DNA from: Tubulanus polymorphus
Lineage: Eukaryota; Animalia; Nemertea
DNA length: 64,000 nt
Direction of reading: 5' to 3'
NCBI RefSeq assembly: GCF_964204645.1
Contig: NC_134028.1
Location: 14,205,653-14,269,652, forward strand
In this document: positions 1-64,000 of the stretch, one piece after another
How the letters are laid out: every line of letters starts with the position of its first letter
Position numbering within the stretch: position 1 is the first letter of the stretch
Notes under the pieces: generated by a model
What the model saw: only the letters and a program-made list of their open reading frames with translations
What the model was told of the DNA's origin: nothing
The model's database searches: none
Made by a program: the position numbers and the translations under genes

Positions 1-207
1 ATTTATAAATCAAATTTTTATTAAAATTGATTAACATTTTAGAATCCTCTTCCATTTCTTCGACTAACGTCATCCTTTTTCATTCCTCGCTGCTTTTGAT
101 AAGTCATTTCGGATCCTCGATAATAAATCCTCAACTGAAAATCAATTCAACGAAACGACTGGTGGAAATATTATTTCATAAACACATATATTTATTATGT
201 AAATTTT

Positions 208-545
208 AGCGATCGATAATAGAACAATGGAGAACAATAGAAAAGCGGTCCAATCGGACCGGTTATTGCGCAATACACAGTTATATTTTTATTCTGTAAA
301 CTACAACATTCAAACATAGAACTGTAACCAATCAATATTGAGCAGCTGTTTCCGTCAACAACGATCAATAATAGAACAATGAAGAACAATAGAAAAGCGG
401 TCCAATCGGACCCGTTATTGCGCAATACTTAGTTAACAGTAATCAATCAATACAGAACAACCGCCGCCATTAACAACGATCAATAATAGAACAATGGAGA
501 ACAATAGAAAAGCGGTCCAATCGGACCGGTTATTGCGCAATACTT
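208..545. repeat. Three dispersed ~65-bp direct repeats in element A
   Basis: Unit GATCAATAATAGAACAATGGAGAACAATAGAAAAGCGGTCCAATCGGACCGGTTATTGCGCAATAC at ~211, ~363 and ~478, with internal palindromes. Confidence 0.9.
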
Positions 546-639
546 AGTTAACAGTAATCAATACAATATTAAAACAGATATATACAATCGAGATTACATT
601 TTTTGATATCTATATCACAAAGACCTTCAGTGTTATAAT

Positions 640-1017
640 TTATAATTTTATCCAGAATTCTTTAATTACTGGATTGTGTCCAATCATTTCTTCAATTTCT
701 GGTAAATATCTGACTACTTCACTAAATGCTAATGCTAATATTTTGAATTTTTCATATTTTATTAATCTACCTACTCTTCTCAGTTTTCTTTCAAAGCCGG
801 CACTGATATCTCCACTCATTTTCTTAGTTTTCGATTCGTTGAGTCCCAACAGCAATTTAAGTCGCGTTGCTGGTAATTTTGGTAATTGTAGTTCGCGCGG
901 TAAATGTTTATTATGTATTACATCACTCAGAATTTTCACCATTTCTTGATGATAGTCCAAATGTTCTTGTAATTTTTGTGAAGTTTGTTCGTCAATTACG
1001 AGAGTTTCATCCTCCAT
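640..1017 (-). CDS. Hypothetical 125-aa protein of element A
   Basis: ATG-started ORF with protein-like composition; degenerate homologous remnants lie in elements B and D. Confidence 0.6.
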   Translation of the reverse strand: MEDETLVIDEQTSQKLQEHLDYHQEMVKILSDVIHNKHLPRELQLPKLPATRLKLLLGLNESKTKKMSGDISAGFERKLRRVGRLIKYEKFKILALAFSEVVRYLPEIEEMIGHNPVIKEFWIKL

Positions 1018-1403
1018 TTCTATTGATTCCTGTGACTTGGAATTTCTGGTCGATCTCTGTATTCCATTTTAATCTAAAAGATGCCGTGAAAATGAATTAC
1101 TGTACTTAAATATGTTTAAAGGTTTCCCTACTTCATAATAACTACAAAAAACGGTACTTACATTTAGATTTAGAACTGTAAACTGTGTTTTGAGAGAGTT
1201 GATTTCTCACTGCCGACGTGGCGCACGTTCGACCAAACTAATTATTTCTGCATGTTTGCCTGGATTGTAACAGATGTTCTTTATGATGAAGTTAATTAAT
1301 TCTTTAGAATTGAAAACAAGATATATTTGGCAACATATGTTTTAGTGGTAAGCAAAAGCTATGTATTATAGACATACAAAGCTCAAATAGAATTGCCAGC
1401 TTT

Positions 1404-2073
1404 CTAACCACTGATCAAAACCTCAGAATGCGGTTGATTCTGTGAAATACTATTCCATAATTCAACAAATGTCTTTGCTTTATCCAGTTTATCTAAATAT
1501 AACTGTAAATCTAGTTTATTAGATTTAATTATGTTTTCCTTCTTTTCTAAAGGTCTTAAATTTCTCCAGTTCCAGATTAGCTTCTTATTATAATGATCAC
1601 TCATGTCAAATTTAGAAATCAGCAACACGTGATCAATATGAAAGTATTCACCATAATTATCTATATTCATTTTATCATTAAACTGATATATTATCCATGA
1701 TTTTAAGAATTCATCTGAACAACCCAATAAATTAGATAGTGTTTCTGAATGCGTTTCTTTGTTGAATAATTGTGTTAATCTAGATCTTAAACATTGTTTC
1801 AATCTAAAATTAAGATCTGTTTTATATCTTTCTCTCATATATTCTGCCATATAATAATTATAATGTTCTATATTATCTTCTCGATATTGTTTGGTATATA
1901 GTTTAGTACAAGTTTTACAGCAATATTGAAGACCATCATTGCTAATCTTACGCTTATTCTGTTTAAGCTAATTTATCTAATTCATCTAATTAATTAGAAC
2001 ACTTCTTGTAGTATATATTTATGACACCAGTGTTATTTGTAATATTTATAGTTTGTGGTTGTTCTGGTTCCAT
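1404..2073 (-). pseudogene. HNH/endonuclease VII-like protein with N-terminal CxxC zinc ribbon (frameshifted)
   Basis: HIDHVL...NLRPLEKKENIIKSNK motif. The 5' part is homologous to the intact copies at 5900 and 61200 but has indels. Confidence 0.75.
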
Positions 2074-2305
2074 TTATTATACATATTTTTTTACTAAATT
2101 GATTTTAGAAGTTCAATGATTTAAATATGAGTTATTTCAATCACACTTTACTAACACTTTTAATGTTTAAAAATCTAACTCATACAAATATGAATATTGA
2201 AATAATGTTTAAAATATATCTATCTATCTATTCTATAAGAGCTTACACTTTTATATTGAATAATCTGTCAATTTAAATGTTATTCATGTATATGATTATT
2301 TTAAG

Positions 2306-2709
2306 AGTAATAGGGGTAATAGGCTTTCAGGTTAAAGGTTGAATGGTCGAGTTCATTAAAAACAAATATTAAAAGTAATTTAAAACTATAATATATTTTC
2401 ATAACCGTGTGCATTTCAGTTGAATAATAGAATAATAATTATTATTAAAATATATTTGATTATATGAATTTGTGTATTGTATTAAATCAATTGGTCGCGG
2501 AGCGGTAGCGAAGCGGAGCGACCAATTGATTTAATACAATATGCTTTTAAAATTAAATTTATTAATATCTTAGAATAAATATTTAGTTATAATATGAAAT
2601 GCACACGGTTATGAAAATATATTATAGTTTTAAATTACTTTTAATATTTTTTTTTTTAATGAGCTCGACCGTTCGACCTTTGATTTGAAAGCCTATTACC
2701 CCTATTACT
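2306..2709. repeat. Terminal fold-back palindrome (404 bp) of element A
   Basis: AGTAATAGGGGTAATAGGCTTTCA at 2306 and its reverse complement ending at 2709; apical stem around a GC-rich loop at 2493-2523. Confidence 0.95.
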
Positions 2710-4056
2710 AACCAGGTTTTACCCCGTACCCTACCCGGGAACAAAGACACTTAAAGACTCCTTCCTCCTTGTAGAAATTGTAGAAATATGGCACCCAATC
2801 GTATCAATGCTAAGTATAGTTTACTATGACGGTTGAACCTTTATTAACGAATTTCAATGACACCGAAAATAGAATCAAAATAATCATAAGTTCCATGCTA
2901 GCACTTAATTTGGGTTATCAGGTTCAGCCTAACTGTACTTTCATTCAGTTACTACTTGTATGAGACTTGGCAATGATAAGTTGCAAGAAATCACCAAACA
3001 TAAAAAAGAATATTTTGAATTAATATTACTGTAATTAAGAATTTATTCAAATGAAGTGATAACTTCATTGTTAGATCGTACCGGTATATGCACAGATCGT
3101 ACGGGTATATGCACATAAAACAAAAAACACATCTAACAATCCACGCTTAAAACACGGTTCAGGACTCGTCAGCGGACACCGGCCCGGAAAACAATTCAAA
3201 ACGTGTATTGTCGGTACCTAGCACGATTTCAGCGTTTTTCGGGAATTCCCTGAAATTTCCGCGTTTTTATTTCCGCGTTTCAGCTTTTCAGTGTTTCAGC
3301 TTTTTCAGCGAAGTTCAGGAACCGTGATATGCTTTGTAAATATGATGTAATAAAATAAATTTTAATTAAATTTGAACATGAGAATCAAGCATAACTTGTG
3401 TTTTTTCAACTTGTCTTTTGTTTACAGTTCCAGGGTTTCAATTACAATCAAATCCAAATTGGCTAAAAAGTACATAGGACTAAATGAAATGAACCGTTAG
3501 TAACTGCAAACCTATTCCAGCGTTATGTCGATCGTGTTGAATCACTTTCCTTGTGTTGAAAGAATCAGATCTTCTATGGTACAACATCGGTCGAAGAGAG
3601 ATATCTTGGTGTTTACTGTCCTTGACCATCTAACTTCATGCGTTTGACATTGGAATATCAGCATCATACCCATTTGAAGTGCAAAATATTCATACAACAT
3701 GAAAACCTACAGTACATGTATACAGTAATTAAACTTTCACCGATGTTGGATATTTGAATGAACATTAGGTTTATTTCAGTATTCTAAAGCAGGAAATAAT
3801 AAGCCCAATCAAAAGGCCCTATTCCCATTGGAACAATTGTACAAGGCGTACAGCTGTACCGTACACTTATCAGTCAAGAATGGAGAAAAAGGTATACCAA
3901 ACCTACGAACATCAAAATGTACAGGCCTACAATGATTTCTGTTATACAAGCCGTGACCACATGAACGTTTTGGTTTGACTATTAAAGTCAGCAGGTCATA
4001 GAAGGCCTGGCCAAACTTAATCACATAGGTTAAATCAATAAGCCTTTCTGCGTGTG

Positions 4057-4250
4057 AGTAATAGGGGTTTAGTTGTTCTAGATCAAAGGTCGAACGGTCG
4101 AGAAATTTTCCAAATGTGAAAATAACAATAATTTCTACTTGAATTAGTCGGGCACACTCCTAATTCAAGTAGAAATTATTACTATTTCACATTTGGAAAA
4201 ATTTCTCGACCATTCAACCTTTAACCTAGAACAACTAAACCCCTATTACT
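4057..4250. repeat. Terminal fold-back palindrome (194 bp) of element B
   Basis: AGTAATAGGGGTTTAGTTGTTCTAG...CTAGAACAACTAAACCCCTATTACT, with inner stem ATTTCTACTTGAATTAG/CTAATTCAAGTAGAAAT. Confidence 0.95.
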
Positions 4251-4589
4251 CTTAAAATATTCATATGCAAGAATAAAATATAAATGAATAACATATAAAT
4301 TGATAGATTATTCAATATAAAAGTAACGAGTAATTAACGAGCTCTTATAGAATAGATATATAGAAATTTTTTTAAACATTATTTCAATATTCATATTTGT
4401 ATGAGTTAGATTTATAAACATTAAAAGTGTTAGTAAAGTGTGATTGAAATAATTCATATATACATGATATAATACATAGCTGTTTATATTAGAACATGAT
4501 TCTATTTGAGCCTATATACATTTCATGTAATGAACTCTTGAATAAATCTATAAATTCACAGCTGTTACAGCTGTTACTATGACGCCGAG

Positions 4590-4780
4590 ACATATGAGTC
4601 ATAATACTGCAAACGCGTAGAACATTCTAAAAGGTGTACCGGAACTCTGAATAGAGATGACATGTCATAATACTGCAAACGCGTAGAACATTCTAGAAGG
4701 TGTGCCGGAACTAGATGACGTGTCATAATCGAAGACGTGTTCATTTCGAAATCGCACCGGAACTGAATAGACGATGTAAC
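4590..4780. repeat. Short subterminal direct repeats (~66 bp)
   Basis: GTCATAATACTGCAAACGCGTAGAACATTCTA(A/G)AAGGTGT(A/G)CCGGAACT occurs twice, plus a partial copy. Confidence 0.8.
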
Positions 4781-5299
4781 ATAACGCTTAGGATATTCTC
4801 TCTCGAAACGCAATTAGGAGTTTATAGTTTACAATTCTAAATCTAAATGTAAGTACTGTTTTTTGTAGTTATTAGGGCTATTAAATATGAAACCTTTAGA
4901 TATATTTAAGTGTATTTAGTATATTTTTTAGATAGCTAGAGTTACCGCTAATATCTTTTAGATTAATAAAACGTCATACGCATCAAGAAGCGATAGAGAA
5001 ACTCAAGATACTCTTTCTGACTGAGGAATCAACAGCAATGGATATCGAACCAATAGAAACTGGCGTAGAACCACAAGAATCACAAAAGATCAACGAAGAA
5101 ACTATATAAGAATTTAAAAAACATAAAGACTCCAATGATTAAGTTTAACATTTGTTGATGTAGTTAAATATTTACCGGCAATTGAAAAAATGTTTGTAAT
5201 TATAAATTGTATTTATAGAAATCAAATGATGTATTGGAAGAAACGACTGAACATACTTGTATATGTATTGTGTAAATCTACTTGGTGAATGTTCTATGT

Positions 5300-5760
5300 T
5301 CGGTCGTTTCTATTTGCATAATGAATATATAATTATGATTAGCGCATGCGCATTAAGCAAAACCGGCCATAAATGGCCGCATGTGACTGACACATGTAAC
5401 GCATGTGACGCGGACATGAATGCGTTTGAATTTTCTGTGTTCAGTTGTTTCTATTTTACAGAATGAATATATAATTATGATTAGCGCCTGCGCATTAAGC
5501 AAAAACGCTCCTATAAGAGCGGTTTTGCCTAATGCGAACACGTTTTGATATTTTATGTCGGTTGTTTCTATTTTACAGAATTTACAGAATGAATATATAA
5601 TTATGATTAACACATGCACATTAAGCCAAGCGGACATCAATGGCCGCATGTGATGCATGTAGCGCATGTGTTGTTTCTATTGTACAGAATTTATAGAATG
5701 AATATATAATTATGATTAAGCAAAAGCGCTCCTATATGTCCGCATGTGACGCGGGTATTG
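5300..5760. repeat. Degenerate subterminal tandem repeats, homologous to 62021-62590
   Basis: Recurring GAATGAATATATAATTATGATTAGCGCATGCGCATTAAGCAAAA-like units. Confidence 0.8.
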
Positions 5761-5899
5761 TAACTGGTATGATTTAGATATCAAGGAACTGAAACGACTT
5801 ATCAAAAGCAGCGAGGAATGAAAAAGCATGACGTTGGTCGAAGAAATGGAAGAGGATTCTAAAATATTAACCAATTTAGTGAAAAAATGTGTATAATAA

Positions 5900-6568
5900 A
5901 TGGAACCAGAACAACCACAAACTATCAATATTACAAATAACACTGGTGATATAAATATATACTACAAGAAGTGTTCTAAGTGTGAATTAGATAAATTAGC
6001 TTTAACAGAATTTAGTAAGCGTAAGATTAGCAAAGATGGTTTTCAATATTGCTGTAAAACTTGTTTTAAACTATATACCAAACAATATCGAGAAGATAAT
6101 AGAGAAGCTTATAATTATTATATGACAGAATATATGAGAGAAAGATATCAAACATATCTTAATTTTAGATTGAAACAATGCTTAAGATCTAGATTAACAC
6201 AATTATTCAACAAAGAAACACATTCAGAAACATTATCTAATTTGTTGAGTTGTACAAATAAATTTCTCAAATCATGGATTATATTTAAATTCGATAGTCA
6301 AATGAATATAGATATTTATGGAGATTATTTTCATATTGATCATACGTTACCAATATCTAAATTTAACATGAATGATGAATACAATAAAAAACTTATTTGG
6401 AATTGGAAAAATTTAAGACCTCTTGAAAAGAAAGAAAATAAATTCAAATCTAATAAACTAGATTTACAGTTATATTTAGAACAGTTAACAAAGGCAAAGA
6501 AATTTATTGATCAATGGAACAATGATCCGAATAATGAACAATACGTTGAGTCTTTAATGAGTGGTTAA
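5900..6568 (+). CDS. HNH/endonuclease VII-like nuclease of the type seen in NCLDVs, with N-terminal zinc ribbon
   Basis: CSKC...CKTC, then FHIDHTLPISKF...NLRPLEKKENKFKSNK; intact 222-aa ORF. Confidence 0.75.
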   Translation: MEPEQPQTINITNNTGDINIYYKKCSKCELDKLALTEFSKRKISKDGFQYCCKTCFKLYTKQYREDNREAYNYYMTEYMRERYQTYLNFRLKQCLRSRLTQLFNKETHSETLSNLLSCTNKFLKSWIIFKFDSQMNIDIYGDYFHIDHTLPISKFNMNDEYNKKLIWNWKNLRPLEKKENKFKSNKLDLQLYLEQLTKAKKFIDQWNNDPNNEQYVESLMSG

Positions 6569-6817
6569 AAAATAATAGATTTTAAATAAAAAGCATTAAA
6601 AATTACGTACCTTCAACTAGCTAGTATTAGTTATTGTTTTTTTTAATATTTTCTTTTCAAAAAAGAATACTTTATATCACAAATAAAAAATACTAAAAAA
6701 AACAATAACGAATACTAAAATTCTTTACATTTAACTAAGCTAGTATTAATCTAAAGAGATACTGGCATCATTTTATAATACTTATAATATTTTTCTTATT
6801 AAATTTCTCTAATATAA

Positions 6818-7425
6818 ATGTCAAAGAAATCGAGTAAGAATAATACCAGTATTGAAAAAACATTAGATGATTTAGGTATTAGTGATAATAAGGATATTCC
6901 AACCAAAATTGAAAATAATATTTAAGTTAATAACAATATAGATTATTAATACTATTTATATTGTAAACACCATCTTGATTTACTAATTGCTATTTGTAAA
7001 TGTTTATCGGGAAAATAATAACTTTTCAAGAATTAGACGCTATGAAACCAGATAAAGTAATAAAATATTTTAAGATTTATGAAGAGGCAAGATTAGCTAG
7101 AATAAATGATTCTATTTCTGATGGTATTGTCAAATGTTATTCAAAATTATGTAACCGGTTAATACCAATTGATGATGAAAATAAATTATATAGTGATTTG
7201 AAAAATGACTATTTAGTTATGACTGAATTACAAAAATGGGTTGGTTATGCTTCATTTCAATTAGGATCGGTTATGACATTAATTTCTACTGGCGTCATAA
7301 CATTTTCGAATATCAAACCTATGGAATATAAATCAGGTAAGAACGAAACAGATGACGCTGTACTACAACCAAACGGCGAAACAGAAAATGAATCAGAACA
7401 AAAATTAACTAAAATAAAGGAGTGA
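6818..7425 (+). pseudogene. Conserved ~200-aa hypothetical Polinton protein (disrupted)
   Basis: Homologous to 43160-43757 and 60307-60887; starts at TAAATG (MSKKSSK); stop/frameshift in the 5' part. Confidence 0.7.
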
Positions 7426-7784
7426 TGGTGTTAAGAAAAAGGTTAGATCCGAGAAACAAATACAGTGGGCAAGAGAATTAGGTAAAAGATCTGCAGAATT
7501 AAAAAAGCTAAGAAAAAGAAATTAACTGATATAAATGAATCACAGACTTTATCTGATATTGATTCAAATAATAATCCATCTAATTATTCTAATAGTGGAA
7601 GAAATAATTACTTATATATTACAATTGGGTTAATCACAATTATTATATTATCCGGTGTAATATATAAATCAAAATTCAAATCTGATGATAAAGATGATTC
7701 AATGATAATAAACCTATCATACCAGAAAATAAGTCAAATCATAAAGCCATTGAAACTAAATCTAAATTATTATTAATGGATTAA
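7419..7784 (+). pseudogene. Small basic single-TM protein (start codon mutated, frameshifted)
   Basis: Homologous to the intact ORFs at 42758-43156 and 59912-60280. Confidence 0.7.
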
Positions 7785-7790
7785 AATAAG

Positions 7791-8894
7791 ATGAAAAAAG
7801 AACAACATTTAAGAGATTTATATTATAACCCAGAGAGTGAAGTATCATATTCTAGCGTTTCAGAATTATGGGGTAAAATTAAATCTGATAATGAAAATGG
7901 TAATATAAAATATAGTGAATTGAAATTATGGTTACAAAATCAACCAACATATCAAATCCATAAGAAAATGGATATAACTTATTTAACAAGAAAAGTTATG
8001 GTTTCATATATCGATCAACAATGGCAAGCAGATTTGATTGACATGAAGAACTTAGAAGAATACAACAAAGGATATTTCTGGATATTAAATGTTATAGACA
8101 TATTCAGTAGATACGCATAGTCAATTCCAATCAAAAATAAAACTGGTATAGAAGTGAAAAATGCTTTTAAATCAAGATTTAAAGAAGCTATTCCAGATAA
8201 GATACAATTTGATGAAGGTAAGGAATTTTATAACAAACATTTCAAAAAACTATTATCTGATAACGATGTAGATTATTTTCCAACACATTCAGATAAAAAA
8301 GCATCTATTATAGAAAGATTTAATAAAACATTGAAAACTAGAATGTGGAAATATTTTACTGCTAATGAAACATATAAATATATCGATGAGTCTATAAATA
8401 TGTTAGATGATTTAGTGAAAGGTTATAATAATTCTAAACATAGTTCTATAAATATGAAACCTATACAAGCTAGAAAAGAAGATAATTCAGAAATAGTTTG
8501 GAATAATTTATATGGAGCATTTGTTACACATGATTTTGGAGAACCTAAATTTAAAATAGGACAACACGTTAGAATATCTAAATATAGAAAAACCTTTTAT
8601 AAAGGTTATATCCCTAATTTTACAGAAGAAATATTCAAGATTAAAAATATAATATTAACTAAACCTTTTGTTTATAAATTAGAAGATCTAAAAGATGAAG
8701 AAATATTAGGTTATTTCTATGAACAAGAATTATCACTTGTACCAAACCCAGATGAAATAGAATACAAAATAGAAAAAGTATTAAAAACAAAAACTCTTAA
8801 AGGAAAAAAGTATTATTTGGTGAAATATAAAGGATATGATGATAAATTTAATGAATGGATTTTATCTAGTAAAATTAAAAGAATAAATGAATAA
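7791..8894 (+). pseudogene. Retroviral-like (rve) DDE integrase with C-terminal chromodomain, one internal stop
   Basis: WQADLIDM, IDIFSRYA, QFDEGKEF, IERFNKTLK catalytic motifs; YKIEKVL...YLVKYKGYDDKFNEWI chromodomain; TGG>TAG at ~8118. Confidence 0.93.
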
Positions 8895-9420
8895 AGATTT
8901 ATTTATATTTGAACCGCATAATATGTTAATAACTGGAGCAACAAACTGTGGTAAAACACATTTCATATTAGATTTGTTAGAAACTATTTATAAGAATCAT
9001 TTTGATAATATAATATTATTTTGTCCTACTTGTGAAATGAATAAAACATATAATAGAGATATAGTTAAGATAAAAAAGTTTATTATATTAGATCCTAAAA
9101 CAGTAAAAGAAAATTTAGATAATTGTATAAAAATAGCAATTGATACTTACAAAGGATCAAATACATTATTCATTATAGATGATTGCGCAAATTTACATGA
9201 TTCAAAAGTGAGAGAAAGTGAGTTATGTTATCTAGCTTTCTCTGGGAGACGTTTCGGGATAACAACATGGGTTTTGAATCAAAAATATAATTCAATTGTT
9301 AAAGACTTTAGGGAGAATATAAGATTTCTAGTTTTATTTTATAACAAAGATAAAAAATCTATGCAACAATCATTGGAAGAAAATCAAATTATACCTACTG
9401 AATTACAGGATGAATATATG
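8887..9420 (+). pseudogene. A32/FtsK-like packaging ATPase, 5' part (interrupted by insertion)
   Basis: Walker A GATNCGKT and Walker B LFIIDD. The reading frame resumes after the insertion at 13521 (NKLKNNKG*KLLLRLQFPYEYKF). Confidence 0.92.
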
Positions 9421-10008
9421 AGTAATAGGGATAATAGGCTTTCAGGCCAAAGGTCGAACGGTCGAGCTCATTAAAAACCAAAACATTAAAAGTAATTTAA
9501 AACTATAATATATTTTCATAACCGTGTGCATTTTATATTAAAAACTAAATATTTATCCTAAGATATCAATAATTTAAAAAGCATATTGATTTATTTACAA
9601 TACATAATTTCATATAATCAAATATATTCAAATGATAATAATTTCTACTTGAATTAGTCGGGAAACTCATAAAAAATGAAAAATAATTCTCACACACTCG
9701 AATTTATTTTTCATTTTCTACTCGCTAGAAAAAGTGTGAGTAAAGTGTGAGTGAAATAATTCATATTTTAACAGATTTCGAGTAAAAATATAAGTAAAAT
9801 AAATGGATAACTAAAAGAATATAAAAGTGTGAGTAAAGTGTGAGTGAAATAGTTTATATTTTAAACATATTTCAATATTTATATTTGTATGAGTTAGATT
9901 TTTAAACATTAAAAGTGTGAGTAAAGTGTGAGTGAAATAATTCATAAATCATTGAATATTTATATTTATATGTGTTGGATTCATTTTAATAAAAGTTTTG
10001 TTATTAAA

Positions 10009-10609
10009 ATGAAGACAGAAGAAGAAGAACCCAACTTTAAAATCGAAATCAATGAAACCAATAAATCATTTTCACAGTTTTACATTAGAAATTATATTTC
10101 AGCAACAAATTTAGTGTCCGCAAGACATTATAAAATCGATAATATTACTATGATTAATCAAATATTATCAAATGAAACATATTTAATTACTGAACTAGTA
10201 GATACTTTTGATAATGGTGTTAAAAATCCTAAAGTATTCAATACAGTTTTAAATTTTAAAGGAACTTTAGATGAAAACATAATTAATATTCTTAAAACTC
10301 CTTTCAATGAAAGAAATAATGATATAATACTTTCAAAAGATTACAATGATTTGATTAACTTAAGAATTGAAAAAAGGCAATTATATTATTTCAATTTTGA
10401 TAATAAACAAATTATCTATAACGAAAATTCATCAAATATTGGAATTCAATGTGAATTAGATAATGAAAAATCATTTAAAGATATTGCAGTTCAATGTAAT
10501 TTAGATGATGAATTTAGAAAATTCAATCCTAATGAAAAAGCGCATTGAAAAATCACATAAATCAAAGCATTATGAAACAATTAAACATAAAAACTGGCGT
10601 AAAGAGTAA
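10009..10609 (+). pseudogene. TIR-encoded ~200-aa protein, left copy (premature stop caused by the deletion)
   Basis: MKTEEEEPNF... started from TAAAATG. The right copy supplies the C-terminus VHWYCGGKYLKSHKSKHYETIKH, a degenerate zinc-finger-like motif. Confidence 0.65.
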
Positions 10610-10660
10610 CAATTCTACATTATAATTATTGAATTGAGTTAAATGATTTAAATATCTAAG

Positions 10661-11070
10661 AGACTGTTGAAATGATAAATTGTTTGACAGTTGAAATGAT
10701 AAATTGTTTGACAGTTGAAATGATAAATTGTTTGACAGTTGAAATGATAAATTGTTTGACAGTTGAAATGATAAATTGTTTGACAGTTGAAATAATAAAT
10801 TGTTTGACAGTTGAAATGATAAATTGTTCGACTGTTGAAATGTTAAATTGTTCGACTGTTAAAATGTTAAATTGTTCGACTGTTAAAATGTTAAATTGTT
10901 CTACTGTTGAAATGATGAATTATTCTACTGTTGAAATGATAAATTGTTTGACAGTTGAAATGATAAATTGTTTGACCGTTGAAATGATAAATGGTTTGAC
11001 AGTTGAAATGATAAATTGTTTGACAGTTTTAATGATAAATAGTTTGACTGTTGAAATGTTAAATTGTTTG
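10661..11070 (+). repeat. 24-bp minisatellite, ~17 units
   Basis: Unit GACAGTTGAAATGATAAATTGTTT with variants; inverted copy at ~11846-12255. Confidence 0.95.
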
Positions 11071-11168
11071 GTTGTAAATTTAATTGTTATTTGATTTGAA
11101 ACATATAAAAGTTGAATATTTCTAAAATATCAAATATTTATCAATTTAATAATTTTTTTCTTAAATAA

Positions 11169-11387
11169 ATGGATGGTTTCATTCCAACTGGGAAAAGTGA
11201 TTTGAAACATTGTTTAGTTGCTGGAGGTTTAATATTAGCAGCATTATATTTTTACTATGAGAATATTTCAAAAGATTTGATGAATGAAAATAATAAATTG
11301 AGTAAAAAATTAAAGAAGTTAAATGGAAACAATCACAGAAATAGAAAGAATAAAAAAGGTAATTTAGAAAATGATTTAGAGGATTAA
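11169..11387 (+). CDS. 72-aa protein with one hydrophobic segment and a basic tail
   Basis: CLVAGGLILAALYFYY hydrophobic stretch; start context AATTTTTTTCTTAAATAAATGG matches the Polinton structural genes. Confidence 0.6.
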   Translation: MDGFIPTGKSDLKHCLVAGGLILAALYFYYENISKDLMNENNKLSKKLKKLNGNNHRNRKNKKGNLENDLED

Positions 11388-11425
11388 AACAGCATCTTTT
11401 AATTTCATATATTTTGACTATAAAA

Positions 11426-11728
11426 ATGAGTGAAAATATATTAAACTTATTACATCTAATATATAAAAATCAACAGAATATTAAATCAATTATTATGCTT
11501 ACAGGTTTATTTTCATTCTCAGTTTATAGTATAAAACAGTTGTTAGAATTCTATGATTGCTGTAAAATTAGATACACTGAATTAATAGAAAATATGAATT
11601 ATATTTCAGATAGATTGAATAATATTAAGTGTTGTGAAATTTGTAATAAAAGATATAAAAATAAAAAGAGTTTGAGAAATCATAAATATATTCATGAACT
11701 TGATGAAAAATCATATGATTCAAAATAA
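11426..11728 (+). CDS. ~100-aa protein with a hydrophobic segment and a C-terminal C2H2 zinc finger
   Basis: IIMLTGLFSFSVYSI; CEICNKRYKNKKSLRNHKYIH is a canonical C2H2 pattern. Confidence 0.7.
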   Translation: MSENILNLLHLIYKNQQNIKSIIMLTGLFSFSVYSIKQLLEFYDCCKIRYTELIENMNYISDRLNNIKCCEICNKRYKNKKSLRNHKYIHELDEKSYDSK

Positions 11729-11755
11729 GAAATCGACTTAAAAAATATTAAATAT

Positions 11756-13514
11756 AAAAAATTATTAAATTGATAAATATTTGATATTTTAGAAATATTT
11801 AACTTTTATATGTTTCAAATCGAATAACAATTAAATTTACAACCAAACAATTTAACATTTCAACAGTCAAACAATTTATCATTAAAACTGTCAAACAATT
11901 TATCATTTCAACTGTCAAACCATTTATCATTTCAACGGTCAAACAATTTATCATTTCAACTGTCAAACAATTTATCATTTCAACAGTAGAACAATTTATC
12001 ATTTCAACAGTAGAACAATTTAACATTTTAACAGTCGAACAATTTAACATTTTAACAGTCGAACAATTTAACATTTCAACAGTCGAACAATTTATCATTT
12101 CAACTGTCAAACAATTTATTATTTCAACTGTCAAACAATTTATCATTTCAACTGTCAAACAATTTATCATTTCAACTGTCAAACAATTTATCATTTCAAC
12201 TGTCAAACAATTTATCATTTCAACTGTCAAACAATTTATCATTTCAACAGTCTCTTAGATATTTAAATCATTTAACTCAATTCAATAATCATAATGTAGA
12301 ATTGTTACTCTTTACGCCAGTTTTTATGTTTAATTGTTTCATAATGCTTTGATTTATGTGATTTTAAATATTTACCTCCGCAATACCAATGCACTTTTTC
12401 ATTTGGATTGAATTTTCTAAATTCATCATCTAAATTACATTGAACTGCAATATCTTTAAATGATTTTTCATTATCTAATTCACATTGAATTCCAATATTT
12501 GATGAATTTTCGTTATAGATAATTTGTTTATTATCAAAATTGAAATAATATAATTGTCTTTTTTCAATTCTTAAGTTAATCAAATCATTGTAATCTTTTG
12601 AAAGTATTATATCATTATTTCTTTCATTGAAAGGAGTTTTAAGAATATTAATTATGTTTTCATCTAAAGTTCCTTTAAAATTTAAAACTGTATCGAATAC
12701 TTTAGGATTTTTAACACCATTATCAAAAGTATCTACTAGTTCAGTAATTAAATATGTTTCATTTGATAATATTTGATTAATCATAGTAATATTATCGATT
12801 TTATAATGTCTTGCGGACACTAAATTTGTTGCTGAAATATAATTTTTAATGTAAAACTGTGAAAATGATTTATTGGTTTCATTGATTTCGATTTTAAAAG
12901 TTGGGTTCTTCTTCTTCTGTCTTCATTTTAATAACAAAGCTTTTATTAAAATGAATCCAACACATATAAATATAAATATTCAATGATTTATGAATTATTT
13001 CACTCACACTTTACTCACACTTTTAATGTTTAAAAATCTAACTCATACAAATATAAATATTGAAATATGTTTAAAATATAAACTATTTCACTCACACTTT
13101 ACTCACACTTTTATATTCTTTTAGTTATCCATTTATTTTACTTATATTTTTACTCGAAATCTGTTAAAATATGAATTATTTCACTCACACTTTACTCACA
13201 CTTTTTCTAGCGAGTAGAAAATGAAAAATAAATTCGAGTGTGTGAGAATTATTTTTCATTTTTTATGAGTTTCCCGACTAATTCAAGTATAAATTATTAT
13301 TATTTGAATATATTTGATTATATGAAATTATGTATTGTAAATAAATCAATATGCTTTTTAAATTATTGATATCTTAGAATAAATATTTAGTTTTTAATAT
13401 AAAATGCACACGGTTATGAAAATATATTATAGTTTTAAATTACTTTTAATGTTTTGTTTTTTAATGAGCTCGACCGTTCGACCTTTGGCCTGAAAGCCTA
13501 TTATCCCTATTACT
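11756..13514 (-). repeat. Right TIR of the 4.1-kb element
   Basis: Reverse complement of 9421-11158. Confidence 0.95.
12305..12927 (-). pseudogene. TIR-encoded ~200-aa protein, right copy (1-nt frameshift near the 5' end)
   Basis: Near-identical to the left copy; one extra base in the A-run at ~12896-12899. Confidence 0.65.
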
Positions 13515-13624
13515 TATATGAATAAATTAAAGAATAATAAAGGTTAAAAATTATTACTGAGACTACAATTTCCCTATGAATATAAATTTTAAAAAATAAA
13601 ATTTGAAATATTATGGAAACTAAT

Positions 13625-13965
13625 TTATATTTCTATATACTAGAGGTACGTAAGAATCCAATAATTCTTACCTTTTTACTTTCTTGGCAAGAATCTTGGA
13701 TTCTTACGTACGTCTAGTCCATAGAAATATGAATTATTAAATGAAATATATAATAATGAATAAATTATATATTAAAACTATGTTTATAATTTATGTTTAT
13801 AATTTATGTTTATAATTTATTTTTATAATTTATGTTTATAATCTATTTTTATAATTTATGTTTATAATTTATGTTTATAATTTATATTTCTTGGCAAGGA
13901 TTCTTGGATTCTTACTTTCTTACTCATACGTCTAGTGCATAGATATATAAATATTTTTATAGATA
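13625..13965. repeat. Structured convergent intergenic region: inverted and direct repeats plus a 13-bp tandem array
   Basis: (TTTATAATTTATG)n at ~13780-13885, flanked by CTTGGCAAG..ATTCTTAC..ACGTCTAGT repeats; homolog at 40690-41020. Confidence 0.8.
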
Positions 13966-14335
13966 TATAAAACATGGCTGACCAGGCTGGTTGTGTATTA
14001 CCCCAGCTCTGATTGTAAAGGATTTTGCAAGCTAAGTACCAGGGTGATTGGTATTATTTTGACATCAGCATGTAGATGAAGTTTTGGTGATCGGTCTGGT
14101 GATAAGTTTACTTTATTACTCTAGAAGATCATGGCAAAAAAACTGTATTTTAACTGTATCTGGATCAGAAATTGGATTGGATTTATGTGACAGCTATCAA
14201 ATTGATCACTCACTCATTCACTCGCTGCCATAACTCGCTCGCTCACTCAACCTTGTGATTTTTGATGTGTGACAATCTGTGACTACACCACAACTGATAT
14301 TTACTGTATAACACTAAAACTTTTTTGTTTCGAGA

Positions 14336-15194
14336 ATGGCTACACAAACAGCAATTACTGCCTTTACACAAGGCAATGCGGATTCCTCGTTAAAAGACAC
14401 AGTGATTCCCGAAACAGTCATAACCGAAAATGTATTTAGCGATTCTTTCGCGATGGACAATACTTCTAGTTCGAATAGGAGTAATAAACGTCCGAGACAA
14501 ACCTCATCAACTAGTCAAACTGACTCGGATCTACTAACAAAAGATTACTTACATGCATATATGGAAGAGTTTAAATCTAGCTTACAAGAATCATTTAGAG
14601 AAATGTTAACGAGTGAACTGGCGCAAATGCAAAGTAAACTCATTGATATGGAAAAAAACTGTTCAGATATATGATTCAAAATGCAAAAAACTCGAAGAAG
14701 AAAATGTAGCCATGAAGGAAGACATCTTAGAACTTAAACGGAATACTGTGGCTAATAATCAGTACTCGCGTCGCCATAATCTTCGGATTTATGGTTCTTC
14801 TCTCCCAAACGTTGCAGAGGGTGAAAACTGTAGCAAAATCGTAGTGGATAAAGTCTTTTCTAAATTAAAGATACCAAAGGAAATGAAAGTTACGCAAGAT
14901 GATATTGAAGTAGCCCATCGCCTTTTCAATAGTAAATCCAATAAAGACAAACCACCAGGTATAATCGTTCGCTTCAAATACAGAGACACTAGAGATCGTG
15001 TTTTAGCTAACCGTATACATTTGAAAGGGAAGAAAATCGTGATTCAAGAGGACCTAGCTCCTGAAATCTCAAGACTTCGTGATACTGCCTCTAAAAGTGG
15101 TAAATATGAAACTGTATTCGTATCTAATGGAAAAGTATTTGGAGTCAAGAATGGTCAGAAATCCAGACTAAAGCTGTTTGAAAACTTTACATAA
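14336..15194 (+). pseudogene. LINE ORF1 (coiled coil plus RRM-like domain), frameshifted
   Basis: NQYSRRHNLRIYG, DIEVAHRL, IIVRFK and IQEDL motifs typical of L1/L2/CR1-group ORF1. Confidence 0.85.
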
Positions 15195-15215
15195 TATAAC
15201 TTTGAATTGTCACGC

Positions 15216-15390
15216 TATGTATATGTGTATTTATGCGTGTGGGTGTGTGTACGTACGCACATGCGTATGTATGTATGTGTATGCATCTATGTGTATATGT
15301 GTGAATATGTATGCATGTATGTGTATGTATATATATATGTATATGTATGTGCGTGTGTATGTATGTATCTATGTATGTATATGTTGTATA
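15216..15390. repeat. TG/TA-rich microsatellite-like tract in the LINE inter-ORF region
   Basis: Alternating purine-pyrimidine tract (TATG, TGTG units). Confidence 0.9.
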
Positions 15391-15764
15391 TCACTAATAT
15401 TGTAATAATTCAACTGCAAATAGTCTTTTTTCAAATAGATTTTTGCGATTTTCCTTTTTGATAAAGCATATAGTGCGCCTTCATTCGAGGAAAGCTTTAA
15501 CGGAAACAAATCTTCCACAAAAAGGAATCAATTACTCAGTATATATTATTAGCTAAGTTAGCTATTGTTGTCTCGGAGACACTCTGGTACTATTATGCTG
15601 CTAGTAGTTGACACCGTGTCAACGTTTCACAAAACACTTACTACAAGTGTTTATTGTTTATTTTTCATCTAATCAATCAATTTTTCGTTCATATTTATCA
15701 TCCTGTATCCATTTACAATATAATTTTTCTATATATATACATATATTTTTTTTTCTCTTGTATT

Positions 15765-18700
15765 ATGTGTCTTGGTAGTGCCGATTTTTTAAAAAAATTT
15801 CGAGCGAATGATCAAGATTTATACCTGCATAGTATAATAGATGATCAATTGTCATTTGATAATGAACGATGTCCCTATGTTGAACTTAATGAAATTGGTA
15901 GCAAATTTAAGATTAATCCATCAAACTTAAATGTCCTACAAATCAATATTCATAGTCTTACGTGTAAATTACAATAACTGAAAGTAATTATCGATAATTT
16001 AGCGAAGCAAATTATAATTCTAGATATCATCATGATCTGTGAAACCTTCATAAATGACAAAAATGCTTTATTATGTAAAATCCCTGGATATCAACTTGTT
16101 GAAAACCATAGGCTCAATACTACTGGTGGGGGTGTTGCTATATATATTAATAATAATATAAATTTTATAAATAGACCTGACCTTGATATTTTTCAGGAAG
16201 GTAAATTTGAATCATGTTTTGTCGAATTGAATTTGAATCGTAATCTAAGTAAGAAAATAATTGTTGGAGAAATTTATCGAGTTCCAGGCAATAGTGAAAT
16301 TGATTTCCTAGACAATTATGAAAACCTAATCTCGAAACTAAATGAAGAAAAATCTGAAGTAATTCTTGGAATGGACCAAAATTTAGATTACATTAAGATA
16401 AATACACATAAAAATACCTCAAAATTTCTAGATATGAACCTGGCAAATAACCTATGTCCAACAATACTGCGGCCAACAAGAGTTACGCACACAACTGCAA
16501 CGCTTATCGATAATGTTTATTAATCTCAGAGGTTGGAAACTAAACACAGGAGTGCTATTATATTGACTCATATATCAGATCACTTACCTTGCTTTGTCAC
16601 TATAGAGTGTAAAAAATCACAATCATCAAAGGAAGAATATTTTTCAAGAAATTTGAATAATAGTAATATTGAACGGATGAATAAAAAGCTTTCTGATTTA
16701 GACTGGTCTCATGTAGAAAGGCTTAATTGCAATGATTGCTATGATTTCATCACAGCTAAGAATACAGCAGTGGTAAACGACGTTTCCCCAGAATTTAAAA
16801 CTAATAGGAAAAGAAAATTAATTGAACCATGGATGACAAAATCTATTCTGAAATCTTCTACGAAAGCTGATAAAATGTTTAAAAAAGTCATGAAACTAGA
16901 TAAATCGGATGAACCATACAGAAAATACAAACTTTACCGTAACCAGCTTAATTATTTAAAAAGACACCAGAAACTGAAATTTTATACTCAGAAAATAGCT
17001 ACATACAGTAAAGATAGCGGAAAACTATGGTCTACCATTCGTGAATTAATTGGGAAATCCAATGACAAAACTTCCACCACCAATATTTTTGTTATCGATG
17101 GCAAAGAAACTAGTGACAAATTTACAATAAGTAAAGGTTTCAATACATTTTTCTCAACTATTGGTAAAAATTATGCGGAAAAAGTTCCTAAATCTAAGAA
17201 TGATTTCACCAAGTATCTTCCTAAAAAAAAATGAAAATGTTATATTTCTTTGTCCTACAAACAGTGAAGAGATATATACAATAATTAATAACTTATCACC
17301 TAAAAACAGCTGTGGCGGGGACGATAATTTAAGTAATAAGTTATTAAAACAAATTGTAATGAGCATTATTGGACCCCTCACTATTCTTTTCACTAAATCA
17401 CTCCAGGAAGGCGTATTTCCTGATAACATGAAAATAGCTAAAGTAACTCCCTTATTCAAAAATGGGAACAAAAAAAAATTAACAAATTATCGACCTATAT
17501 CATTACTCCCTGTTTTATCTGAGGTCCTTGAAAAACTTGTCAACTCACGACTCTATAGTTTCCTAACAAAATATGGTATCCTAAATCCTAGCCAATATGG
17601 CTTTAGGCCATCGCATTCTACAACGCATGCTATAACAGAATTTATAGGAAATCTAATTATAAATTTAGAAAAAAAACGGAAATCATTGGGTCTTTTTTTA
17701 TATCTATCTAAAGCTTTTGATTCTATTAGTATTGATACTCTTTTAGTAAAACTAGATCATTATGGTATTAGAGGTCATGCCTACACAGGGTTTAAAAGTT
17801 ATTTTAAAGATCGAACAATTTTTACTAAATTTAATCAAACAAGTTCGAATCAGGATGATATATCGTATGGAATACCTCAAGGTTCGGTGCTAGGCCCTCT
17901 TCTTTTCCTGATTTATGTAAATGATCTGAACAACAATTTAACCTTTACACAGGCGATTTCTTTTGCGGATGACACAAACCTGTTGATTACTAAGACATTA
18001 ATTGTCTGATCGAAGGCTTCAAAAAAGATGGTACGACTGTAATTGATTGGTTTCACTCTAATAAGTTAACTTTAAATATAGATAAAACTAAATGCATACT
18101 TTTTATGCCAAAGAAAGAAACAATACAAAAGGAGAATATCAATATCCCTTTTGGATCTGAAGCGTTAAAACTATCTGTAATTTGTAAATTTTTAGGATTA
18201 CAGATTGATGAAAACCTTACCTGGGAGCCACATGTTAAACAACTAATTAACAAATTAAATAAAAGTCTCTATCTACTAAGGAGTGTAAAGAATATTCTAC
18301 CTAGTTTGAGTAAAAAACTTATTTACAATAGTTATATACATAGCCATCTTGTGTATGCCCTTATTGTATGGGGACCTATGCTAACAGTCAAACAATCTAA
18401 CTCTATTTTCAAAATTCAAAAGAAAGCGGTTAGACTAATTAATAATTCAGCCTATAATGCACCAACAGGGCCAATATTTAAGAAATATAGTATATTGAAA
18501 TTCCAAGACCTTATAGAATTAGATCTACTGAAATTTGGATTCTGTCATCTTCATAAATTGCTTCCACAGCGAGTACTAAACCTTTTCAACATAAATGCTG
18601 AATTCCACAATTACAATACCCGTAGTCGCAATTTTACAAGAGTTCACTGTCACACGTCAAAACTTTTCCACTCCTCCTTTCTTTCGCAAGTCCCAATTGT

Positions 18701-18794
18701 CTGGCAAACCGCAAATAATAACCTACATAATGCACCTAATTTATCTTGTCTTGTATCCCGATTTAAGAAATTGACTTTCAATAGTTATTCCTGA
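15765..18794 (+). pseudogene. LINE ORF2: AP endonuclease plus reverse transcriptase, several stops/frameshifts
   Basis: APE: ICET, GGGVAIYI, LIDNVY, SDHLP. RT: NYRPISLL, QYGFR, SKAFD, GIPQGSVLGPLLFLIYVND, FADDT. C-terminal HNYNTR. Confidence 0.95.
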
Positions 18795-19324
18795 TTATAT
18801 AAATTATGTGTGGCACGATACACTCTGTCATTATTTCTTGGTTTCATACCCCAAGTATTAATTATGTGTATGCTTAAACTACATGGTAAATCACCATTAC
18901 TCCACTCAAATTAAATTATTCGTATGAATATTTACCGTTTTACTATTATGTTAATATTACTTGGTGAGTACCATTATAAGCATCTTCATGTGTTACCAAT
19001 TTTATACTTTGTTAAACAATTGTCAATATATTATCATGATTGTCAATATATCATTATATTGACATTACCATGTGTTACTATTTTGTATAACATCTATTAC
19101 TACTTATCATTCGCATTACGATGTTACTATTACTATTATCATTCTCATTATGATTGTTATTTTCAATTTATTTATATTATCATGGATGAGTCCCATCATT
19201 ATCATATGTTATATTATTGTAACTAATTCCATGATTTGTTAAATAATTACAATCATTTGTTAAACAATTATAATCAGCATAATATTATGTATTATTATTT
19301 ATTTTGTATTTTTATGATTTTGTT

Positions 19325-19500
19325 TTTTTATTATTATTATTACTGTTATCATTATCATTATCATTATCATTATCATTATCATTATCATTGTTATTATCAT
19401 TATCATTATCATTATCATTACTAATATTATTATTATTATTACTAATATTATTATTATTATTACTTTTATTATTATTATTATTATTACTTCTATAATTATT
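19325..19500. repeat. (CATTAT)n/(ATT)n microsatellite in the LINE 3' UTR
   Basis: Directly visible. Confidence 0.95.
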
Positions 19501-19654
19501 ATAATGTTTTTCAGGTGCAGTGACTTGTACAGCCTCTAGGCTTTCACTGCTTCCTTCATTTAACTGTTATTTTTCTTCACTATTGTCGTTATACTATCTT
19601 GTACTTTAAGTTAAATGAAAAATAGATTATTATTATTAAACAGTTTTATAATAA

Positions 19655-20749
19655 TTATTCTAATTTTGTTTCTAATACATTTATAAAATCATCTTTGTTT
19701 ATATCAAATTCAACAGAAGTCTTTGGCATATTTATTAATTCTATTTCACCCTCAATTCTACGTTCATCATCACTTAATCCAGCTTTTATTCTTAATTTTT
19801 CAAAGTAATCATAAGAATTATCACCATCAAAATCAAATTCAAAATCATTTATTAAATCAAATAAATCGAGGTATCCATTATACGCTAATTTATATATTTG
19901 GTCAGGATTATCTTCTGCATAAGCTAATAATTTATCAAATAACAACTTAAAGAATATATAATATTGTTTAGTTTCAGGATTAAAATATTTGATATATTTC
20001 TTTGGTTCATCTAACAATGGTAACATACCCGATTTTTTATAAACATTAATTAGATGTAATTTTGATTTATAATGAGTAATTTTATCAACAGGTTCAATTT
20101 CTTTATAACAATAATCACAAATTAATTCTTTTTCATTTTCTATGTGCCCCTTAGATTTTTTATGTTTAGAAAAATTACTTTTAGAAATATCTAGATCACA
20201 AATGTTACAACGTTTTTTAGAATCATCAATTATTTCATTATCTGTTTTATCATTATCATTAGTTTCAATTGGTTTAACATTATTCATTACATTATCTGTT
20301 ATATTATCTATGGTATCATTAGTTTCAATTGGGTTAACATTACTTATTACATTATCTTTTATATTACTAACTGATATATTATTATCATTATTATTCTTTT
20401 CTTTTTCTATATGTTTCTTTGATTTCTTATGTGATGCCCAATTTTTATATGATATAGATTTCTTACATACATCACAATATTTTGGATTATAATAATCTTT
20501 TTTTGATTCAATATCATATGTAGAGGGTATATTATAAGATGTAGATGCTGTTACATCTTCTTTTTTAGTTTCAATATTATTACTATCTTCTATTTTAGTT
20601 TCAATATTATCTTTTATTTTACTTATTCTATATTCGAATTGATTAAAGTATTCTCCAAAATACTTAATGTATACATCATAAGGTAATATATAATATATAT
20701 CTGATATCATTTCACTTGGAGTTCGTATTTCATATATTCCACCTTCCAT
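19655..20749 (-). CDS. Polinton multi-zinc-finger protein (three U1/jazz-like C2H2 motifs)
   Basis: CDVC..HKKSKKH, CNIC..HKKSKGH, CDYC..HYKSKLH; homolog at 39557-40681. Confidence 0.8.
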   Translation of the reverse strand: MEGGIYEIRTPSEMISDIYYILPYDVYIKYFGEYFNQFEYRISKIKDNIETKIEDSNNIETKKEDVTASTSYNIPSTYDIESKKDYYNPKYCDVCKKSISYKNWASHKKSKKHIEKEKNNNDNNISVSNIKDNVISNVNPIETNDTIDNITDNVMNNVKPIETNDNDKTDNEIIDDSKKRCNICDLDISKSNFSKHKKSKGHIENEKELICDYCYKEIEPVDKITHYKSKLHLINVYKKSGMLPLLDEPKKYIKYFNPETKQYYIFFKLLFDKLLAYAEDNPDQIYKLAYNGYLDLFDLINDFEFDFDGDNSYDYFEKLRIKAGLSDDERRIEGEIELINMPKTSVEFDINKDDFINVLETKLE

Positions 20750-20798
20750 TTAATATAAGATTTTTTATCAAAGTTAAAATTTTAATATTTCATAACAT

Positions 20799-22047
20799 TT
20801 AACACATAACACTATTTAATTGAGAATTTACAATATTTAATTGCGCGTCAGATATAATATAAATGTGCATTTTAAAATTTTTGATTCCTTTATTCTTTGT
20901 CATGAATAATTGTAATCCATCTTTAGTGTTCTTTAATTTTTTTCCAGAACCATGTAATGAATTATCCTCTGTTGTTCTAAAATCTAACCATAATGCGTAT
21001 TTATTCCCGGTATAATAATCAATTTGATTAATATTACAATTTTCAGATGATTTCACTTTTTCATTCATAAAATGTTTTCTAATTTCTGGCCATTGATCTA
21101 TCATTCTCATTTCTTGACAAAATATTTTATTTGCTATTCCTTCGATAGTTATTTCTACTTTTGTTATTTCAGGATTATAATAATTATCAACATTTATTGC
21201 ACCACTAGTATATGTTGCAATTGTAAAAAAATATTAATATACCTTTAATAGATCTTCTTGGGAAGTTAATATTCTCATTAATTATTTCATCATTTGCATT
21301 AATAGTTACGGTTTTAAATTTATCAATATAATCATATAATAATGAAAATCATTGATTGTATTGAGTTTGAATTATACTTGAAATATTTTCATCAGTTACT
21401 GTATCATATTCTAAACATATATTCGATAATTTATAACTCATATCTTTATTAACGCTAGATATTACAATTTCATTAACAGGAGCAAATGTTATTTCGAATA
21501 TAACGTCTTCTTGAATTGCGTATTTATATAAGGGTGCATTATTATTTATCAATTCAAAGTCTAATGGAATTTTATATTTGCTTCCATTTATACTTTTTAT
21601 CAAATTATCTATAGCATTAGTTAATATTGCATTATGTGCTTCTGATCTTAATTTATTTTGGTTTTCTGATTGGATTCATTGAAATATCATATTATTTCTG
21701 CTTTCTTTAGTTAACCATAAATCTTTATAATGCATAAATAAATTATAATCATCTAATGAGAAAACTGTTTCTGGACCAATCTTTATTGTTAATTTTTTAA
21801 TCAAATATCTTCCAACATTATCAACAACATAATTATTATTATTACCGAGTACTTTTATATCGGCTGATAAATAAATACTATTTGGAACATAAAAAGTATT
21901 TTGTGTTAATCAAGGAATTCTAACATATAAAGTTTCATCGGGATTAATATTAGAAGGGTTATGAGTAATTATATGATGTGATCTTTCTGCTTTAATAGCA
22001 TTAGATATTCTATGATTCTTAGAAGGATTGATATAACTCCCACTCAT
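20799..22047 (-). pseudogene. Putative double jelly-roll major capsid protein, disrupted
   Basis: Homologous to 38282-39524 and 55664-56910; ~410-aa beta-rich consensus. Confidence 0.7.
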
Positions 22048-22067
22048 TTATTTAACAAAAAAATTAA

Positions 22068-23526
22068 TTATTTATTTTTTATCATGTTTACTAACCCAAA
22101 AATAATAGCACTTACAACTGTAAATAAAAATAAAATAATATGTTCAGCAGCAAAGTTAATAATGTTTCCTGCAGATTTCAATATAAACCAACAATTGATG
22201 CAATAATTACTGGTAATGCTGCAGCAGATTTTTTAGATAGTTCCCATAAATATTTTGCTAATTTCTTTAAACCATCTTTAACTTTATCTTGTATAGAATT
22301 ATTATCATTCGGGGGTTTATCTGGTTTATTGGGTGTAGGTGTAGATTTTAAAGCATTTGATATAGCTTAACCAATTGTTGTAAATACCATAGTTACAGCT
22401 GTTAGAATTGAAAGAATTGTTATTCCTTCTAATTTAAATAATAATTTTATTCTATCTTTCAATGATATTTCAGAATTTGGTTTTATTAGATATCTTTTAA
22501 AAACATCTTTTAACCTTTTAAAATTATTACTAAATTCGTTTAATAATATATCTCTTTCACCTTTTTGTACTTCTAAATTATCTTTTAAATTATCAATTTC
22601 TTTTTCTAAACGTAATTCTTTTTGCCTATATTCCATTTCACCAATTGATTGATGGTCTAAATCAGACTTTAGTTGTTCTATCTCTTTATTTTTATCAGTT
22701 AATTCTTTTTCTAAAGTTCTAATTTTAATATCTCTTATACTTTCATTATGTGCAATTTTATCAGCTTCATTTCTTATACTAATAATTTCTCTAATTGCTT
22801 CATCAGAAAATATATTTAAATCTTCTAATTCTTGATCTGTTGCATCAAGTAACCCATTTTGTAAAAATTTTCAGTTTGATCTTCGGTTGATTTAACTTTA
22901 CTAGTTTTGAAATTATTAGCTTCTTTATGAATTGTTTTTGGTCTTAAATTTTCATTAATTATCTTCAAAAAATCATTATTTCTTCGATTAAATTCTCTTC
23001 TATTTAGAGTTATATCTTGTTCTGTAACATCAGTTATAACATCATTAATGATTTTCTTAATTCTAGATTGTTCTAATTTAATAAAAGTTGGTCTTGTTAT
23101 TATTTTATCGGGATTTTTATTAGAAGAAATCTTAAAATAATAGTCATCTTTCAATTTCCAATAATAATCACCCTTTAAATATTTCAAATCTTTGACTAAA
23201 TAATTCGCACCTTTATTTGTTATATTGAAACCAGATTTTTTTAATATTGGTTTAAATTTGTCAGTTAAATTGTCATATTCTAATTCTTTTTTTAATAAAT
23301 CTGGATTTTCATTTTCAATATTTATCTTTGAACGTGTTTTACTAACATATTCATCTGTTGATGGGGCGTTAGAACCAGAAGTTGTTACTGGTAAATTAGT
23401 ATTATATGTTGTATCATTATCATTATCAATATTAGTATCAGCAGTCACATAATCATCATTGTTAGTATTGACATCATTATTATTTCCCATTTCTCCCATT
23501 TCATAATCTTCTCCGCCTTCTGCCAT
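22068..23526 (-). pseudogene. MAEGG-type coiled-coil/membrane protein, disrupted
   Basis: Conserved C-terminus LKDRIKLLFKLEGITILSILTAV...AAALP; variable N-terminus. Confidence 0.75.
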
Positions 23527-23542
23527 TTACATAATAAAAAAA

Positions 23543-24868
23543 TTAAAATTTAAAATATAATATTCCTCCTATTACAATTCCTCTACAAGTTAAAGCTAAT
23601 TTAGCATTTTCATGGGATTTATTATCATTATCAGTTTTAATTATATCATGTTGAATATTATCACTTTTAATATTTTCTGATGTATTTTAATCTTTTATTT
23701 TAGAATCATTATTTAATTTAATATTCTTAGTTTTAGTTTCTGTTGATTGAATATGTTTTTTATTTTTTTCACCTTCCATTAATTTTGGAGCAGTAATAAT
23801 CTTTTTATTTATATCATTTAATCCAAATGAATTATTTATTGTTGCAGTTTTAATTAGATTATTATAACCAATTATGTTTCCCATTTTTAATACTAAATCA
23901 TTAGAAATAATTAATAGATTAGGGCCTATACAATATTTTAATCTAATATGTGATTTATCTAAATAATTTTGATATCTTACAATGTTTTCTAGAATCGATC
24001 TATTTCTATCATTATGAATTGAGTCTTCAAATAATACTTTGAATTGTTTCTGCGCATCAAATGAAGTGTTATCATTTCCAACTATTGGTGATCTTGTTTC
24101 AGCTTGTGCACCTAAAATACATATCAAATAAGTTCTAATAGATTGATTTATTCTTTGTATTCCAGCTTTAGTAAAACCTTCACTATTTTCTAAAATGAAA
24201 TTAACCCAACCTTTATTGTTTTGTTGTTGTATATTATTATAATATTTTGGTAATTCATTCCAATTTAGTGTTCTTATATCTGAATTTGTCATTATTTTTC
24301 CAAATTCTTTAGTATATAATATTCCTAATCCGCCCATTGTACCAATTTTTGTTCTAAAATCTTTATTTGAATTAATATTAAATTCATTACATATTTTATA
24401 AAACTTAGAAAAATTAATACTATTATTCAATTCTTAAAAATATTTTGAACCTGGTAAAGGACATTCTAATTCATCTATTAATTTTATTTGAAAATATGTA
24501 TGAAATCTAAAAAATGATAACATCAATGGTAAACTTGGTTTGTTTAAATGATCATTCCAACTTATTCCACATCCTGTTGTTGCGCAATAAACAGCAAAAT
24601 TTAATAGGTGCTGCCAATACTGCATATTAGATTTTAATAACCATTGTTTTGACTTTGATTTTTAAAATTAATTTCATAAACATTGAATATATTTTCCATC
24701 TTTACATGAAAATTATTACTTTCAGTAACATAAATATATAAATCAATTAATGAATTTAAAACTTCATTTCTATATGAAATATCTTTATTAAAATCTATTA
24801 AAATCTATTGCTGGAATATTATATTTAATTGATTTATTATATTGGAAAGCTTTTGGAAAATCTGCCAT
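23543..24868 (-). pseudogene. Conserved ~430-aa Polinton protein with C-terminal TM segment, disrupted
   Basis: LNFAVYCATTGCGISWNDHL and GIQRINQSIRTYLICILGAQ motifs shared with the copies in C and D. Confidence 0.75.
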
Positions 24869-25594
24869 TTATATAATTAAAAAATTTAATTAATAATTAA
24901 TAATTTATCTTGTTCTTCAACTGTTATATGACCATTTAAATTTATTATATAATCTAGTGTATTCTTTAATTTATTAATTTCTTTTATATTAGTGCCCGTA
25001 AACCTGTCAGACACGCGAACGCCGGACTCGTAAACTCTTGGACTCGGACCCGCTGAGCAATAAATTCATAAAATTGACTTTGAAATTGATTGTGGAGAAG
25101 AGAGGGAATTATTCGATAGCTCTTCCTCGAAAAGAAGAGAGAAATATCGGAAAGAAAACACAAGATGGCTACTAATTGAACGGGGCCAAATTTCCGATGT
25201 TCCGAAGTGATGGGTAAAAATCAACGTGTGACAGAAAAAAATGTAGTTAATTATCTTACAATATCGAAATATGTGCTCTCTTTTTAAACTAAATGGAGTG
25301 ATACGCAATTAATCACATGGCCTGTATTAAAAGATAGAACATTCAAGTTGGATATTTATAAGTCGAAACATGTGAACAGAAACTAAAACTTTGATGTCAG
25401 TGACCAGTATGGAATTACACAACGACAATTGGCTTTAAACTCAACAAACATTATTAAAGAATGTTTCAAACAAAATGATTTATATAACGACATGAATAAA
25501 CTTGTTTTACAAAACAAGAAAGTACATTTTGAACTTTTGAATGGTCGAATCCCATTTATTCACAGTAACCTGTGATGTGGCGATTCTCGGAGCC

Positions 25595-25715
25595 CTCCTT
25601 CTTGATGACGTCACTAACAAGTGGTCACGGCCGTACGCGTGCACTCATTTCTTTGAAAATCTAGCTTCCTCGCGGAGCGGAGCCTGGTGACGCTGCGCCC
25701 CGCCCCCTTCGCGCT
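25595..25715. promoter_or_regulatory. Possible Pol II promoter: CpG-rich patch with CRE and GC box
   Basis: TGACGTCA at 25606-25613 and GCCCCGCCCC at ~25697 in a locally GC-rich island. Confidence 0.35.
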
Positions 25716-26419
25716 ACGAAATATCTTATTTCCAGTCAGCAGAGACAGGTTCTAAAGATCATAGAGTGCATCGCTGGAAGGTTTCCGATCCATATAACTG
25801 AATTTGAATTGGTGCGGTGGCGCTCTCAATGCGGAAGTTTTTTTCATTCCGAATTTTTCAGTCGACGACGGACGTTTATCGTTGTAAGTGATGTAATATG
25901 TAAAAAGATACAGGGAAACCTATCTCAATTTGTTTTTAGCGATGCAGCGGAACTAATAAGGAACATTTTGATATATAACATGACCATAGTACACTACTAT
26001 TCCTGATGGAATAATAAGCTCCACTTGACAAACTTAACAAAGTTAATGCTGCATCTATATCATGAAACCTAAGAAAGATTATTCTATTATTTAGGCCTAT
26101 TCAAATTTTCTGTCCACTACCACGTGGAAAAAAGACCCAGTCAAAATTGTGCATCACGCCTTGACGAAGAAATTGGTTCTAGGCTATAAATTTTACGACT
26201 CAAACGAATCTTTCCCTCAACAAAGCCGCTTTTAGTTTGAAGCAAAATGTCATTTGCTTTTAAAATGTGTAACTAGGCCTAATCAAAAGGATATTTCAAA
26301 AGCAAACTATGCCGGGCCAAGAGCCATATTGAATTCAATTTTTTCCGAACCATTATGCCTCTTTCATCATTACATTGTTTATCCTATTTTAAGATCTTAG
26401 GCCTACAAGTAGAGAGAGG

Positions 26420-26940
26420 GACTACGTTGGGTTCAAATCGGAATTTTAAGATTTATTTCATTTAATTTCAGGTTTTCACTGTAGATTGGCGTTGTGGGAG
26501 TTCATAGTTGTTTGATAATCCATCATTAGTAAGTGTAAGGCTATTTGAGGGATTCGAAACCGACATTTTGTAAATTTTGTAGCTTTATTACGTTTAATTC
26601 CAGATGTTTATCATGACACGTTTCATTTTGGGGGTTTGTCAGCGAGTTGGTATGCTGTCGGCAGAAGTAGTTTGATAATTCGTTTCATGTAAGTAAATAG
26701 CTATTTGAAGGATTCGAAACCGAAATCTGTATGGTGAATTTTTTAGTTGTATTTTGTTTGATTCTAGGTGAATAGGACGTGATTCATTTTGGGAGTTTGT
26801 CCGCGAGTTTGTATACTGTCAAATTAAGTTTCTTCGTCAATTTGTCGTATGTAAGTATCAATCTATAGGTTATATATTAGGGGTTCGATACAGAAATTCG
26901 GTGAATTCCTCAGATATATTTTAATTTATTCCAGGTTGTT
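26420..26940 (+). repeat. Degenerate ~160-bp tandem repeats with intron-like GTAAGT...YAG segments
   Basis: GTAAGT at 26529, 26689 and 26851; T-rich YAG ends at 26603, 26767 and 26934; shared GG(A/G)TTCGA(A/T)AC motif. Confidence 0.55.
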
Positions 26941-28203
26941 ATCAGAAAAATATGTACTTTATTTCATAGGTTGGTCTTTGATTGAAAACTAAAAATGGAT
27001 GATAGTTCTAAATTTGATGTTGATTCACATGACCAATCTAGTAAGTATGGCTCACTCGTCTTTTAGAATGAGAGACCTATTGCATTAATCTTTAATTCAA
27101 GTTGCTATACAACCTTTTTATACAGATATTTACCTTATCAATATAAACATGTATTTGCCATTAGCCATACAATTCAGTAAAACTTTTCCCGTCCAGATTT
27201 TGAAACATCATTTGACTCAATTTTTCCTCCTAGAAAATTGCTTTAGCTCGTTCCAATGTTCGCAGTAAAAGTGAATTGTAGCATGTATGATTCCCATCCA
27301 TCAATTTTGTCTTGTTTCGTATTTTTAGCGAAAATCTCGATGGTGGCCAGATGGTGGCCAGAAAAAGACATATTCTTGGGAAATATTTAAAGACGCATGG
27401 CAAACACACTTATTGTTCACTTTTTTCCTCTCCTTATTTTGAAATTGAAGTATTGTAATAAAATATTGATTTATTTTTGTTGATCAACGGAACTAGTTTC
27501 GTTGTTTTCTTTCTTAATTTACATTTGAATTGGATGGTCATCTTGCGTAGTAGTCAGTTTGTCATCGAAGCAATACAGTCTAACTTGTTGACGTCTCAGA
27601 TGCAGCGGGGCAGGGCGGTCATTATATTGTGGACTTATCCAAATTACACTTACACAGCCCAACGTGTTTCAGTGTGTAAACTCCGACGTACTCGGCATTA
27701 TAAGACAGCGAGGAATTGAGTTTTAGTCATCTGAGCCCTCGGCTTGATTCGACCAAAAAGACCTTAACTGACTTCACAGAATTTGATTATGAGTCAAGGA
27801 TTTTCTAAATTTCTGAATGTTTTCTCTGGTTTTAAGATCAATTCAAATTCAATCTTCAAAATATTTTATTGAAAGAAATTTTACTGAAGACAGATTTTGA
27901 TATATGATAAGGATATATCTAGGCAAATAATCACAGCAAAATCAACTGATGATCATCAAGGTGAAGTTTTCATTCATCTTCGGCTAATTTGTCTACCCCT
28001 CATGATTGAAGCATTTTGGTTACTCGCGCCAATTAGTCAGCCACAGTCGATTTTCATGCCATCTGACCTCTTTCTGTAATTAAGCAATCAAATGTAAGAA
28101 TTACTTAGGTAAGGAGCGAAATAATATATAGATATCTTAGGAGACTATTTGAAATCATGAGTTTGTTGTGAAAATCTATTACTACAGTCTCGTAGAGCAT
28201 AGA

Positions 28204-28597
28204 AGTAATAGGGAATATGTTGTTTCAGATCAAAGGTCGAACGGTCGAGTTCATTAAAAACAAAACATTAAAAGTAATTTAAAACTATAATATATTTTCA
28301 TAACCGTGTGCATTTTATATTAAAACTAAATATTTATTCTAAGATATCAATAATTTAAAAAGCATATTGTATTAAATCAATTGGTCGCTCCACTTCGCTA
28401 CCGCTCCGCTCCGCGACCAATTGATTTATTTACAATACACACATTCATATAATCAAATATATTCAAATAATAATAATATTCAACTGAAATTCACACGGTT
28501 ATGAAAATATATTATAGTTTTAAATTACTTTTAATATTTGTTATTAATGAACTCGACCATTCAACCTTTAACCTGAAACAACATATTCCCTATTACT
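28204..28597. repeat. Left terminal fold-back (394 bp) of element C
   Basis: AGTAATAGGGAATATGTTGTTTCAG...CTGAAACAACATATTCCCTATTACT. Confidence 0.95.
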
Positions 28598-28676
28598 CAT
28601 AAAATATTCATATATATGAATAAAATATAAATGAATAACTTCTAAAATCAATTTTAATAAAAAATTTGATATTAAA

Positions 28677-31600
28677 ATGGAAGCAAATAAGTACTACTGC
28701 CCAACATGTAAAATCAATATAGATAAATCCCAAAAAGCAAGACACAATAAAACTAAAACACATTTAGAGAATAAATTGAAACTAGAATATAAAGATGATA
28801 TATTAGAAACTAAATTAGATGAATTAAAGAATGAAAAAAGAATGAAGAAACATATAAATGTGATACATGATAAAAGATATTATAAAGAACATTTAAAATC
28901 TAAAAGTCATATTAGAAATATGAATAATGATATTTTAGGTGAAGATTATTTTGATAATGATAATGATAAGAAACATAAGACAATTAAAAGAATAAGAAAT
29001 AAATTAAACAATAAAAGACCATACATGGAAGATGTAAGAAATTATATTAATTCATTAGATAATAAAAAAGATATAGAGATAACCGAAGCATTCAAAAGTG
29101 ATATTGGCCCAGCAGCTATCGAGTTTAAATTTCATAAAGGAAAAACATTAGAAGAAAATAAAAAACATTTAGAAAATATGAAAGAAATAATAAAAATAAT
29201 AACTGATGTTGAATATCCTAAAATTAGTATATCTTCTAATGTAAAGTTTATAAAATCTGAAGATAAACCAATATATAATATAAATTCTCATTCACAACAT
29301 ATTATTTCAAAACAACATATAGATGATAAATTAGATAAATGTTATAATGAAGTAAAAACTAAAATAGAAGAGAAATATTTTGAAGGATCTGGTTTAATAT
29401 TTGATGAAATAATATTTATGACTTTACATGTTTATAACACAAAATTATAATAAGTTAACTAAATCAAAACCAATAGATGAAAATAATGTATCATATTATA
29501 AAGATGATAATATTAACGATCAAGTTATATCAAATTACCATTTAAAACTAATGCTGTTATAAATGTACAAAATTCTGATGATAAATGTGTTCTATGGTCA
29601 ATAATTAGTTGCTTACATCCTGCAACTTATAATATTTGTAGATTAACTCATTATAAACCATTTGAAAATAATTATAAGATAGATAAGTATCCAGTTAGAA
29701 TTAAAAATATCCCAAAAATAGAAAGAGATAATGATTTAAGAATAAATGTATTTGATTTAATCAAATAACCAAATACAAAAGGTAACAATATTAAACATTA
29801 TACATTAGAACCTTTATATCTATCAAAAGATTATGATTCAAACGATGTTATAGATATATTATATTATGAGAATCATTACATGTGGATTAAACAAATCGAT
29901 TTATTTTTTAAATCAGAAAATGATCACACTCGTAAAATATATGTAGAAAATGTTTTCATAGATTCAGTAATGAAAGTGCATTATTAAATCATAAACAATT
30001 ATGTGAAAATCATGATTATTGTAAATTAGTTTTACCAAATGAAAAGGATAAAATATTAGAATTCAAAAAATATGATTACCAAAATAAAGTACCATTTGTA
30101 ATATATGGAGATTTTGAATCATTAAATAAAGAATTAACTGATCAAAATAGAAAAGAAATATATTATAAAAGAAAGAAATTAAATTATAATGAAAATGATT
30201 TTTCAGATGAACCACCAAAAACAAATACAATTAAAAAGTTTCATCAATCAGCTGCAGCTTTCGGATTATATATCAAATCTGATTATCCAGAACTAATTGA
30301 AAGTGAATATTATCATTATAGAAATGAAAATGTTATCAATCATTTTTGTGACTTATTAATTGAATATGAAATAAGATTTAGTAAATTATTGAATACAAAT
30401 ATAGAAATTATAATGACAGAAGAAGATAAAGAAGCATTTGCGTTTGCAGATAAATGCTATTATTGTGAAAAGATATTTAATTATAAAGATAAAAAAGTAA
30501 GAGACCATGATCATTTGAATGGAAAGTTTAGAGGCGCTGCACATGAGAATTGTAACTTACAAGCTAAGAAAATTAATTTTGTACCAGTTATATTTCATAA
30601 TCTATCAGGATATGATGCATATTTATTCATCAAACAGTTATGTCATAAAATAGAAGAAATTAATAATGAAATAGAAAGATTAAATTCAAATAGATCAAAA
30701 GATAAAATACCAACTTATAAATTTAGAATGTTAGCTAAAACATCTGAGAATTATATATCATTCCAATTTGGGTGTTTAAGATTTATAGATTCATATAGAT
30801 TTTTAAATAGTTCATTAGATAACTTATCAAAATCATTAGTTGATGATGAATTAAAAATATTAAAACAACACTACCCAAATAATGATGATTTCCAATTAAT
30901 GAGATATAAAGGCGCAATTCCATATTCATTTTATAAATCACATAATGATTTTAACATAACTGAATTATTAAAAGAACAATTCTATGATGACTTAAAAAAT
31001 GAATATGTTAAAGATGAAGTATATAATAGAACATTGAATATTTGGAATCATTTCAAAATAGAAAATCATGGACAATTAGTAGATTTATATTTAAAATCAG
31101 ATGTATTATTATTAACCGATATATTCGAAAAGTTTAGAGATGTAAACCTAAAATATTTTAACATTGATCCTTGTCATTGTTATTCATCACCAGGTTTAAC
31201 ATGGGATTGTGGATTAAAATTTACAGATATAAAAATGGATTTGTTAACAAATATAGATCAATTACTATTATTTGAAAAATCTATAAGAGGAGGAGTTTCG
31301 GGTGTATTAGGTGATAGATATTTCAATGTAAATGATGAAGGATATAAGTTATTATATATAGGTGCAAATAATTTGTATGGTTGGGCAATGATGGAACCAC
31401 AACCTTATGGAGTATTTGAATTAACTGAAGTTTTACAGAATGAAAATAATGATAAATTTGATTGGAAGAAAAGAATTCTAGATATTGCAGATGATTCAGA
31501 TACTGGATACTTCTTTGTTGTAGATTTAGAATATCCTGAAGATAAAAAATTTAAATCTAGAAATCTAGCTTACTGTCCCGAACATAAAACTGTAACTCAT

Positions 31601-32693
31601 GAAGAATTATCAAATTACCAAAAAAGAATTAAACCCGAAAATCATATTCATACAGAAAAGTTAATGGTAACTCAAGAAGATAAATATAATTATGTAGTAC
31701 ATTATAGAATGTTAAAGTTTTATTTGAATCAAGGAATGATTATAAAAAAGTACATAGATATATTTCGTTCAGTCAATCTAAATGGTTAGAAAATATATAG
31801 ATTTTACCACCAAACAGAGAACTGAAGCTAAAACTGATTTCGAGAAAGATTTCTTCAAGTTAATGAATAATGCATTCTATGGTAAGACTTGTGAAAATAT
31901 TAGAAATAGAAATGATATTGAGTTAGTTAGTAATGGTAAAAGAATTAGACATTTACAATCATATCCTAAGTTCATTGGTAACAGAATATTTGATGAAAAT
32001 TTAGCTGCAGTTAAGATGAGAAGAACATCAATGAAATTTAATAAACCAATCTATGTTGGCGCTTCAGTTTTAGAATTATCAAAATTACTAATGTATGAAT
32101 TTTATTATAATAGAATTACAACCACTTTTTGGAGAAAAACATATAGAAATATTATATTTTGATACCGATTCTTACATATTAAAGATAAAAACTGATAACA
32201 TAACAGATGATTTAAAAACATTAAAACATCATTTTGATTTCAGTAACTATCCTAAAAATCATGAATTGTTTAGCAATGAAAATAAAAAAGTTCCAGGGAA
32301 GTTTAAGGATGAATTAGGTGGTGAAGAAATGATTGAATTCATTGGTATTAGATCTAAAATGTATTCATATAAAACTAAAGAACATGAAGCTAAAAAGTTA
32401 AAAGGAATAACCAAAAGTGTAGTAGAAAAGAATATTCATTTAAAAGATTACATCAATTGTATATTCAATGAAGAAGTTAGAAAACATAGGATGAGATGTT
32501 TAAGATCTGAAGATCATGAAATGTTTATTGAAGAAATTGAAAAGATAAGTCTAAACCCATTTGATGATAAAAGATATATTTTAGATGATGGAATTCATAC
32601 AGTTGCTTATGGTTGCAATTTAGATGAATACTTAAAATTTAAAAGAGAAGAAACAAGGAGAACGAGATAATGAAAAGAATTCTAACGTGTTAA
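28677..32693 (+). pseudogene. polB: Protein-primed-type family B DNA polymerase polyprotein (N-terminal zinc fingers, EndoVII-like insert), fragmented
   Basis: ExoI VIYGDFES, VIFHNLSGYD, RFIDSYRF, YLKSDVLLL; Pol motifs ANNLYGWAM, KLMNNAFYGK, YFDTDS; CYYC...VRDHDHLNGKFRGAAHENCN insert. Confidence 0.95.
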
Positions 32694-32722
32694 TCAAATT
32701 TTAATAAAAATATGTATTATAA

Positions 32723-33076
32723 ATGGAGAGTAAACAAACACACAGTGAGAACAACAAATTATTTCTAGATAGAATAAAAGATACTACAAATGTAAAATCT
32801 GTAGATTATAAATTCAAAAAGTTAACAGAATTAACAATTCATAAGAAATATCTAATTACAAATATTGATACAGTTACTAATAACTATGGAGATAAATTAG
32901 TTATACACTTAGAATATGAAGGATTAAAAGGAAATACAAATAAATTCAGAACATATTTACCAGATAGATTTCATAGATCATCAAGTGAAGACCTAGAAGA
33001 ATTATGTTCTGGAGATTTCTATTTCGTATACAAAGGTAAGAATGAAAAAGGGCACCATGAAATAGATTTCGAATAA
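32723..33076 (+). CDS. 117-aa conserved protein directly downstream of PolB (possibly OB-fold ssDNA-binding)
   Basis: KKLTEL..KYLI...NYGDKLVIHL...TYLPDRF pattern; the function is inferred only. Confidence 0.55.
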   Translation: MESKQTHSENNKLFLDRIKDTTNVKSVDYKFKKLTELTIHKKYLITNIDTVTNNYGDKLVIHLEYEGLKGNTNKFRTYLPDRFHRSSSEDLEELCSGDFYFVYKGKNEKGHHEIDFE

Positions 33077-33093
33077 GAAAATATGTAAAATAA

Positions 33094-33838
33094 ATGGCGG
33101 AATTAAAAGAATACAGAATATTTGCTTACAAATTATAAATCTCATAATTTACTAGTACAATTAGATAGAGAATTTAGGAATTGTGTAGATTCAAAATTAG
33201 TTAATATAAGTTTATGTAATTCTTTTTATAATGTATCGGATAAAACTATTGAACATAGAGTCTTTTTAATTCATGATAGAAATAAAAGTAAATGGTTTCA
33301 TCTTTATCTTAAACCAGGATTATATAATTTAGAAACATTAGCTCAAGAAATTAATAAAAGAGCTCGGTTGAAAATGGGTGCATCTGCTGGATTTGGTTTA
33401 AGACTTATTAAAAGTGATAGCTCTGATAAAATAAGAATAAAATTAGGCAATGAAGATCAACATCAATTTCTAGTTAAAAAACCTTTAGCTAACATTTTAG
33501 GAATAACCCCAGATGTAAGGATACGCAATGCTGATGCTACACCAAATATAATGCCTTTTACACACTTTTATATTTATTGCAATTTAATCGATCCTACAAA
33601 AACATTCGAAGCAACTAAAGATATAACTTGTAATTCTGGTTTACTAAACATTTTACCATTGAAGAATGTTAAAGAATTTGGAACGCAAATAAATTATAAT
33701 TTAACAGAATGTGATTTCAAACCATGCATTCCTAAATTTAATAATTTTAGATTAGAAATTAGAAATCACAATGGATACTTAATTGATTTAAATAATTTCC
33801 CTGTAATTTATGAATTAGTTATAAGATGTAGAGAGTAA
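33094..33838 (+). pseudogene. Minor capsid (penton-like single jelly-roll) protein, 5' frameshift
   Basis: NSFYNV, LKPGLYN, FYIYCNLID and LEIRNHNGYLIDLNNFPV motifs resemble Polinton minor capsid proteins. Confidence 0.75.
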
Positions 33839-33855
33839 TTTTTTTCACTATATAA

Positions 33856-34197
33856 ATGAATATAACTGTTGGGCCGAGTATATGTTTTGGGTTTGATTTT
33901 AAACATGGTAAAGAAATGAGAATTAAACTAAATGATGTAATTACTGATATAAAAAGTAAATCATTTAACAATGCATCAATGATTAATAAAGAAAATTATA
34001 ATATAGAAAAAGTAATTGATTTAATTAAATCACCTTTAGAATATTATGAATTAAATGAAGATGGAATTATTGATGATATTAAAAACATATTAACCAAAAT
34101 ATATGATAATCATAAAACTAGTAATGAAATAAATGTTGAATTAATCATAAATAAGTTAACTAAATATTTTGATGATAGTAATTTATTTGATAAATAA
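33856..34197 (+). CDS. 113-aa hypothetical protein
   Basis: Intact and conserved in D (51339-51680); TAAATG start. Confidence 0.7.
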   Translation: MNITVGPSICFGFDFKHGKEMRIKLNDVITDIKSKSFNNASMINKENYNIEKVIDLIKSPLEYYELNEDGIIDDIKNILTKIYDNHKTSNEINVELIINKLTKYFDDSNLFDK

Positions 34198-34419
34198 ATG
34201 AGTGATAATAAGTGGATAATAACTGGATTATATAATGGAGCATTACTATCAGTTGGAACTGTTGGTTATTCAATGGTATCAAAAAAAGTATTCCAAATGG
34301 GAAGTGTTAATGTTGATAGATTTGATATAAATGATATTTTAAAATTAACATTAGCAGTTACTTTATCTAATTTAACTATTGATTATTTGGAAAAACAAAA
34401 ATATATTCCTCCCATATAA
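34198..34419 (+). CDS. 73-aa hydrophobic protein
   Basis: Intact in both C and D; two hydrophobic/amphipathic segments. Confidence 0.75.
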   Translation: MSDNKWIITGLYNGALLSVGTVGYSMVSKKVFQMGSVNVDRFDINDILKLTLAVTLSNLTIDYLEKQKYIPPI

Positions 34420-34443
34420 ATGCATAATTTTTTTGCTAAATAA

Positions 34444-34838
34444 ATGGCTTCTGCAATTATAACTATTATAGGATCGGCAATTGTTAACGCTTTAGCATTT
34501 ACTGGTGGCGGTTATTTATATAAGCATATTGATAAAAATAGTTCATTAGGAGAACAAAGAAGACATAATTTAGCATTAGAGAAATATAATAAAGCAGCAG
34601 AAGAATATAGAGAAAAACGACAAAACTATATGGATTACATAAATAAAGAATTATATGATCAGAAGATTTCACATAGAGATTTTCAATCAGTCGATGATGC
34701 AATGAGTTTATATAACGCAGTAACAAATAAAGAAAAATTACATCTATACAAACCAATGAACAGAAGAAATATGAAATAATATGCATTTTAGGTGAAACTG
34801 TTATTGTTATATTTGTTGCTTATAAGTTTACTAATTAG
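34444..34838 (+). pseudogene. 140-aa protein with hydrophobic N- and C-termini, 3' deletion
   Basis: MASAIITIIGSAIVNALAFTGG; intact version at 51927-52349. Confidence 0.75.
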
Positions 34839-34858
34839 TAATTTTTTTTTCTAAATAA

Positions 34859-35293
34859 ATGGAAGATAAAGTTGATAATATTGATATTATTCCTCATGAT
34901 ATAAATAAAACTAAATTAAAAACATATTTAGAAAAACAAATATTAGAATTTGAAAGTGACTTAAAAGTTAAAAAGAAAAAATATTTAAATAGTAAAATTA
35001 TATATTATCTTACTATCAGTGGTTCGGTTACAATTTGTTCGGTAATAACATTTCTAGCAATATTCAGTCCATTAACACCTTTAGCTATATCAATTGGTGT
35101 ATTAGGATTAAGTTCAAGTGTTTTAACTGGTATAAGTTCAAAATTAAATATAAAAAGTAATAAAGAAAAAATTAAAACTAATATAAAAGAAATTAATAAA
35201 TTAAAGAATACACTAGATTATATAATAAGTTTAAATGGCCATATAACAGTTGAAGAACAAGATAAATTATTAAAAGAATTAGTTAATTATTAA
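34859..35293 (+). CDS. 144-aa two-TM protein
   Basis: Two adjacent hydrophobic helices flanked by coiled segments; conserved in D. Confidence 0.75.
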   Translation: MEDKVDNIDIIPHDINKTKLKTYLEKQILEFESDLKVKKKKYLNSKIIYYLTISGSVTICSVITFLAIFSPLTPLAISIGVLGLSSSVLTGISSKLNIKSNKEKIKTNIKEINKLKNTLDYIISLNGHITVEEQDKLLKELVNY

Positions 35294-35309
35294 TTTTTTA
35301 TTTATATAA

Positions 35310-36538
35310 ATGGTAGATAGTTTTCCAAAAGCTTTCCAATATAATAAATCAATTAAATATAATATTCCAGCAATAGATTTTAATAAAGATATTACATATA
35401 GAAATGAAGTTTTAGATTCATTAACTAATTTAGAAATTTTTGTTACTGAAACTAATAATTTTAATGCTAAGATGGAAAATATATTTCATGTATATTTAAT
35501 TAATTTTAGAAAATTGAAAGATGAAAAACAATGGATATTAAAATCTAATATGAAGTATTGGCTTTACCAGGATCAAGATATTTCAAAGAATTAGATAATA
35601 ATATTAATTTATCAAAGTTTTATAAAATTTGTAATGAATTTAATATAGATATAAGTAATTCTGATTTTAGAACAAAAATTGGAACAATAAGATCACTTCC
35701 TTGCCCTAAAAAGATTGCAGAATATTGTGCACTTCCCATACCATCTAATAGTTTTTATATCTATAATAATAAATTAGGTTATGGTAAAATAGAAACTAAG
35801 GATTTAGAAACATTAAATTTCAATAAATTACCGACATTTTATGATAATTTAAAACAAGAAAACAATAATGGTTGGGTTTATTTCATTTTAGAAAATAGTG
35901 AAGGTTTTACTAAATCAGGTATAGAAAGAATAAATCAATCTATTAGAACTTATTTGATATGTATTTTAGGATCGCAAGTTGAAACAAGATCCCCAATAAT
36001 TGGAAATTTAAATACATCATTTGATACACAGAAACAATTCAAAGTATTATTTAAAGATTCCATTCATAATGATAAAAATAGATCGATTCCAGAAAACATT
36101 ATAAGATATCAAAATTAATTAGATAAATCTCATGTAAGACTTAATTATTGTATAGGCCCTAATCTATTAATTATTTCTAATGATTTAGTATTAAAGATAG
36201 GAAATATAATTGGTTATAATAATCTAATTAAAACTGCAACAATAAATAATTCATTTGGATTGAATGATATAAATAAAAAGATTATTACTGCTCCAAAATT
36301 AATGGAAGGTGAAAAAAATAAAAAATACATTCAATCAACTGAAACTAAAACTAAGAATATTAAATTGGTTAATGATTCCAAAATAAAAGATTACAATACT
36401 ACAGAAAATATTAAAACTGATAATATTCAACATGATATAATTAAACTAAATGATGATAATAAATCCCATGAAAATACTAAATTAGCTTTAACTTGTATAG
36501 GAATTGTAATCGGAGGAATATTATATTTTAAATTTTAA
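35310..36538 (+). pseudogene. Conserved ~430-aa protein with C-terminal TM segment, internal deletion and stop
   Basis: Homologous to 52820-54160; lacks the CATTGCG segment because of a deletion at ~35561. Confidence 0.75.
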
Positions 36539-36554
36539 TTTTTTTATTATGTAA

Positions 36555-38261
36555 ATGGCAGAAGGTGGAGAAGGTTTTCCATTGGGTGGCATTGGAAATA
36601 ATAATGAAGGATTTATACCTGATAAACCACAACCTGATTTTGATGAAACAAGTTTTAATGATGGTAATGAATCAGCATATAATTCTAATTTAGGTGAAGA
36701 TGATTCTAGTGGGCCTATATTATATGATTATGATGAATTTAAAGATGATACTGAAACAAGTGAAAAATTAATAGATTATTTAAGAACACGCGATGAGATA
36801 ATAATTAAAACTAGACCAAAAAGAAAAGATTTAATTAATAGATTAGAAAGAACAGAAAACCCTGAATTGAAAAAAGAATTATTATACATAAAACATAGTG
36901 TAACAAATACAGTTATTGAAGAATTATTACCAAAAAATGTAACATATAACATTGAACCAGAAGATATTGCAATACAAATTGTAGAAGATGATCCATTCTT
37001 CATGAATAATTTAGAATTTAAAAATGATTCATGGTTTTATAAAGTTGAATTAAATAACGAAACTGTATCAATTCAATTATCTAAAATGGGACAAAAAGAT
37101 CTGTACCATCCTGAAATGCGTGCAGGATCTTCAATTGAACGTTCAAAAGGTGGTAGAGAATTTCTCAGAATTATATGGAATGCAATCGATAGAATAAATG
37201 AAGAACATATTCATAATATTGATATAAACAAATATTCACCATTTAAAAATCCAAATCCAAATCCTACTGATGTTGATCCAGAAACTGATGAAGATTTTGC
37301 AAATCGATTAGATAGATTAAGATCTTCAACGCCCGAAACATCGAGAAGAGACACTCAACCAATTGATAATGATTCAAGTCAATTACAATTAGTATTAGAA
37401 GAACAAATTGATAGATTAAGAGATTCAGAAGAAGAGATGAATAGTACTGGAATAAATCGAATACAATCTTTACTAAAAAAAGGACTTCTTAAATTAACTG
37501 ATGATGAATTGGAAGCATTTCCTGAACAATCACGTAGAGAAATTAAAGGTATACAAGAATCAGCTGATGTAAATGCTAATATTAATATGAGATTTTCTAA
37601 AATAGCCATGTTAGAAAAAGAATTAGCTATTGCAAATGAAAAATTAGAACAATTAGAATTAAATAGAGATCTTAATGTAATTTATGAAGCTTATTATGAA
37701 AGCGGAAAGTTAGCTTTAGAAAAAGAAATAGATGATTTAAAATATAATATAGAATTACAGAAAGAAGAAAGAGATACATTATTAAAATCATATGATCTTA
37801 ATCATATTAAAAAATTTAAAGTTATTTTTAAAGATTTGTTGATAAAACCAAATTCTGAAATATCATTGAAAGATAGAATAAAATTATAATTTAAGTTAGA
37901 AGGAATAACAATTCTTTCAATTCTAACAGCTGTAACTATGTTATTTACAACAATAGGTTTAGCAATATCAAATGCTTTAAAATCTACTCCTACTCCCAAT
38001 AAACCGGATAAACCCCCGAATGATAATAATTCTATACAAGATAAAGTTAAGGATGGTTTAAGAAAATTAGCAAAATATTTATGGGAACTATCTAAAAAAT
38101 CTGCTGCAGCTTTACCAGGAATTATTGCATCAATTGTTGGTTTTATATTGAAATCTGCAGGAAACATTATTAACTTTGCTGCTGAACATATTATTTTATT
38201 TTTAATTACAGTTGTAAGTGCTATTATTTTTGGGTTAGTAAACAAGATCAAAAATAAATAA
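36555..38261 (+). pseudogene. MAEGG-type coiled-coil/membrane protein (~568 aa, one internal stop)
   Basis: The 444-aa and 107-aa ORFs are in the same frame, separated by TAA; C-terminal hydrophobic helices. Confidence 0.8.
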
Positions 38262-38281
38262 TTAATTTTTTTGTTAAATAA

Positions 38282-39524
38282 ATGAGTGGGAGTTATATCA
38301 ATCCTTCTAAGAATCATAGAATATCTAATGCTATTAAAGCAGAAAGATCACATCATATAATTACTCATAACCCTTCTAACATTAATCCTGATGAAACTTT
38401 ATATGTTATAATTCCTCGATTAACACAAAATACTTTTTATGTTCCAAATAGTATTTATTTATCAGCCGATATAAAAGTAACTGGTCATGATAATAATTAT
38501 GTTGTTGATTATGTTGGAAGATATTCGATTAAAAAATTAACTATAAAGATTGGTCCAGAAACCGTTTTCTCATTAGATGATTATAATTTATTTATGCATT
38601 ATAAAGATTTATGGTTAACTAAAGAAAATAGAAATAATATGATATTTCAAGGAATCCAATCAGAAAACCATAATAAATTAAGATCAGGAGCTAATGACGC
38701 AATAGTAACTCGTACCGCAGATAATTTGATTAAAAAGATTCATGGAAGCAAATATAAAATTCCATTAGACTTTGAATTGATAAATAATAATGCGCCTTTA
38801 TATAAATACGCAATTCAAGAAGACGTTATATTCGAAATAACATTTGCTCCTGTAAATGAAATTGTATTATCTAGCGTAAGATATGAGTTATAATTTATCG
38901 AATATATGTTTAGAATATGACACAGTAACTGATTAAAATATTGCAAGTATAATTCAAACTAAATACAATCAAGGATTTTCATTATTATATGATTATATTG
39001 ATAAATTTAAAACCGTAACTATTAATGCAAATGATGAAATTATTAATGAGAATATTAACTTCCCAAGAAGATCTATTAAAGGTATATTAATATTTTTTAC
39101 CATTGCAACATATTCTAATGGTGCAATACAGGTTGATAAGTATTATAATCCTGAAATAACAAAAGTAGAAATAACTATCGAAGGAATAGCAAATAAAATA
39201 TTTTGTCAAGGAATGAGAATGATAGATCAATGGCCAGAAATTAGAAAACATTTTATGAATGAAAAAGTAAAATCATCTGAAAATTGTAATATTAATCAAA
39301 TTGATTATTATACCGGTAATAAATATGCATTATGGTTAGATTTTAGAACAACGGAGGATAATTCATTACATGGTTCTGGAAAAAAATTACAAAACACTAA
39401 AGATGGAATACAATTATTCATGACAAAGAAAAAAGGAAGCTTAAATTTCAAAATGCACGTTTATATTATATCTGATGCGCAATTAAATATTGTAAATTCT
39501 CAATTAAATAGTGTTATGTATTAA
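38282..39524 (+). pseudogene. Putative double jelly-roll major capsid protein, disrupted
   Basis: Highly conserved across B, C and D; ~410 aa; beta-rich pattern (NPSNINPDETLYVRIP, IPLDF, LEYDTV, INENINFPRRSIKGILIFF, YALWLDFR). Confidence 0.72.
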
Positions 39525-39556
39525 AATTTTAACTTTAATAAAAAATCTTATATTAA

Positions 39557-40681
39557 ATGGAAGGTGGAATATATGAAATACAAACTCCAAGTGAAATGAT
39601 AACAGATATATATTATATATTACCTTATGATGAATACATTAAGTATTTTGGAGATTACCTTAATCAATTCAAATATAGAATAAGTAAAATAAAAGATAAT
39701 ATTGAAACTAAAATAGAAGATAAGAATGATATTGAATATAAAATAGAAGATGATATTGAAACTAAAATAGAAGATAGTAATAATATTGAAACTAAAATAG
39801 AAGATGTAACAGCATCTACATCTTATAATATACCCTCTACATATGATATTGAATCAAAAAAAGATTATTATAATCCAAAATATTGTGATGTATGTAAGAA
39901 ATATATATCATATAAAAATTGGGCATCACATAAGAAATCAAAGAAACATATAGAAAAAGAAAAGAATAATAATGATAATAATATATCAGTTAGTAATATA
40001 AAAGATAATGTTAACCCAATTGAAACTAATGATACCATAGATAATATAACAGATAATGTTTACCCAATTGAAACTAATGATAATGATATAACAGATAATG
40101 AAATAATTGATGATTCTAAAAAACATTGTAACATTTGTAATTTAGATATTTCTAAAAGTAATTTTTCTAAAAATAAAAAATCTAAGGGGCACATAGAAAA
40201 TGAAAAAGAATTAATATGTGATTATTGTAATAAAGAAATTGAACCTGTTGATAAAATTACTTATTATAAATCAAAATTACATCTAATTATTGTTTATAAA
40301 AAAGTGGGTATGTTACCATTGTTAGATGAACCAAAGAAATATATCAAATATTTTAATCCTGAAACTAAACAATATCATATATTCTTTAAGTTGTCATTTG
40401 ATAAATTATTAGCTTATGCAGAAGATAATCCTGACCAAATATATAAATTAGCGTATAATGGATACCTAGATTTATTTAATTTAATAAATGATTTTGAATT
40501 TGATTTTGATGGTGATAATTCTAATGATTACTTTGAAAAATTAAGAATAAAAGCTGGATTAAGTGATGATGAACGTAGAATGAAGGATGAAATAGAATTA
40601 ATAAATATGCCAAAGACTTCTGATGAATTTGATATAAACAAAGATGATTTTATAAATGTATTAGAAACAAAATTAGAATAA
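39557..40681 (+). CDS. Multi-zinc-finger protein with IETKIED repeats
   Basis: Three CxxC...H..S..H-type motifs (some degenerate); homolog of 19655-20749. Confidence 0.8.
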   Translation: MEGGIYEIQTPSEMITDIYYILPYDEYIKYFGDYLNQFKYRISKIKDNIETKIEDKNDIEYKIEDDIETKIEDSNNIETKIEDVTASTSYNIPSTYDIESKKDYYNPKYCDVCKKYISYKNWASHKKSKKHIEKEKNNNDNNISVSNIKDNVNPIETNDTIDNITDNVYPIETNDNDITDNEIIDDSKKHCNICNLDISKSNFSKNKKSKGHIENEKELICDYCNKEIEPVDKITYYKSKLHLIIVYKKVGMLPLLDEPKKYIKYFNPETKQYHIFFKLSFDKLLAYAEDNPDQIYKLAYNGYLDLFNLINDFEFDFDGDNSNDYFEKLRIKAGLSDDERRMKDEIELINMPKTSDEFDINKDDFINVLETKLE

Positions 40682-40689
40682 TTATTATA

Positions 40690-41020
40690 AAACTATTTAT
40701 ATATCTATAAAAATATTTATATATCTATGCACTAGACGTATGAGTATGAAAGTAAGAACCCAAGAATCCTTGCCAAGAAATATAAATTATAAACATAAAT
40801 TATAAACATAAATTATAAACATAAATTATAAACATAAATTATAAACATAGTTTTAATATATAATTTATTCATCATTATATATTTCATTTAATAATTCATA
40901 TTTCTATGGACTAGACGTACGTAAGAATCCAAGATTCTTGCCAAGAAAGTAAAAAGGTAAGAATCTTACTTTCTTACTCGTACGTCTAGTACATAGAAAT
41001 ATAAATTAGTTTCTATAATA
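40690..41020. repeat. Structured convergent intergenic region (candidate bidirectional terminator)
   Basis: ATTTCTATGGACTAGACGTACG...CGTACGTCTAGTACATAGAAAT inverted repeat and (TATAAACATAAAT)n array between convergent gene blocks. Confidence 0.75.
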
Positions 41021-41037
41021 TTCCAAATTATAAATAG

Positions 41038-41649
41038 TTATTTTATAAATTTATATTCATATGGAAATTGTAGTCTCAGTAATAATTTTGAACCTTTATT
41101 ATTCTTTAATTTATTCATATATTCATCATGTAATTCAGTATGTATAATTTGATTTTCTTCCAATGATTGTTGCATAGATTTTTTATCTTTGTTATAAATT
41201 AAAACTAGAAATCTTATATTCTCCCTAAAGTCTTTAACAATTGAATTATATTTTTGATTTATAACCCATGTTGTTATCCCAAAATGTCTCCCAGAGAAAG
41301 CTAGATAACATAACTCACTTTCTCTCACTTTTGAATCATGTAGATTAGCACAATCATCTACAATGAATAATGTATTTGATCCTTTATAAGTATCAATTGC
41401 TATTTTAATACAATTATCTAAATTTTCCTTTACTGTTTTAGGATCTAATATAATAAACTTTTTCATCTCAACTATATCTCTATTATATGTTTTATTCATT
41501 TCATAAGTAGGACCGAATAATATTATATTATCAAAATGATTCTTATAAATAGTTTCTAACAAATCTAATATGAAATGTGTTTTACCACAATTGGTTACTC
41601 CAGTAACTAACATATTATGCGGTTCAAATATAAATAAATCTTTACTCAT
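41038..41649 (-). CDS. A32/FtsK-like genome packaging ATPase (intact)
   Basis: GVTNCGKT Walker A, LFIVDD Walker B, SGRH arginine motif, NQKY sensor. Confidence 0.93.
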   Translation of the reverse strand: MSKDLFIFEPHNMLVTGVTNCGKTHFILDLLETIYKNHFDNIILFGPTYEMNKTYNRDIVEMKKFIILDPKTVKENLDNCIKIAIDTYKGSNTLFIVDDCANLHDSKVRESELCYLAFSGRHFGITTWVINQKYNSIVKDFRENIRFLVLIYNKDKKSMQQSLEENQIIHTELHDEYMNKLKNNKGSKLLLRLQFPYEYKFIK

Positions 41650-42751
41650 TTATTCTTTTAATTTTACTAGATAAAATCCATTCATTAAATTTATCATCGT
41701 ATCCTTTATATTTCACCAAAGAATACTTTTTTCCTTTAAGAGTTTTCGTTTTCAATACTTTTTCTATTTTGTATTCTATTTCATCTGGATTTGGTACAAG
41801 TGATAATTCTTGTTCATAGAAATAACCTAATATTTCTTCATCTTTTATATCTTCTAATTTATAAACAAAAGGTTTAGTTAATATTATCTATTTAATCTTG
41901 AATATTTCTTCAGTAAAATTTGGGGTATAACCTTTATAAAAAGTTTTTCTATATTTAGATATTCTTACGTGTTGTCCTATTTTAAATTTAGGTTCACCGA
42001 AATCATGTGTAACAAACGCTCCATATAAATTATTCCAAACTATTTCCGAATTATCTTCTTTTCTAGCTTGTATAGGTTTCATATTTATAGAACTATGTTT
42101 AGAATTATTATAACCTTTCACTAAATCATCTAATACATCGATATATTTGTATGTTTCATTAGCAGTAAAATATTTCCACATTCTAGTTTTCAATGTTTTA
42201 TTAAATCTTTCTATAATACATGCTTTTTTATCCGAGTGTGTTGAAAAATAATCTACATCGTTATCAGATAATAGTTTTTTGAAATGTTTGTTATAAAATT
42301 CCTTACCTTCATCAAATTGTATCTTATCTGGAATAGCTTCTTTAAATATATTCTTAAAAGCATTTGTCACTTCTATGCCAGTTTTATTTTTGATTGGAAT
42401 TGACCATGCGTATCTACTGAATATGTCTATAACATTTAATATCCAGAAATATCCTTTGTTGTATTCCTCTAAGTTCTTCATGTCAATTAAATCTGCTTGC
42501 CATTGTTGATCGATATATGAAACCATAACTTTTCTTGTTTTATCCATTTTCTTGTGGATTTGATATGTTGGTTGATTTTGTAACCATGATTTCAATTCAC
42601 TATATTTTATATCACCGTGTGGGTGCCATACGGCACCATTACCATTTTCCTTATCAGATTTAATTTTACCCCATAATTCTGTAACGTTAGAATATGATAC
42701 TTCACTTTCTGGGTTATAATATAACTCTCTTAAATATTCTTCTTTTTTCAT
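41642..42751 (-). pseudogene. rve integrase with chromodomain, internal stop at 41888
   Basis: Intact DDE core (WQADL, QFDEGKEF, IERFNKT); the chromodomain lies after the stop. Confidence 0.93.
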
Positions 42752-42757
42752 CTTATT

Positions 42758-43156
42758 TTAATCCATTAATAATAATTTAGATTTAGTTTCAATGACTTTA
42801 TGATTTGACTTATTTTCTGGTATGATAGGTTTACTGTCTGTATACGGATAACTAAGTTTCCGATTGTTATTGGAATCATCTTTATCATCAGATTTGAATT
42901 TTGATTTATATATTACACCGGATAATATAATAATTGTGATTAACCCAATTGTAATATATAAGTAATTATTTCTTCCACTATTAGAAGAATTAGATGGATT
43001 ACTATTTGAATCAATATCAGATAAAGTCGGTGATTCATTTATATCAGTTAATTTCTTTTTCTTAGCTTTTTTTAATTCTGAAGATCTTTTACCCAATTCT
43101 CTTGTCCATTTAATTTGTTTTTCAGATCTAGCCTTTTTCTTAACATCATCACTCAT
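42758..43156 (-). CDS. 132-aa basic single-TM protein
   Basis: Lys-rich N-terminus and YLYITIGLITIIILSGVIY TM segment; conserved in B and D. Confidence 0.75.
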   Translation of the reverse strand: MSDDVKKKARSEKQIKWTRELGKRSSELKKAKKKKLTDINESPTLSDIDSNSNPSNSSNSGRNNYLYITIGLITIIILSGVIYKSKFKSDDKDDSNNNRKLSYPYTDSKPIIPENKSNHKVIETKSKLLLMD

Positions 43157-43159
43157 TTA

Positions 43160-43757
43160 TTTTAGTTAATTTTTGTTCTGATTCATTTTCTGTTTAGACG
43201 TTTGGTTGTAGTACAGCGTCATCTGTTTCGTTCTTACCTGATTTATATTCCATAGGCTTGATGTTCGAAAATGTTATGACGCCAGTAGAAATTAATGTCA
43301 AAACCGATCCTAATTGAAATGAAGCATATCCGACCCATTTTTGTAATTCAGTCATAACTAACTAGTCATTTTTCAAATCACTATATAATTTATTTTCATC
43401 ATCAATTGGTATTAACTGGTTACATAACTTAGAGTAACATTTTATAATACCATCACTTATAGAGTCGTTTATTCTAGCTAATCTAGCTTCTTCATAAATC
43501 TAAAAATATTTTATTACTTTATCGGGTTTCATAGCATCTAATTCTTGAAAAGTTATTATTTTCCCGATAAACTGATTACATTTACCACTAGCAATTAATA
43601 ATTCTAGATGGTGCTTACAATATAAATAGTATTCATAATCAATATTACAATTAATATTATTTTCAATTTTGATTGGAATATCCTTATTATCACTAATACC
43701 TAAATCATCTAATGTTTTTTCAATATCAATACTATTCTTACTCGATTTCTTTGACAT
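43160..43757 (-). pseudogene. Conserved ~200-aa hypothetical protein, internal stop
   Basis: Homologous to 6818-7425 and 60307-60887. Confidence 0.7.
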
Positions 43758-44016
43758 TTATATTAGAGAAATTAAATAAGAAAAATATTATAAGTATTAT
43801 AAAATGATACCAGTATCTTTTTAGATTAATACTAGCTTAGTTAAAGGTAAATAATTTTAGTATTAGTTATTGTTTTTTTAGTATTTTTTATTTGTGATAT
43901 AAAGTATTCTTTTTTGAAAAGAAAATATTAAAAAAACAATAACTAATACTGGCTAGTTGAAGATATGTAATTTTTAATACTTTTTATTTAAAATCTATTA
44001 TTCTTTAACCACTCAT

Positions 44017-44667
44017 TTAAGACTCAACGTATTGTTCATTATTTGGATCATTGTTCCATTGATCAATAAATTTCTTTGCCTTTGTTAACTGTTCTGAATA
44101 TAACTGTAAATCTAGTTTATTAGATTTGATTTGATTTTCTTTCTTTTCTAGAGGTCTTAAATTTTTCCAACCCCAAATAAGTTTTTTATTGTATTCATCA
44201 TTCATGTTAAATTTAGATAACACATGATCAATATGAAAGTATTCACCATAATTATCTACATTCATTTTATCGTCGAATTGATATATTATCCACGATTTTA
44301 AGAATTCATCTGTACAACCCAACAAATTAGATAGTGTTTCTGAATGTGTTTCTTTGTTGAATAATTGTGTTAATCTAGATCTTAAACATTGTTTCAATCT
44401 AAAATTAAGATCTGTTTGATATCTTTCTCTCATATATTCTGCCATATATTAATTATAATGTTCTATATTATCTTCTCAGTATTGTTTGGTATATAGTTTA
44501 AAACAAGTTTTACAGCAATATTGAAAACCATATTTGCTAATCTTACGCTTACTAAATTCTGTTAAAGCTAATTTATCTAATTCACATTTACAACACTTCT
44601 TGTAATATATATTTATAACACCAGTGTTATTTGTAATATTGATAGTTTGTGGTTGTTCTGGTTCCAT
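44017..44667 (-). pseudogene. HNH-like nuclease, internal stop
   Basis: Two in-frame fragments; HIDHVL and NLRPLEKKEN motifs. Confidence 0.75.
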
Positions 44668-44996
44668 TTATTATACGTATTTTTTACTAAATTGGTTAAT
44701 ATTTTAGAATCCTCTTCCATTTCTTCGACCAACGTCATCCTTTTTAATTCCTCGCTGCTTTTGATAAGTTGTTTCGATTCCCTGATATCAAATTCCTCAA
44801 CGTATTGTTCATTATTTGGATCATTATTCCATAATTCAATAAATTTCTTTGCCTTTGTTAACTGTTCTGAATATAACTGTAAATATTCTAGTTTCAATTT
44901 ATTCTCTAAATGTGTTTTAGTTTTATTGTGTCTTGCTTTTTGGGATTTATCTATATTGATTTTACATGTTGGGCAGTAGTACTTATTTGCTTCCAT
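44613..44996 (-). other. Chimeric ORF: PolB N-terminal zinc finger fused to an HNH C-terminal fragment
   Basis: The first 38 aa are identical to the 28677 ORF, followed by LQLYSEQLTKAKKFI... from the HNH tail. Confidence 0.8.
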
Positions 44997-45075
44997 TTTA
45001 ATATCAAATTTTTTATTAAAATTGATTTTAGAAGTTTTTCATTTATATTTTATTCATATATATGAATATTTTAAG

Positions 45076-45459
45076 AGTAATAGGGAATATGTTGTTTCAG
45101 GTTAAAGGTTGAATGGTCGAGTTCATTAATAACAAATATTAAAAGTAATTTAAAACTATAATATATTTTCATAACCGTGTGTATTTCAGTTGAATATTAT
45201 TTTCATTTGAATATATTTGATTATATGAATGTGTGTATTGTAAATAAATCAATTGGTCGCGGAGCGGAGCGGTAGCGAAGTGGTGATTTAATACAATATG
45301 CTTTTTAAATTATTGATATCTTAGAATAAATATTTAGTTTTAATATAAAATGCACACGGTAATGAAAATATATTATAGTTTTAAATTACTTTTAATGTTT
45401 TGTTTTTAATGAACTCGGCCGTTCGACCTTTGATCTGAAACAACATATTCCCTATTACT
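45076..45459. repeat. Right terminal fold-back (384 bp) of element C
   Basis: Reverse complement of 28204-28597 with a ~10-nt deletion beside the loop. Confidence 0.95.
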
Positions 45460-45630
45460 CATAGACACCAAGCCACGTGGCATTGGTTTTTTAAGGGCTA
45501 TTCAGTTTACTCCAAAACAAGTCAATGATTAACATTAAAAAAGCTTCATATCAAGGGTATGTCGCAGGACTCGTGACGCCCATGAATTATCATCCCATAA
45601 TTACAATGAATCCAATTCTGCATGTACGTT

Positions 45631-46040
45631 AGTAATAGGGGTAATGGGCTTTCAGGCCAAAGGTCGAAGGGTCGAGCTCATTAAAAAACAAAACATTAAA
45701 AGTAACTTAAAACTATAATATATTTTCATAACCGTGTGTATTTTATATTATAACTAAATATTCATTCTAAGATATCAATAATTTAAATTTAAAAAGCATA
45801 TTGTATTAAATCAATTGGTCGCTCCACTTCGCTACCGCTCCGCTCCGCGACCAATTGATTTATTTACAATACACAAATTCATATAATCAAATATATTTTA
45901 ATAATAATTATTATTCTATTATTCAACTGAAATACACACGGTTATGAAAATATATTATAGTTTTAAATTACTTTTAAAATTTGTTTTTAATGAACTCGAC
46001 CATTCAACCTTTAACCTGAAAGCCCATTACCCCTATTACT
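45631..46040. repeat. Left terminal fold-back (410 bp) of element D
   Basis: AGTAATAGGGGTAATGGGCTTTCAG...CTGAAAGCCCATTACCCCTATTACT. Confidence 0.95.
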
Positions 46041-46246
46041 CTTAAAATATTCATGTAAATGAATAACATTTAAATTGAAAGATTATTCAATATAAAAGTA
46101 TATATTTACAACATTATTTCAATATTCATATTTGTGTGAGTTAGATTTTTAAACATTAAAAGTGTTAGTAAAGTGTGATTGAAATAATACATGATATAAA
46201 TCATTGAACTTCTAAAATCAATTTTAATAAAAAATTTAGTATTAAA

Positions 46247-49200
46247 ATGGAAGCAAATAAGTACTACTGTCCAAAATGTAATATCAATATAGATAAATCC
46301 CAAAAAGCAAGACACAATAAAACTAAAACACATTTAGAGAATAAATTGAAACTAGAATATAAAGATGATATATTAGAAACTAAATTAGATGAATTAAAGA
46401 ATGAAAAAGAAATATACAAATGTGATACATGTAATCAATCATTCAGTGATAAAAGATATTATAATGAACATTTAAAATCTAAAAGTCATATTAGAAATAA
46501 GAATAATGATATTTTAGGTGAAGATTATTTTGATAAAGATAATGATAAGAAACAGAAGACAATTAAAAGCATAAACAATAAATTAAACAATAAAAGACCA
46601 TACATGGAAGATGTAAGAAATTATATTAATTCATTAGATAATAAAAAAGATATAGAGATAACCGAAGCATTTAAAAGTGATATTGGCCCAGCAGCTATCG
46701 AGTTTAAATTTCATAAAGGAAAAACATTAGGAGAAAATAAAAAACATTTAGAAAATATGAAAGAAATAATAAAAATAATTACTGATGTTGAATATCCTAA
46801 AATTAGTATATCAGTTAAAGTTAAATTCATAAAATCTGAAGATAAACCAATATATATTATAAATTCTCATTCACAACATATTATATATAAACAACATATA
46901 GATGATAAATTAAGATAAATGTTATAATGAAGTAAAAACTAAAATAGAAGAGAAATATTTTGAAGGATCTGGTTTAATATTTGATGAAATAATATTTATG
47001 ACTTTACATGTTTATAACACAAAATATAATAAGTTTACTAAATCAAAACCAATTGATGAAAATAATGTATCATATTATAAAGAACCAGATATTGAAGCAT
47101 CGAGTTATATTAAACTACCATTTAAAACTAATTCTGTAATAAATGTACAAAATGAAGATGATAAATGTTTTCTATGGACAATTATAAGTTGTTTACACCC
47201 AGTTGTAGATTATAATAAACATACTTATAGATTAACAAATTATAAACAATTTGAAAATAATTATAAGATAGATAAGTATCCTGTTATAATTAAAAACATC
47301 CCAAAAATAGAAAGAGATAATTATATAAAGATAAATGTATTTGATTTAATCAAATTACCAAATACAAAAGGTAACAATATTAAACATTATACATTAGAAC
47401 CTTTATATCTATCAAAAGATTATGATTCAAACGATGTTATAGATATACTATATTATGAGAATCATTATATGTTGATTAAACAAATCGATTTATTTTTTAA
47501 ATCAGAAAGTGATCACCATAAAATATATCTTTGTAGAAAATGTTTACATAGATTCAGTAATGAAAGTACATTATTAAATCATAAACAATTATGTGAAAAT
47601 CATGATTATTGTAAATTAGTTTTACCAAATGAAAAGGATAAAATATTAGAATTCAAAAAATATGATTACAAAAATAAAGTACCATTTGTAATATATGGAG
47701 ATTTTGAATCATTAAATAAAGATCTAACTGATCAAGATAGAAAAGAAATATATTATAAAAGAAAGAAATTAAATTCTAATGAAAATGATTTTTCAGATGA
47801 ACCACCAAAAACAAATACTATTAAAAAGATTCATCAATCAGCCGCAGCTTTCGGGTTATATATAAAATCTGATTATCCAGAACTAATTGAAAGTGAATAT
47901 TATCATTATAGAAATGAAAATGTTATCAATCATTTTTGTGACTTATTTATTGAATATGAAATAAGATTTAGTAAATTATTGAATACAAATATAGAAATTA
48001 TAATGACAGAAGAAGATAAAGAAGCATTTGCGTTTGCAGATAAATGTTATTATTGTGAAAAGATATTTAATTATAAAGATAAAAAAGTAAGAGACCATGA
48101 TCATTTGAATGGAAAGTTTAGAGGCGCTGCACATGAGGATTGTAACTTACAAGCTAAGAAAATTAACTTTGTACCAGTTATATTTCATAATCTATCAGGA
48201 TATGATGCACATTTATTCATCAAACAGTTATGTCATAAAATAGAAGAAATCAATAATGAAATAGAAAGATTAAATTCAAATAGATCAAAAGATAAAATAC
48301 CAACTTATAAATTTAGAATGTTAGCTAAAACATCTGAGAATTATATATCATTCCAATTTGGTTGCCTAAGATTTATAGATTCGTATAGATTTTTAAATAG
48401 TTCATTAGATAACTTATCAAAATCATTAGTTGATGATGAATTAAAGATATTAAAACAAAACTACCCAAATAATGATGATTTTAAATTAATGAGATATAAA
48501 GGAGCAATTCCATATTCTTTCTATAAAAATCATAATGATTTTAACATAACTGAATTATTGAAAGAACAATTCTATGATGAATTAAAAAATGAATATGTTA
48601 AAGATGAAGTCTATAATAGAACATTGAATATTTGGAATCATTTCAAAATAGAAAATCATGGACAATTAGTAGATTTATATCTAAAATCAGATGTATTATT
48701 ATTAACCGATATATTCGAAAGGTAAAAACCTAAAATATTTTAACATTGATCCTTGTCATTGTTATTCATCACCAGGTTTAACATGGGATTGTGGATTAAA
48801 ATTTACAGATATAAAAATAGATTTGTTAACAAATATAGATCAATTACTATTATTTGAAAAATCTATAAGAGGAGGAGTTTCAGGTGTATTAGGTGATAGA
48901 TATTTCAATGTAAATGATAATCCTGGATTTAAATTATTATATAAAGATGCAAATAATTTGTATGGTTGGGCAATGATGGAACCACAACCTTATGGAGTAT
49001 TTGAATTAACTGAAGTTTTACAGAATGAAAATAATGATAAATTTGATTGGAGGAAAGAATTCTAGATATTGCGGATGATTCAGATACTGGTTACTTCTTT
49101 GTTGTAGATTTAGAATATCCTGAACATATTAAATTTAAATCTAGAAATCTAGCATACTGCCCCGAACATAAAACTGTAACACATGAAGAATTATCAAATG

Positions 49201-50161
49201 ACCAAAAAAGAATTAAACCTGAAAATCATATTCATACAGAAAAGTTAATGGTAACTCAAGAAGATAAATATAATTATGTAGTACATTATAGAATGTTGAA
49301 GTGTTTTTCGAGAAAGATTTCTTCAAGTTAATGAACAATGCATTCTATGGTAAGACTTGTGAAAATATTAGAAATAGAAATGATATTGAGTTAGTTAGTA
49401 ATGGTAAAAGAATTAGACATTTACAATCATATCCTAAGTTCATTGGTAACAGAATATTTGATGAAAATTTAGCTGCAGTTAAGATGAGACGAACATCAAT
49501 GAAATTTAATAAACCAATCTATGTTGGCCCTTCAGTTTTAGAATTATCAAAATTACTAATGTATGAATTCTATTATAATGTATTACAACCACTTTTTGGA
49601 GAAAAACATATAGAAATATTATATTTTGATACTGACAGTTACATATTAAAGATAAAAACTGATAACATAACTGATGATTTAAAAACATTAAAACATCATT
49701 TTGATTTTAGTAACTATCCTTAAGATCATGAATTGTTTAGCAATGACAATAAAAAAGTTCCCGGTAAATTCAAGGATGAATTAGGCGGTGAAGAAATGAT
49801 TGAATTCATCGGTATTAGATCTAAAATTTATTCATATAAAACTAAAGAACATGAAGCTAAAAAGTTAAAAGGAATAACCAAAAGTGTAGTAGAAAAGAAT
49901 ATTCATTTCAAAGATTACATCAATTGTATATTCAATGAAGAAGTTAGAAAACATAAGATGAGATGTTTAAGATCTGAAGATCATGGAATGTTTATTGAAG
50001 AAATTGAAAAGATAAGTCTAAACCCATTTGATGATAAAAGATATATTTTAGATGATGGAATTCATACAGTTGCTTATGGTTGTAATTTAGATGAATACTT
50101 AAAATTTAAAAGAGAAGAAACAAAAGAGAACGAGATAATGAAAAGAATTCTAACGTGTTAA
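46247..50161 (+). pseudogene. polB: Protein-primed-type PolB polyprotein, fragmented
   Basis: INVQNEDDKCFLW (OTU-like protease-type motif), C2H2 finger, VIYGDFES, EndoVII-like insert, DANNLYGWAM, KLMNNAFYGK, YFDTDS; frameshifts and a deletion near 49300. Confidence 0.95.
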
Positions 50162-50190
50162 TCAAATTTTAATAAAAATATGTATTATAA

Positions 50191-50543
50191 ATGGAGAGTA
50201 AACAACACACAGTGAGAACAACAAATTATTTCTAGATAGAATTAAAGATATAACAAATGTAAAATCTGTAGATTATAAATTCAAAAAGTTAACAGAATTA
50301 ACAATTCATAAGAAATATCTAATTACAAATATTGATACAGTTTCTAATAACTATGGAGATAAATTAGTTATACACTTAGAATATGAAGGATTAAAAGGAA
50401 ATACATATAAATTCAGAACATATTTACCGGATAGATTTCATAGATTATCAAGTGAAGACCTAGAAGAATTATGTTCTGGAGATTTCTATTTCGTATGCAA
50501 AGGTAAGAATGAAAAAGGGCACCATGAAATAGATTTCGAATAA
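50191..50543 (+). pseudogene. 117-aa protein homolog, frameshifted
   Basis: Near-identical to 32723-33076 with a 1-nt deletion. Confidence 0.7.
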
Positions 50544-50560
50544 GAAAATATGTAAAATAA

Positions 50561-51321
50561 ATGGTAGAATTAAAAGAATACTGAATATTTGTTGATTCTA
50601 GAAGACTTACAAATTATAAATCACATAATTTACTAGTACAATTAGATAGAGAATTCAAGAATTGTGTTGATTTAAAATTAGTTAATATAAGTTTATGTAA
50701 TTCTTTTTACAATATATCGGATAAAAGTATTGAACACAGAGCCTTTTTAATTTTTGATACAGGTAAAAATGAATGGGTCTATATATATTTAAAAACAGGG
50801 TTATATAATTTAGATACATTGGCACAAGAAATTAATAGAAAAGCCTGGCACAAATTAGGTAGTAGTTCTGGGTTTAGTATTAGATTTTTAAAAAGTGATA
50901 GTTCTGATAGAATAAAGATAAGGTTGTCTAATAGTGAAAAACATAAATTTATGGTAAAAAACCTATAGCTAAACTGTTAGGAATTCTTCCAGATAGATCT
51001 TTTACAAATATTGATGCTGCTACACCAAACTTAATACCTTACACGCATTTTTATATTTATTGCAATTTAATCGATCCTACAAAAACATTCGAAGCAACTA
51101 AAGATATAACTTGTAATTCTGGTTTACTAAACATTTTACCATTGAAGAATGTTAAAGAATTTGGAACGCAAATAAATTATAATTTAACAGAGTGTGATTT
51201 CAAACCATGCATTCCTCGTTTTAATAATTTTAGATTAGAAATTAGAAATCATAATGGATACTTAATTGATTTAAATAATTTCCCTGTAATTTATGAATTA
51301 GTTATAAGATGTAGAGAGTAA
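50561..51321 (+). pseudogene. Minor capsid (penton-like) protein, disrupted
   Basis: Homolog of 33094-33838 with a divergent central part. Confidence 0.72.
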
Positions 51322-51338
51322 TTTTTTTCACTATATAA

Positions 51339-51680
51339 ATGAATATAACTGTTGGCCCGAGTATATGTTTTGGGTTTGATTTTAAACATGGTAAAGAAAT
51401 GAGGATTAAACTAAATGATGTAATTACTGATATAAAAAGTAAATCATTTAACAATGCATCAATGATTAATAAAGAAAATTATAATATAGAAAAAGTAATT
51501 GATTTAATTAAATCACCTTTAGAATATTATGAATTAAATGAAGATGGAATTATTGATGATATTAAAAACATATTAACCAAAATATATGATAATTATAAAA
51601 GTAGTAATGAAATAAATGTTGAATTAATCATAAATAAAATAACTAAATATTTTGATGATAGTAATTTTTTTGATAAATAA
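51339..51680 (+). CDS. 113-aa hypothetical protein
   Basis: Conserved with 33856-34197. Confidence 0.7.
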   Translation: MNITVGPSICFGFDFKHGKEMRIKLNDVITDIKSKSFNNASMINKENYNIEKVIDLIKSPLEYYELNEDGIIDDIKNILTKIYDNYKSSNEINVELIINKITKYFDDSNFFDK

Positions 51681-51902
51681 ATGAGTGATAATAAGTGGAT
51701 AATAACTGGATTATATAATGGAGCATTACTATCAGTTGGAACTGTTGGTTATTCAATGGTATTAAAAAAAGTATTTAAAATGGGAAGTGTTAATGTTGAT
51801 AGATTTGATATAAATGATATTTTAAAATTAACATTAGCAGTTACTTTATCTAATTCAACTATTGATTATTTGGAAAAACAAAAATATATTCCTCCCATAT
51901 AA
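51681..51902 (+). CDS. 73-aa hydrophobic protein
   Basis: Conserved with 34198-34419. Confidence 0.75.
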   Translation: MSDNKWIITGLYNGALLSVGTVGYSMVLKKVFKMGSVNVDRFDINDILKLTLAVTLSNSTIDYLEKQKYIPPI

Positions 51903-51926
51903 ATGCATAATTTTTTTGCTAAATAA

Positions 51927-52349
51927 ATGGCTTCTGCAATTATAACTATTATAGGATCGGCAATTGTTAACGCTTTAGCATTTACTGGTGGCGGTTATTT
52001 ATTTAAGCATATTGATAAAAATAGTTCATTAGGAGAACAAAGAAGACATAACTTAGCATTAGAGAAATACAATAAAGCAGCGGAAGAATATAGAGAAAAA
52101 CGACAAAACTATATGGATTACATCAATAAAGAATTATATGATCAGACGATTTCACATAGAGATTTTCAATCAGTTGATGATGCAATGAGTTTATATAACG
52201 CAGTAACCAATAAAGAAAAATTACATCTATACAAACCTAAATTATCAGATTATTATACCCCAAGTAATGAACAGAAGAAATATGAAATAATATGGATTTT
52301 AGGCGGAACTGTTATTGTTATATTTGTAGCATATAAATTTACTATTTAG
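51927..52349 (+). CDS. 140-aa protein with hydrophobic N-terminus, coiled coil and C-terminal TM segment
   Basis: Intact ORF; IIWILGGTVIVIFVAYKF TM segment. Confidence 0.8.
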   Translation: MASAIITIIGSAIVNALAFTGGGYLFKHIDKNSSLGEQRRHNLALEKYNKAAEEYREKRQNYMDYINKELYDQTISHRDFQSVDDAMSLYNAVTNKEKLHLYKPKLSDYYTPSNEQKKYEIIWILGGTVIVIFVAYKFTI

Positions 52350-52368
52350 TAATTTTTTTTCTAAATAA

Positions 52369-52803
52369 ATGGAAGATAAAGTTGATAATATTGATATAAT
52401 TCCTCATGATATAAATAAAACTAAATTAAAAACATATTTAGAAAAACAAATATTAGAATTTGAAAGTGACTTAAAGATAAAAAAGAAAAAATATTTAAAA
52501 AGTAAAATTATATATTATCTTATTATTAGTGGTTCAGTTACAATTAGTTCTGTAATAACATTTCTAGCAATATTCAGTCCATTAACACCTTTAGCTATAT
52601 CAATTGGTGTATTAGGATTAAGTTCAAGTGTTTTAACTGGTATAAGTTCAAAATTAAATATAAAAAGTAATAAAGAAAAAATTAAAACTAATATAAAAGA
52701 AATTAATAAATTAAAGAATATACTAGATTATATAATAAGTTTAAATGGTCATATAACAGTTGAAGAACAAGATAAATTATTAAAAGAATTAATAAATTAT
52801 TAA
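52369..52803 (+). CDS. 144-aa two-TM protein
   Basis: Conserved with 34859-35293. Confidence 0.75.
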   Translation: MEDKVDNIDIIPHDINKTKLKTYLEKQILEFESDLKIKKKKYLKSKIIYYLIISGSVTISSVITFLAIFSPLTPLAISIGVLGLSSSVLTGISSKLNIKSNKEKIKTNIKEINKLKNILDYIISLNGHITVEEQDKLLKELINY

Positions 52804-52819
52804 TTTTTTAATTATATAA

Positions 52820-54160
52820 ATGGCAGATAGTTTTCCAAAAGCTTTCCAATATAATAAATCAATCAAATATAATATTCCTGCAATAGATTTTAATAAAGAT
52901 ATTACATATAGAAATGAAGTTTTAGATTCATTAACTAATTTAGAAATTTATGTTACTGAAACTAATAATTTTAATGCAAAGATGGAAAATATATTCCATG
53001 TATATTTAATTAATTTTAAAAAATTGAAAGATGAAAAACAATGGTTATTGAAATCTAATATGAAGTATTGGCAGAACCAATTAAATTTTGCTGTTTATTG
53101 TGCAACAACAGGATGTGGAATTAGTTGGAATGATCATTTGAATAATTCTAAATATAAATTAATTCAAAGTTTATCTAGATTTCATACATACTTTCAAATC
53201 AGAATAATATTAAATGAATTAGAGTGCGCTTTACCAGGATCTAGATATTTTAAAGAATTAGATAATAATATTAATTTATCAAAGTTTTATAAAATTTGTA
53301 ATGAATTTAATATAGATATAAATAATTCTGATTTTAGAACAAAAATTGGAACAATAAGATCACTTCCTTGCCCTAAAAAGATTGCAGAATATTGTGCACT
53401 TCCCATACCATCTAATAGTTTGTATAATATCTATAGTAATAAATTAGGTTATGGTAAAATAGAAACTAAGGATTTAGAAACATTAAATTTCAATAAATTA
53501 CCGACATTTTATGATAATTTAAAACAAGAAAACAATAATGGTTGGGTTTATTTTATTTTAGAAAATAGTGAATAGTGGTTTTACTAAATCAGGTATAGAA
53601 AGAATAAATCAATCTATTAGAACTTATTTGATATGTATTTTAGGTGCACAAGTTGAAACAAGATCCCCAATAATTGGAAATTTAAATACATCATTTGATA
53701 CACAGAAACAATTCAAAGTATTATTTGAAGATTCAATTCATAATGATAAAAATAGATCGATTCCAGAAAACATTGTAAGATATCAAAATTATTTAGATAA
53801 ATCACATATTAGATTAAATTATTGTATAGGCCCTAATCTATTAATTATTTCTAATGATTTAGTATTAAAGATGGGAAATATAATTGGTTATAATAATCTA
53901 ATTAAAACTGCAACAATAAATAATTCATTTGGATTGAATGATATAAATAAAAAGATAATTAATGCTCCAAAATTAATGGAAGGTGAAAAAAATAAAAAAC
54001 ACATTCTATCAACAGAAACTAAAACTAAGAATATTAAATTAAATAATGATTCTAAAATAAAAGATTACTAAATGATGATTATAAATCCCATGAAAATACT
54101 AAATTAGCTTTAACTTGTATAGGAATTGTAATCGGAGGAATTTTATATTTTAAATTTTAA
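52820..54160 (+). pseudogene. Conserved ~430-aa protein with C-terminal TM segment, frameshifted
   Basis: YWQNQLNFAVYCATTGCGISWNDHL motif; a small duplication at ~53566 shifts the frame. Confidence 0.75.
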
Positions 54161-54175
54161 TTTTTTATTATGTAA

Positions 54176-55643
54176 ATGGCAGAAGGTGGAGAAGATTATG
54201 AAATGGAAGGCATGGGAAATAATAATGTAGGATGTATTGATGATGATTATAATGATGCAGAAACTAATATTGATGATGGTAATGAATCAGCATATAATTC
54301 TAATTTAGCAGATAGTGGTTCTAAAAGCCCATCAACAGATGAATTTGATAGAAGAACTAGGTCGAGAATACCTCCTGAAAATTTAAATCAAGGTTTAGAA
54401 AGAAAACATTTTGAAAATTATGAATTTATGTATGATTTTCAACGTTTATTTAAAGATTCTGGATATAATATAAATAATAGAGGCGCCAGACTTTAAGTAC
54501 AAGATTTAAAGTTTTTAGATGGTGAATATTATTATCGTGTGAAAGAAAAATCGGATTATTATATTAATATCTCTAATAAAAATCAAGACAAAATAATAGC
54601 AAAATCAACTTTGCTGAAGTCTGACTCATTACTATCTATAATTAAGAGAATAATAAATAGTAATGAAATAGAAGATGTAAGACAAGAAGAAATAAATCAA
54701 AATAAAAGAGTATTTAAACTAAGAATTAATAAATTATTTGAAATAATCAAAGATAATCCAGAAACAGAAACAACTTCTGAACAGAATAAAACTTCCAAAA
54801 CTAGTAAACTTAAATCAAATAAATTTCCAATTGAAAAACTTTTACCAAATGGATTACTTGATGCAACAGATCAACAATTAGAAGATTTAAATAATATATT
54901 TTCTGATAAAGCAATTAGAGAAATTATTAGTATAAGACTTGCATCCGATAAAATTGCGCATGATAAAAGTATAAGAGATTTAAAAATTAGAACTTTAGAA
55001 AAAGAATTAACTGATAAAAATAAAGAAATAGAACAATTAAAATCAGATAGAGATAATAAAGTTATTGAAGAAATTGAATTTAAAAAAAAGAAATGCATAT
55101 TTAGAAAAAGAAATTGATGATTTAGAATATAACATAGAATTACAAAAAGAAGAAATTAAATTATTGTTAAAATCATATGATTATAATATAAATAGATTAA
55201 AAGTTATTTTTAAAGATTTGTTGATGAAACCAAATTCTGAAATATCATTGAAAGATAGAATAAAATTATTATTTAAGTTAGAAGGAATAACAATTCTTTC
55301 AATTCTAACAGCTGTAACTATGTTATTTACAACAATAGGTTTAGCAATATCAAATGCTTTAAAATCTACTCCTACTCCCAAGAAACCGGATAAACCCCCG
55401 AATGATAATAATTCTATACAAGATAAAGTTAAGGATGGTTTAAAGAAATTAGCAAAATATTTATGGGAACTATCTAAAAAATCTGCTGCAGCATTGCCAG
55501 GAGTTATTGCATCAATTGTTGGTTTTATATTGAAATCTGCAGGAAACATTATTAACTTTGCTGCTGAAAATATTATTTTATTTTTAATAACAGTTGTAAG
55601 TGCTATTATTTTTGGATTAGTAAACATGATCAAAAATAAATAA
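54176..55643 (+). pseudogene. MAEGG-type coiled-coil/membrane protein, disrupted
   Basis: Three fragments; conserved hydrophobic C-terminus. Confidence 0.78.
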
Positions 55644-55663
55644 TTAATTTTTTTGTTAAATAA

Positions 55664-56910
55664 ATGAGTGGGAGTTATATCAATCCTTCTAAGAATCATA
55701 GAATATCTAATGCTATTAAAGCAGAAAGATCACATCATATAATTACTCATAACCCTTCTAATATTAATCCCGATGAAACTTTATACGTTAGAATCCCTCG
55801 ATTAACACAAAATACTTTTTACGTTCCAAATAGTATTTATTTATCAGCCGATATAAAAGTAATCGGTAATAATAATAATTATGTTGTTGATAATGTTGGA
55901 AGATATTTGATTAAAAAATTAACAATAAAGATCGGTCCGGAAACAGTTTTCTCATTAGATGATTATAATTTATTTATGCATAATAAAGATTTATGGTTAA
56001 CTAAAGAAAATAGAAATAATATTATATTTCAAGGAATCCAATCAGAAAACCAAAATAAATTAAGATCAGAAGCACATAATGCAATATTAACTAATTCTAT
56101 AGATAAATTGATAAAAAGTATATATGGAAGAAAATATAAAATTCCATTAGACTTTGAATTGATAAATAACAATGCACCTTTATATAAATACGCAATTCAA
56201 GAAGACGTTATATTCGAAATAACATTTGCTCCTGTAAATGAAATTGTAATATCTAGCGTTAATAAAGATATGAGTTATAAATTATCGAATATATGTTTAG
56301 AATATGATAGAGTAACTGATGAAAATATTTCAAGTATAATTCAAACTTAATACAATCAAGGATTTTCATTATTATATGATTATATTGATAAATTTAAAAC
56401 TGTAACTATTAATGCAAATGATGAAATAATTAATGAGAATATTAACTTCCCAAGAAGATCTATTAAAGGTATATTAATATTTTTTACCATTGCAACATAT
56501 ACTAATGGCGCAATAAATGTTGATAATTATTATAATCCTGAAATAACAAAAGTAGAAATAACTATCGAAGGAATAGCAAAAAAATATTTTGTCAAGGAAT
56601 GAGAATGATTGATCAATGGCCAGAAATTAGAAAACATTTTATGAATGAAAAAGTAAAATCATCTGAAAATTGTAATATTAATCAAATTGATTATTATACC
56701 GGTAATAAATATGCATTATGGTTAGATCTTAGAACAACAGAGGATAATTCATTACATGGTTCTGGAAAAAAACTACAGAACACTAAAGATGGAATACAAT
56801 TATTCATGACAAAGAATAAAGGAATCAAAAATTTCAAAATGCACATTTATATTATATCTGACGCGCAATTAAATATTGTAAATTCTCAATTAAATAGTGT
56901 TATGTATTAG
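55664..56910 (+). pseudogene. Putative major capsid protein, disrupted
   Basis: Homolog of 38282-39524; stop at 56348 and a frameshift near 56580. Confidence 0.72.
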
Positions 56911-56942
56911 AATTTTAACTTTAATAAAAATTTATATAATAA

Positions 56943-57812
56943 ATGGAAGGAGGTAAAGTATATAAACATATTCCATACATCGATACACATGAAAATAATG
57001 ATGGTTTATATTATGTAATACCTTGTAATATAGCTTTGATGTTTGATCCTATTTTCAAAATTAATAAAAATAAACTAATAGAAATCGATAATAATAAAAG
57101 TGGGGTTGTTGATAATTTAAGTAATGTAATTGATAATAATGTAATACGTTCTACATCTAATAATGTAATACGTTCTACATCTAATAATGTAATACGTTCT
57201 ACATCTAATAATGTAATACCTTCTACATCTAATAATGCAATACCTTCTATATCTAATAATGTAATACCTTCTACATCTAATAAAGCAATAATATTAAATG
57301 TTAGTGAAAATAGAAATTATTGTGATTATTGTAAAGGTGAATTTTCAAACGCTCCATCAAATTGGAATAATCATATGAATACAAATTCACATATTACTAA
57401 TGTTATAAAACGTGTTGGTTTAAGAGAATTTATAGAACACCCATTTAGATATGTTACAAAGTTTGTTTCAAATCAAAAAGTAAATGGTAAAGATTTATAT
57501 AAAGATTTATTATTAGCAACGCCTAATAAAGATGAATTAGATTTAACCGATGATATTAAATTAGAATCAAACATTGTAAATGAAATATTAGGAGCAAACA
57601 CTAATAAAGATAATAATGAAAATACAGGAAAGCGCATTGATAATAAAGATTCTATGAAACTTAAATCAGAAAATAAAGATATAGTTGAGACGACTAATAA
57701 GTATATCAATAAACCAATTATTTATGAAGATACGGTAGAGCATTTGAATAAATTGTTAGGGTCTGATAGTGAAAGTGATTCAGAAAGTGATTATCTAACA
57801 CTCAAAAAGTAA
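56943..57812 (+). CDS. 289-aa single-zinc-finger protein with NNVIRSTS repeats (divergent allele at the ZnF locus)
   Basis: MEGG start as in B/C; CDYC..NWNNHMNTNSH finger; 24-bp coding tandem repeat at ~57135-57280. Confidence 0.75.
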   Translation: MEGGKVYKHIPYIDTHENNDGLYYVIPCNIALMFDPIFKINKNKLIEIDNNKSGVVDNLSNVIDNNVIRSTSNNVIRSTSNNVIRSTSNNVIPSTSNNAIPSISNNVIPSTSNKAIILNVSENRNYCDYCKGEFSNAPSNWNNHMNTNSHITNVIKRVGLREFIEHPFRYVTKFVSNQKVNGKDLYKDLLLATPNKDELDLTDDIKLESNIVNEILGANTNKDNNENTGKRIDNKDSMKLKSENKDIVETTNKYINKPIIYEDTVEHLNKLLGSDSESDSESDYLTLKK

Positions 57813-58144
57813 TAAAGGTTGAAAATTGTATAAAATAATAGTAAATAAAAAAGGGGGTTTTAAGTATTAAGGTATCTAATACATATCTAATACATATCTA
57901 ATACGTATCTAATACGTATTTAATACATATTATTTGAAAATACCTTAAATTATATTTCTTTTTTAAATTTATATTGAAACCTCAGTAATAATACATAACC
58001 TTTATTATTTTCAAACTTATTCATATATTAGTTGAAAAAAATAAAAATAAATTGGTTGAAAATTATATGAATAATATTTATTTTAAAAATGGGGTTTTAA
58101 GTATTAATGTATTTAATACGTATCTAATACGTATTTAATACGCA

Positions 58145-58780
58145 TTAGATAGATAGATATATAAATAGATATTTTATAAACTTATATTCATAGGGAAATT
58201 GTAATCTCAGTAATAATTTTGAACCTTTATTATTCTTTAATTTATTCATATATTCATCATGTAATTCAGTAGGTATAATTTGATTTTCTTCCAATGATTG
58301 TTGCATAGGTTTTTTATCTTTGTTATAAAACAAAACTAGAAATCTTATATTCTCCCTAAAGTCTTTAACAATTGAATTATATTTTTGATTTAAAACCCAT
58401 GTTGTTATTCCAAAATGTCTCTCAGAGAAAGCTAAATAACATAACTCACTTCCTCTCACTATTGAATCATGTAAATTTGCGCAATCATCTATAATGAATA
58501 ATGTATTTGATCCTGTATAAGTATCAATTGCTATTTTTATACAATTATCTAAATTTTCTTTTACTGTTTTCGGATTTAATATAATAAACTTTTTTATCTT
58601 AACTATGTCTCTATTATATGTTTTATTCATTTCATAAGTAGGACAGAATAATACTATACTATCAAAATGATTCTTATAAATAGTTTCTAACAAATCTAAT
58701 ATGAAATGTGTTTTACCACAATTGGTTACACCAGTAACTAACATATTATGCGGTTCAAATATAAATAAATCTTTATTCAT
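58145..58780 (-). CDS. A32/FtsK-like packaging ATPase
   Basis: GVTNCGKT and LFIIDD; the GRH motif is changed to ERH. Confidence 0.9.
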   Translation of the reverse strand: MNKDLFIFEPHNMLVTGVTNCGKTHFILDLLETIYKNHFDSIVLFCPTYEMNKTYNRDIVKIKKFIILNPKTVKENLDNCIKIAIDTYTGSNTLFIIDDCANLHDSIVRGSELCYLAFSERHFGITTWVLNQKYNSIVKDFRENIRFLVLFYNKDKKPMQQSLEENQIIPTELHDEYMNKLKNNKGSKLLLRLQFPYEYKFIKYLFIYLSI

Positions 58781-59905
58781 TTATTCTTTTAATTTTACTA
58801 GATAAAATCCATTCATTAAATTTATCATCGTATCCTTTATAATTCACCAAAGAATACTTTTTTCCTTTAAGAGTTTTTGTTTTCAATACTTTTTCTATTT
58901 TGTATTCTATTTCATCTGGGTTTGGTACAAGTGATAATTCTTGTTCATAGAAATAACCTAAGATTTCTTCATCTTTTAAATCTTCTAATTTATAAACAAA
59001 TGGTTTAGTTAATATTATCTTTTTAATCTTGAATATTTCTTCTGTAAAATTAGGGGTATAACCTTTATAAAAGGTTTTTCTATATTTAGATATTCTTACG
59101 TGTTGTCCAATTTTAAATTTAGGTTCACCGAAATCGTGTGTAACAAACGCTCCATATAAATTATTCCAAACTATTTCCGAATTATCTTCTTTTCTAGCTT
59201 GTATAGGTTTCATATTTATAGAACTATGTTTAGAATTATTATAACCTTTCACTAAATCATCTAATACATCGATATATTTATATGTTTCATTAGCAGTAAA
59301 ATATTTCCACATTCTAGTTTTCAATGTTTTATTAAATCTTTCTATAATAGATGCTTTTTTATCTGAGTGTGTTGAAAAATATTTTACATCGTTATCAGAT
59401 AATAGTTTTTTAAAATGTTTGTTATAAAATTCCTTACCTTCATCAAATTGTATCTTATCTGGAATAGCTTCTTTAAATATAGATTTAAAAGCATTTGTAA
59501 CTTCTATACCAGTTTTATTTTTGATTGGAATTGACCATGCTTATCGACTGAATATGTCTATAACATTCAGTATCCAGAAATATCCTTTGTTGTATTCCTC
59601 TAAGTTCTTCATGTCAATTAAATCTGCTTGCCATTGTTGATCAATATATGAAACCATAACTTTTCTTGTTAAATAAGTTTTATCCATTTTCTTGTGGATT
59701 TGATATGTTGGTTGATTTTGTAACCATGATTTTAATTCACTATATTTTATATCACCGTGTGGGTGCCATACGGCACCATTACCATTTTCATTATCAGATT
59801 TAATTTTATTCCATAATTCTGAAACGTTAGAATATGATACTTCACTTTCTGGGTTATAATATCTTAAATATTGGTTAAATCTCTTAAATATTGTTCTTTT
59901 TTCAT
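58773..59905 (-). pseudogene. rve integrase with chromodomain, disrupted
   Basis: Homolog of the other integrase copies; stop near 59541 and an insertion near the 5' end. Confidence 0.9.
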
Positions 59906-59911
59906 TCTATT

Positions 59912-60280
59912 TTAATCCATTAATAATAATTTAGATTTAGTTTCAATGGCTTTATGATTTGACTTATTTTCTGGTATAATAAGTTTATTGTCATTGGAAT
60001 CATATTTATCATCAGATTTGAATTTTGATTTATATATTACACCGGATAATATAATAACTGTTACTAATCCAATTGTAATATATAATTTATAATTACTTCC
60101 AGCATTAGGAGAATTAGATGGATTATTATTTGAATCAATATCAGATAAAGTCTGTGATTCATTTCTATCAGTTAATTTCTTTTTCTTAGCTTTTTTTAAT
60201 TCTGAAGATCTTTTACCTAATTCTCTTGCCCATTTAATTTGTTTCTCGGATCTAGCCTTTTTCTTAACTCCATCACTCAT
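59912..60280 (-). CDS. 122-aa basic single-TM protein
   Basis: Homolog of 42758-43156. Confidence 0.75.
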   Translation of the reverse strand: MSDGVKKKARSEKQIKWARELGKRSSELKKAKKKKLTDRNESQTLSDIDSNNNPSNSPNAGSNYKLYITIGLVTVIILSGVIYKSKFKSDDKYDSNDNKLIIPENKSNHKAIETKSKLLLMD

Positions 60281-60306
60281 TTATTTTAGTGATTTTTTGT
60301 TCTGAT

Positions 60307-60887
60307 TCATTTTGTTTCACTGTTTGGTTGTAGTACATCTGTTTCGTTCTTACCTGATTTATATTCCATAGGCTTGATGTTCGAAAATGTTATGACACCA
60401 GTAGAAATTAATGTCATAACCGATCCTAATTGAAATGAAGCATAACCGACCCATTTTTGTAATTCAGTCATAACTAAATAGTCATTTTTCAAATCACTAT
60501 ATAATTTATTTTCATCATTAATTGGTATTAACTGGTTACATAACTTAGAATAACATTTGACAATACCATCTGAAATGGAATCATTTATTCTAGCTAATCT
60601 AGCTTCTTCATAAATCTTAAAATATTTTATTACTTTATCTGGTTTCATAGCATCTAATTCTTGAAAAGTAATAGTCTTAGTTAAAAACTCTCTACACTTT
60701 CCGCTAGCGATCAATAGTTCAAGATGGTGTTTACAATATGAATAGTATTCACAATCTATATTCATATATTACAATTAACTTGAATATTATTTTCAATTTT
60801 GGCCGGAATATCCTTATTATCACTAATGCCCAAATCATCTAATGTTTTTTCAATATCAATACTATTCTTACTCGATTTCTTTGACAT
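60307..60887 (-). pseudogene. Conserved ~200-aa hypothetical protein (5' frameshift; 152-aa part open)
   Basis: Homolog of 6818-7425. Confidence 0.7.
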
Positions 60888-61199
60888 TTATATTAGAGAA
60901 ATTTAATAAGAAAAATATTATAAGTATTAAAATGATACCAGTATCTCTTTATATTAATACTAGCTTAGTTAAAGGTAAAGAATTTTAGTATTAGTTATTG
61001 TTTTTTAGTATTTTTTATTTGTGATATAAAGTATTCTCTTTTGAAAAGAATTGTTAAAGAAAATATCAAAAATTAAAATAGAAATAATGGCTAGTTGAAG
61101 TTATTGTTTCTATTTTAATATATTTTATTTGAATTCTATTTGATATCTCACTACTTTTGTTTATCTATTAGGAGCAGTAATTATAACTGTCCAGATATG

Positions 61200-61880
61200 T
61201 CATTTCGGATCCTTGATATCAAATTCCTCAACATATTGTTCATTATTTGGATCATTGTTCCATTGATCAATAAATTTCTTTGCCTTTGTTAACTGTTCTA
61301 AATATAACTGTAAATCTAGTTTATTAGATTTGATTTGATTTTCTTTCTTTTCTAAAGGCCTTAAATTTTTCCAACCCCAAATAAGTTTTTTATTGTATTC
61401 ATCATTCATGTTAAATTTAGATATTGGTAACACGTGATCAATATGGTAATAATCCACATAATTATCTATGTTCATTTTATCATCGAATTGAAATATAATC
61501 CATGATTTCAGAAATTCATCTGAACAACCCAATAGATTAGATAGTGTTTCTGAATGTGTTTCTTTGTTAAATAATTGTGTTAATCTAGATCTTAAGCATT
61601 GTTTCAATCTAAAATTAAGATCTGTTTGATATCTTTCTCTCATATATTCCGTCATATAATCATTATAAGCTTCTCTATTATCTTCTCGGTATTGTTTGGT
61701 ATATAGTTTGTTACAAGTTTTACAGCAATATTGAAAACCATCTTTGCTAATCTTACGCTTACTAAATTCTGTTAAAGCTAATTTATCTAATTCACATTTA
61801 GAACACTTCTTGTAATATATATTTATAACACCAGCAGTGTTATTTGTAATGTTGATAATTTGTGGTTGTTCTGGTTCCAT
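61200..61880 (-). CDS. HNH/endonuclease VII-like nuclease with zinc ribbon (intact)
   Basis: CSKC..CKTC; YHIDHVLPISKF..NLRPLEKKENQIKSNK. Confidence 0.78.
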   Translation of the reverse strand: MEPEQPQIINITNNTAGVINIYYKKCSKCELDKLALTEFSKRKISKDGFQYCCKTCNKLYTKQYREDNREAYNDYMTEYMRERYQTDLNFRLKQCLRSRLTQLFNKETHSETLSNLLGCSDEFLKSWIIFQFDDKMNIDNYVDYYHIDHVLPISKFNMNDEYNKKLIWGWKNLRPLEKKENQIKSNKLDLQLYLEQLTKAKKFIDQWNNDPNNEQYVEEFDIKDPK

Positions 61881-62020
61881 TTATTATACATATTTTTTAC
61901 TAAATTGGTCAATATTTTAGAATCCTCTTCCATTTCTTCGACCAACGTCATCCTTTTTCATTCCTCACTGCTTTTGATAAGTTGTTTCGATTCCTTGATA
62001 TCTAAATAATACAACTGGGC

Positions 62021-62590
62021 AAAAGCGCGCATTCATGCGCGCTTTTGAACAATGCGCATGCGCTAATCCTAATTATATATTCATTATGTAAATTCTGTAA
62101 AATAGGAACAACCGAACACAGAAAATATCAAAACGTGTTCGCATTAGGCAAAACCGCGCATTCGTGCGCGCTTTTGATCAATGCGCATGCGCTAATCATA
62201 ATTATATATTCATTATGTAAATTCTGTAAAATAGAAACAACCGACATGAAATATCTAAACGTGTTCGCATTAGGCAAACCGCGCATTCACGCTCGCTTTT
62301 GATCAATGCGCATGCGTTAATCATAATTATATATTCATTATGTAAATTCTGTAAAATAGAAACAACCGACATGAAATATCTAAACGTGTTCGCATTAGGC
62401 AAACCGCGCATTCATGCGCGCTTTTGATCAATGCGCATGCGCTAATCATAATTATATATTCATTATGTAAATTCTGTAAAATAGAAACAACCGACATGAA
62501 ATATCTAGACGTGTTCGCATTAGGCAAACCGCGCATTCATGCGCGCTTTTGATCAATGCGCATGCGCTAATCCTAATTATATATTCATTC
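62021..62590. repeat. ~125-bp subterminal tandem repeat, ~4.5 units
   Basis: Unit AAACCGCGCATTCATGCGCGCTTTTGATCAATGCGCATGCGCTAATCATAATTATATATTCATTATGTAAATTCTGTAAAATAGAAACAACCGACATGAAATATCTAAACGTGTTCGCATTAGGC. Confidence 0.95.
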
Positions 62591-63480
62591 TGAATAGAAA
62601 CGACCGAACATAAAATTTCACCAATCAGATTTACACAATACATTATACAAGTTGTTCGGCCGTTTCTTCCAATACATCATTTGATTTCTATAAATACAAT
62701 TTATAATTACAAACATTTTTTTCAATTGCTGGTAAATATTTAACTACATCAACAAATGTTAAACTTAATCATTGGAGTCTTAATGTTTTTTAAATTCTTA
62801 TATAGTTTCTTCGTCGATCTTTTGGCGATTCTTGTCTTTCTTGTGCTAATTTCTATTGGTTCGATATCCATTGCTGTTGATTCCTCAGTCAGAAAGAGTA
62901 TCTTGAGTTTCTCTATCACTTCTTGATGCGTATGGCGTTTTATTAATCTAAAAGATATTAGCGGCAACTCTAGCCATCTAAAAGATATACTAAATACACT
63001 TAAATATATCTAAAGGTTTCATATTTAATAGCCCTAATAATTACAAAAAACAGTACTTACATTTAGATTTAGAATTGTAAACTATAAACTCCTAATTTCA
63101 TTTCGAGAGATAGAATATCCTGAGCGTAATGTTACAGCGCCTGTTCATTTCTTGCCACGTCATCTGGTTCCGGTTCTAGAGTGTTCTACACGTTTGCAAT
63201 ATTATGACTCATATGTCTCGGCGTCATAGTAACAGCTGTAACAGCTGTGAATTTATAGATTTATTCAATAGTTCATTACATGAAATGTATATAGGCTCAA
63301 ATAGAATCATGTTCTAGTATAAACAGCTATGCATTATTTCAATCACACTTTACTAACACTTTTAATGTTTAAAAATCTAACTCACACAAATATGAATATT
63401 GAAATAATGTTGTAAATATATACTTTTATATTGAATAATCTGTCAATTTAAATGTTATTCATTTACATGAATATTTTAAG

Positions 63481-63890
63481 AGTAATAGGGGTTATGGGCT
63501 TTCAGGTTAAAGGTTGAATGGTCGAGTTCATTAAAAACAAATATTAAAAGTAATTTAAAACTACAATATATTTTCATAACCGTGTGTATTTCAGTTGAAT
63601 AATAGAATAATTATTATTATTAAAATATATTTGATTATATGAATTTGTGTATTGTAAATAAATCAATTGGTCGCGGAGCGGAGCGGTAGTGAAGTGGAGC
63701 GACCAATTGATTTAATACAATATGGTTTTTAAATTTAAATTATTGATATCTTAGAATAAATATTTAGTTATAATATAAAATACACACGGTTATGAAAATA
63801 TATTATAGTTTTAAATTACTTTTAATGTTTTTTTTTTTAATGAGCTCGACCCTTCGACCTTTGCACTGAAAGCCCATTACCCCTATTACT
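63481..63890. repeat. Right terminal fold-back (410 bp) of element D
   Basis: Reverse complement of 45631-46040. Confidence 0.95.
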
Positions 63891-64000
63891 TACGTTAACA
63901 CGACTGATTACTAATCCAAATATTGCATTACAAAAAAACAATTACGCAAAACGTCAAGTACTTACAGCATCTGAGACAGTTGCGCTTCAGTTAGAGTGTT

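Follow-up and report, generated by a model that had tools for sequence, protein, structure and literature searches.

The elements in this locus end in long hairpins whose two arms differ at a handful of positions, and the question raised by these differences is whether they record which strand folds. A sequence-only reading had proposed that they do, with selection keeping one strand foldable while the other is destabilised. The window, meaning the whole 64,000-nucleotide stretch of Tubulanus polymorphus DNA analyzed here, is AT-rich and packed with related Polintons. Two of these are full-length, namely C (28204-45459, 17.3 kb, target-site duplication (TSD) CATAGA) and D (45631-63890, 18.3 kb, TSD TACGTT), although the reading frames of both are broken. 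Element A is a fragment whose right end, at 2306-2709, was assigned through its similarity to the right end of D, and it is approximately 89% identical to the ends of D. Element B starts at 4057, has the opposite orientation, and is broken up by element E (4.1 kb) and by a LINE; the LINE-like insertion lies at about 14000-19600 and has endonuclease and reverse transcriptase matches. Element E (9421-13514, TSD TATATG) sits in the ATPase gene of B and is a non-autonomous derivative of 4.1 kb, with terminal inverted repeats (TIRs) of about 1.75 kb that are separated by just 0.6 kb. The ordinary TIRs of the Polintons measure 560-590 bp.

These elements resemble Polintons/Mavericks in having a pPolB polymerase, an RVE integrase, an A32 ATPase, TIRs, a 6-bp TSD and a size of 17-18 kb (the last three as seen in C and D), where the described range for Polintons is a TSD of 5-8 bp and a length of 13-25 kb (PMC10748475). 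In C, the N-terminal piece of the broken pPolB gene (28677..29450, plus strand) starts 80 bp inside the inner arm of the hairpin and encodes zinc fingers and a predicted terminal-protein (D1) domain. A second piece, with an endonuclease VII-like insert, follows at 30389..31789 on the plus strand (PF03175, 7.6e-9; PF02945, 2e-5), and a further PF03175 match lies at 31782-32162. Full-length relatives of this polymerase have 1319-1365 aa. On the minus strand, C carries an A32-type packaging ATPase (41038..41649, PF04665, 4e-11) and a retroviral-type integrase (41888..42751, PF00665, 1.3e-9). The PF04665 match is present in B, C and D, and the integrase copies of B and D have a chromodomain. For the capsid there is only a weak Capsid_N match (55664-56350, E 0.0047), and a general Pfam scan of 53 ORFs returned no maturation protease or minor capsid match. 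Other features include subterminal 125-bp tandem repeats close to the integrase-side end of D (62022-62589) and B (5286-5719), and a 144-aa ORF that is conserved in C and D (34859-35293, 52369-52803) with weak SLATT/2TM and PulA_N1 matches. The endonuclease VII-like insert falls within the exonuclease region of pPolB (30389-30570 and about 48000-48150), has an apparently intact CxxC..DHDH..N motif and is common in relatives. In the parts of the source consulted, such inserts are regarded as homing endonucleases (PMC11161782); a branched-DNA nuclease adjoining hairpin ends may nevertheless be of interest.

Wherever an end of A, B, C or D is visible, it is a hairpin in which the inner arm ends exactly opposite the terminal base. 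The six hairpins of the window are those at the right end of A (2306..2709, 404 nt), the left end of B (4057..4250, 194 nt), both ends of C (28204..28597 and 45076..45459) and both ends of D (45631..46040 and 63481..63890), with lengths of 384-410 nt in C and D. Their 3'-terminal strand is the plus strand at right ends and the minus strand at left ends. E has outer arms at both of its ends and no inner arm, so that eight outer and six inner arms are available for comparison. In A, the last base (2709) pairs with 2306, and this terminus is backed by reads from a DNA run of the same species, in which 1795 loose ends have an agreement of 0.34, that is, many different flanks. Counting from the terminus, positions 1-24 (2306..2329 in the inner arm of A, plus strand) are the same in the inner and outer arms within each subfamily. 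They are followed by a cluster of wobble pairs at positions 25-47, with its inner half at 2330..2352 and its outer half at 2663..2685 (both plus strand). Across the window, inner arms are invariant at positions 25-46 (6/6) and outer arms always have C at positions 28 and 35 (8/8). B is shorter than the others and has a different interior, but the same wobble cluster, with the minus strand as its G·T strand.

All of the arm strings quoted in the sequence-only reading were found in the sequence, including the six differences that it had counted in A. These are substitutions at hairpin positions 25, 26, 28, 35, 39 and 47 (inner 2330, 2331, 2333, 2340, 2344, 2352; outer 2685, 2684, 2682, 2675, 2671, 2663). 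Each of the six gives G·T on the plus strand, whose 3' end is the terminus. Over the six stems, the 3'-terminal strand has 34 G·T, 5 A·C and 13 transversion mismatches, besides 10 gap columns. Exceptions are more numerous than the single one that was reported, in D: four of the six hairpins (and about 93% of outer-arm reads) show A·C at position 112, where the stem has its far end, an A·C at 84 is private to the right end of D, and transversions occur in C at 55 (A/T) and in D at 39 (G/T).

Most of these mismatches are inherited, as the caveat of shared ancestry had anticipated, and sites 28, 35 and 39, which are common to all six hairpins, should be counted once. We set aside private differences, defined as those between the two ends of one element plus position 69 of B, and these comprise 3 G·T, 1 A·C and 6 transversions. 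Position 69, one of the two extra sites of B, looks private to the window copy, since the other base is present at 4182 in 783 of 784 reads, with B-like families mixed in. The remaining distinct sites number 10 G·T (25, 26, 27, 28, 35, 39, 47, 62, 107 and B70) versus 1 A·C (112), with a binomial p=0.012. Merging positions 25-28 reduces this to 7 versus 1 (p=0.07), and limiting the count to sites found in at least two window elements gives 6 versus 1 (p=0.125). Sites 25, 27 and 107 each occur in one window hairpin, yet are common alleles in reads. These counts rest on six window hairpins and unphased reads. The polarity is real and probably more than chance, although the independent events behind it are few.

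Reads from the species, whose depth implies hundreds of TIR copies, add variants to this picture. At position 107, the share of T is 0.71 in inner and 0.42 in outer arms, which in unphased reads fits a path from C:G through T·G to T:A. At position 16, the share of G is 0.49 in inner and 0.58 in outer arms, a slight lean towards A·C that is unphased and mapping-dependent. A subfamily with a minimal hairpin (a stem of about 47 bp and a tiny loop) is seen through joints at 2343-2663 (11 reads) and 4102-4241 (18 reads), and keeps T35 in the inner arm. Matching counts of T at outer 25 (378), A at outer 39 (380) and G at inner 39 (508) suggest, from unphased reads, that position 39 of this variant became outer A and inner G, which is again G·T. 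Further B-like loop variants are also present. Molecule ends in the DNA run form no pile-up, which speaks neither for nor against free genomes, and in two further read runs only short AT-rich chance pieces matched.

The strand that carries the wobble pairs is also the one that folds better. In A, the 3'-terminal strand has a folding energy of -133.6 kcal/mol and the other strand -122.4 kcal/mol, compared with about -30 for shuffles. Across the six hairpins, the 3' strand ranges from -80 to -134 kcal/mol and the 5' strand from -73 to -122 kcal/mol, being 5-13 kcal/mol weaker. At 37 C, the 5' strand opens only locally, at positions 25-47, where its pairing is 0.68-0.77 as opposed to 0.84-0.97 on the 3' strand; energies at 70 and 80 C were erratic and were discarded. 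The loops point the same way. A has an apical 24-bp stem with a purine-rich loop at 2475..2541 (plus strand), with overlapping GC-GNA-GC / GC-GNNA-GC motifs at 2497-2519. Every long hairpin (5/5, in A, C and D) has 4-5 such motifs on its 3' strand and 0 on its 5' strand, whereas the B hairpin has no GNA motifs. GCGNAGC matches the window 15 times where 1.4 are expected, with 11 matches in the loops of these hairpins, whose copies are related; GCGGAGC at 25672-25683 is not within a hairpin. The orientation of the loop is identical in 5/5 long hairpins, and outer and inner arm types are never swapped in the 14 arms. The idea of one foldable and one destabilised strand is thus upheld in its first half by the polarity, the loop motifs and the fixed orientation. 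Its second half is too strong, as the 5' strand still folds.

The tip of the hairpin has a history of its own. At positions 11-23, 11 sites vary among subfamilies, and the two arms match at 11/11 of them in five of the six hairpins and at 10/11 in the right end of D. Matching at variable positions implies that the arms are copied onto each other at the tip, and since a fold-back can extend only a 3' end, such copying would point to folding of the 3' strand. The cluster at 26-39 persisted although the tip (1-24) and, in B, positions 47-91 were re-matched and the interior of B was replaced.

There are possible explanations for this polarity other than selection on folding, which we infer from mismatches whose core is shared by descent. 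The first is a frozen accident or strand-biased mutation, where a single ancestral fold-back duplication acquired a small number of C>T and A>G changes in one of its strands that were then inherited without any selection for folding. Either kind of change, C>T or A>G, creates G·T on the strand where it occurs, which makes deamination of an exposed strand the main competing account. The sharing of sites 28, 35 and 39 and the loss of significance on merging are what such an accident predicts, the unpaired 5' loop segments are G-rich and C-poor on the 3' strand (7-8 G, 0-1 C), which could also stem from loss of C there, and E is mobile without an inner arm. However, the required strand bias is missing from the element bodies. 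When B, C and D were compared three ways across 6652 aligned columns, neither C>T/G>A nor A>G/T>C was significantly asymmetric in any of four bins. In trios with A near the right end, G>A exceeds C>T (14/71 versus 5/81, p=0.014; p=0.014-0.023, uncorrected and in coding DNA), which is opposite to the direction that strand-biased mutation needs. The left and right TIRs of E differ by 7 G·T and 5 A·C, and unrelated long inverted repeats in other contigs have G·T:A·C ratios of 25:25, 12:11, 4:3 and 3:3. The 3' strand of the 200 nt interior beside the inner arm is not consistently G-rich (G 13-24, C 17-24). Strand displacement and inward transcription expose the 5'-terminal strand longest, rather than the 3', so that exposure-driven mutation predicts the opposite polarity. 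The persistence of the wobble cluster next to re-matched segments also speaks against an accident. CpG decay as the sole cause was rejected, in agreement with the argument of the sequence-only reading, as it is strand-symmetric and fits only 2/10 sites (35 and 39). Taken together, we regard an accident of this kind as unlikely, while giving it real weight.

A second explanation is a self-priming hairpin of the parvovirus type, or of the type proposed for Halocafeteria virophages, where the paired 3'-OH primes synthesis inward and a nuclease resolves the end. The 3' base pairs exactly where the inner arm begins, with no mismatch at positions 1-24, which makes a good primer-template, and the polymerase carries the CxxC..DHDH..N endonuclease VII-like insert, perhaps the resolving nuclease. 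The model has been put forward in a preprint (bioRxiv 10.64898/2026.07.28.741278), although the portion of it available to us links palindromes mainly to non-pPolB elements. Resolution of this type should leave flip and flop forms, but there is one loop orientation in the long hairpins and the arm types are fixed in 8 outer and 6 inner arms, which makes AAV- or poxvirus-type flip/flop resolution unlikely. The top loose ends listed include no inner-type arms beside mixed host DNA, and the 53 ORFs have no HUH Rep in the Pfam scan. The polymerase also keeps a terminal-protein domain, as predicted from its modelled structure. The D1 model (pLDDT 72.8), predicted from an alignment of eight rows, has the order strand-strand-helix-strand-strand-helix-loop-strand, with Ser238 in a Gly-flanked loop ahead of the last strand; the description of the fold as a sheet with two helices, against which it was compared, comes from the consulted parts of PMC11161782. 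In Foldseek, the D1 model matches adintovirus, bidnavirus-like, MELD and mavirus polymerases (E 1.9e-6 to 1.2e-2). Downstream of D1 there is a Cys/His pattern like that of a vOTU protease, assigned by eye. Self-priming is accordingly an improbable account of these ends.

A third explanation holds that the arms are separate duplex binding sites, with an origin or integrase site outside and a promoter element inside, and that the G·T polarity is a by-product. The invariance of inner arms at 25-46 in 6/6, about 80-130 bp upstream of the first gene, would suit a promoter element, and outer arms have a CAAAG core at 4082-4089, 28229-28236, 45427-45434 and 2677-2684, with T in inner arms at the C of this core (position 28). 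This core resembles TCF/LEF or DR1 nuclear-receptor sites. WWCAAAGG is present in 4/8 outer and 0/6 inner arms, but D and E are without it, and its 14 matches in the window compared with 9 expected show no enrichment. The matched tip (1-24), the flush symmetry and the loop motifs are left unexplained by separate sites, and we consider this account more doubtful still. As a separate observation, positions 24-50 can be read as four AGGTCA-like hexamers. Finally, RNA stems are typically marked by a G·U bias and there are weak miRNA-family matches in Rfam, far under the cut-offs, but a hairpin that works as RNA, for example as a small-RNA precursor, is very unlikely, given that genes at both ends read inward, so that the G·T strand is the template and not the mRNA strand, and that the stem stops exactly at the DNA terminus.

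It is probable that the 3'-terminal strand folds for some purpose. The best hypothesis for that purpose, to which we give about an even chance, is that this strand folds back when single-stranded and that the resulting local panhandle rebuilds a duplex origin for protein-primed copying and allows repair of the tip. Strand-displacement synthesis, or excision as ssDNA, would free a single strand, whose 3' end would find its partner in the inner arm, at a distance of about 200-400 nt, rather than in the 5' end, which lies 17-18 kb off. Such a fold-back could rebuild the duplex origin without joining distant ends, and a frayed 3' tip could be re-extended on the inner arm. Changes that yield G·T on the folding strand would be tolerated and those that yield A·C mostly purged, while re-extension of the tip would keep positions 1-24 equal and rarely get to 25-47. 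More speculatively, at sites with C in the outer and T in the inner arm, G would be left in just two forms, opposite C in the outer duplex end (C:G) and opposite T in the 3' fold-back (T·G). A factor that reads this G might then recognise both of these forms, but neither the inner duplex copy nor the 5' fold-back. This would amount to a strand-reading switch, with the wobble positions arranged such that the full origin is shown by the two recognised forms alone and the other two stay silent; we hold it as a tentative idea that is more likely wrong than right.

Several observations weigh against the local panhandle. The polarity loses significance when sites are merged (p=0.07-0.125), and the energy gap is small, with the 5' strand folding too. 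Since TIRs of 560-590 bp already permit a long-range panhandle, a local hairpin may be superfluous. At 25-47, the outer arm varies more than the inner, which is unexpected if the inner arm were plainly a disabled copy. E is the main caution. It lacks the inner arm yet integrated with a clean TSD, and the hairpin is therefore dispensable for integration. Its TIRs are a mixture of A/C/D-type and B-type loop pieces, and contain an ORF (9928-10548) and a 24-bp tandem array; the element looks like a snap-back (copy-back) defective genome. TIRs as long and as close as these would snap back unaided, which fits the model of a local panhandle, but this is a single case.

We also searched for similar ends elsewhere. 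A pattern scan of viral contigs gave 0 matches, and 71 pattern matches in metagenome contigs, all of which lacked the terminal motif upstream, were taken as chance. Protein-based searches for loci returned 0, 2 (distant), 11, 27 (genome contigs) and 0, for a total of 40, and no comparable hairpin was found at a recognisable element end among the 40 loci as listed, in comparisons that skipped L084, a 732-kb contig. The 27 contigs (L085-L111) are in bacterial and archaeal MAGs and carry genes for proteins related to the Polinton pPolB; most of them have the appearance of eukaryotic or viral DNA that was mis-binned. The searched literature contains no report of strand-polar mismatches in Polinton TIRs, while subscription papers, Repbase reports and preprint supplements may hold hairpin TIRs. 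The replication of Polintons has been modelled and, as far as the literature examined goes, apparently not demonstrated. A strand-polar hairpin shows which strand has to be single-stranded, and at which end, and makes the question testable with short oligos. It also offers a cheap computational test (G·T versus A·C class, flip/flop) for the terminal palindromes emerging in Polintons, PLVs and virophages. If true, the switch would be sequence-level evidence for a single-stranded stage of Polintons and for a local panhandle, the latter being a type of protein-primed origin undescribed for eukaryotic viruses in the searchable literature.

Among known systems, these are elements of a known kind in a form, the long, imperfect and strand-polar terminal hairpin, that we could not find described. 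An ssDNA or panhandle intermediate has been proposed for Polintons, as retold in the consulted part of PMC4046053, and the words 'hairpin' and 'palindrom' are absent from a survey of nematode Polintons (PMC10748475); here, each TIR opens with its own flush hairpin of 194-410 nt with strand-polar mismatches. Virophages of Halocafeteria seosinensis and PLV subtype 4 have a palindrome in the TIR beside the TSD of an RVE-integrase element, with a proposed role for hairpins in replication (bioRxiv 10.64898/2026.07.28.741278, in the text available to us, where 'mismatch', 'wobble', 'imperfect' and 'flip' are absent as words). Going by the same text, those palindromes measure 52 nt in the subtype that is figured and belong for the most part to elements lacking pPolB, whereas the hairpins here are long, branched, imperfect and strand-polar, and the predicted terminal-protein domain is kept. 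Parvoviruses and poxviruses have imperfect terminal hairpins, and mismatches are needed for virion maturation in vaccinia (PMC8956199, consulted in part), but those hairpins occur in flip and flop forms and ours in a single orientation. For adenovirus and PRD1, pairing of the inverted repeats is believed to give the displaced strand a duplex origin again and to restore end homology as well, and direct evidence for these panhandles is still lacking according to the part of PMC11886824 consulted; there the two genome ends pair, and here the partner lies within 400 nt of each end. Streptomyces telomeres belong to a protein-primed linear replicon whose 3' single strand folds, with GNA loops that have sheared G:A pairs, and truncated ends are mended on the fold-back (PMC5449611, consulted in part). 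That replicon has an internal origin, many short palindromes and Tap/Tpg end patching, while the 53 ORFs here include no member of the Tap/Tpg family and the element has its own pPolB; the trait in common is the GNA-loop hairpins on the 3' strand, in A, C and D and not in B. In integron attC sites, the strand that is used is richer in G:T pairs (1.24 versus 0.39 per site) and has purine-rich loops with a small energy gap (PMC5027507, consulted in part). The same feature, an excess of G:T and a purine-rich loop on one strand, is present here. As attC is a substrate of a tyrosine recombinase in bacterial arrays, and these hairpins are the ends of a replicon with an RVE-type integrase, the resemblance is one of how the two would work.

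Follow-up and report, generated by a model that had tools for sequence, protein, structure and literature searches.

A palindromic 4.1-kb insertion with Polinton ends and genes of its own: probably a non-autonomous fold-back member of a local Polinton lineage

Copy-back and snap-back defective viral genomes are mirror-image molecules that keep the parental replication ends, consist of parental sequence only and are short-lived. PALTTTAAA is a derivative of a nematode Maverick, and Polinton-1N1_DR, in whose name "N1" stands for non-autonomous, was reportedly described by Kapitonov and Jurka in 2006. The latter family is named as a zebrafish Polinton in PMC9341505. Transpovirons, which are about 7 kb long and encode an SF1 helicase, ride on mimiviruses, and Tlr1 is treated as a Polinton-like virus (PMC5499653). 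According to PMC8097293, replication and particles of Polintons in animals have not yet been observed directly.

In the window, i.e. the whole 64-kb stretch of Tubulanus polymorphus DNA that was analysed, a palindromic insert of 4,094 bp with Polinton ends was found among four Polintons, A to D (Table 1). It starts with AGTAATAGGG at 9421 and ends with the reverse complement at 13514; the identical 10-mer is present at the ends of A-D. Both termini fit the Polinton/Maverick TIR pattern 5'-AG...CT-3', and the first 110 nt are 90-95% identical to five of the six neighbouring ends (A, C, D), as compared with 61-62% for the left end of B. The target-site duplication (TSD), TATATG, comprises 6 bp, as do those of C (CATAGA) and D (TACGTT). 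The inverted arms make up 85.4% of the element and differ from each other by 17 substitutions and two indels (1.0% divergence; the TIRs of C and D diverge by 1.2% and 2.3%, respectively). Neither the ORF list nor Pfam revealed a PolB, integrase or capsid ORF between 9421 and 13514. The element gave no match to an SF1 (Tlr1-like) helicase and contains no ORF longer than 200 aa; it also lacks the ATPase gene and the 13-25 kb size of an autonomous Polinton. The preliminary description, which had reported Polinton-type ends, a clean 6-bp TSD as in C and D, TIRs of ~1.75 kb forming an ~85% palindrome around a ~600-bp core, and no PolB, integrase or capsid gene, was accurate in these points.

Table 1. 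Features of the element and its flanks (window positions)
Feature	Positions	Strand	Basis or remark
ATPase 5' part, 178 codons, host Polinton B	8887..9420	+	
Left TSD copy TATATG	9415..9420	.	sequence
Left arm, 1,738-bp inverted repeat	9421..11158	+	
Polinton-TIR-derived part of left arm	9421..10068	+	similarity to A, C, D
Arm gene, left copy, 179 aa, orphan	10009..10548	+	
24-bp minisatellite, left, 17 units	10662..11070	+	
Unique core, 597 bp	11159..11755	+	
Core gene 1, 72 aa	11169..11387	+	capsid-module upstream motif
Core gene 2, 100 aa	11426..11728	+	predicted helix and C2H2-like finger; P0001
Right arm, 1,759-bp inverted repeat	11756..13514	-	
24-bp minisatellite, right copy, 17 units	11844..12252	-	
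Arm gene, right copy, frameshifted	12305..12926	-	
Right TSD copy TATATG	13515..13520	.	sequence
ATPase 3' end and following DNA, host Polinton B	13521..13971	+	

An A32-type packaging ATPase gene (Pox_A32, E 1.8e-11) of the decayed Polinton B is interrupted by the insertion behind codon 178; from 13515 on, the flanking sequence continues and corresponds to 41121-40696 of element C. Host copy B has further lesions, namely stop codons in the genes for integrase and capsid and a LINE insertion, and no PolB of B was found in the window. An earlier claim that a parasite of the helper had knocked out the ATPase holds for the interruption itself, but targeting and parasitism are not supported, because Polinton DNA makes up 80% of the remaining window and B is otherwise damaged; the insertion is most likely a chance event in a Polinton-dense region. 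Elements C and D have PolB, ATPase, integrase and a capsid-like ORF, all without the genes of the element. Neither the arm gene nor the two core genes gave a protein match in A-D above shuffled controls, and the interior is not collinear with A-D beyond ~650 bp, in agreement with the claim that the element is not a simple deletion derivative of them. Terminus patterns gave no matches in metagenome and viral contigs, and the helper ATPase gave none in viral contigs.

The outer part of the left arm is related to Polinton TIRs. Its terminal 168 bp match the ends of A, C and D at 89-93%, further Polinton-TIR patches occur at 9585-9655 and 9730-9956, and the start context of a terminal gene is 73% similar to that of C over 89 nt. 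Inward of ~650 bp one match to A-D was observed, 58 nt long and situated at a gene-start context. The 24-bp minisatellite that had been described for each arm is indeed present in both, with an identical order of variants at 15 of the 17 units. The ORF within it (140/147 aa) was rejected as a gene: four of the six unit frames are stop-free and its ATG ranks at about 900 of 2,575 on both helper upstream motifs (see below), so that the open 140-aa frame is probably incidental.

Both local copies of the arm gene are damaged. The left ORF, open from 9970, has 192 aa from its first ATG and 179 aa if translation starts at 10009, the ATG in promoter context; the longest ATG frame on the right (12784-12305) has 159 aa, with a zinc-finger-like stretch at its end. 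Two indels separate the copies, one of 1 bp (~10035/12899) and one of 19 bp (10548/12366-12385); compared with the left copy, the right one has a frameshift close to its 5' end, and the left copy shows the 19-bp gap near its 3' end. A ~200-aa ORF in each arm, as originally proposed, is thus approached on the left but not on the right. When the arm protein was compared with 5.8 billion proteins, limited to near lengths, 41 candidates were obtained, none at E 0.001. No matches were found among 1.84 billion representatives, in PDB sequences or in viral contigs, the Atlas gave no usable match, and Pfam gave matches below the cut-off only. Its single-sequence fold was unusable (mean pLDDT 30.9). 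Homology of the ORF start to the terminal ORF of the helper was considered and rejected: tblastn gave E 0.002-0.006 with the 192-aa query and without composition correction, the 179-aa form did not rise above shuffled sequences, and the weak match falls within the common start context.

Core gene 1 encodes a hydrophobic segment and a basic tail, and the database search gave no candidate relative for it. Core gene 2 is the sole one of the three genes with a database relative, P0001 (64-66% identity), a singleton on a 1,030-bp contig without gene context. No relative was found among metagenome contigs, and its matches in the Atlas were all below 0.9 and belonged to generic C2H2 clusters. The structure model consists of a single long helix (pLDDT 76, pTM 0.39), for which the Foldseek viral search returned nothing. 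Two small core genes with hydrophobic segments, one with a C2H2 finger, had been announced previously; both ORFs exist and the finger is kept in P0001, but the best 19-residue hydropathy is just moderate (1.44 for core gene 1, 1.48 for core gene 2) and the finger, at Pfam E 0.001-0.003, stays below the curated cut-offs. On the upstream motif of the helper capsid module, the start of core gene 1 ranked 9 of 2,575 ATGs. The motif score of core gene 2 was weak (27 of 2,575). The arm ATG ranked 7 of 2,577 on the upstream motif of helper terminal genes. The training sets of the motifs comprised 7 and 5 genes, grouped by eye after their contexts had been inspected.

Raw 150-nt Illumina reads from a separate study (run X5, 1,934 Mb) contained further members of the family, although a second complete copy with a TSD of its own was not seen. 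Among the runs listed as containing the element, none was of RNA. At 85% likeness the mean depth was 149x for the core and 410x for the arm gene; at 90% likeness it was 91x and 306x, respectively, with 560x for the helper integrase/ATPase. At least 99% likeness to the local copy was seen in 133 of 4,967 reads, the family members being mostly 1-15% divergent from it and hence far less like it than its two arms are like each other (1%), and the core would be present in ~15-155 copies for an assumed genome size of 0.2-2 Gb. The reads filled 30 of 30 bins of core and right arm, and inverted joints at the left edge of the core led to 11756 (12 reads, 10 starts) and to 11817 (9 reads, 8 starts). The element is a diverged multi-copy family, neither an artefact nor the single copy that the preliminary description had asked about, because reads of a separate study show many copies and link the core with an arm in inverted orientation. 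The arm-gene:core depth ratio was 3.4 at 90% and 2.7 at 85% likeness, as opposed to 2 for a two-armed family. Depth dropped from 410 to 222 just beyond the arm gene, 106 reads departed from the arm at 12325 into other DNA, and the core/arm junction was covered 67x compared with 149x for the core, indicating that some copies of the arm gene, and perhaps some of the core, are situated in another or a more diverged context. A further 1,563 loose-ended reads at 9421 are not assignable to the element, since this terminus is common to the helpers.

Variant sites were taken from the best-supported 40 of 235 places. Among arm sites at which at least 90% of the reads were unlike the local copy, 8 of 18 have the rare letter in both arms. 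The three ORFs accounted for 26 listed variant sites, of which 18 were common variants (53-84% of reads); ten of these 18 were synonymous, compared with 22% expected (binomial p 0.002, linked sites not being independent). The synonymous fraction was 4/5 in core gene 1 and 4/6 in core gene 2 (8/11 for the core), and 2/7 in the arm gene, which by itself thus has no synonymous excess. Near-private ORF sites were synonymous in two of eight cases, and the contrast between common and private sites was not significant (Fisher p 0.16). Judged from these sequence variants, selection is likely to maintain the two core genes; the synonymous excess could instead have come down from a larger parent Polinton.

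The element is best explained, with a probability of about 0.62, as a non-autonomous fold-back element within the local Polinton lineage; it would depend in trans on the polymerase and integrase of Polintons, and it carries three small genes of its own, two of which, those of the core, are likely selected. A hitch-hiking satellite is suggested because Polinton ends are kept, the genes for copying, insertion and capsid are missing, and the element has its own orphan genes. Mobilisation in trans as a Polinton parasite had been proposed before; helper-type ends, the 6-bp TSD, many copies and own genes are consistent with the mobilisation, while parasitism of the helper is not supported. The protein-primed polymerase of the helper would prime at both ends of the element, and a 1.7-kb panhandle formed by a displaced strand would restore the origin and copy one arm onto the other. 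Such arm-to-arm copying would explain the rare letters found in both arms. The helper integrase would then insert the element and generate the 6-bp duplication. As a tentative extension, the arm gene may be read with the helper terminal genes and core gene 1 with the capsid-module genes, the products being small accessory proteins that bind DNA or associate with membranes and promote copying or packaging of the satellite. It is rather doubtful that the element is a genuine satellite to an animal Polinton virus, i.e. a hairpin-replicating, independently evolving unit with early- and late-type genes that uses the polymerase of the helper for copying and its capsids for packaging and can tune or suppress its activity.

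Descent from a full-size Polinton subfamily outside the window, by internal deletion and fold-back (copy-back), is rather unlikely but has to be taken seriously, because arm-gene reads are 2.7-3.4 times as frequent as core reads and many run into other DNA, 106 of them at 12325. A terminal accessory gene would have become the arm gene and small internal genes the core; the product would have multiplied in the manner of a giant MITE or a defective genome, and its selection signal would be inherited from the parent. Polinton TIR makes up the outermost 650 bp of the arm, the arm gene begins at the helper terminal-gene start, helper motifs stand at the gene starts, and small hydrophobic genes of a similar kind are numerous in the helper; moreover, most vertebrate Mavericks have accessory regions flanking their core modules (PMC8097293). 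However, the three genes are unmatched in the four Polintons of the window despite 90-95% end identity, and the helper terminal gene is directly followed by PolB, whereas the arm gene is followed by the minisatellite. Core depth is also within a factor of 1.5 of the two-armed expectation, and reads joining core and inverted arm occur in a separate sample.

An accessory segment or mutualist of a Polinton virus, as opposed to a parasite, integrated as a module of its own and with genes that act in the helper cycle, would agree with helper-type upstream motifs of two classes, with selection on the core genes and with a family depth below that of the helper at 90% likeness. It is nevertheless improbable, as C and D carry the full gene set without the element and no sign of helper dependence on it was seen. 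Long palindromes are a known artefact of long reads, but a fold-back artefact of assembly or sequencing is scarcely credible here: the TSD is clean and the host gene resumes behind it, the 17 site differences and two indels separate arms around a unique core, and Illumina reads cover core and right arm completely, with inverted joints.

By its ends alone, such an element delimits the cis-signals sufficient for copying and integration, and arm-to-arm copying would be a fossil trace of the fold-back step that protein-primed replication is predicted to involve. Should the orphan genes be selected within a non-autonomous family, Polintons would own gene-bearing satellites, pointing to an active virus-like cycle worth parasitising. 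As a virus satellite, the element would correspond, in eukaryotes, to the satellites of phages and would stand one level beneath virophages and transpovirons. The literature searched, which did not extend to the founding Polinton papers or Repbase, yielded no account of a Polinton satellite that is palindromic and bears genes, and thus gives weak evidence of absence.

Like copy-back genomes, the element is a mirror image with replication ends retained; in contrast to them, it has internal genes absent from the local helper and belongs to a diverged and integrated family. With transpovirons and Tlr1, as presented in PMC5499653, it shares a small linear DNA with inverted ends, the lack of virion genes, accessory genes of its own and reduction from the Polinton supergroup; it differs in having no helicase or integrase, in being chromosomal and in having ends in common with its helper. 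The transpoviron analogy of the preliminary description is loose, given the SF1 helicase and giant-virus host of transpovirons. Like autonomous Polintons/Mavericks, the element has TIRs starting with 5'-AG, a 6-bp TSD and ends 90-95% identical to C and D; autonomous members, however, measure 12.7-24.6 kb as opposed to 4.1 kb without core genes, intact vertebrate Maverick TIRs 46-1,447 bp as opposed to an arm of 1,738 bp, and the end motif AGTAAT of the element is a variant of (AGT)2 (PMC8097293, PMC3014272). With non-autonomous Polinton families such as Polinton-1N1_DR, compared here by name only, the element has in common enzyme-less Polinton ends, multiple copies and, probably, mobilisation in trans, and it differs from them in its 85% inverted repeat, its orphan genes with helper-type start motifs and its selection signal.

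The satellite is real: a non-autonomous Polinton element of fold-back structure that exists in multiple copies, was inserted recently and carries orphan genes. TATATG is found on either side of it as a TSD. The arms differ from each other by 17 substitutions and two indels, and each carries 17 units of a 24-bp repeat, the unit order being the same in both arms at 15 of 17 units. The satellite splits the ATPase of the decayed Polinton B behind codon 178, and to the right of the satellite the flank again matches Polinton C. The Polinton-type ends, the 6-bp TSD, the paired arms, the core, the minisatellite and the ATPase interruption noted in the preliminary description were all borne out. Its claim of an ORF in each arm also held, but not the length of about 200 aa in both: the left ORF comprises 179 aa, or 192 if an ATG further upstream is used, and the right one 159 aa. 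Two indels set the copies apart, one of 1 bp close to the start and one of 19 bp towards the end, so that the two are not both intact.

Features of the satellite and of the surrounding Polintons (window coordinates)
Feature	Position	Length	Remarks
Satellite	9421-13514	4,094 bp	start AGTAATAGGG, end its reverse complement
Left arm (+)	9421-11158	1,738 bp	
Core	11159-11755	597 bp	
Right arm (-)	11756-13514	1,759 bp	
Arm gene, left copy	10009-10548		
Core gene 1	11169-11387		
Core gene 2	11426-11728		
Minisatellite	10662-11070, 11844-12252		
Polinton A	right end 2709		
Polinton B	left end 4057, broken off near 24993		
Polinton C	28204-45459	17,256 bp	TSD CATAGA
Polinton D	45631-63890	18,260 bp	TSD TACGTT
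Full-size ends with inner inverted copy	2306-2709, 4057-4250, 28204-28597, 45076-45459, 45631-46040, 63481-63890		
LINE-like insertion in B	~14000-19600		PF00078, E 3.5e-24
PolB frames with endonuclease VII-like stretch	C 30413-31789, D 46998-48725		PF02945, E 5e-5 and 8e-5
125-bp tandem repeat near one D end	62022-62589		related array in B, 5286-5719

Over its first 110 nt, the satellite is 90-95% identical to five ends of A, C and D; for the left end of B the figure is 61-62%. TIR homology to the full-size Polintons (helpers) extends in patches up to about position 650 of the satellite and includes the start context of the helper terminal gene (73% over 89 nt to C); past this point, DNA similarity is limited to one match of 58 nt in the context of a gene start. 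When the four satellite ORFs were compared with the rest of the window at the protein level, their best matches were equalled by 32, 32, 7 and 34 of 50 shuffles. Since the DNA homology ends at about 650 bp except for the 58 nt and the protein matches lie within the shuffles, a simple deletion from A-D does not account for the satellite, in agreement with the earlier claim. At every full-size Polinton end, an inverted second copy of the terminal 110 nt lies about 400 bp inward (190 bp in B) and is a fold-back within the TIR; unlike these ends, the satellite lacks an inner AGTAATAGGG copy.

The window is AT-rich eukaryotic DNA (GC 25.6%), most probably from an animal to judge by its LINE and Polinton content, and 47,891 of its 59,906 bases outside the satellite (80%) matched C or D; the four Polintons are a cluster or insertion hotspot. 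C and D, separate insertions only 171 bp apart, encode PolB pieces, an rve integrase, an A32 ATPase and a capsid-like ORF, the capsid match being weak (E 0.005). The stretch inside their PolB frames resembles recombination endonuclease VII. For C, no Pfam match to a cysteine protease, a core Maverick gene in vertebrates, was obtained among the 36 ORFs scanned. The 125-bp repeat of D is GC-richer, and the corresponding part of C lacks it. By its TIR, the left end of B belongs to a different type, sharing 56-69% identity with the other ends across 110 nt, despite internal genes about 90% identical to those of C and D. Its LINE-like insertion contains reverse transcriptase and endonuclease-like ORFs. 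Further lesions of B, besides this insertion, are one stop in the integrase frame and two in the capsid-like ORF; no PolB of B was found within the window. Because 80% of the neighbourhood is Polinton DNA, chance alone would be expected to place an insertion inside a Polinton gene. With these surroundings and the other lesions of B, the proposal of a parasite disabling the helper ATPase was not supported, and the window features gave no evidence that the ATPase was targeted or an active helper harmed.

The stretch searched matched four runs from a single study, which shared 0.10-0.52 of its words, and all of it was covered by X5, a raw Illumina run of a different study (1,934 Mb read). At 90% likeness, X5 depth was 560x for helper integrase/ATPase, 306x for the arm gene and 91x for the core. 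At 85%, it was 410x for the arm gene, 149x for the core and 67x for the core/arm junction. Only 133 of 4,967 X5 reads reached at least 99% likeness, indicating many diverged copies and thereby contradicting the single-copy case that the preliminary description had given as a refutation; about 15-155 cores were estimated for assumed genome sizes of 0.2-2 Gb. The minisatellite reached 1,345x vs 67-222x on its flanks at 85%, which may reflect much longer arrays in other copies or a repeat present apart from the satellite. At terminus 9421, 1,563 X5 reads ended with unlike flanks (agreement 0.34), indicating that ends of this type have many insertion sites genome-wide.

Reads leaving the left edge of the core into the inverted inner arm end (12 reads with 10 starts, and 9 reads with 8 starts) demonstrate the two-armed layout in the X5 sample; that the element is an artefact is extremely improbable. 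The ratio of arm-gene to core depth was 2.7-3.4 vs 2 expected for a uniform two-armed family, depth halved immediately past the arm gene, and 106 X5 reads left the arm at 12325. Part of the arm-gene copies therefore sit in another context, which may be sister satellites that have a different core, or else a larger Polinton; reads of about 150 nt fit either. No second insertion bearing a TSD of its own was identified in these reads. A larger Polinton would suit the reading of the satellite as a derivative of an unseen full-size Polinton, which we consider unlikely; that it is an accessory segment is far less probable. A satellite-like family moved in trans is favoured (probability about 0.6). 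Evidence that selection acts within such a non-autonomous family and that the helper packages the satellite would raise its significance.

Arm-to-arm divergence was 1.0%, similar to or below that of the TIRs of C (1.2%) and D (2.3%), and most family reads diverged by 1-15% from the window copy. Among 18 listed arm sites where at least 90% of reads differ from the window copy, the rare letter was present in both arms at 8, three of them at the end of the minisatellite, where depth is low, and in one arm at 10. This pattern would be expected if the arms had been copied from each other by fold-back replication or gene conversion. A panhandle model is said to have been put forward by Kapitonov and Jurka in 2006. 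Repeated end motifs of Mavericks are expected to serve protein-primed initiation (PMC8097293, in excerpt).

Two upstream-motif classes were observed among the helper genes of C and D, possibly reflecting two expression phases: capsid-module genes are preceded by a T-run followed by TAAAT(A)AATG, and terminal and accessory genes have TAATAAAA at a distance of about 20 nt upstream. Poxvirus late promoters end in TAAATG, like the capsid-module motif, so the labels 'early' and 'late' are analogies. Matrices were built from 7 capsid-module genes of C and from 5 terminal-type genes. Core gene 1 scored 14.9 on the former (leave-one-out range 6.2-21.1), ranking 9 of 2,575 ATGs, beside starts in B and D, and the arm ATG at 10009 scored 13.1 on the latter (rank 7 of 2,577 ATGs). 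Core gene 2 ranked 27 and the minisatellite ATG about 900. This evidence is suggestive, since the training sets were grouped by eye. Selection was tested on 26 ORF variant sites among the best 40 of 235 variant places. Within this set, 10 of 18 sites shared by 53-84% of reads were synonymous vs 22% expected (p 0.002), namely 4/5 in core gene 1, 4/6 in core gene 2 and 2/7 in the arm gene; near-private sites were synonymous in 2 of 8 cases, the shared-vs-private contrast not being significant (p 0.16). In core gene 2, a 3-bp insertion is segregating (31 reads); of the three rare joints that fall within the arm gene, two keep the frame.

Core gene 2 has one database relative, P0001 (64-66% identity, finger residues conserved), and its product is predicted to form a long helix and, after it, a C2H2-like finger. 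Core gene 1, without a homologue in the protein database searched, encodes a segment of moderate hydrophobicity together with a basic tail, as do several small helper capsid-module genes. No homologue of the arm gene was found in any database searched, including 5.8 billion proteins (compared at similar lengths), 1.84 billion representatives and PDB sequences. Its short motifs GIQCE and AVQCN resemble the gephyrin dynein-light-chain site EDKGVQCE (PMC12057147, in excerpt), and a finger-like stretch closes the right-arm frame; both are putative functional leads, read from the sequence. Tentatively, the products might be accessory proteins favouring satellite copying, nuclear transport or packaging.

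A palindromic gene-bearing Polinton satellite was not found in the literature search, and the main-text portions consulted of PMC6431247, PMC11296320 and bioRxiv 10.1101/2024.01.15.575659 describe no such element; their supplements may hold examples. A non-autonomous Polinton family has been named in zebrafish (PMC9341505, in excerpt), and none was found in Anolis according to an excerpt of PMC3014272. The satellite is not an autonomous Polinton, it differs from transpovirons in being without a helicase (PMC5499653, in excerpt), and its arms are longer than the TIRs of intact vertebrate Mavericks, which range from 46 to 1,447 bp (PMC8097293, in excerpt). In the features tested, it behaves as a non-autonomous Polinton mobilised in trans would.

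Follow-up and report, generated by a model that had tools for sequence, protein, structure and literature searches.

Self-complementary fold-backs with an inward second copy of the terminus at the ends of a Polinton cluster in Tubulanus polymorphus

A cluster of related Polintons and their genes

In this study, we analyzed a 64,000-nt stretch of Tubulanus polymorphus DNA (the window, 25.6% GC), which self-comparison revealed to be a cluster of related elements, A, B, C and D. Judged by their sequence features, namely pPolB, an rve integrase, an A32 ATPase, TIRs and 6-bp TSDs, these elements are Polintons. Polinton A has one end in the window (fold-back 2306–2709, 404 nt), and Polinton B (4057 to ~25000) is reversed and truncated, with its second end and PolB missing, and is broken by a smaller element, X, and by a LINE. 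Polintons C (28204–45459) and D (45631–63890) are complete, and the Polintons here are 17–18 kb in size. The LINE within B (14700–18800) carries endonuclease and reverse transcriptase pieces.

A Pfam scan of the ORFs identified the PolB family (PF03175, E 7e-9), the integrase rve core (PF00665, E 1e-9) and the packaging ATPase A32 (PF04665, E 4e-11), the latter two lying on the minus strand in C at 41888–42751 and 41038–41649, respectively. The major capsid protein was represented by a weak Capsid_N match that fell below the cut-off (E 0.005), and no Pfam match to an adenovirus-like protease was obtained among the ORF pieces scanned, in which the genes are fragmented. Named relatives of the integrase and PolB were mostly animal sequences. 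In C as well as in D, the PolB ORF is frameshifted, and these are therefore not recent active copies.

The left TIR of C (28204–28790, plus strand, 587 bp) is 97% identical to the right TIR (44883–45459, minus strand), which includes the fold-back at 45076–45459 (384 nt). The left TIR of D (45631–46192) is 562 bp long, and both lengths are inside the Polinton range of 100–1500 bp. Since the left TIR of C takes in the first PolB codons, its right TIR begins another inward-reading ORF whose N-terminus has the same zinc finger (44613–44996 versus 28677–28790). Identical 6-bp TSDs flank C (28198–28203, repeated at 45460–45465) and D (45625–45630 on the left, 63891–63896 on the right). The empty site of C is represented by three contigs from two runs that join 28203 directly to the sequence after the right TSD, and 475 reads from run X5 depart at 28204 into dissimilar flanks. 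The terminus is of the AG...CT type, reading AGTAAT here versus the commoner Polinton AGTAGT (PMC8097293).

The insertions of C and D are 171 bp apart and lie inside sequence that is repeated according to the reads (28000–28203, 45460–45630 and 63891–64000); with empty-site contigs in existence, this is possibly an insertion hot spot. A 125-bp unit is repeated 4.5 times in tandem close to the right TIR of D (62022–62589), and imperfect AT-rich palindromes occupy 40892–41008 in C and 57811–58254 in D, in both cases between gene blocks that converge.

Element X (9421–13514) is inserted in the ATPase gene of B. It is a 4.1-kb near-palindrome with arms of ~1.75 kb at 97.6% identity, a centre of ~580 bases and a 6-bp TSD. 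It is non-autonomous: one arm has a 192-aa ORF that matches no Pfam family, and the other has a corresponding ORF of 159 aa. Each arm also contains 17 tandem 24-nt repeats. The end of X resembles a mosaic of the A/C/D-type and B-type fold-back centres.

The polymerase of C is predicted to retain a terminal-protein (TP) domain at the N-terminus of its frameshifted ORF (29073–29435, plus strand). The N-terminal ORF was modelled with a pLDDT of 84, and its residues 133–253 form a five-strand, two-helix domain whose topology agrees with the published PRD1-like terminal protein as it is described (10.1101/2024.03.18.585575), the comparison being one with the description. A candidate linking Ser (29388–29390) is located in a Gly-Ser-Gly loop that precedes the last strand of the domain, and this position is Ser in 45 of 47 aligned sequences. 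In addition, the five best viral models for the PolB N-terminus include adintovirus, bidnavirus-type and MELD-virus proteins. The vOTU Cys/His residues of PolB are invariant in all 78 aligned sequences; matches to OTU folds were weak (best E 0.06), and a PDB fold search with the PolB piece gave no match at E 0.001. An endonuclease VII-like (HNH) domain was located in the frameshifted PolB of D (48003–48152, plus strand), and its motif residues are likewise invariant (78/78 PolB sequences). HNH and VSR insertions are known in Polinton polymerases, their function being described as open (10.1101/2023.08.22.554363).

Structure, covariation and strand polarity of the terminal fold-backs

A motif search of the window confirmed the first-pass annotation of this DNA in that all six Polinton ends open with AGTAATAGGG and close with CCCTATTACT, and that the identical TSDs of C and D lie outside the outer copies of the terminus. 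Together with the X5 reads and the empty-site contigs, this marks the outer copies as the genuine element ends. The further claim that every Polinton end is built in this way stands for the four gene-bearing elements and fails for X. The terminal motif occurs seven times per orientation rather than six, with the seventh pair (9421 and 13514) bounding X, at whose ends the outer arm is present and the inner arm is absent. The last 25 nt of the X 3' strand are predicted to be mostly unpaired (three are paired), and X has no self-priming hairpin, the whole element being instead one large fold-back. As X integrated with a TSD, the inner arm is evidently not needed for integration, on the evidence of this one case. 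In this same single case, X could rebuild a duplex end via its own short-range panhandle, as would be expected if a duplex origin were needed.

The six ends are strong fold-backs of 194–410 nt (z about −21) in which the terminus is repeated on the inner side, with perfect outermost stems of 24, 25, 25, 25, 26 and 12 bp. In the five long ends, which include the two of D (45631–46040 and 63481–63890, each 410 nt), the gapped arms are ~110 bp with 99–103 Watson-Crick pairs, and in the surviving end of B (4057–4250, 194 nt) they are 90 bp with 84 such pairs. The left fold-back of C (28204–28597, 394 nt) has its outer arm at ~28204–28314 and its inner arm at ~28487–28597; its DNA fold was predicted at −111.4 kcal/mol (z −21.2), with none of 100 shuffles as good, and for end B (z −21.6) none of 200 shuffles was as good. 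The 3' strand of end B is predicted to pair throughout save for one bulge and a 12-nt loop. It had been proposed from the letters that the 3' end snaps back exactly to its last base; the fold predictions agree for all six ends, and the proposal is backed by the covariation and strand-specific G·T pairs described below. Shorter versions of the end, of ~122 nt (16 reads) and ~96 nt (9 reads), were present among the read matches listed. An assembly artefact was ruled out by the three sequence types over six ends, the persistent mismatches and the full read coverage of the end.

Two further features belong to the left end of C. A central GC-rich 15-bp stem-loop (28374–28427) is absent from end B, and the right ends of C and A have lost part of it. 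The inner junction (28552–28611) lies ~65 bases ahead of the PolB start and takes in inner nt 26–46, the inner copy of the terminus and, past that copy, 14 bases that are conserved.

Over the first 25 nt, the two arms of any one end differ at no more than one position (0–1), whereas between the element types C, B and A/D there are 5–10 differences and between the close relatives A and D there are 1–3. Within this stretch, nt 11–25 differ by up to 44% among elements and yet match between the arms of each end; in C this outer-arm segment (28214–28228) is mirrored exactly at 28573–28587 of the inner arm. In the five long ends, changes on both sides were identified at eight of 110 pairs, compared to 0–1 in controls with slid partners, and the covariation score was reached by none of 500 shuffles; because these ends come from only three elements, the covariation represents about two or three events. 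In addition, end B has only its first 46 nt in common with the other ends, and its different centre is again self-complementary. Since other parts of the stem tolerate single mismatches, copying from arm to arm is a simpler cause of the perfect match at nt 11–25 than selection for pairing. The covariation thus demonstrates inter-arm copying and is no proof of a benefit.

The segment next to the variable one behaves differently. Outer nt 26–46 (28229–28249 in C) hold persistent mismatches at nt 26, 28, 35 and 39, those at nt 28 and 35 being present in all six ends and those at nt 26 and 39 in four. In C the partners are 28229/28572, 28231/28570, 28238/28563 and 28242/28559, which read as G·T on the minus (3'-terminal) strand and as A·C on the plus strand. 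Among the distinct transition mismatches in the window ends, G·T falls on the 3'-terminal strand in 13 and on the 5' strand in one, and the polarity is 14 to 2 (p 0.004) when three ends from outside the window are added, counts that are limited by the events being few and non-independent. Transitions common to at least two ends fall six to none in favour of the 3' strand, besides three shared transversions; the window ends accommodate nine transversion mismatches, and D has lost one of the fixed G·T pairs. In all six ends, the 3' strand gives a better fold than its partner strand. Inner nt 26–46 are identical in all six, and the 14 bases past the inner copy differ by 0–14% among ends, versus the 44% reached at nt 11–25. 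From this polarity and the conserved inner segment, it follows that two versions of one segment stay distinct and yet pair on one strand. The same G·T pattern would result if a single-stranded 3' strand were deaminated; whether deamination or selection is its source, the polarity points to a 3' strand that is single-stranded or folded. An RNA, through G·U pairing, would fit the polarity equally.

All six ends of the four elements have one and the same orientation, with no flip/flop. In simple rolling-hairpin resolution, as in AAV, the hairpin is inverted, whereas the asymmetric resolution of the MVM left end is compatible with a single orientation. Neither a flip nor a hairpin-centred dimer joint was present among the 15 of 50 joints listed from 12,199 reads on 28000–28900, and no loose ends at 28597 were present among the six largest sets of run X5 (the smallest with 365 reads); both of these results are weak bounds.

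Fold-backs in other Polintons and folded ends in known systems

We surveyed 130 further loci with a related integrase or PolB (737,786 bases, some loci overlapping) and identified 18 non-AT fold-backs of 100–600 nt, three of which follow directly on AGTAGT (p about 2e-5, the thresholds having been set after a first look). These three, in loci L025, L027 and L044, are 211, 150 and 105 nt long (z −27.8, −13.0 and −9.0, respectively) and unrelated in sequence to the window family. All three loci encode integrase and A32, and L025 and L027 also encode pPolB. Each fold-back starts 6–8 nt inside a probable AGTAGT end and leaves 8, 6 and 7 unpaired 3' bases, respectively; because of this unpaired 3' tail, such ends cannot self-prime. 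The tails expose the AGT repeat, which at Polinton ends is described as being used in slide-back priming (PMC8097293). In the three ends, G·T mismatches are split evenly between the strands (1 to 1). No second TIR was found in the 130 loci or in 17 further stretches, leaving these outside ends without confirmation by TIR or TSD, and there was no fold-back at the candidate AGTAGT ends of L016, L042 and L124. Two other candidates were rejected: the hairpins of L120, which are 4 kb off the genes and look like separate repeats, and L115, which is coding sequence. A pattern scan of viral contigs gave two chance matches only, and a single-protein scan of the same kind of contigs gave no match. Fold-backs therefore recur in unrelated sequence without being universal, and in the set examined only the window family pairs to its last base.

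The three loci with fold-backs also contain a 2OG-Fe(II) oxygenase gene (L025, 9877–10563), a PLA2-like domain fused to the integrase (L044, 505–1767) and a PC4-like gene (L027, 14142–15152). Separately, 39 of the Polinton integrase loci (L094–L132) sit in prokaryotic genome bins, most likely as eukaryotic contamination.

The window elements share with described Polintons/Mavericks (adintoviruses, with a Beta-type/pPolB2-like PolB and an HNH insertion) the same pPolB with TP and vOTU, rve integrase and A32 ATPase, as well as TIRs of 560–590 bp, a 6-bp TSD, an AGT-type terminus and a length of 17–18 kb. Polinton TIRs are treated in the consulted parts of PMC8097293, PMC8502044 and 10.1101/2023.08.22.554363 as simple repeats that form a racket or panhandle, and neither "hairpin" nor "palindrom" occurs in that text. 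In contrast, each TIR in the window has a fold-back of its own at the start, and with it the terminus is present a second time. The first-pass annotation had suggested that this architecture was new, which held in part. Terminal palindromes and hairpin priming are already the subject of a preprint on virophages and PLVs of Halocafeteria seosinensis (10.64898/2026.07.28.741278), in which four subtypes of virophage and one of PLV have palindromes that lie within the TIRs and adjoin the TSDs; these elements mostly have replicases other than pPolB. In literature other than the founding papers and Repbase, our search turned up no account of classical pPolB Polintons with ends of this kind. The Halocafeteria palindromes thus have the same position in integrated Polisuviricotina elements, whereas the example given there is 52 nt long and they occur preferentially without pPolB, compared to 194–410 nt in TP-pPolB elements here; the relevant section of the preprint also has no test of covariation, strand bias or orientation. 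Relative to the literature searched, what is new in the window is the arm-matched variable segment at nt 11–25, the one-strand G·T pairs, the fixed orientation and the presence of long fold-backs in TP-pPolB Polintons.

The closest functional parallel is the Streptomyces telomere (Tap/Tpg), where a 3' overhang folds back on an inner copy and undergoes repair in this folded state before TP priming takes place (PMC5449611). The window ends have the same 3'-strand fold, inner copy of the tip and TP, here as sequence and fold prediction. Streptomyces telomeres differ in being bacterial, in using an internal origin with end patching, in having many short palindromes and in their unrelated proteins, making this an analogy rather than kinship. 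The terminal self-complementarity of parvovirus and AAV telomeres, with a 3' end that pairs back, is also the same as that predicted in the window. Parvoviruses, however, need nicking by Rep, and AAV ends flip/flop, whereas the window elements have no Rep match, no flip was seen and a TP domain is predicted. Lastly, casposons are also self-synthesizing, and some have palindromes inside the TIR; these elements are prokaryotic with a Cas1 integrase, and in the account given in PMC4046053 the palindromes are internal only.

Possible roles of the folded ends

The terminal fold-backs are real, structured and constrained, and it is their function that we infer. The reading that we favour, with confidence that is about evenly balanced, draws on sequence, structural models and analogy: the ends would form a 3'-strand hairpin that acts as a folded origin and as an end-repair template for protein priming, in the manner of a Streptomyces telomere. 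Strand displacement would free a 17-kb single strand whose 3' end could snap back within seconds, with no search for the other end, and the folded 3' end would then be a local duplex origin for TP-primed PolB. Use of the outer arm as template would keep the orientation. Occasional trimming followed by refilling, or else mismatch repair, on the fold would copy the inner arm onto the outer and so leave nt 11–25 matched, and at the G·T positions the two copies would differ in double-stranded DNA and still pair on the 3' strand. The outer copy would serve as the true end for polymerase and integrase, with the inner copy beside the PolB promoter. The possibility raised at first sight, of a local duplex origin for protein priming that dispenses with a panhandle, fits the covariation, the G·T pairs on the 3' strand and the predicted TP domain. 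Counting against it is the predicted stability of the 587-bp panhandle (−623 kcal/mol, versus −107 kcal/mol for the local hairpin), which makes the local hairpin thermodynamically redundant.

That difference in stability is also consistent with the ends being a by-product, which we consider unlikely: the inner arm would stem from a single snap-back duplication and be kept alike by conversion between the arms, selection would act on duplex sequence only, namely the true end on the outside and a PolB promoter at the inner junction, and the G·T pairs would be deamination damage that was fixed early. This reading is in keeping with X having moved without an inner arm, with the inner junction directly upstream of PolB being the most conserved part, with the range of centre length among copies (~96 to ~410 nt) and with the accidental annealing that the Halocafeteria preprint offers as an alternative (10.64898/2026.07.28.741278). 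However, end B kept its self-complementarity after replacement of its centre, its two further mismatches both being G·T on the same strand, and a structure of the same kind is found in the same place in the unrelated L025, L027 and L044. Useless long palindromes, moreover, are usually lost.

A role as RNA is quite improbable. Outward transcription from the inner junction would give a G·U-containing hairpin of 200–400 nt, a potential dsRNA decoy or source of small RNA, and both the G·U-type polarity and the outward-reading strand folding better as RNA by 20–38 kcal/mol at all six ends would be expected of it. Against this, the pairing is in register with the exact DNA terminus, which is needless for RNA, the flanking ORFs of both TIRs read inward, there was no Rfam match and the bias is missing from the outside ends. 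A tRNA scan gave no match, nor did a promoter scan, whose model is bacterial and unsuited to a eukaryote.

The first-pass annotation had also considered that the folded end is a primer for rolling-hairpin synthesis, which fits poorly and which we regard as very improbable. The paired 3'-OH would self-prime, and the HNH/endonuclease VII-like domain of PolB would nick the inner junction in a Rep-like way. In the AAV hairpin telomere the D sequence adjoins the terminal hairpin, and the 14 conserved bases past the inner copy are in a like position; the 3' end is predicted to be paired to its last base, the nuclease motif residues are invariant, and a model of this type has been proposed for the virophage and PLV palindromes (10.64898/2026.07.28.741278). 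Nevertheless, the single orientation and fixed mismatch polarity of all six ends, the lack of any flip or dimer joint among the read joints listed and the retention of the TP domain and vOTU Cys/His do not suit self-priming. The same is true of L025 and L027, which have a hairpin with an unpaired 3' tail and no nuclease motif, and of X, which has no such hairpin and is not centred on one. Furthermore, no HUH Rep nickase was matched in 64 ORF scans (59 window ORF entries and five from L005), PolB having the HNH domain instead. That the ~400-nt modules are MITE-like units with their own termini, two of which flank the genes as in a composite transposon, is extremely improbable, for while each module has both terminal motifs arranged as in a mini-element, there is no solo module in the window, the same element sequence lies inward of all six with TIRs running 150–190 bp past the modules, the TSDs are at the outer copies only, and the six largest sets of loose ends in run X5 include none at 28597 (a weak bound).

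To our knowledge, all accounts of Polinton replication so far are models, with a single strand, a racket and protein priming, and the origin has not been defined. A terminal hairpin with covariation and polarity would be a concrete, testable origin structure that tells protein priming apart from self-priming, provides the nuclease domains of many Polinton polymerases with a substrate and links the panhandle origins of the adenovirus type, hairpin-ended virophages and the folded telomeres of bacteria. The hairpin is a candidate for such a substrate because endonuclease VII cleaves DNA at branches and mismatches and T·G pairs are nicked by VSR; L025 and L027, which have hairpins and yet lack the endonuclease VII-like motif, count against this. 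Extending the favoured reading, folded 3' ends might be a widespread, overlooked part of the Polinton origin, a self-templating telomere like that of Streptomyces which evolved in unrelated sequences, where fixed G·T pairs mark the 3' strand and prevent use of the inner copy as an end, the folded ends perhaps being the substrate of the HNH/VSR nuclease domains; we hold this generalization to be doubtful.

As a minor observation, GC-rich stem-loops recur in or near the non-coding DNA of Polintons, several of them with a CTTCG-type tip. Besides the one in the centre of the left fold-back of C, they were identified in L069 (8137–8349 and 11458–11687), L070 (51–95) and L025 (292–365).

Follow-up and report, generated by a model that had tools for sequence, protein, structure and literature searches.

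A TAAATG start motif with a T at -12 in a Polinton-like provirus and its capsid clade: a likely promoter for a poxvirus-like helper

Results

An AT-Rich Polinton-like Provirus with Sister and Satellite Copies

The window, that is, the whole 64,000-nucleotide stretch analyzed here, contains an integrated Polinton-like provirus of 17,256 bp (element C, 28204-45459) lying between copies of the 6-bp duplication CATAGA, together with a sister copy (D) and a non-autonomous satellite (Table 1). Element C has an AT fraction of 76% and carries genes for a protein-primed DNA polymerase (pPolB), an integrase, an A32 ATPase, and a double-jelly-roll (DJR) capsid protein, several of its genes being broken. 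As in Maverick-Polintons, terminal inverted repeats (TIRs) and a 6-bp target duplication are found in C, D, and the satellite; the outer 394 nt of the left TIR of C fold as an imperfect hairpin (DNA fold z -21). The pPolB, rve integrase, and A32 ATPase of that group are recognized in the window by Pfam, and its DJR major capsid protein by a structure model of the relative P0001, to which the window capsid piece is 77% identical (pLDDT 88; Foldseek matches to iridovirus and PBCV-1 capsids at E about 1e-16). An adenain-type cysteine protease, a trait of Maverick-Polinton group 1, had no Pfam match among the ORFs of the window or its relatives, and a motif scan that was positive for the control locus L021 found none in the window or the clade loci.

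The list of 16 genes given for element C by the sequence-only reading is borne out: tblastn with intact relatives found homologues for 14 of them, including the early-broken genes 33094 and 44667. The former, a likely penton (minor capsid) gene, is left with 14 aa in the element C copy; the latter runs for 63 aa before its frame breaks (222-226 aa in other copies). The modeled fold of the 442-aa homologue of gene 35310 in the relative L003 (pLDDT 46) gave no match in a structure search.

Table 1. Features of element C and of its neighbors in the window
Feature	Position	Strand	Remarks
Non-autonomous satellite	9421..13514	.	Ends as in element C; 6-bp duplication TATATG
Satellite 72-aa gene	start 11169		TAAATG, T-run, T at -12
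Left TIR	28204..28790	+	97% to right TIR
pPolB, in pieces	28677..32670	+	Pfam DNA_pol_B_2; start TAAAATG, A-run, T at -12
117-aa gene, no assigned function	32723..33076	+	TAAATG, A-run core; homologue in L003
Likely minor capsid (penton) gene	33094..33838	+	TAAATG, A-run core; 43% to L003 254-aa gene
113-aa gene, no assigned function	33856..34197	+	TAAATG, T-run core
73-aa hydrophobic conserved gene	34198..34419	+	TAAATG; sole stop-start junction
Conserved ~139-aa gene, broken	34444..34835	+	TAAATG, T-run core
144-aa gene with hydrophobic stretch	34859..35293	+	TAAATG, T-run core
Conserved ~440-aa gene, no assigned function, in pieces	35310..36538	+	TAAATG, T-run core
Acidic N-terminal, hydrophobic C-terminal gene, broken	36555..38261	+	TAAATG, T-run core
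Major capsid protein (DJR), broken	38282..39524	+	TAAATG, T-run core
374-aa zinc-finger-like variable gene	39557..40681	+	TAAATG, A-run core; only start without T at -12
A32-like packaging ATPase	41038..41649	-	Pfam Pox_A32 4e-11; TAAATG, A-run core
rve integrase with chromodomain, stop-broken	41642..42751	-	Start TAAGATG, no T at -12
132-aa basic gene	42758..43156	-	TAAATG, A-run core
Conserved ~215-aa gene, broken	43200..43757	-	TAAATG, T-rich core
Cys-rich/HNH-like gene, broken	44017..44667	-	TAAATG, A-run core
Right TIR	44883..45459	-	Includes duplicate of PolB 5' end (44996)
Sister copy D	45631..63890	.	About 89-94% identical; duplication TACGTT

Fourteen of Sixteen Genes Start within TAAATG

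TAAATG covers the start codon of 14 of the 16 genes, each exactly where the sequence-only reading had placed it; the two exceptions that it named, PolB and the integrase, and the shared context of the satellite gene are likewise as it described them. The enrichment stands out from the background of the element itself, in which TAA precedes 40 of 705 other ATGs (5.7%; binomial p = 4e-16; counted over 28203-45451, limits that miss the actual element ends by a few bases) and 40 of 497 other first ATGs after a stop (8.0%; p = 5e-14). Starts in sister copy D that are homologous to those of element C retain the word. Same-strand intergenic gaps are mostly 16-32 nt. A T-run upstream, which had been thought frequent on structural genes, is present at 8 of the 14 starts and is a tendency of those genes, not a rule: the other six, the likely penton gene included, have an A-run instead. 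The type of core, which is poor in G/C, varies among orthologues, and that of the ATPase (an A-run) falls within the coding end of the integrase. Neither the window starts nor those of the clade are preceded by a recognizable vaccinia early core.

Beyond the word itself, a T at -12 is seen in 13 of the 14 window starts vs 14 of 40 non-start TAAATG (p = 1.7e-4), and in 51 of 56 starts of the relatives, many of these 56 upstream sequences coming from kin and thus not being independent. Among far relatives the T is present at 24 of 27 starts vs 8 of 35 non-starts (p = 1.6e-7), and a matrix trained on those 27 starts splits window starts from non-starts (p = 7e-6). T at -13 is found in 43 of the 56 relatives' starts, below the peak at -12, and shows no enrichment in the window (8/14 vs 15/40, p = 0.17); an A at -18 is enriched in the relatives but not in the window (10/14 vs 21/40). 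A G at +4 accompanies 43 of 59 TAAATG starts of the relatives vs 21 of 90 non-starts; the translation context is thus under selection while -3 stays T.

The Motif Follows a Capsid Clade

The TAAATG start motif extends beyond the window, across a capsid clade. In 16 metagenomic relatives with GC contents of 20-44%, TAAATG is present at 59 of 71 called gene starts vs 91 of 2316 non-start ATGs, and at GC 40-44% it is found at 6 of 8 starts. All 12 calls that do not start in TAAATG stayed in this count; five of them retain TAAAT or TAAAAT no more than 4 nt away from the ATG, whereas fragments or doubtful calls make up most of the rest. The integrase lacks an exact TAAATG in element C, L004, and L005, and has one in L001. 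With the same gene-calling rule, four loci with more distant capsids have TAAATG at 0 of 16 starts and distant Polinton-like virus (PLV) loci at 3 of 40. In related-capsid loci, the ATG lies in AT-rich words of another kind (TAAAATG at 5/16; TATATG-like words in L017 and L018). In a quick capsid tree computed without L002, L012, L014-L016, or named reference sequences, a single branch (SH-aLRT 98) has all 12 TAAATG rows on the same side. Scans of viral contigs with ATPase, clade capsid, and sister capsid queries and of genome contigs with the clade capsid gave no match, and a search with the deoxynucleoside kinase of L003 gave no named viral neighbor.

Compact packing in AT-rich DNA might by itself bring TAAATG to gene starts, through stop-start adjacency or an AATAAA poly(A) signal overlapping the ATG; the high AT content of element C, AATAAA within 8 of 14 window and 23 of 56 relatives' starts, and the first-ATG-after-stop calling rule, which favors TAA, all lend themselves to this. 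However, a stop-start junction is present at only one of the 14 window starts (34198), few being what the sequence-only reading had allowed for, and at one of 59 in the relatives. Furthermore, both strands bear TAAATG (19-30 nt apart in six cases) in seven of nine head-to-head gene pairs, whose shared intergenic space contains no gene end, the control loci that yield 0/16 and 3/40 under the same rule span GC 32-39%, and packing does not account for a fixed T at -12. Given these observations and the background counts, we reject packing as the origin of the motif and grant it only a minimal probability. The T at -12 and the two-strand TAAATG of head-to-head pairs are new here; a literature search found no report of the TAAATG/T-12 motif in Polintons.

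The family spreads within nuclear DNA, generating target duplications, and the other AT-rich words of related-capsid loci could track hosts, as would be expected if TAAATG and its upstream AT core served as an initiator for polymerase II in hosts whose 5' leaders are very short, or belonged to a translation or trans-splicing context of the host. Start contexts of animals disfavor T at -3. Together with the persistence of the motif from GC 20% to 44%, its distribution along the capsid clade, and the lack of an AG acceptor ahead of any of the 14 ATGs, this makes a host origin quite improbable. Sense coding strands show no avoidance of AATAAA (132 observed vs 130 expected), a weak point against nuclear processing. 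The early terminator TTTTTNT is rarer there than expected (9 vs 24 and 8 vs 21), but sister loci have a similar deficit (4 vs 12), and overlapping counts inflate the p values.

No RNA Polymerase Gene Is Detected

At Pfam sensitivity, no RNA polymerase family was found among 45 ORFs of the window and 40 of its relatives, which corresponds to the virophage trait of having no RNA polymerase of one's own, and besides the generic A32 ATPase no genes of poxvirus affinity were found. A pox-derived transcription system could nevertheless be carried by the family or by another cytoplasmic element, or an element factor could redirect host polymerase II, with no large helper involved. The yeast linear virus-like elements pGKL, which are not known to have a capsid or an integrase, provide the precedent. 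They resemble element C in having pPolB, TIRs, and an initiator, in their case TAAAN, from which poly(A) leaders result, but have their own polymerase and capping enzyme and an upstream conserved sequence (PMC6211774); the word TAAATG is thus no proof of a poxvirus. About ten genes of the element have no known function, but most of these encode 70-250 aa, and neither of the two that exceed this range (about 440-560 aa) matches a large polymerase subunit in length; moreover, L003 has a run of 16 consecutive called genes without an RNA polymerase gene, although its PolB end is missing. On balance, a transcription system without a large helper seems unlikely to us.

Discussion

We consider it probable that the TAAATG/T-12 layout of this clade, element C included, acts as a promoter of the post-replicative kind, to be read by the RNA polymerase of a poxvirus-like helper during co-infection. 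The pox-like promoter proposed by the sequence-only reading gains from the clade-wide occurrence of the motif at GC 20-44%, the T at -12, its presence on both strands of head-to-head pairs, and the lack of a detected RNA polymerase. Dependence of element C on such a helper is what we infer from this layout; the shift of the T by one base toward the start codon relative to the vaccinia late pattern and the integrase lacking the motif speak for caution. The helper polymerase would initiate on the three A's of TAAAT, slip, and add a non-templated poly(A) leader, in which case the T at -3 would never be part of the mRNA. The element would replicate by means of its pPolB and, after packaging itself, would return to the host genome through its integrase, as Mavirus and the EMALEs do. 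Because the window copies are decayed, the dependence may apply to their source virus and not to their current state.

A broader reading, which we put forward tentatively and with somewhat less than even confidence, is that a widespread Polinton-like clade amplified in animal genomes represents endogenous virophages of an undiscovered poxvirus-like lineage, T(-12)/TAAATG being the helper's fingerprint and the neighboring TAAAATG and TATATG capsid clades being tuned to other large-virus polymerases. For animal Polintons, a virion has never been seen (10.64898/2026.06.19.733378). The putative promoter of pox type that almost all genes of the clade carry renders helper dependence testable, and its sequence can serve as a fingerprint for tracing the missing poxvirus-like virus. 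If true, the provirophage model would reach from protists to a probably animal genome, with possible antiviral value for the host.

Element C shares TIRs, the 6-bp duplication, pPolB, rve integrase, A32 ATPase, DJR capsid, and a size of about 17 kb with Maverick-Polintons (Polintoviricetes) and animal-derived PLVs, in the description of which the word "promoter" has 0 occurrences (10.64898/2026.06.19.733378); a difference is that no adenain protease motif was found in the clade loci or the window. PLVs found with entomopoxviruses have been proposed as poxvirus hyperparasites; compared by description, they have a protease, an L2-mu-like gene, and in most cases a lipase, with no rve integrase reported and, again, 0 occurrences of "promoter" in the text (PMC11296320).

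Virophages and their helpers have promoters in common (PMC8547959). Mavirus and the EMALEs of Cafeteria (PMC8547959), Sputnik, and Gezel-14T (10.1101/2022.07.28.501842) are, like element C, small integrating DJR-capsid viruses that encode pPolB and rve integrase and bear, on their genes, a promoter motif of large-virus type. The motif here is the pox-type TAAATG and not TCTA or AAAATTGA; the capsid matches virophage capsids only as one among many DJR folds, no protease motif was found in element C, and its host is probably an animal.

In promoter layout, the clade resembles the intermediate and late promoters of vaccinia (PMC11980589, PMC11423596, PMC12917281, PMC5294985): TAAATG lies over the start codon, a conserved T precedes it, and roughly one helical turn upstream there is an AT-rich core that comes in T-rich and A-rich variants. 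The vaccinia polymerase reads TAAA directly together with such a core (PMC12917281); late promoters combine TAAATG with a conserved upstream T, and intermediate promoters are A-rich (PMC11980589). The late pattern is T-N9-TAAATG, i.e., T at -13 (PMC11423596 Table 1), whereas the peak in the clade is at -12, and the A-run class (6 of the 14 window starts) ends about 9 nt before TAAA, compared with 12-14 nt for the vaccinia intermediate core. Unlike in vaccinia, the putative clade promoter sits in a 17-kb element without a detected polymerase and precedes nearly all genes, PolB-type and accessory ones included.

A TAAATG start motif in element C and its relatives

The sequence-only reading had placed 14 of the 16 gene starts of element C, a Polinton-like provirus, within TAAATG, with PolB (TAAAATG) and the integrase (TAAGATG) as exceptions, and had noted the same context at 11169 in the satellite, a non-autonomous element with the same ends; all 14 motifs, both exceptions and the satellite motif are present. 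The list of 16 genes also holds: using intact relatives as tblastn queries, we recovered homologues of 14, among them two genes broken early in element C, and PolB was identified by Pfam. Elsewhere in element C, TAA stands directly before 40 of 705 ATGs (p = 4e-16 against the 14 of 16 genes) and before 40 of 497 first ATGs after a stop (p = 5e-14).

We obtained 18 metagenomic loci by capsid alignment. Applying one gene-calling rule throughout, we find that across 16 close relatives, whose capsids are 52-84% identical and whose GC spans 20-44%, 59 of 71 genes start within TAAATG, a context found at 91 of 2316 other ATGs; the two loci of 40-44% GC have it at 6 of 8 starts, four loci with more distant capsids at 0 of 16, and three distant Polinton-like virus (PLV) loci at 3 of 40. 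Other clades carry other words at the ATG, namely TAAAATG (L022, L023), TATATG-like (L017, L018) or TATA-rich (L019-L021). In a quick-search capsid tree of 53 rows, from which five near-duplicate or partial loci were omitted, the 12 TAAATG rows all fall on the same side of a single branch (SH-aLRT 98); these rows are not independent events because kin share labels, and the trait persists over at least five sub-branches.

The integrase is a recurrent exception, lacking the exact motif in the window (42751). Of three relatives whose integrase start is clear, two also lack it (L004:1642, L005:4981) and L001 has the full motif. The integrase may be under separate or weaker control.

Promoter layout

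Among 56 distinct upstream sequences, T occurs at -12 in 51, T at -13 in 43 and A at -18 in 43 (counted from the A of ATG). In the window, T at -12 is present at 13 of 14 starts and at 14 of 40 TAAATGs that are not starts (p = 1.7e-4); in far loci the counts are 24 of 27 starts and 8 of 35 non-starts (p = 1.6e-7). With the window considered by itself, T at -13 and A at -18 fall short of significance. A matrix derived from the far loci discriminates window starts from non-starts (p = 7e-6). G occupies +4 at 43 of 59 starts, compared with 21 of 90 non-starts. The upstream T-run described earlier is there in eight window genes, but six have an A-run core instead. These two classes recall late and intermediate poxvirus promoters; unlike fixed classes, however, they vary among orthologues, the capsid gene being A-run in L007, L011 and L012.

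Stop-start overlap, which the sequence-only reading had itself named as one possible refutation, occurs in element C only at 34198, and 1 of 59 relatives' starts abuts a stop. TAAATG stands on both strands in 7 of 9 head-to-head pairs, six of these 19-30 nt apart. Stop-start overlap is therefore ruled out as the source of the motif, as is a poly(A) signal, even though AATAAA is contained in 8 of 14 window and 23 of 56 relatives' starts. Judged from sequence, TAAATG with T at -12 is a real, clade-wide, promoter-like feature.

Element C and its neighbors

Because many of its genes are broken, element C is a decaying provirus. Its sister copy D and the satellite each have a 6-bp duplication of their own, and three further copies are present in part within the window (86-94% identity). 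Pfam matches comprise protein-primed DNA polymerase B, an rve integrase with a chromodomain and an A32 ATPase; Pfam and a motif scan found no protease in the window or the relatives' loci. A relative's capsid sharing 77% identity with copy D's N-terminal capsid piece is predicted to fold as a double jelly roll, and the predicted fold matches iridovirus and PBCV-1 capsids.

Features in the window and kinase genes of two relatives
Feature	Coordinates	Setting	Details
Element C	28204-45459	between terminal inverted repeats (TIRs)	duplication CATAGA
TIR, outer ~390 nt	28204-28597; 45076-45459		imperfect hairpin, z -21; terminal 10-mer at both ends
Satellite	9421-13514	inserted in ATPase gene of another copy	palindromic
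LINE-type retroelement	14336-19000	between Polinton copies	decayed; endonuclease, RT
Deoxynucleoside kinase gene, L003	10340-10981		Pfam dNK
Deoxynucleoside kinase gene, L007	2895-3377		Pfam dNK

No flip/flop isomers were seen by eye among the TIR ends compared. Sequencing runs X1-X3 contain a joint between 32714 and 44684 on opposite strands, as if some copies had inverted between two similar A-run promoters. The satellite promoters at 9803 and 13132 resemble that of 33094, and its 11169 promoter nearly matches that of the L003 kinase gene. The host is probably an animal, as suggested by a remark in the sequence-only reading, by the LINE in the window and by one related capsid that carries a clam name. 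Bacterial-genome-labelled records contain capsid genes of this family (P0058 cluster, L022, L023), a label that probably reflects eukaryotic contamination. Proteins L009:2348, L011:267 and L012:238 have YPxL-like and PSAP motifs close to the N-terminus; motifs of this kind are ESCRT late domains and could point to budding.

Proposed transcription by a pox-like helper

Vaccinia polymerase reads TAAA directly at -1 to +3, the AT-rich core lying roughly one turn upstream of it (PMC12917281), and slips on three T's to give a poly(A) leader (PMC6211774). In poxvirus late promoters TAAATG is accompanied by a conserved T further upstream, and intermediate promoters are A-rich (PMC11980589, PMC5294985). 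In salmon gill poxvirus, many conserved genes likewise bear TAAATG (PMC4542343). Element C has this layout, and Pfam detected no RNA polymerase family among 45 ORFs of the window and 40 from the relatives. We infer the dependence on pox-like machinery proposed earlier. A co-infecting pox-like virus would transcribe the element, a poly(A) leader would take the place of the T at -3, and the element would then replicate, package and re-integrate like Mavirus/EMALEs, a reading that, taken whole, we consider reasonably probable.

The integrases without the exact motif in the window, L004 and L005 count against a helper, and no pox-derived accessory genes were found by Pfam, a dNK search or the fold of one relative's gene. 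The main rival, in which the element's own polymerase serves the promoter word, has a precedent in yeast virus-like elements, where TAAAN is used in this way (PMC6211774); Pfam detected no RNA polymerase family in the window and relatives' ORFs, and we regard this rival as unlikely. Next comes a host initiator with a short leader, which seems somewhat less likely still. The pox-like helper, if real, is probably not vaccinia-like in detail, because the element's clade peaks at T-N8 and not at the T-N9-TAAATG published for vaccinia late promoters (PMC11423596, Table 1).

Comparison with known systems

No report of TAAATG promoters in Polintons was found in the literature searched, with subscription papers and bioRxiv supplements outside reach, and "promoter" does not occur in the available text of two 2026 preprints (egoviruses; PLV classification). 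PLVs have been found together with entomopoxviruses (PMC11296320); their gene content is unlike that of element C, and the accessible text contains no promoter analysis. Promoter sharing between virophages and their helpers is established (PMC8547959; Gezel-14T; Halocafeteria preprint), and what appears new here is a variant of the provirophage theme that bears a pox-type signature; the mechanism we infer is directly testable.

Follow-up and report, generated by a model that had tools for sequence, protein, structure and literature searches.

Maverick Elements in the Window

The window analyzed here, a 64-kb stretch of contig NC_134028.1 from the nemertean Tubulanus polymorphus, contains five related elements (A-E) with one terminal decamer in common. 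This decamer, AGTAATAGGG, occurs in 14 copies compared with 0.11 expected by chance, and the copies comprise six inner/outer pairs and both ends of E (Table 1). The elements belong to an ordinary Maverick family, as seen from pPolB, an rve integrase with a chromo domain, an A32 ATPase, TIRs, and TSDs. The TIRs of C and D span 577 and 562 aligned nt, their TSDs are 6 bp long, and the elements measure 17.3 and 18.3 kb, respectively, which places both inside the Maverick/Polinton ranges of 100-1500 bp, 5-8 bp, and 13-25 kb given in the available text of one survey (bioRxiv 10.1101/2023.08.22.554363) and thus supports their membership.

A Pfam scan covered 65 of the 70 ORFs of at least 100 aa, the five omitted being overlapping antisense ORFs. 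The A32 ATPase (PF04665) was matched in B, C, and D (E 1.8e-11 to 3.8e-10), and a chromo domain was matched in the integrase copy of B (E 1.8e-7). The endonuclease VII-like domain of the polymerase (PF02945) exceeds the cut-off in C (E 2e-5) and falls short of the curated cut-off in D (E 8.2e-5). The pPolB gene is broken in both C and D, and a PDB search with the D pPolB ORF returned zinc-finger matches only. Zinc-finger ORFs begin inside or close to the TIR. For the major capsid protein, the sole candidate is a weak Pfam match (PF16903, 55664-56350, E 0.0047, below the cut-off). Among the 65 scanned ORFs, neither an adenovirus-like cysteine protease, in a setting of fragmented genes, nor an HUH nickase (NS1/Rep) family was matched.

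The integrase of C has 801 homologues at E<=1e-20. The few named eukaryotic relatives are invertebrate (ribbon worm, 56% identity; lancelet, 42%), and the element is therefore handled as provirus-like in an animal. A single-sequence search with the integrase returned no viral locus, and an alignment search returned 80 metagenome loci and one viral locus. A related TIR or terminal hairpin was found at none of these 81 loci, none of which reached a terminus. Scans for the end motif gave no matches in viral contigs and none in metagenome contigs.

Several further features accompany the elements. C and D are separated by 171 nt (45460-45630), and a read depth of ~800 on the left flank of D indicates that the flank is itself a repeat. 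The TIR of C reaches into the start of its first ORF (28677-29450, 44613-44996), such that the right end of C contains a second, diverging copy of this start; the TIR of D ends before the first ORF. Tandem repeats of 125-129 nt lie near the right end of D (62018-62619), and B has a homologous counterpart at about 5312-5719. B is a nested, interrupted, and truncated copy whose homology with D stops near 24993, and a broken LINE-like retroelement with endonuclease and reverse transcriptase matches is nested within it (16032-18794). Short stretches resembling the terminal sequence occur in the host flanks of C (28176-28183) and A (2719-2735), which may reflect chance or target preference.

Element E has outer-type ends and a 6-bp TSD and possesses no inner arm. 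Its TIRs are 98.9% identical (1.1% apart), and its last 24 nt are almost unpaired in the local fold. The element forms a giant palindrome in which the TIRs contain 24-nt tandem arrays and the spacer holds a zinc-finger ORF (11414-11728), and each TIR combines long-hairpin with B-like segments in a mosaic. E looks like a copy-back, non-autonomous Maverick.

Table 1. Positions of the elements, their genes, and their terminal features in the window.
Feature	Position	Strand	Remarks
Element A, right terminal hairpin	2306..2709	.	Remainder of A outside the window
Element B, terminal hairpin	4057..4250	.	Short, 194 nt; deep stem of its own
Element E, fold-back derivative	9421..13514	.	4.1 kb; TSD TATATG; 1.75-kb TIRs; inserted in the ATPase gene of B
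Element C, Maverick	28204..45459	+	TSD CATAGA; ends complete
C, hairpins	28204-28597 and 45076-45459		
C, pPolB fragment with endonuclease VII-like domain	30389..31789	+	PF03175, E 7.6e-9
C, A32 packaging ATPase	41038..41649	-	PF04665, E 4e-11
C, rve integrase	41888..42751	-	PF00665, E 1.3e-9
Element D, Maverick/Polinton	45631..63890	+	TIRs, TSD TACGTT, Pfam matches; ends complete, several genes broken
D, TSD TACGTT	45625..45630 (left copy), 63891-63896 (right copy)	+	431 reads of the empty site
D, left TIR	45631..46192	+	Partner 63329-63890; 13 substitutions in 562 nt
D, left terminal hairpin	45631..46040	.	Imperfect, 410 nt
D, outer arm, invariant terminal decamer	45631..45640	+	In 14 of 14 arms
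D, outer arm, variable block	45641..45654	+	Positions 11-24
D, outer arm, asymmetric zone	45655..45676	+	Positions 25-46; mismatch patch 25-28; fixed differences 28, 35, 39
D, cap stem and loop	45809..45860	.	GC-rich 24-nt loop
D, inner arm, asymmetric zone	45995..46016	-	Same sequence in all 6 inner arms in the window
D, inner copy of positions 1-24	46017..46040	-	Putative template
D, endonuclease VII-like domain in pPolB ORF (46998-48725)	48003..48152	+	PF02945; CxxC and DHDH motifs
D, right terminal hairpin	63481..63890	.	Inner arm from 63481, outer arm to 63890

Zones of the Terminal Hairpins

An imperfect hairpin opens every TIR of A-D; it measures 384-410 nt in A, C, and D and 194 nt in B. 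A further hairpin length of ~122 nt is represented in reads by joints at 28248-28553 (16 reads) and 45675-45996 (8 reads). Counted from the terminus, three zones can be distinguished: positions 1-24 are matched between the arms, positions 25-46 are asymmetric, and positions from 47 onward are modular.

The arms were compared letter by letter in the four elements with paired arms (A-D), which provide six hairpins. Inner and outer arms show no mismatch at positions 1-10 (0 of 60 sites) and a single mismatch at positions 11-24 (1 of 84 sites, all six hairpins). This variable block reads GTAATAGGCTTTCA in A, GTTTAGTTGTTCTA in B, AATATGTTGTTTCA in C, and GTAATGGGCTTTCA in D, and elements differ from each other at one (A-D), six (B-C and C-D), seven (A-C), eight (B-D), or nine (A-B) of its 14 sites. 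The initial annotation had claimed that the terminal ~24 nt match in all arms of one element and differ between elements; the counts (1 of 84 sites within elements vs. up to 9 of 14 between them) bear this out, and the four blocks that it gave are confirmed along with its one substitution in D. That substitution lies at position 13 of the right inner arm (63493) and fits decay after insertion, since the two TIRs of D differ at 13 of 562 sites (2.3%). Since A and D differ at one site and E at one or two, the distinct block types in the window amount to about three and not four.

The block has diverged faster than its surroundings. Outside both 24-nt ends, the hairpins of C and D differ at 4.3-5.4% of sites (4-7% among A, C, and D), and six differences in 14 have a P of 5e-5 at the rate of the rest of the hairpin. 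At fourfold-degenerate sites in five ORFs, C differs from D at 29 of 264 (11%) and from B at 18 of 152; at fourfold-like rates of 10% and 15%, the six differences have a P of 0.0015 and 0.012, respectively. When inner and outer arms of the four elements are permuted, the true matching is the unique best of 24 (0 mismatches, next 2), with a p of only about 0.04, so the strength of the matching derives from the number of matched differences. Block type does not follow body relatedness: A and D, the most distant pair in a body segment (12.5%), have nearly the same block, and 6 of 14 block sites differ in the closer pairs C-D (6.1%) and B-C (6.8%). An internal template for the blocks was also sought; the scattered matches obtained have one or two mismatches, do not extend further, and are taken as chance.

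In positions 25-46, the inner arms are identical in all six hairpins and each outer arm differs from its own inner arm at four or five sites. These invariably include positions 28, 35, and 39 along with at least one of 25-27. None of the six outer arms carries the inner letters across all of 25-27, and the boundary is thus sharper than selection acting at position 28 by itself would produce. The inner/outer differences at 28, 35, and 39 persist beside matched flanks and across hairpins of differing length, which suggests that they are kept by selection. Within the outer arm at 45662-45675 lie two GGTCGA repeats, which include three CpG sites in A, B, C-left, and E. At two of these sites, the inner arm shows T instead of C, as expected from CpG decay.

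Deeper in the stem, the pattern is mixed. Positions 47-92 of B are unlike those of A, C, and D and are still palindromic across both arms. At columns 64 and 114, the A outer arm carries the letter typical of inner arms; column 109 varies by element, with C/C in A and T/T in D. In C and D, differences of the fixed type remain at 47, 53-54, and 64 and beyond 114. Two earlier claims are narrowed by these observations. Fixed inner/outer differences deeper than the block hold at positions 28, 35, and 39 of all six hairpins but not in the B stem, at columns 64 and 114 of A, or at column 109. Likewise, the homogenization ascribed to the outer 24 nt is present as the matched zone, but co-variation also occurs deeper in the stem.

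The two strands of the hairpin also differ. In the first 92-115 nt, with transversions excluded and the columns partly dependent, G-T wobbles fall on the strand bearing the 3′ end of the terminus in 13 of 15 distinct transition columns and on the other strand in two (p 0.007). The 3′-end strand folds 5-13 kcal/mol better than the other in all six hairpins, and this better-folding strand is the one whose fold-back offers a polymerase a primer. The wobble bias could stem from deamination of an often single-stranded strand instead of selection for folding. In either case, a strand-specific state is implied.

Variation in Raw Reads

About 12% of the raw-read run X6, which carries the same species label, was placed on the left end of D and the left hairpin of C, and the comparison of the D left end also took in three contig sets. 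The alleles 15A, 17G, 18G, 20G, and 22C occur at mirror positions of both arms of the C hairpin, with respective shares of 31, 20, 20, 21, and 18% in the outer arm and 25, 38, 40, 40, and 14% in the inner arm, with the caveats that these reads are not linked, that clipping skews the shares, and that some may have been assigned to the wrong arm. Allele 20G is seen in reads and in 0 of the 14 arms of the window. Reads clipped at position 20 of the C hairpin number 1327 on the outer arm and 455 on the inner arm. In either arm this amounts to roughly half of the depth at that site, and the loose part of these reads was summarized as an A/D-type block. At position 16 of D, variant letters occur in 35% of reads on the outer arm and 36% on the inner arm.

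Next to the block, variation at positions 25, 26, 27, 39, and 47 (24-88%) is confined to the outer arm among the entries listed (40 of 78). Among those listed for the D left end (40 of 151), the outer-type letter is present at inner-arm position 28 in 478 of 1978 reads (~24%) and inner-arm position 42 differs in 422 of 1666 reads (25%). The inner arm is therefore not invariant across the species. At the left end of D, the depth of the outer arm in X6 is ~1.8 times that of the inner arm. These reads, which are short and come from a separate study, cross the hairpin unbroken and pass from the inner arm into the TIR.

Two candidate views of the hairpin were rejected. AAV-type rolling hairpins occur as flip and flop isomers. 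The loop here has a single orientation in five of five long hairpins from three elements, and a few percent of reads switch arm at positions 57-59. An independently mobile mini-element that uses the inner end was also rejected, as no joints between the inner arm and varied host DNA occur among the X6 entries listed. Read depth carries on past the inner arm into the TIR (about 2120 to 1920), and varied loose read ends pile up at 45630-45631 (2054 reads); loose ends at 46040 are absent among the six X6 entries listed. In the reads on the D left end, the inner arm has no visible use as an insertion end.

Some reads follow other paths. At position 57, 652 reads (45687) and 782 reads (28260) that track the outer arm diverge from it; this class represents an abundant end family absent from the window, possibly of short non-autonomous elements. 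Reads that switch arms at 57-59 number 63 on C (28260 / 28539) and possibly belong to a subfamily whose deep stem has been flipped or converted. Further arm-switching reads number 24 and 12 on D. The marine metagenome run X1 gave seven matches only, all short and poor, and is uninformative on habitat.

Proposed Fold-Back Re-Copying and Alternative Explanations

The zoned pattern is best accounted for by re-synthesis of the last ~24 nt of the terminus from the inner arm after the 3′-end strand folds back, a proposal that is given an even chance of being correct. During strand-displacement replication, the 3′ end would pair with the inner arm 200-400 nt away, and the folded 3′ end would be cut back, through trimming or a nick, roughly as far as the mismatch patch at 25-28. 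A polymerase would then refill the terminus on the inner template, in the direction from inner to outer, and TIR-TIR pairing would carry the result to the opposite end. E would rely on TIR-TIR pairing alone. Positions 11-24 would represent a spacer that is no longer constrained by pairing and that recombination reshuffles among copies, and the outer-type letters at 28, 35, and 39 would be kept by selection, probably as a mark of the true end. The direction of re-copying is suggested by the geometry of the hairpin, and the trimming step and the enzyme are likewise putative. Since the Streptomyces Tap system repairs no more than 4 nt and proofreading by itself would fall short of 24 nt, a trimming or nicking step must be assumed.

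Copying by fold-back, as raised in the initial annotation, is favored by the matched differences, by a block that changes faster than fourfold sites, by the folding of the 3′ strand, and by the mirror alleles in the reads, and the Streptomyces Tap system provides a precedent. The unequal shares of mirror alleles (17G, 20% vs. 38%; 20G, 21% vs. 40%) and the outer-type letter at inner position 28 in ~24% of reads on D count against it. The re-copying step would be frequent. It would not be obligatory, because E moved without an inner arm, as witnessed by its TSD, and the outer arm has ~1.8 times the depth of the inner arm. On the same evidence, the earlier statement that the terminal nucleotides must pair perfectly with the inner arm is too strong.

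T4 endonuclease VII cuts junctions and mismatches. Given the endonuclease VII-like domain in the polymerase ORFs of C and D, it can be proposed, albeit with considerable doubt, that in canonical pPolB Mavericks this domain of the element's own polymerase nicks the folded 3′ strand at 25-28, after which the polymerase would rebuild the 24 nt and continue into the genome. If true, this would explain the sharp boundary, the conserved G-T/bubble asymmetry, which resembles the MVM bubble, and the presence of orphan nuclease domains in the polymerases of Polintons. It would also release the end from the host DNA with no need for clean excision. The zoned end has a boundary that is mappable across hundreds of copies, and it would offer a natural substrate for the nuclease domain of the polymerase.

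The main rival to fold-back re-copying is undirected gene conversion or mismatch repair along the whole hairpin, either as a single-strand hairpin or as a chromosomal cruciform, with the 24/25 boundary set by selection alone holding the outer and inner letters at 25-39. This explanation is unlikely on balance, though of real weight. It draws on the co-variation in the deep stem of B, the inner-type letters of the A outer arm at 64 and 114, column 109, the arm-switching reads (63 on C; 24 and 12 on D), and the ~24% of outer-type letters at inner position 28. The deeper conversion-like traces, namely A 64/114 and the arm-switching reads, suit general conversion with selection equally well. However, the differences of C and D persist at 47, 53-54, and 64 and beyond 114 while 11-24 is fully matched, the outer positions 25-27 are variable and never wholly inner-type in six of six hairpins, and selection would have to remove many tracts.

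It is improbable that the arms match without any copying, with an integrase or polymerase that requires the folded end to contain a perfect 24-bp duplex, and with matched blocks that old lineages acquired by compensatory mutation before whole TIR modules were shuffled. Modular hairpin lengths (about 122, 194, and 400 nt) and the independence of the block from the body do indicate that modules recombine, and the G-T wobbles suggest selection on folding. Yet the A, C, and D hairpins are 4-7% apart outside their ends while the C block differs at 6-7 of 14 sites in both arms, and blocks lying 350 nt apart would need to be swapped jointly without the intervening stem. E, which lacks the duplex, also stands against this route, and so does position 16, where A and D differ by a single-site variant found in both arms. 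Strong compensatory selection, one of the causes first offered for the pattern, is thus unlikely as the sole cause, since 6-9 matched differences would need to arise twice.

Equally doubtful is a block that serves as a subfamily code, read by the integrase, the terminal protein, or a zinc-finger ORF, or that escapes host silencing, under diversifying selection. Divergence above that of fourfold sites and the zinc-finger ORFs that begin in or near the TIR would agree with such a code, but block type does not track body distance, the integrase regions of B, C, and D are 94-95% identical with three different blocks, and reads contain many intermediate alleles. With A and D alike in block and most distant in body (12.5%), the specificity code that had been suggested is unsupported. 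Finally, it is scarcely credible that mis-corrected palindromic long reads make the arms look alike, for although long hairpins are generally hard to sequence, such an artefact is largely refuted by short reads from another study on the D left end and the C hairpin, which span the hairpin unbroken and show mirror alleles, and the assembly retains four or five inner/outer differences directly beside the block.

Comparison With Known Systems

To our knowledge, replication of Maverick/Polinton elements has not been demonstrated directly. The models described in the available text of one study rely mainly on TIR-TIR pairing together with protein priming (bioRxiv 10.64898/2026.07.28.741278). The matched 24-nt zone, the conserved mismatch zone, and the strand-biased wobbles would together form the footprint of a folded single-stranded end, and fold-back re-copying, which is the likely cause, would be a rare clue to Maverick replication. 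The end architecture is real, and its zoned pattern goes beyond the descriptions found in the parts of the literature searched. The accessible portions of several papers make no mention of end hairpins in Mavericks (PMC5182062, PMC12220804, PMC6431247, PMC4061559, and bioRxiv 10.1101/2022.07.28.501842), and titles and the beginnings of abstracts, drawn from sources that include few subscription journals, contain no matched variable block or inner/outer asymmetry in Mavericks.

Sf-Maverick 1 and 2 of Spodoptera, as far as their published text was available, resemble C and D in gene set, domains, length (17-18 kb), TIRs of ~570 bp, and a 6-bp TSD, and they possess an endonuclease VII domain in the polymerase as well as an rve-chromo integrase (PMC5803895). 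The terms "hairpin," "palindrom," and "inverted repeat" do not appear in that text, whereas hairpins of 194-410 nt open the TIRs here. The pPolB2 Polintons have HNH or VSR nuclease domains inserted in the polymerase, which is similar to the polymerase-embedded nuclease domain described above; the text available gives no function for these domains and does not use "hairpin" or "palindrom" (bioRxiv 10.1101/2023.08.22.554363).

Outside the Mavericks, the left-end hairpin of the parvovirus MVM contains a mismatch bubble through which one arm becomes an active origin and the other an inactive one, according to the portion of the report available (PMC1185569). MVM is thus similar in its arm asymmetry and in the retention of one orientation, but it needs the HUH nickase NS1 and is an ssDNA virus without integrase or TSD (PMC1185569). 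In Streptomyces, fold-back repair of the telomere 3′ end by Tap has been established experimentally in a protein-primed linear replicon, again from partial text (PMC5449611). As in the proposal made here, the 3′ end folds back onto a template and is rebuilt by extension along it; in contrast, the repair extends to at most 4 nt, involves a 13-nt palindrome and a dedicated primase, and is not homologous (PMC5449611).

For Halocafeteria virophages and PLV subtype 4, terminal palindromes in the TIRs and hairpin-primed replication have been proposed (bioRxiv 10.64898/2026.07.28.741278). The available text of that study contains no comparison of palindrome arms. The palindromes described lie inside the TIRs adjoining the TSD, as they do here, and the hairpin geometry of the present elements allows the extension of a 3′ hairpin into the genome that this model involves. 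However, the palindrome is 52 nt long in the drawn subtype and belongs to protist elements that mostly lack pPolB (bioRxiv 10.64898/2026.07.28.741278), whereas the hairpins described here are longer, imperfect, and carried by pPolB Mavericks, with an arm-matched variable block and strand-biased wobbles. The elements described here thus add pPolB Mavericks to the carriers of terminal palindromes, which the available text from 2026 describes mainly in protist elements that lack pPolB.

What the first reader, a model, noticed from the sequence alone, without database searches (positions are those of the whole stretch)
63669..63704. The hairpin apex is a string of GNA/GNNA mini-hairpin motifs on the same 3' strand
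Seen: the loop reads GGTCGCGGAGCGGTAGCGAAGCGGAGCGACC in A and GGTCGCGGAGCGGAGCGGTAG(C/T)GAAGTGGAGCGACC in C/D. These are overlapping GC-GGA-GC, GC-GGTA-GC and GC-GAA-GC units, a GC-rich island in a very AT-rich end. Known: d(GCGNAGC) forms unusually stable, nuclease-resistant mini-hairpins through sheared G-A pairs, and Streptomyces linear replicon telomeres use similar GNA-looped 3' folds. Inference: this is a protein-recognition or nucleation cap for the telomere fold, with the same strand polarity as the wobble pairs.
Basis: partly seen in the sequence, partly recalled or inferred. Interest (0 to 1): 0.7.

Follow-up and report, generated by a model that had tools for sequence, protein, structure and literature searches.

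The report
G·A-zipped tip of Maverick end hairpin
Both ends of this virus-like jumping element (a Maverick/Polinton) are 410-base mirror repeats whose GC-rich centre likely folds, on one strand only, into a hairpin tip held by unusual G·A pairs; it probably helps the loose end fold back during copying, but sister elements use a different tip, so it is unlikely to be a fixed protein-docking code.

Summary
The sequence is real. The 36-mer is the centre of a 410-bp imperfect palindrome that forms the outer end of the terminal inverted repeat of an integrated Maverick/Polinton (pPolB, rve integrase, A32 ATPase, 6-bp TSDs). All five long ends in the window carry it on the strand whose 3' end is the terminus. 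The units overlap, so they cannot be a string of separate mini-hairpins; in mirror register they form one nested hairpin: two GNA/GNA internal motifs (guanine-zipper type) capped by GGTA. Raw reads from many copies fit this: all 4 tip bases vary (4.7-10%), 0 of 8 zipper G/A reach 1%. A sister end with a 194-bp palindrome has a different G·A-rich apex, and a 4.1-kb satellite with a TSD lacks the apex at both ends, so a specific protein-recognition cap is not supported. Best reading: a strand-specific structural cap that would help the displaced 3' end fold into a duplex origin for protein-primed copying. Folding and function are untested. Terminal palindromes are reported for virophages/PLVs, and this scan noted Polinton end hairpins in other genomes; I found no paper on a G·A apex in Mavericks.

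The parts
63669..63704 (+). Apex of element D right-end palindrome (the finding): 6-bp GC stem, two GNA/GNA internal motifs, GGTA tip in mirror register; T at 63690 is private to this copy
63481..63890 (+). 410-bp terminal palindrome of D right end: ~110-bp outer stem with G·T wobbles, ~50-nt AT-rich bubble, ~23-bp inner stem, apex; 3' end ACT is the element terminus
   Evidence: (MFE -113.9, z -23.6)
63329..63890 (.). Right TIR of element D (97.5% to left TIR 45631-46192)
   Evidence: (I10)
63891..63896 (.). 6-bp target-site duplication of D (TACGTT; partner 45625-45630)
45631..46040 (-). Terminal palindrome of D left end; apex 45817-45852
28204..28597 (-). Terminal palindrome of element C left end; apex 28383-28418; TSD CATAGA
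45076..45459 (+). Terminal palindrome of C right end; apex 45255-45283 with 10 nt deleted on its 3' side
2306..2709 (+). Terminal palindrome of element A right end; apex 2493-2523 lacks one 5-nt unit
   Evidence: the 5-nt deletion is in 27 of 1357 reads
4057..4250 (-). 194-bp terminal palindrome of a sister Maverick (B-outer left end): same tips and same four G·T sites, different stem, different 12-nt apex at 4148-4159 with GA/GA at its base
9421..13514 (.). 4.1-kb non-autonomous element with 1.77-kb TIRs and TSD TATATG; outer arm kept, inner arm and long apex absent at both ends; short GA/GA hairpin inside each TIR (about 13231-13246 and its mirror near 9693)
46247..50161 (+). pPolB gene of D, broken into several frames (zinc fingers, vOTU-type Cys/His, EndoVII insert, exonuclease and polymerase parts)
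58773..59906 (-). rve integrase of D, broken (C copy 41888-42757 hits PF00665)
58145..58780 (-). A32-type packaging ATPase of D
   Evidence: PF04665, E 3.8e-10
32723..33076 (+). 117-aa protein of C behind pPolB; predicted OB fold, candidate single-strand DNA-binding protein

Best explanation
The 36-mer is the centre of a 410-bp palindrome at each end of an integrated Maverick, and on the strand that ends at the element's 3' terminus it likely folds as one nested hairpin tip (GC stem, two GNA/GNA sheared-G·A motifs, GGTA loop) that would help the displaced single strand snap back into a duplex end. Shown: the palindrome, its place at the terminus, the mirror register, the strand bias and the pattern of variation among copies. 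Inferred: protein-primed strand displacement releases a full-length single strand; its 3' 410 nt fold so that the terminal ACT pairs with the inner AGT, recreating a duplex origin locally without a panhandle to the far end; G·T wobbles and G·A motifs pair on this strand but become A·C and T·C mismatches on the other, so only the 3' end folds well and the duplex copy stays an imperfect palindrome. The cap is structural: its architecture can be swapped (CGAG-block type in sister ends) or lost when the whole element is itself a hairpin.
For: Mirror register in D_L and C_L: all 18 positions are Watson-Crick, G·T, G·A or the G/G, G/A centres of a GNA/GNA motif; 10 of 11 loop positions pair against 3 of 11 on the complement, shuffle p 0.015; the only 4-nt unit sits at the exact centre. 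Reads of run X6, depth about 1280-1300: tip bases 63685-63688 vary at 4.7, 7.3, 5.8 and 10.0%; 0 of 8 zipper G/A and 1 of 4 zipper middle bases (63692 A>G, 1.4%, GAA to GGA) reach 1% (Fisher p 0.002); the common stem variants are C/T changes that leave G·T pairs (63674 6.3%, 63679 3.0%, 63695 36% C). Arms co-vary: 11 of the first 23 stem positions hold different Watson-Crick pairs across 6 ends while 4 G·T positions stay unequalised in long and short types. 3'-end strand folds 5-13 kcal/mol better in 6 of 6 ends. Sister apexes keep GA/GA on the same strand (table 5c, 24, 28). Precedents read as passages: guanine zipper, GNA with N=G favouring the duplex over the loop form (PMC11014236); CGAG block (PMC10085684); GCGNNAGC mini-hairpins (PMC13037366). 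A predicted OB-fold protein lies behind pPolB.
Against: No folding or binding experiment. ViennaRNA leaves the 24-nt loop open and the 36-mer alone is no more stable than shuffles (z -0.15); it has no terms for such motifs. A (GC-GNA)n repeat is self-symmetric by construction, so the register is partly automatic. CpG asymmetry (C>T at 5 of 7, G>A at 1 of 7) is not significant (p 0.10). Reads come from one run, 12% of it, and copies share ancestry. Independent elements for polarity number only 5 (p 0.06). The guanine-zipper structures read were in A-T context, not GC. Distant Polintons (26-36% pPolB identity) show no long terminal palindrome in 25 locus ends folded, though only about 4 loci seem to hold a true terminus. 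About 1-2% of reads and the 4.1-kb satellite lack the apex.
Confidence: 0.5

Rival explanations
1. One reading: the apex folds into separate GC-GNA-GC ears that a viral or host protein recognises, as Tap does on Streptomyces telomeres.
For: Canonical units are enriched (8e-5); such 7-mers melt at 70-76 C (PMC13037366 section 2.3); GCGGAGC is bound by N4 RNA polymerase (passage); internal GGA/GAA triplets are conserved in reads.
Against: Units overlap, at most 2 per window copy; T at 63695 in 64% of reads removes the closing C-G of the last unit and the GC-GAA-GC unit; the GNNA tip loses its G or A in 4.7% and 10% of reads; sister ends have no such unit and the satellite has none.
Confidence: 0.15
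2. Parvovirus-like self-priming: the folded 3' OH is extended directly, giving hairpin-closed or concatemeric intermediates that an element nuclease resolves; the apex is the turn of that hairpin.
For: The terminal base pairs exactly with the inner AGT in 6 of 6 ends, a primer-template geometry; the same model is proposed for virophage/PLV palindromes (bioRxiv 10.64898/2026.07.28.741278 section 7); the element carries an EndoVII domain in pPolB and an HNH-like ORF (61200-61880, motif read by eye, no Pfam hit).
Against: No Rep/HUH gene seen; pPolB keeps vOTU-type Cys/His columns; no flip/flop: diagnostic T>C changes at 63508, 63515, 63519, 63527 are not among the 40 rows shown of 126 and opposite-strand joints total 47 reads at depth about 1250, which excludes a 50:50 mix but not a minor share; in that preprint palindromes go mostly with non-pPolB elements.
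Confidence: 0.15
3. By-product: the palindrome arises from fold-back copying at the ends and the apex is a slippage-expanded GCGGA pentamer with no role; strand bias reflects deamination on a single-stranded intermediate.
For: 5-nt unit loss in copy A and 2% of reads; C>T and A>G on one strand would mimic G·T bias; the apex is dispensable in the satellite; long and short palindromes look like modular rearrangements.
Against: Position-specific constraint inside the repeat (0 of 8 against 4 of 4); four G·T sites survive while neighbouring positions are equalised between arms in four different sequence types; unrelated apexes converge on GA/GA on the same strand.
Confidence: 0.2

Closest known systems
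Mavericks/Polintons (PMC8097293 passages; PMC11161782 passages)
   Same: pPolB, rve integrase, A32 ATPase, 17-18 kb, TIRs of about 560-600 bp, AGT...ACT tips, 6-bp TSDs.
   Different: The outer 194-410 bp of each TIR is itself a palindrome with a G·A-rich apex; 'palindrom' and 'hairpin' occur 0 times in PMC8097293.
Terminal palindromes of Halocafeteria virophages and PLVs (bioRxiv 10.64898/2026.07.28.741278, section 7 read)
   Same: Palindrome inside the TIR next to the TSD; hairpin role in replication proposed.
   Different: 52 nt in the example given and mostly in non-pPolB elements; here 194-410 bp in a pPolB Maverick, with fixed G·T asymmetry and a G·A apex, which that section does not describe.
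Streptomyces typical telomeres (PMC4513846 passages)
   Same: Protein-capped linear replicon logic; 3' single strand folds with sheared G·A closures.
   Different: Several short palindromes with GCA loops within the first 91 nt, bound by Tap for end patching; here one long hairpin with the G·A part about 190 nt from the end, no Tap/Tpg homologue sought or seen, integrated element.
Guanine zipper of human satellite III (PMC11014236 passages) and CGAG block (PMC10085684 passages)
   Same: GGA/GGA internal motif between sheared G·A pairs in a 5-nt repeat fold-back; C-GA-G/C-GA-G in the short sister apex seen in reads.
   Different: Spacers are G-C rather than A-T pairs; only two motifs; the fold here is predicted, not solved.
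Parvovirus terminal hairpins (PMC8242256 passages)
   Same: 100-400 nt terminal hairpin with mismatch bubble and structured tip; some termini occur in one orientation only.
   Different: No Rep/NS1, dsDNA integrating element, no flip/flop seen.

Membership tests
Maverick/Polinton | Protein-primed family B polymerase | tested here: met
   PF03175 E 1.2e-8 on C copy; 702 homologues, named ones from animal genomes
Maverick/Polinton | Retroviral-like integrase and packaging ATPase | tested here: met
   PF00665 E 1.4e-9, PF04665 E 3.8e-10
Maverick/Polinton | TIRs, AGT-type tips, 6-bp TSD | tested here: met
   TSDs TACGTT, CATAGA, TATATG in 3 of 3 elements with both ends
Maverick/Polinton | Double jelly-roll capsid protein and protease | tested here: inconclusive
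   Candidate capsid ORFs 38282-39524 gave no Pfam hit; not folded; capsid label is recalled from gene order
Maverick/Polinton | Terminal-protein domain in pPolB | not tested
   Alignments of the N-terminal ORF failed; vOTU-type Cys57/His156 nearly invariant
GCGNAGC/GCGNNAGC mini-hairpin | GC-GN(N)A-GC sequence | tested here: met
   2 to 4 units per apex, at most 2 non-overlapping
GCGNAGC/GCGNNAGC mini-hairpin | Folds as 2-bp hairpin with sheared G·A, Tm 70-76 C | not testable with these tools
   Folding program has no such terms
Guanine zipper (GNA)2 motif | GNA opposite GNA in antiparallel register between canonical pairs | tested here: met
   GGA/GGA and GGA/GAA in mirror register in D_L, C_L, D_R; copy A is out of register at the tip
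Guanine zipper (GNA)2 motif | Intercalated bases between sheared pairs by NMR/X-ray | not testable with these tools
   Needs structure
Streptomyces typical telomere | Several tightly packed short palindromes at the 3' end with GCA loops | tested here: not met
   One long hairpin, apex about 190 nt from the end
Streptomyces typical telomere | Tap/Tpg end patching | not tested
   No specific search; no such family among Pfam hits of 18 ORFs scanned
Rolling-hairpin (parvovirus) terminus | 3' terminal base pairs back as primer | tested here: met
   Terminal T pairs with inner A in 6 of 6 ends; geometry only
Rolling-hairpin (parvovirus) terminus | Flip/flop isomers | tested here: inconclusive
   One orientation in 5 of 5 long ends; 50:50 mix excluded by reads, minor share not; some parvovirus ends also show one form
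Rolling-hairpin (parvovirus) terminus | Rep/NS1 HUH nickase | tested here: inconclusive
   No such Pfam hit in 18 of about 50 ORFs of C and D scanned

The most novel reading that the evidence does not exclude
This Maverick lineage uses strand-specific non-canonical DNA chemistry (fixed G·T wobbles plus G·A zipper or CGAG-block caps) to make only the 3' end of the displaced strand fold, giving a local hairpin origin or even a self-priming end alongside a protein-primed polymerase: a hybrid of adenovirus-type and parvovirus-type end replication, and a natural replication role for the guanine zipper known so far from satellite DNA.
Probability: 0.25. Interest if true: 0.75.

Novelty: new variant of a known kind. 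Interest (0 to 1): 0.45.

Why it matters
Polinton replication rests on a model in which a single strand pairs its two far ends; I found no experimental test of it in the papers read. An end that can fold locally, with a clear strand bias, co-varying arms and two interchangeable G·A caps, gives short oligonucleotide substrates on which that model, and the hairpin-priming alternative raised for virophages, can be tested. It would also be a selected natural use of (GNA)2 zipper DNA.

Tried and rejected
No host genome was available. Apex stem pattern: 0 hits in viral contigs; 35 hits in metagenome contigs rejected as chance: unrelated loops, GC-richer flanks, no blastn hit to the window. pPolB single-sequence locus search: 0 loci; alignment search: 21 loci, none with a long terminal palindrome, most without a true end (two of them, L055 and L056, are large contigs with partial matches). 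The 25668 motif match lies in a GC-rich flank without a palindrome. Standard folding cannot score the apex. Alignments to fold the terminal-protein region misaligned and were dropped. Run X1 (small share) was not used for any claim. Literature: 4 searches on Polinton/Maverick with hairpin, palindrome or secondary structure listed no paper on G·A apexes or long terminal palindromes in pPolB Mavericks; only listings were seen for most, and the original Polinton papers were not available. Supplements of the bioRxiv preprint were not seen and may list pPolB elements with palindromes. The 117-aa fold match is weak (best Z 5.4, rmsd 2.9, 71 aligned) and shows an OB-like arrangement, not a function.

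Full report
Context. Self-comparison and ORF scans show several integrated copies of one 17-18 kb element family in AT-rich DNA. They encode pPolB with an EndoVII insert, an rve integrase and an A32 ATPase; the best named polymerase homologues are from animal genomes. Elements D (45631-63890), C (28204-45459) and a 4.1-kb satellite (9421-13514) begin with AGTAATAG, end with CTATTACT and have 6-bp TSDs. These are Mavericks/Polintons; all copies seen have broken genes. No host genome was held.

Observation. The 36-mer is as quoted and recurs at five ends. It is the centre of a 384-410 bp imperfect palindrome that forms the outermost part of each TIR: about 110 bp of outer stem, an AT-rich bubble of about 50 nt a side, an inner stem and the apex (z -23.6). 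The apex is 69% GC against 22%. GC-GN(N)A-GC units are enriched on one strand only, but overlap: 2-4 units per copy, at most 2 at once; at the finding's coordinates there are 2, and GC-GAA-GC is complete only in copy A.

Topology. Read in mirror register, the D_L and C_L apex gives a 6-bp stem, GGA opposite GGA, two pairs (one G·T), GGA opposite GAA, two pairs, and a GGTA tip. Ten of 11 loop positions are Watson-Crick, G·T or G·A against 3 of 11 on the complement; shuffle p 0.015. This is weak alone because a GC-GNA repeat is self-symmetric. GNA opposite GNA is the guanine-zipper motif, and GNA with N=G prefers that form to a loop (PMC11014236, passages); C-GNNA-G is a stable DNA tetraloop class (PMC10085684 passages; PMC13037366 section 2.3). 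ViennaRNA leaves the loop open and gives the 36-mer z -0.15, so the fold is inferred.

Variation among copies. One raw-read run with a matching species label (X6; 12% of the run read) covers the apex at about 1280-1300 reads. One search lists every difference from 1%. Inside the apex: 63674 C>T 82 of 1293, 63679 C>T 38 of 1284, 63684 C>T 16 of 1280, 63685 60 of 1285, 63686 93 of 1279, 63687 74 of 1266 (plus 15 one-base deletions), 63688 127 of 1272, 63689 18 of 1292, 63690 C in 1271 of 1301, 63692 A>G 18 of 1272, 63695 C in 458 of 1287, and a 5-nt deletion in 27 of 1357. So 4 of 4 tip bases vary and 0 of 8 zipper G/A do (Fisher p 0.002). Contigs of other runs repeat 63688, 63687, 63679, 63695 and the 5-nt deletion, which argues against sequencing error. 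Stem changes are mostly C/T, which leave G·T pairs on this strand; the CpG asymmetry (5 of 7 against 1 of 7) is not significant (p 0.10). Reads sample related copies of one individual, so these are not independent events. The pattern fits one terminal loop on a constrained stem better than equivalent ears, and it weakens a recognised GNNA tip.

Sister ends. A second Maverick end at 4057-4250 is a 194-bp palindrome with the same tips, an unrelated inner stem and a 12-nt apex with GA opposite GA and no GC-GNA-GC unit. Reads show further short types whose apex has C-GA-G opposite C-GA-G (3 to 5 reads each, table 5c), the CGAG block of PMC10085684, and loose ends of 250-330 reads with other stems (table 7). 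One X4 contig shows another GC-GNA-rich variant (table 7, 30 letters only). The satellite 9421-13514 lacks the inner arm and a 54-nt stretch with the apex at both ends yet has a perfect TSD; being almost wholly palindromic it could fold without a local hairpin. About 1-2% of reads carry apex deletions.

Stem polarity. Across six ends, 11 of the first 23 stem positions hold different Watson-Crick pairs, while positions 26, 28, 35 and 39 stay G·T in at least 4 of 6 ends, long and short alike; the 3'-end strand folds better in 6 of 6. Mismatch totals are 34 G·T against 1 A·C. Block-wise co-variation suggests that one arm is copied from the other (inference). Inversion of the palindrome (flip/flop) is not common: diagnostic changes are absent from the 40 rows shown of 126 and opposite-strand joints total 47 reads.

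Wider relatives. The apex stem pattern is absent from viral contigs and its 35 metagenome hits are chance. Of 21 distant Polinton-like loci none shows a long terminal palindrome; 25 ends of 20 loci were folded, best z -4.7 against -23.7 for the short window end, but only about 4 loci appear to hold a true terminus. The feature looks lineage-restricted; the sample is thin.

Mechanism. Shown: anatomy, polarity, constraint. From established knowledge of protein-primed replicons and PMC11161782 (passages): pPolB starts at the ends and displaces a strand. Inferred: the displaced strand's 3' palindrome folds, the apex closing the inner stem, and restores a duplex end for the next initiation; the other strand and the duplex are poorer palindromes. 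The 117-aa protein is predicted to be an OB fold with phage SSBs among its nearest matches, which fits a single-stranded intermediate and suggests general ssDNA binding more than apex recognition. Rivals are ears bound by a protein (0.15), direct hairpin priming (0.15) and a neutral by-product (0.2).

Novelty. Palindromes inside TIRs are described for virophages and PLVs, with a hairpin-priming proposal (bioRxiv 10.64898/2026.07.28.741278, section 7). Earlier notes of this scan report end hairpins in other Polintons and a hairpin satellite (unchecked AI notes). Four literature searches gave no paper on a G·A apex in a pPolB Maverick; the library lacks most subscription papers. Interest 0.45.

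Noticed in passing
window 9421-13514: 4.1-kb non-autonomous element with 1.77-kb TIRs (97.7%), TSD TATATG and internal 24-bp tandem arrays, inserted into another Maverick; carries Maverick tips but no inner arm or long apex.
   Followed up: partly
window 63481-63527 and 63844-63890: Four G·T positions fall in a GGTCGA-type repeat that differs between outer and inner arm and is kept in long and short palindromes; may silence the inner copy of the terminus as an origin or integrase site.
   Followed up: partly
window 32723-33076 (+): 117-aa protein with predicted OB fold; nearest named atlas cluster phi29 SSB (0.84, lead only) and a phage SSB at E 2.2e-4 in the viral structure library.
   Followed up: yes
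window 62018-62592: Four to five tandem 125-bp repeats rich in GCGC/TGCGCATGCG palindromes inside D, upstream of the 226-aa ORF; also at 5200-5720 in the sister element.
   Followed up: no
window 61200-61880 (-): 226-aa ORF next to the right TIR region with an HNH-like motif read by eye; no Pfam hit at E 0.001.
   Followed up: no
window 63593-63648 and 63722-63776: The AT-rich bubble of about 50 nt a side is non-complementary but conserved in position across A, C and D; C is shorter on both sides (9 and 6 nt).
   Followed up: no
window 1-64000: At least five Maverick-related insertions cluster in 64 kb, C and D only 171 bp apart; reads indicate high copy number of these ends in the sequenced genome.
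   Followed up: no
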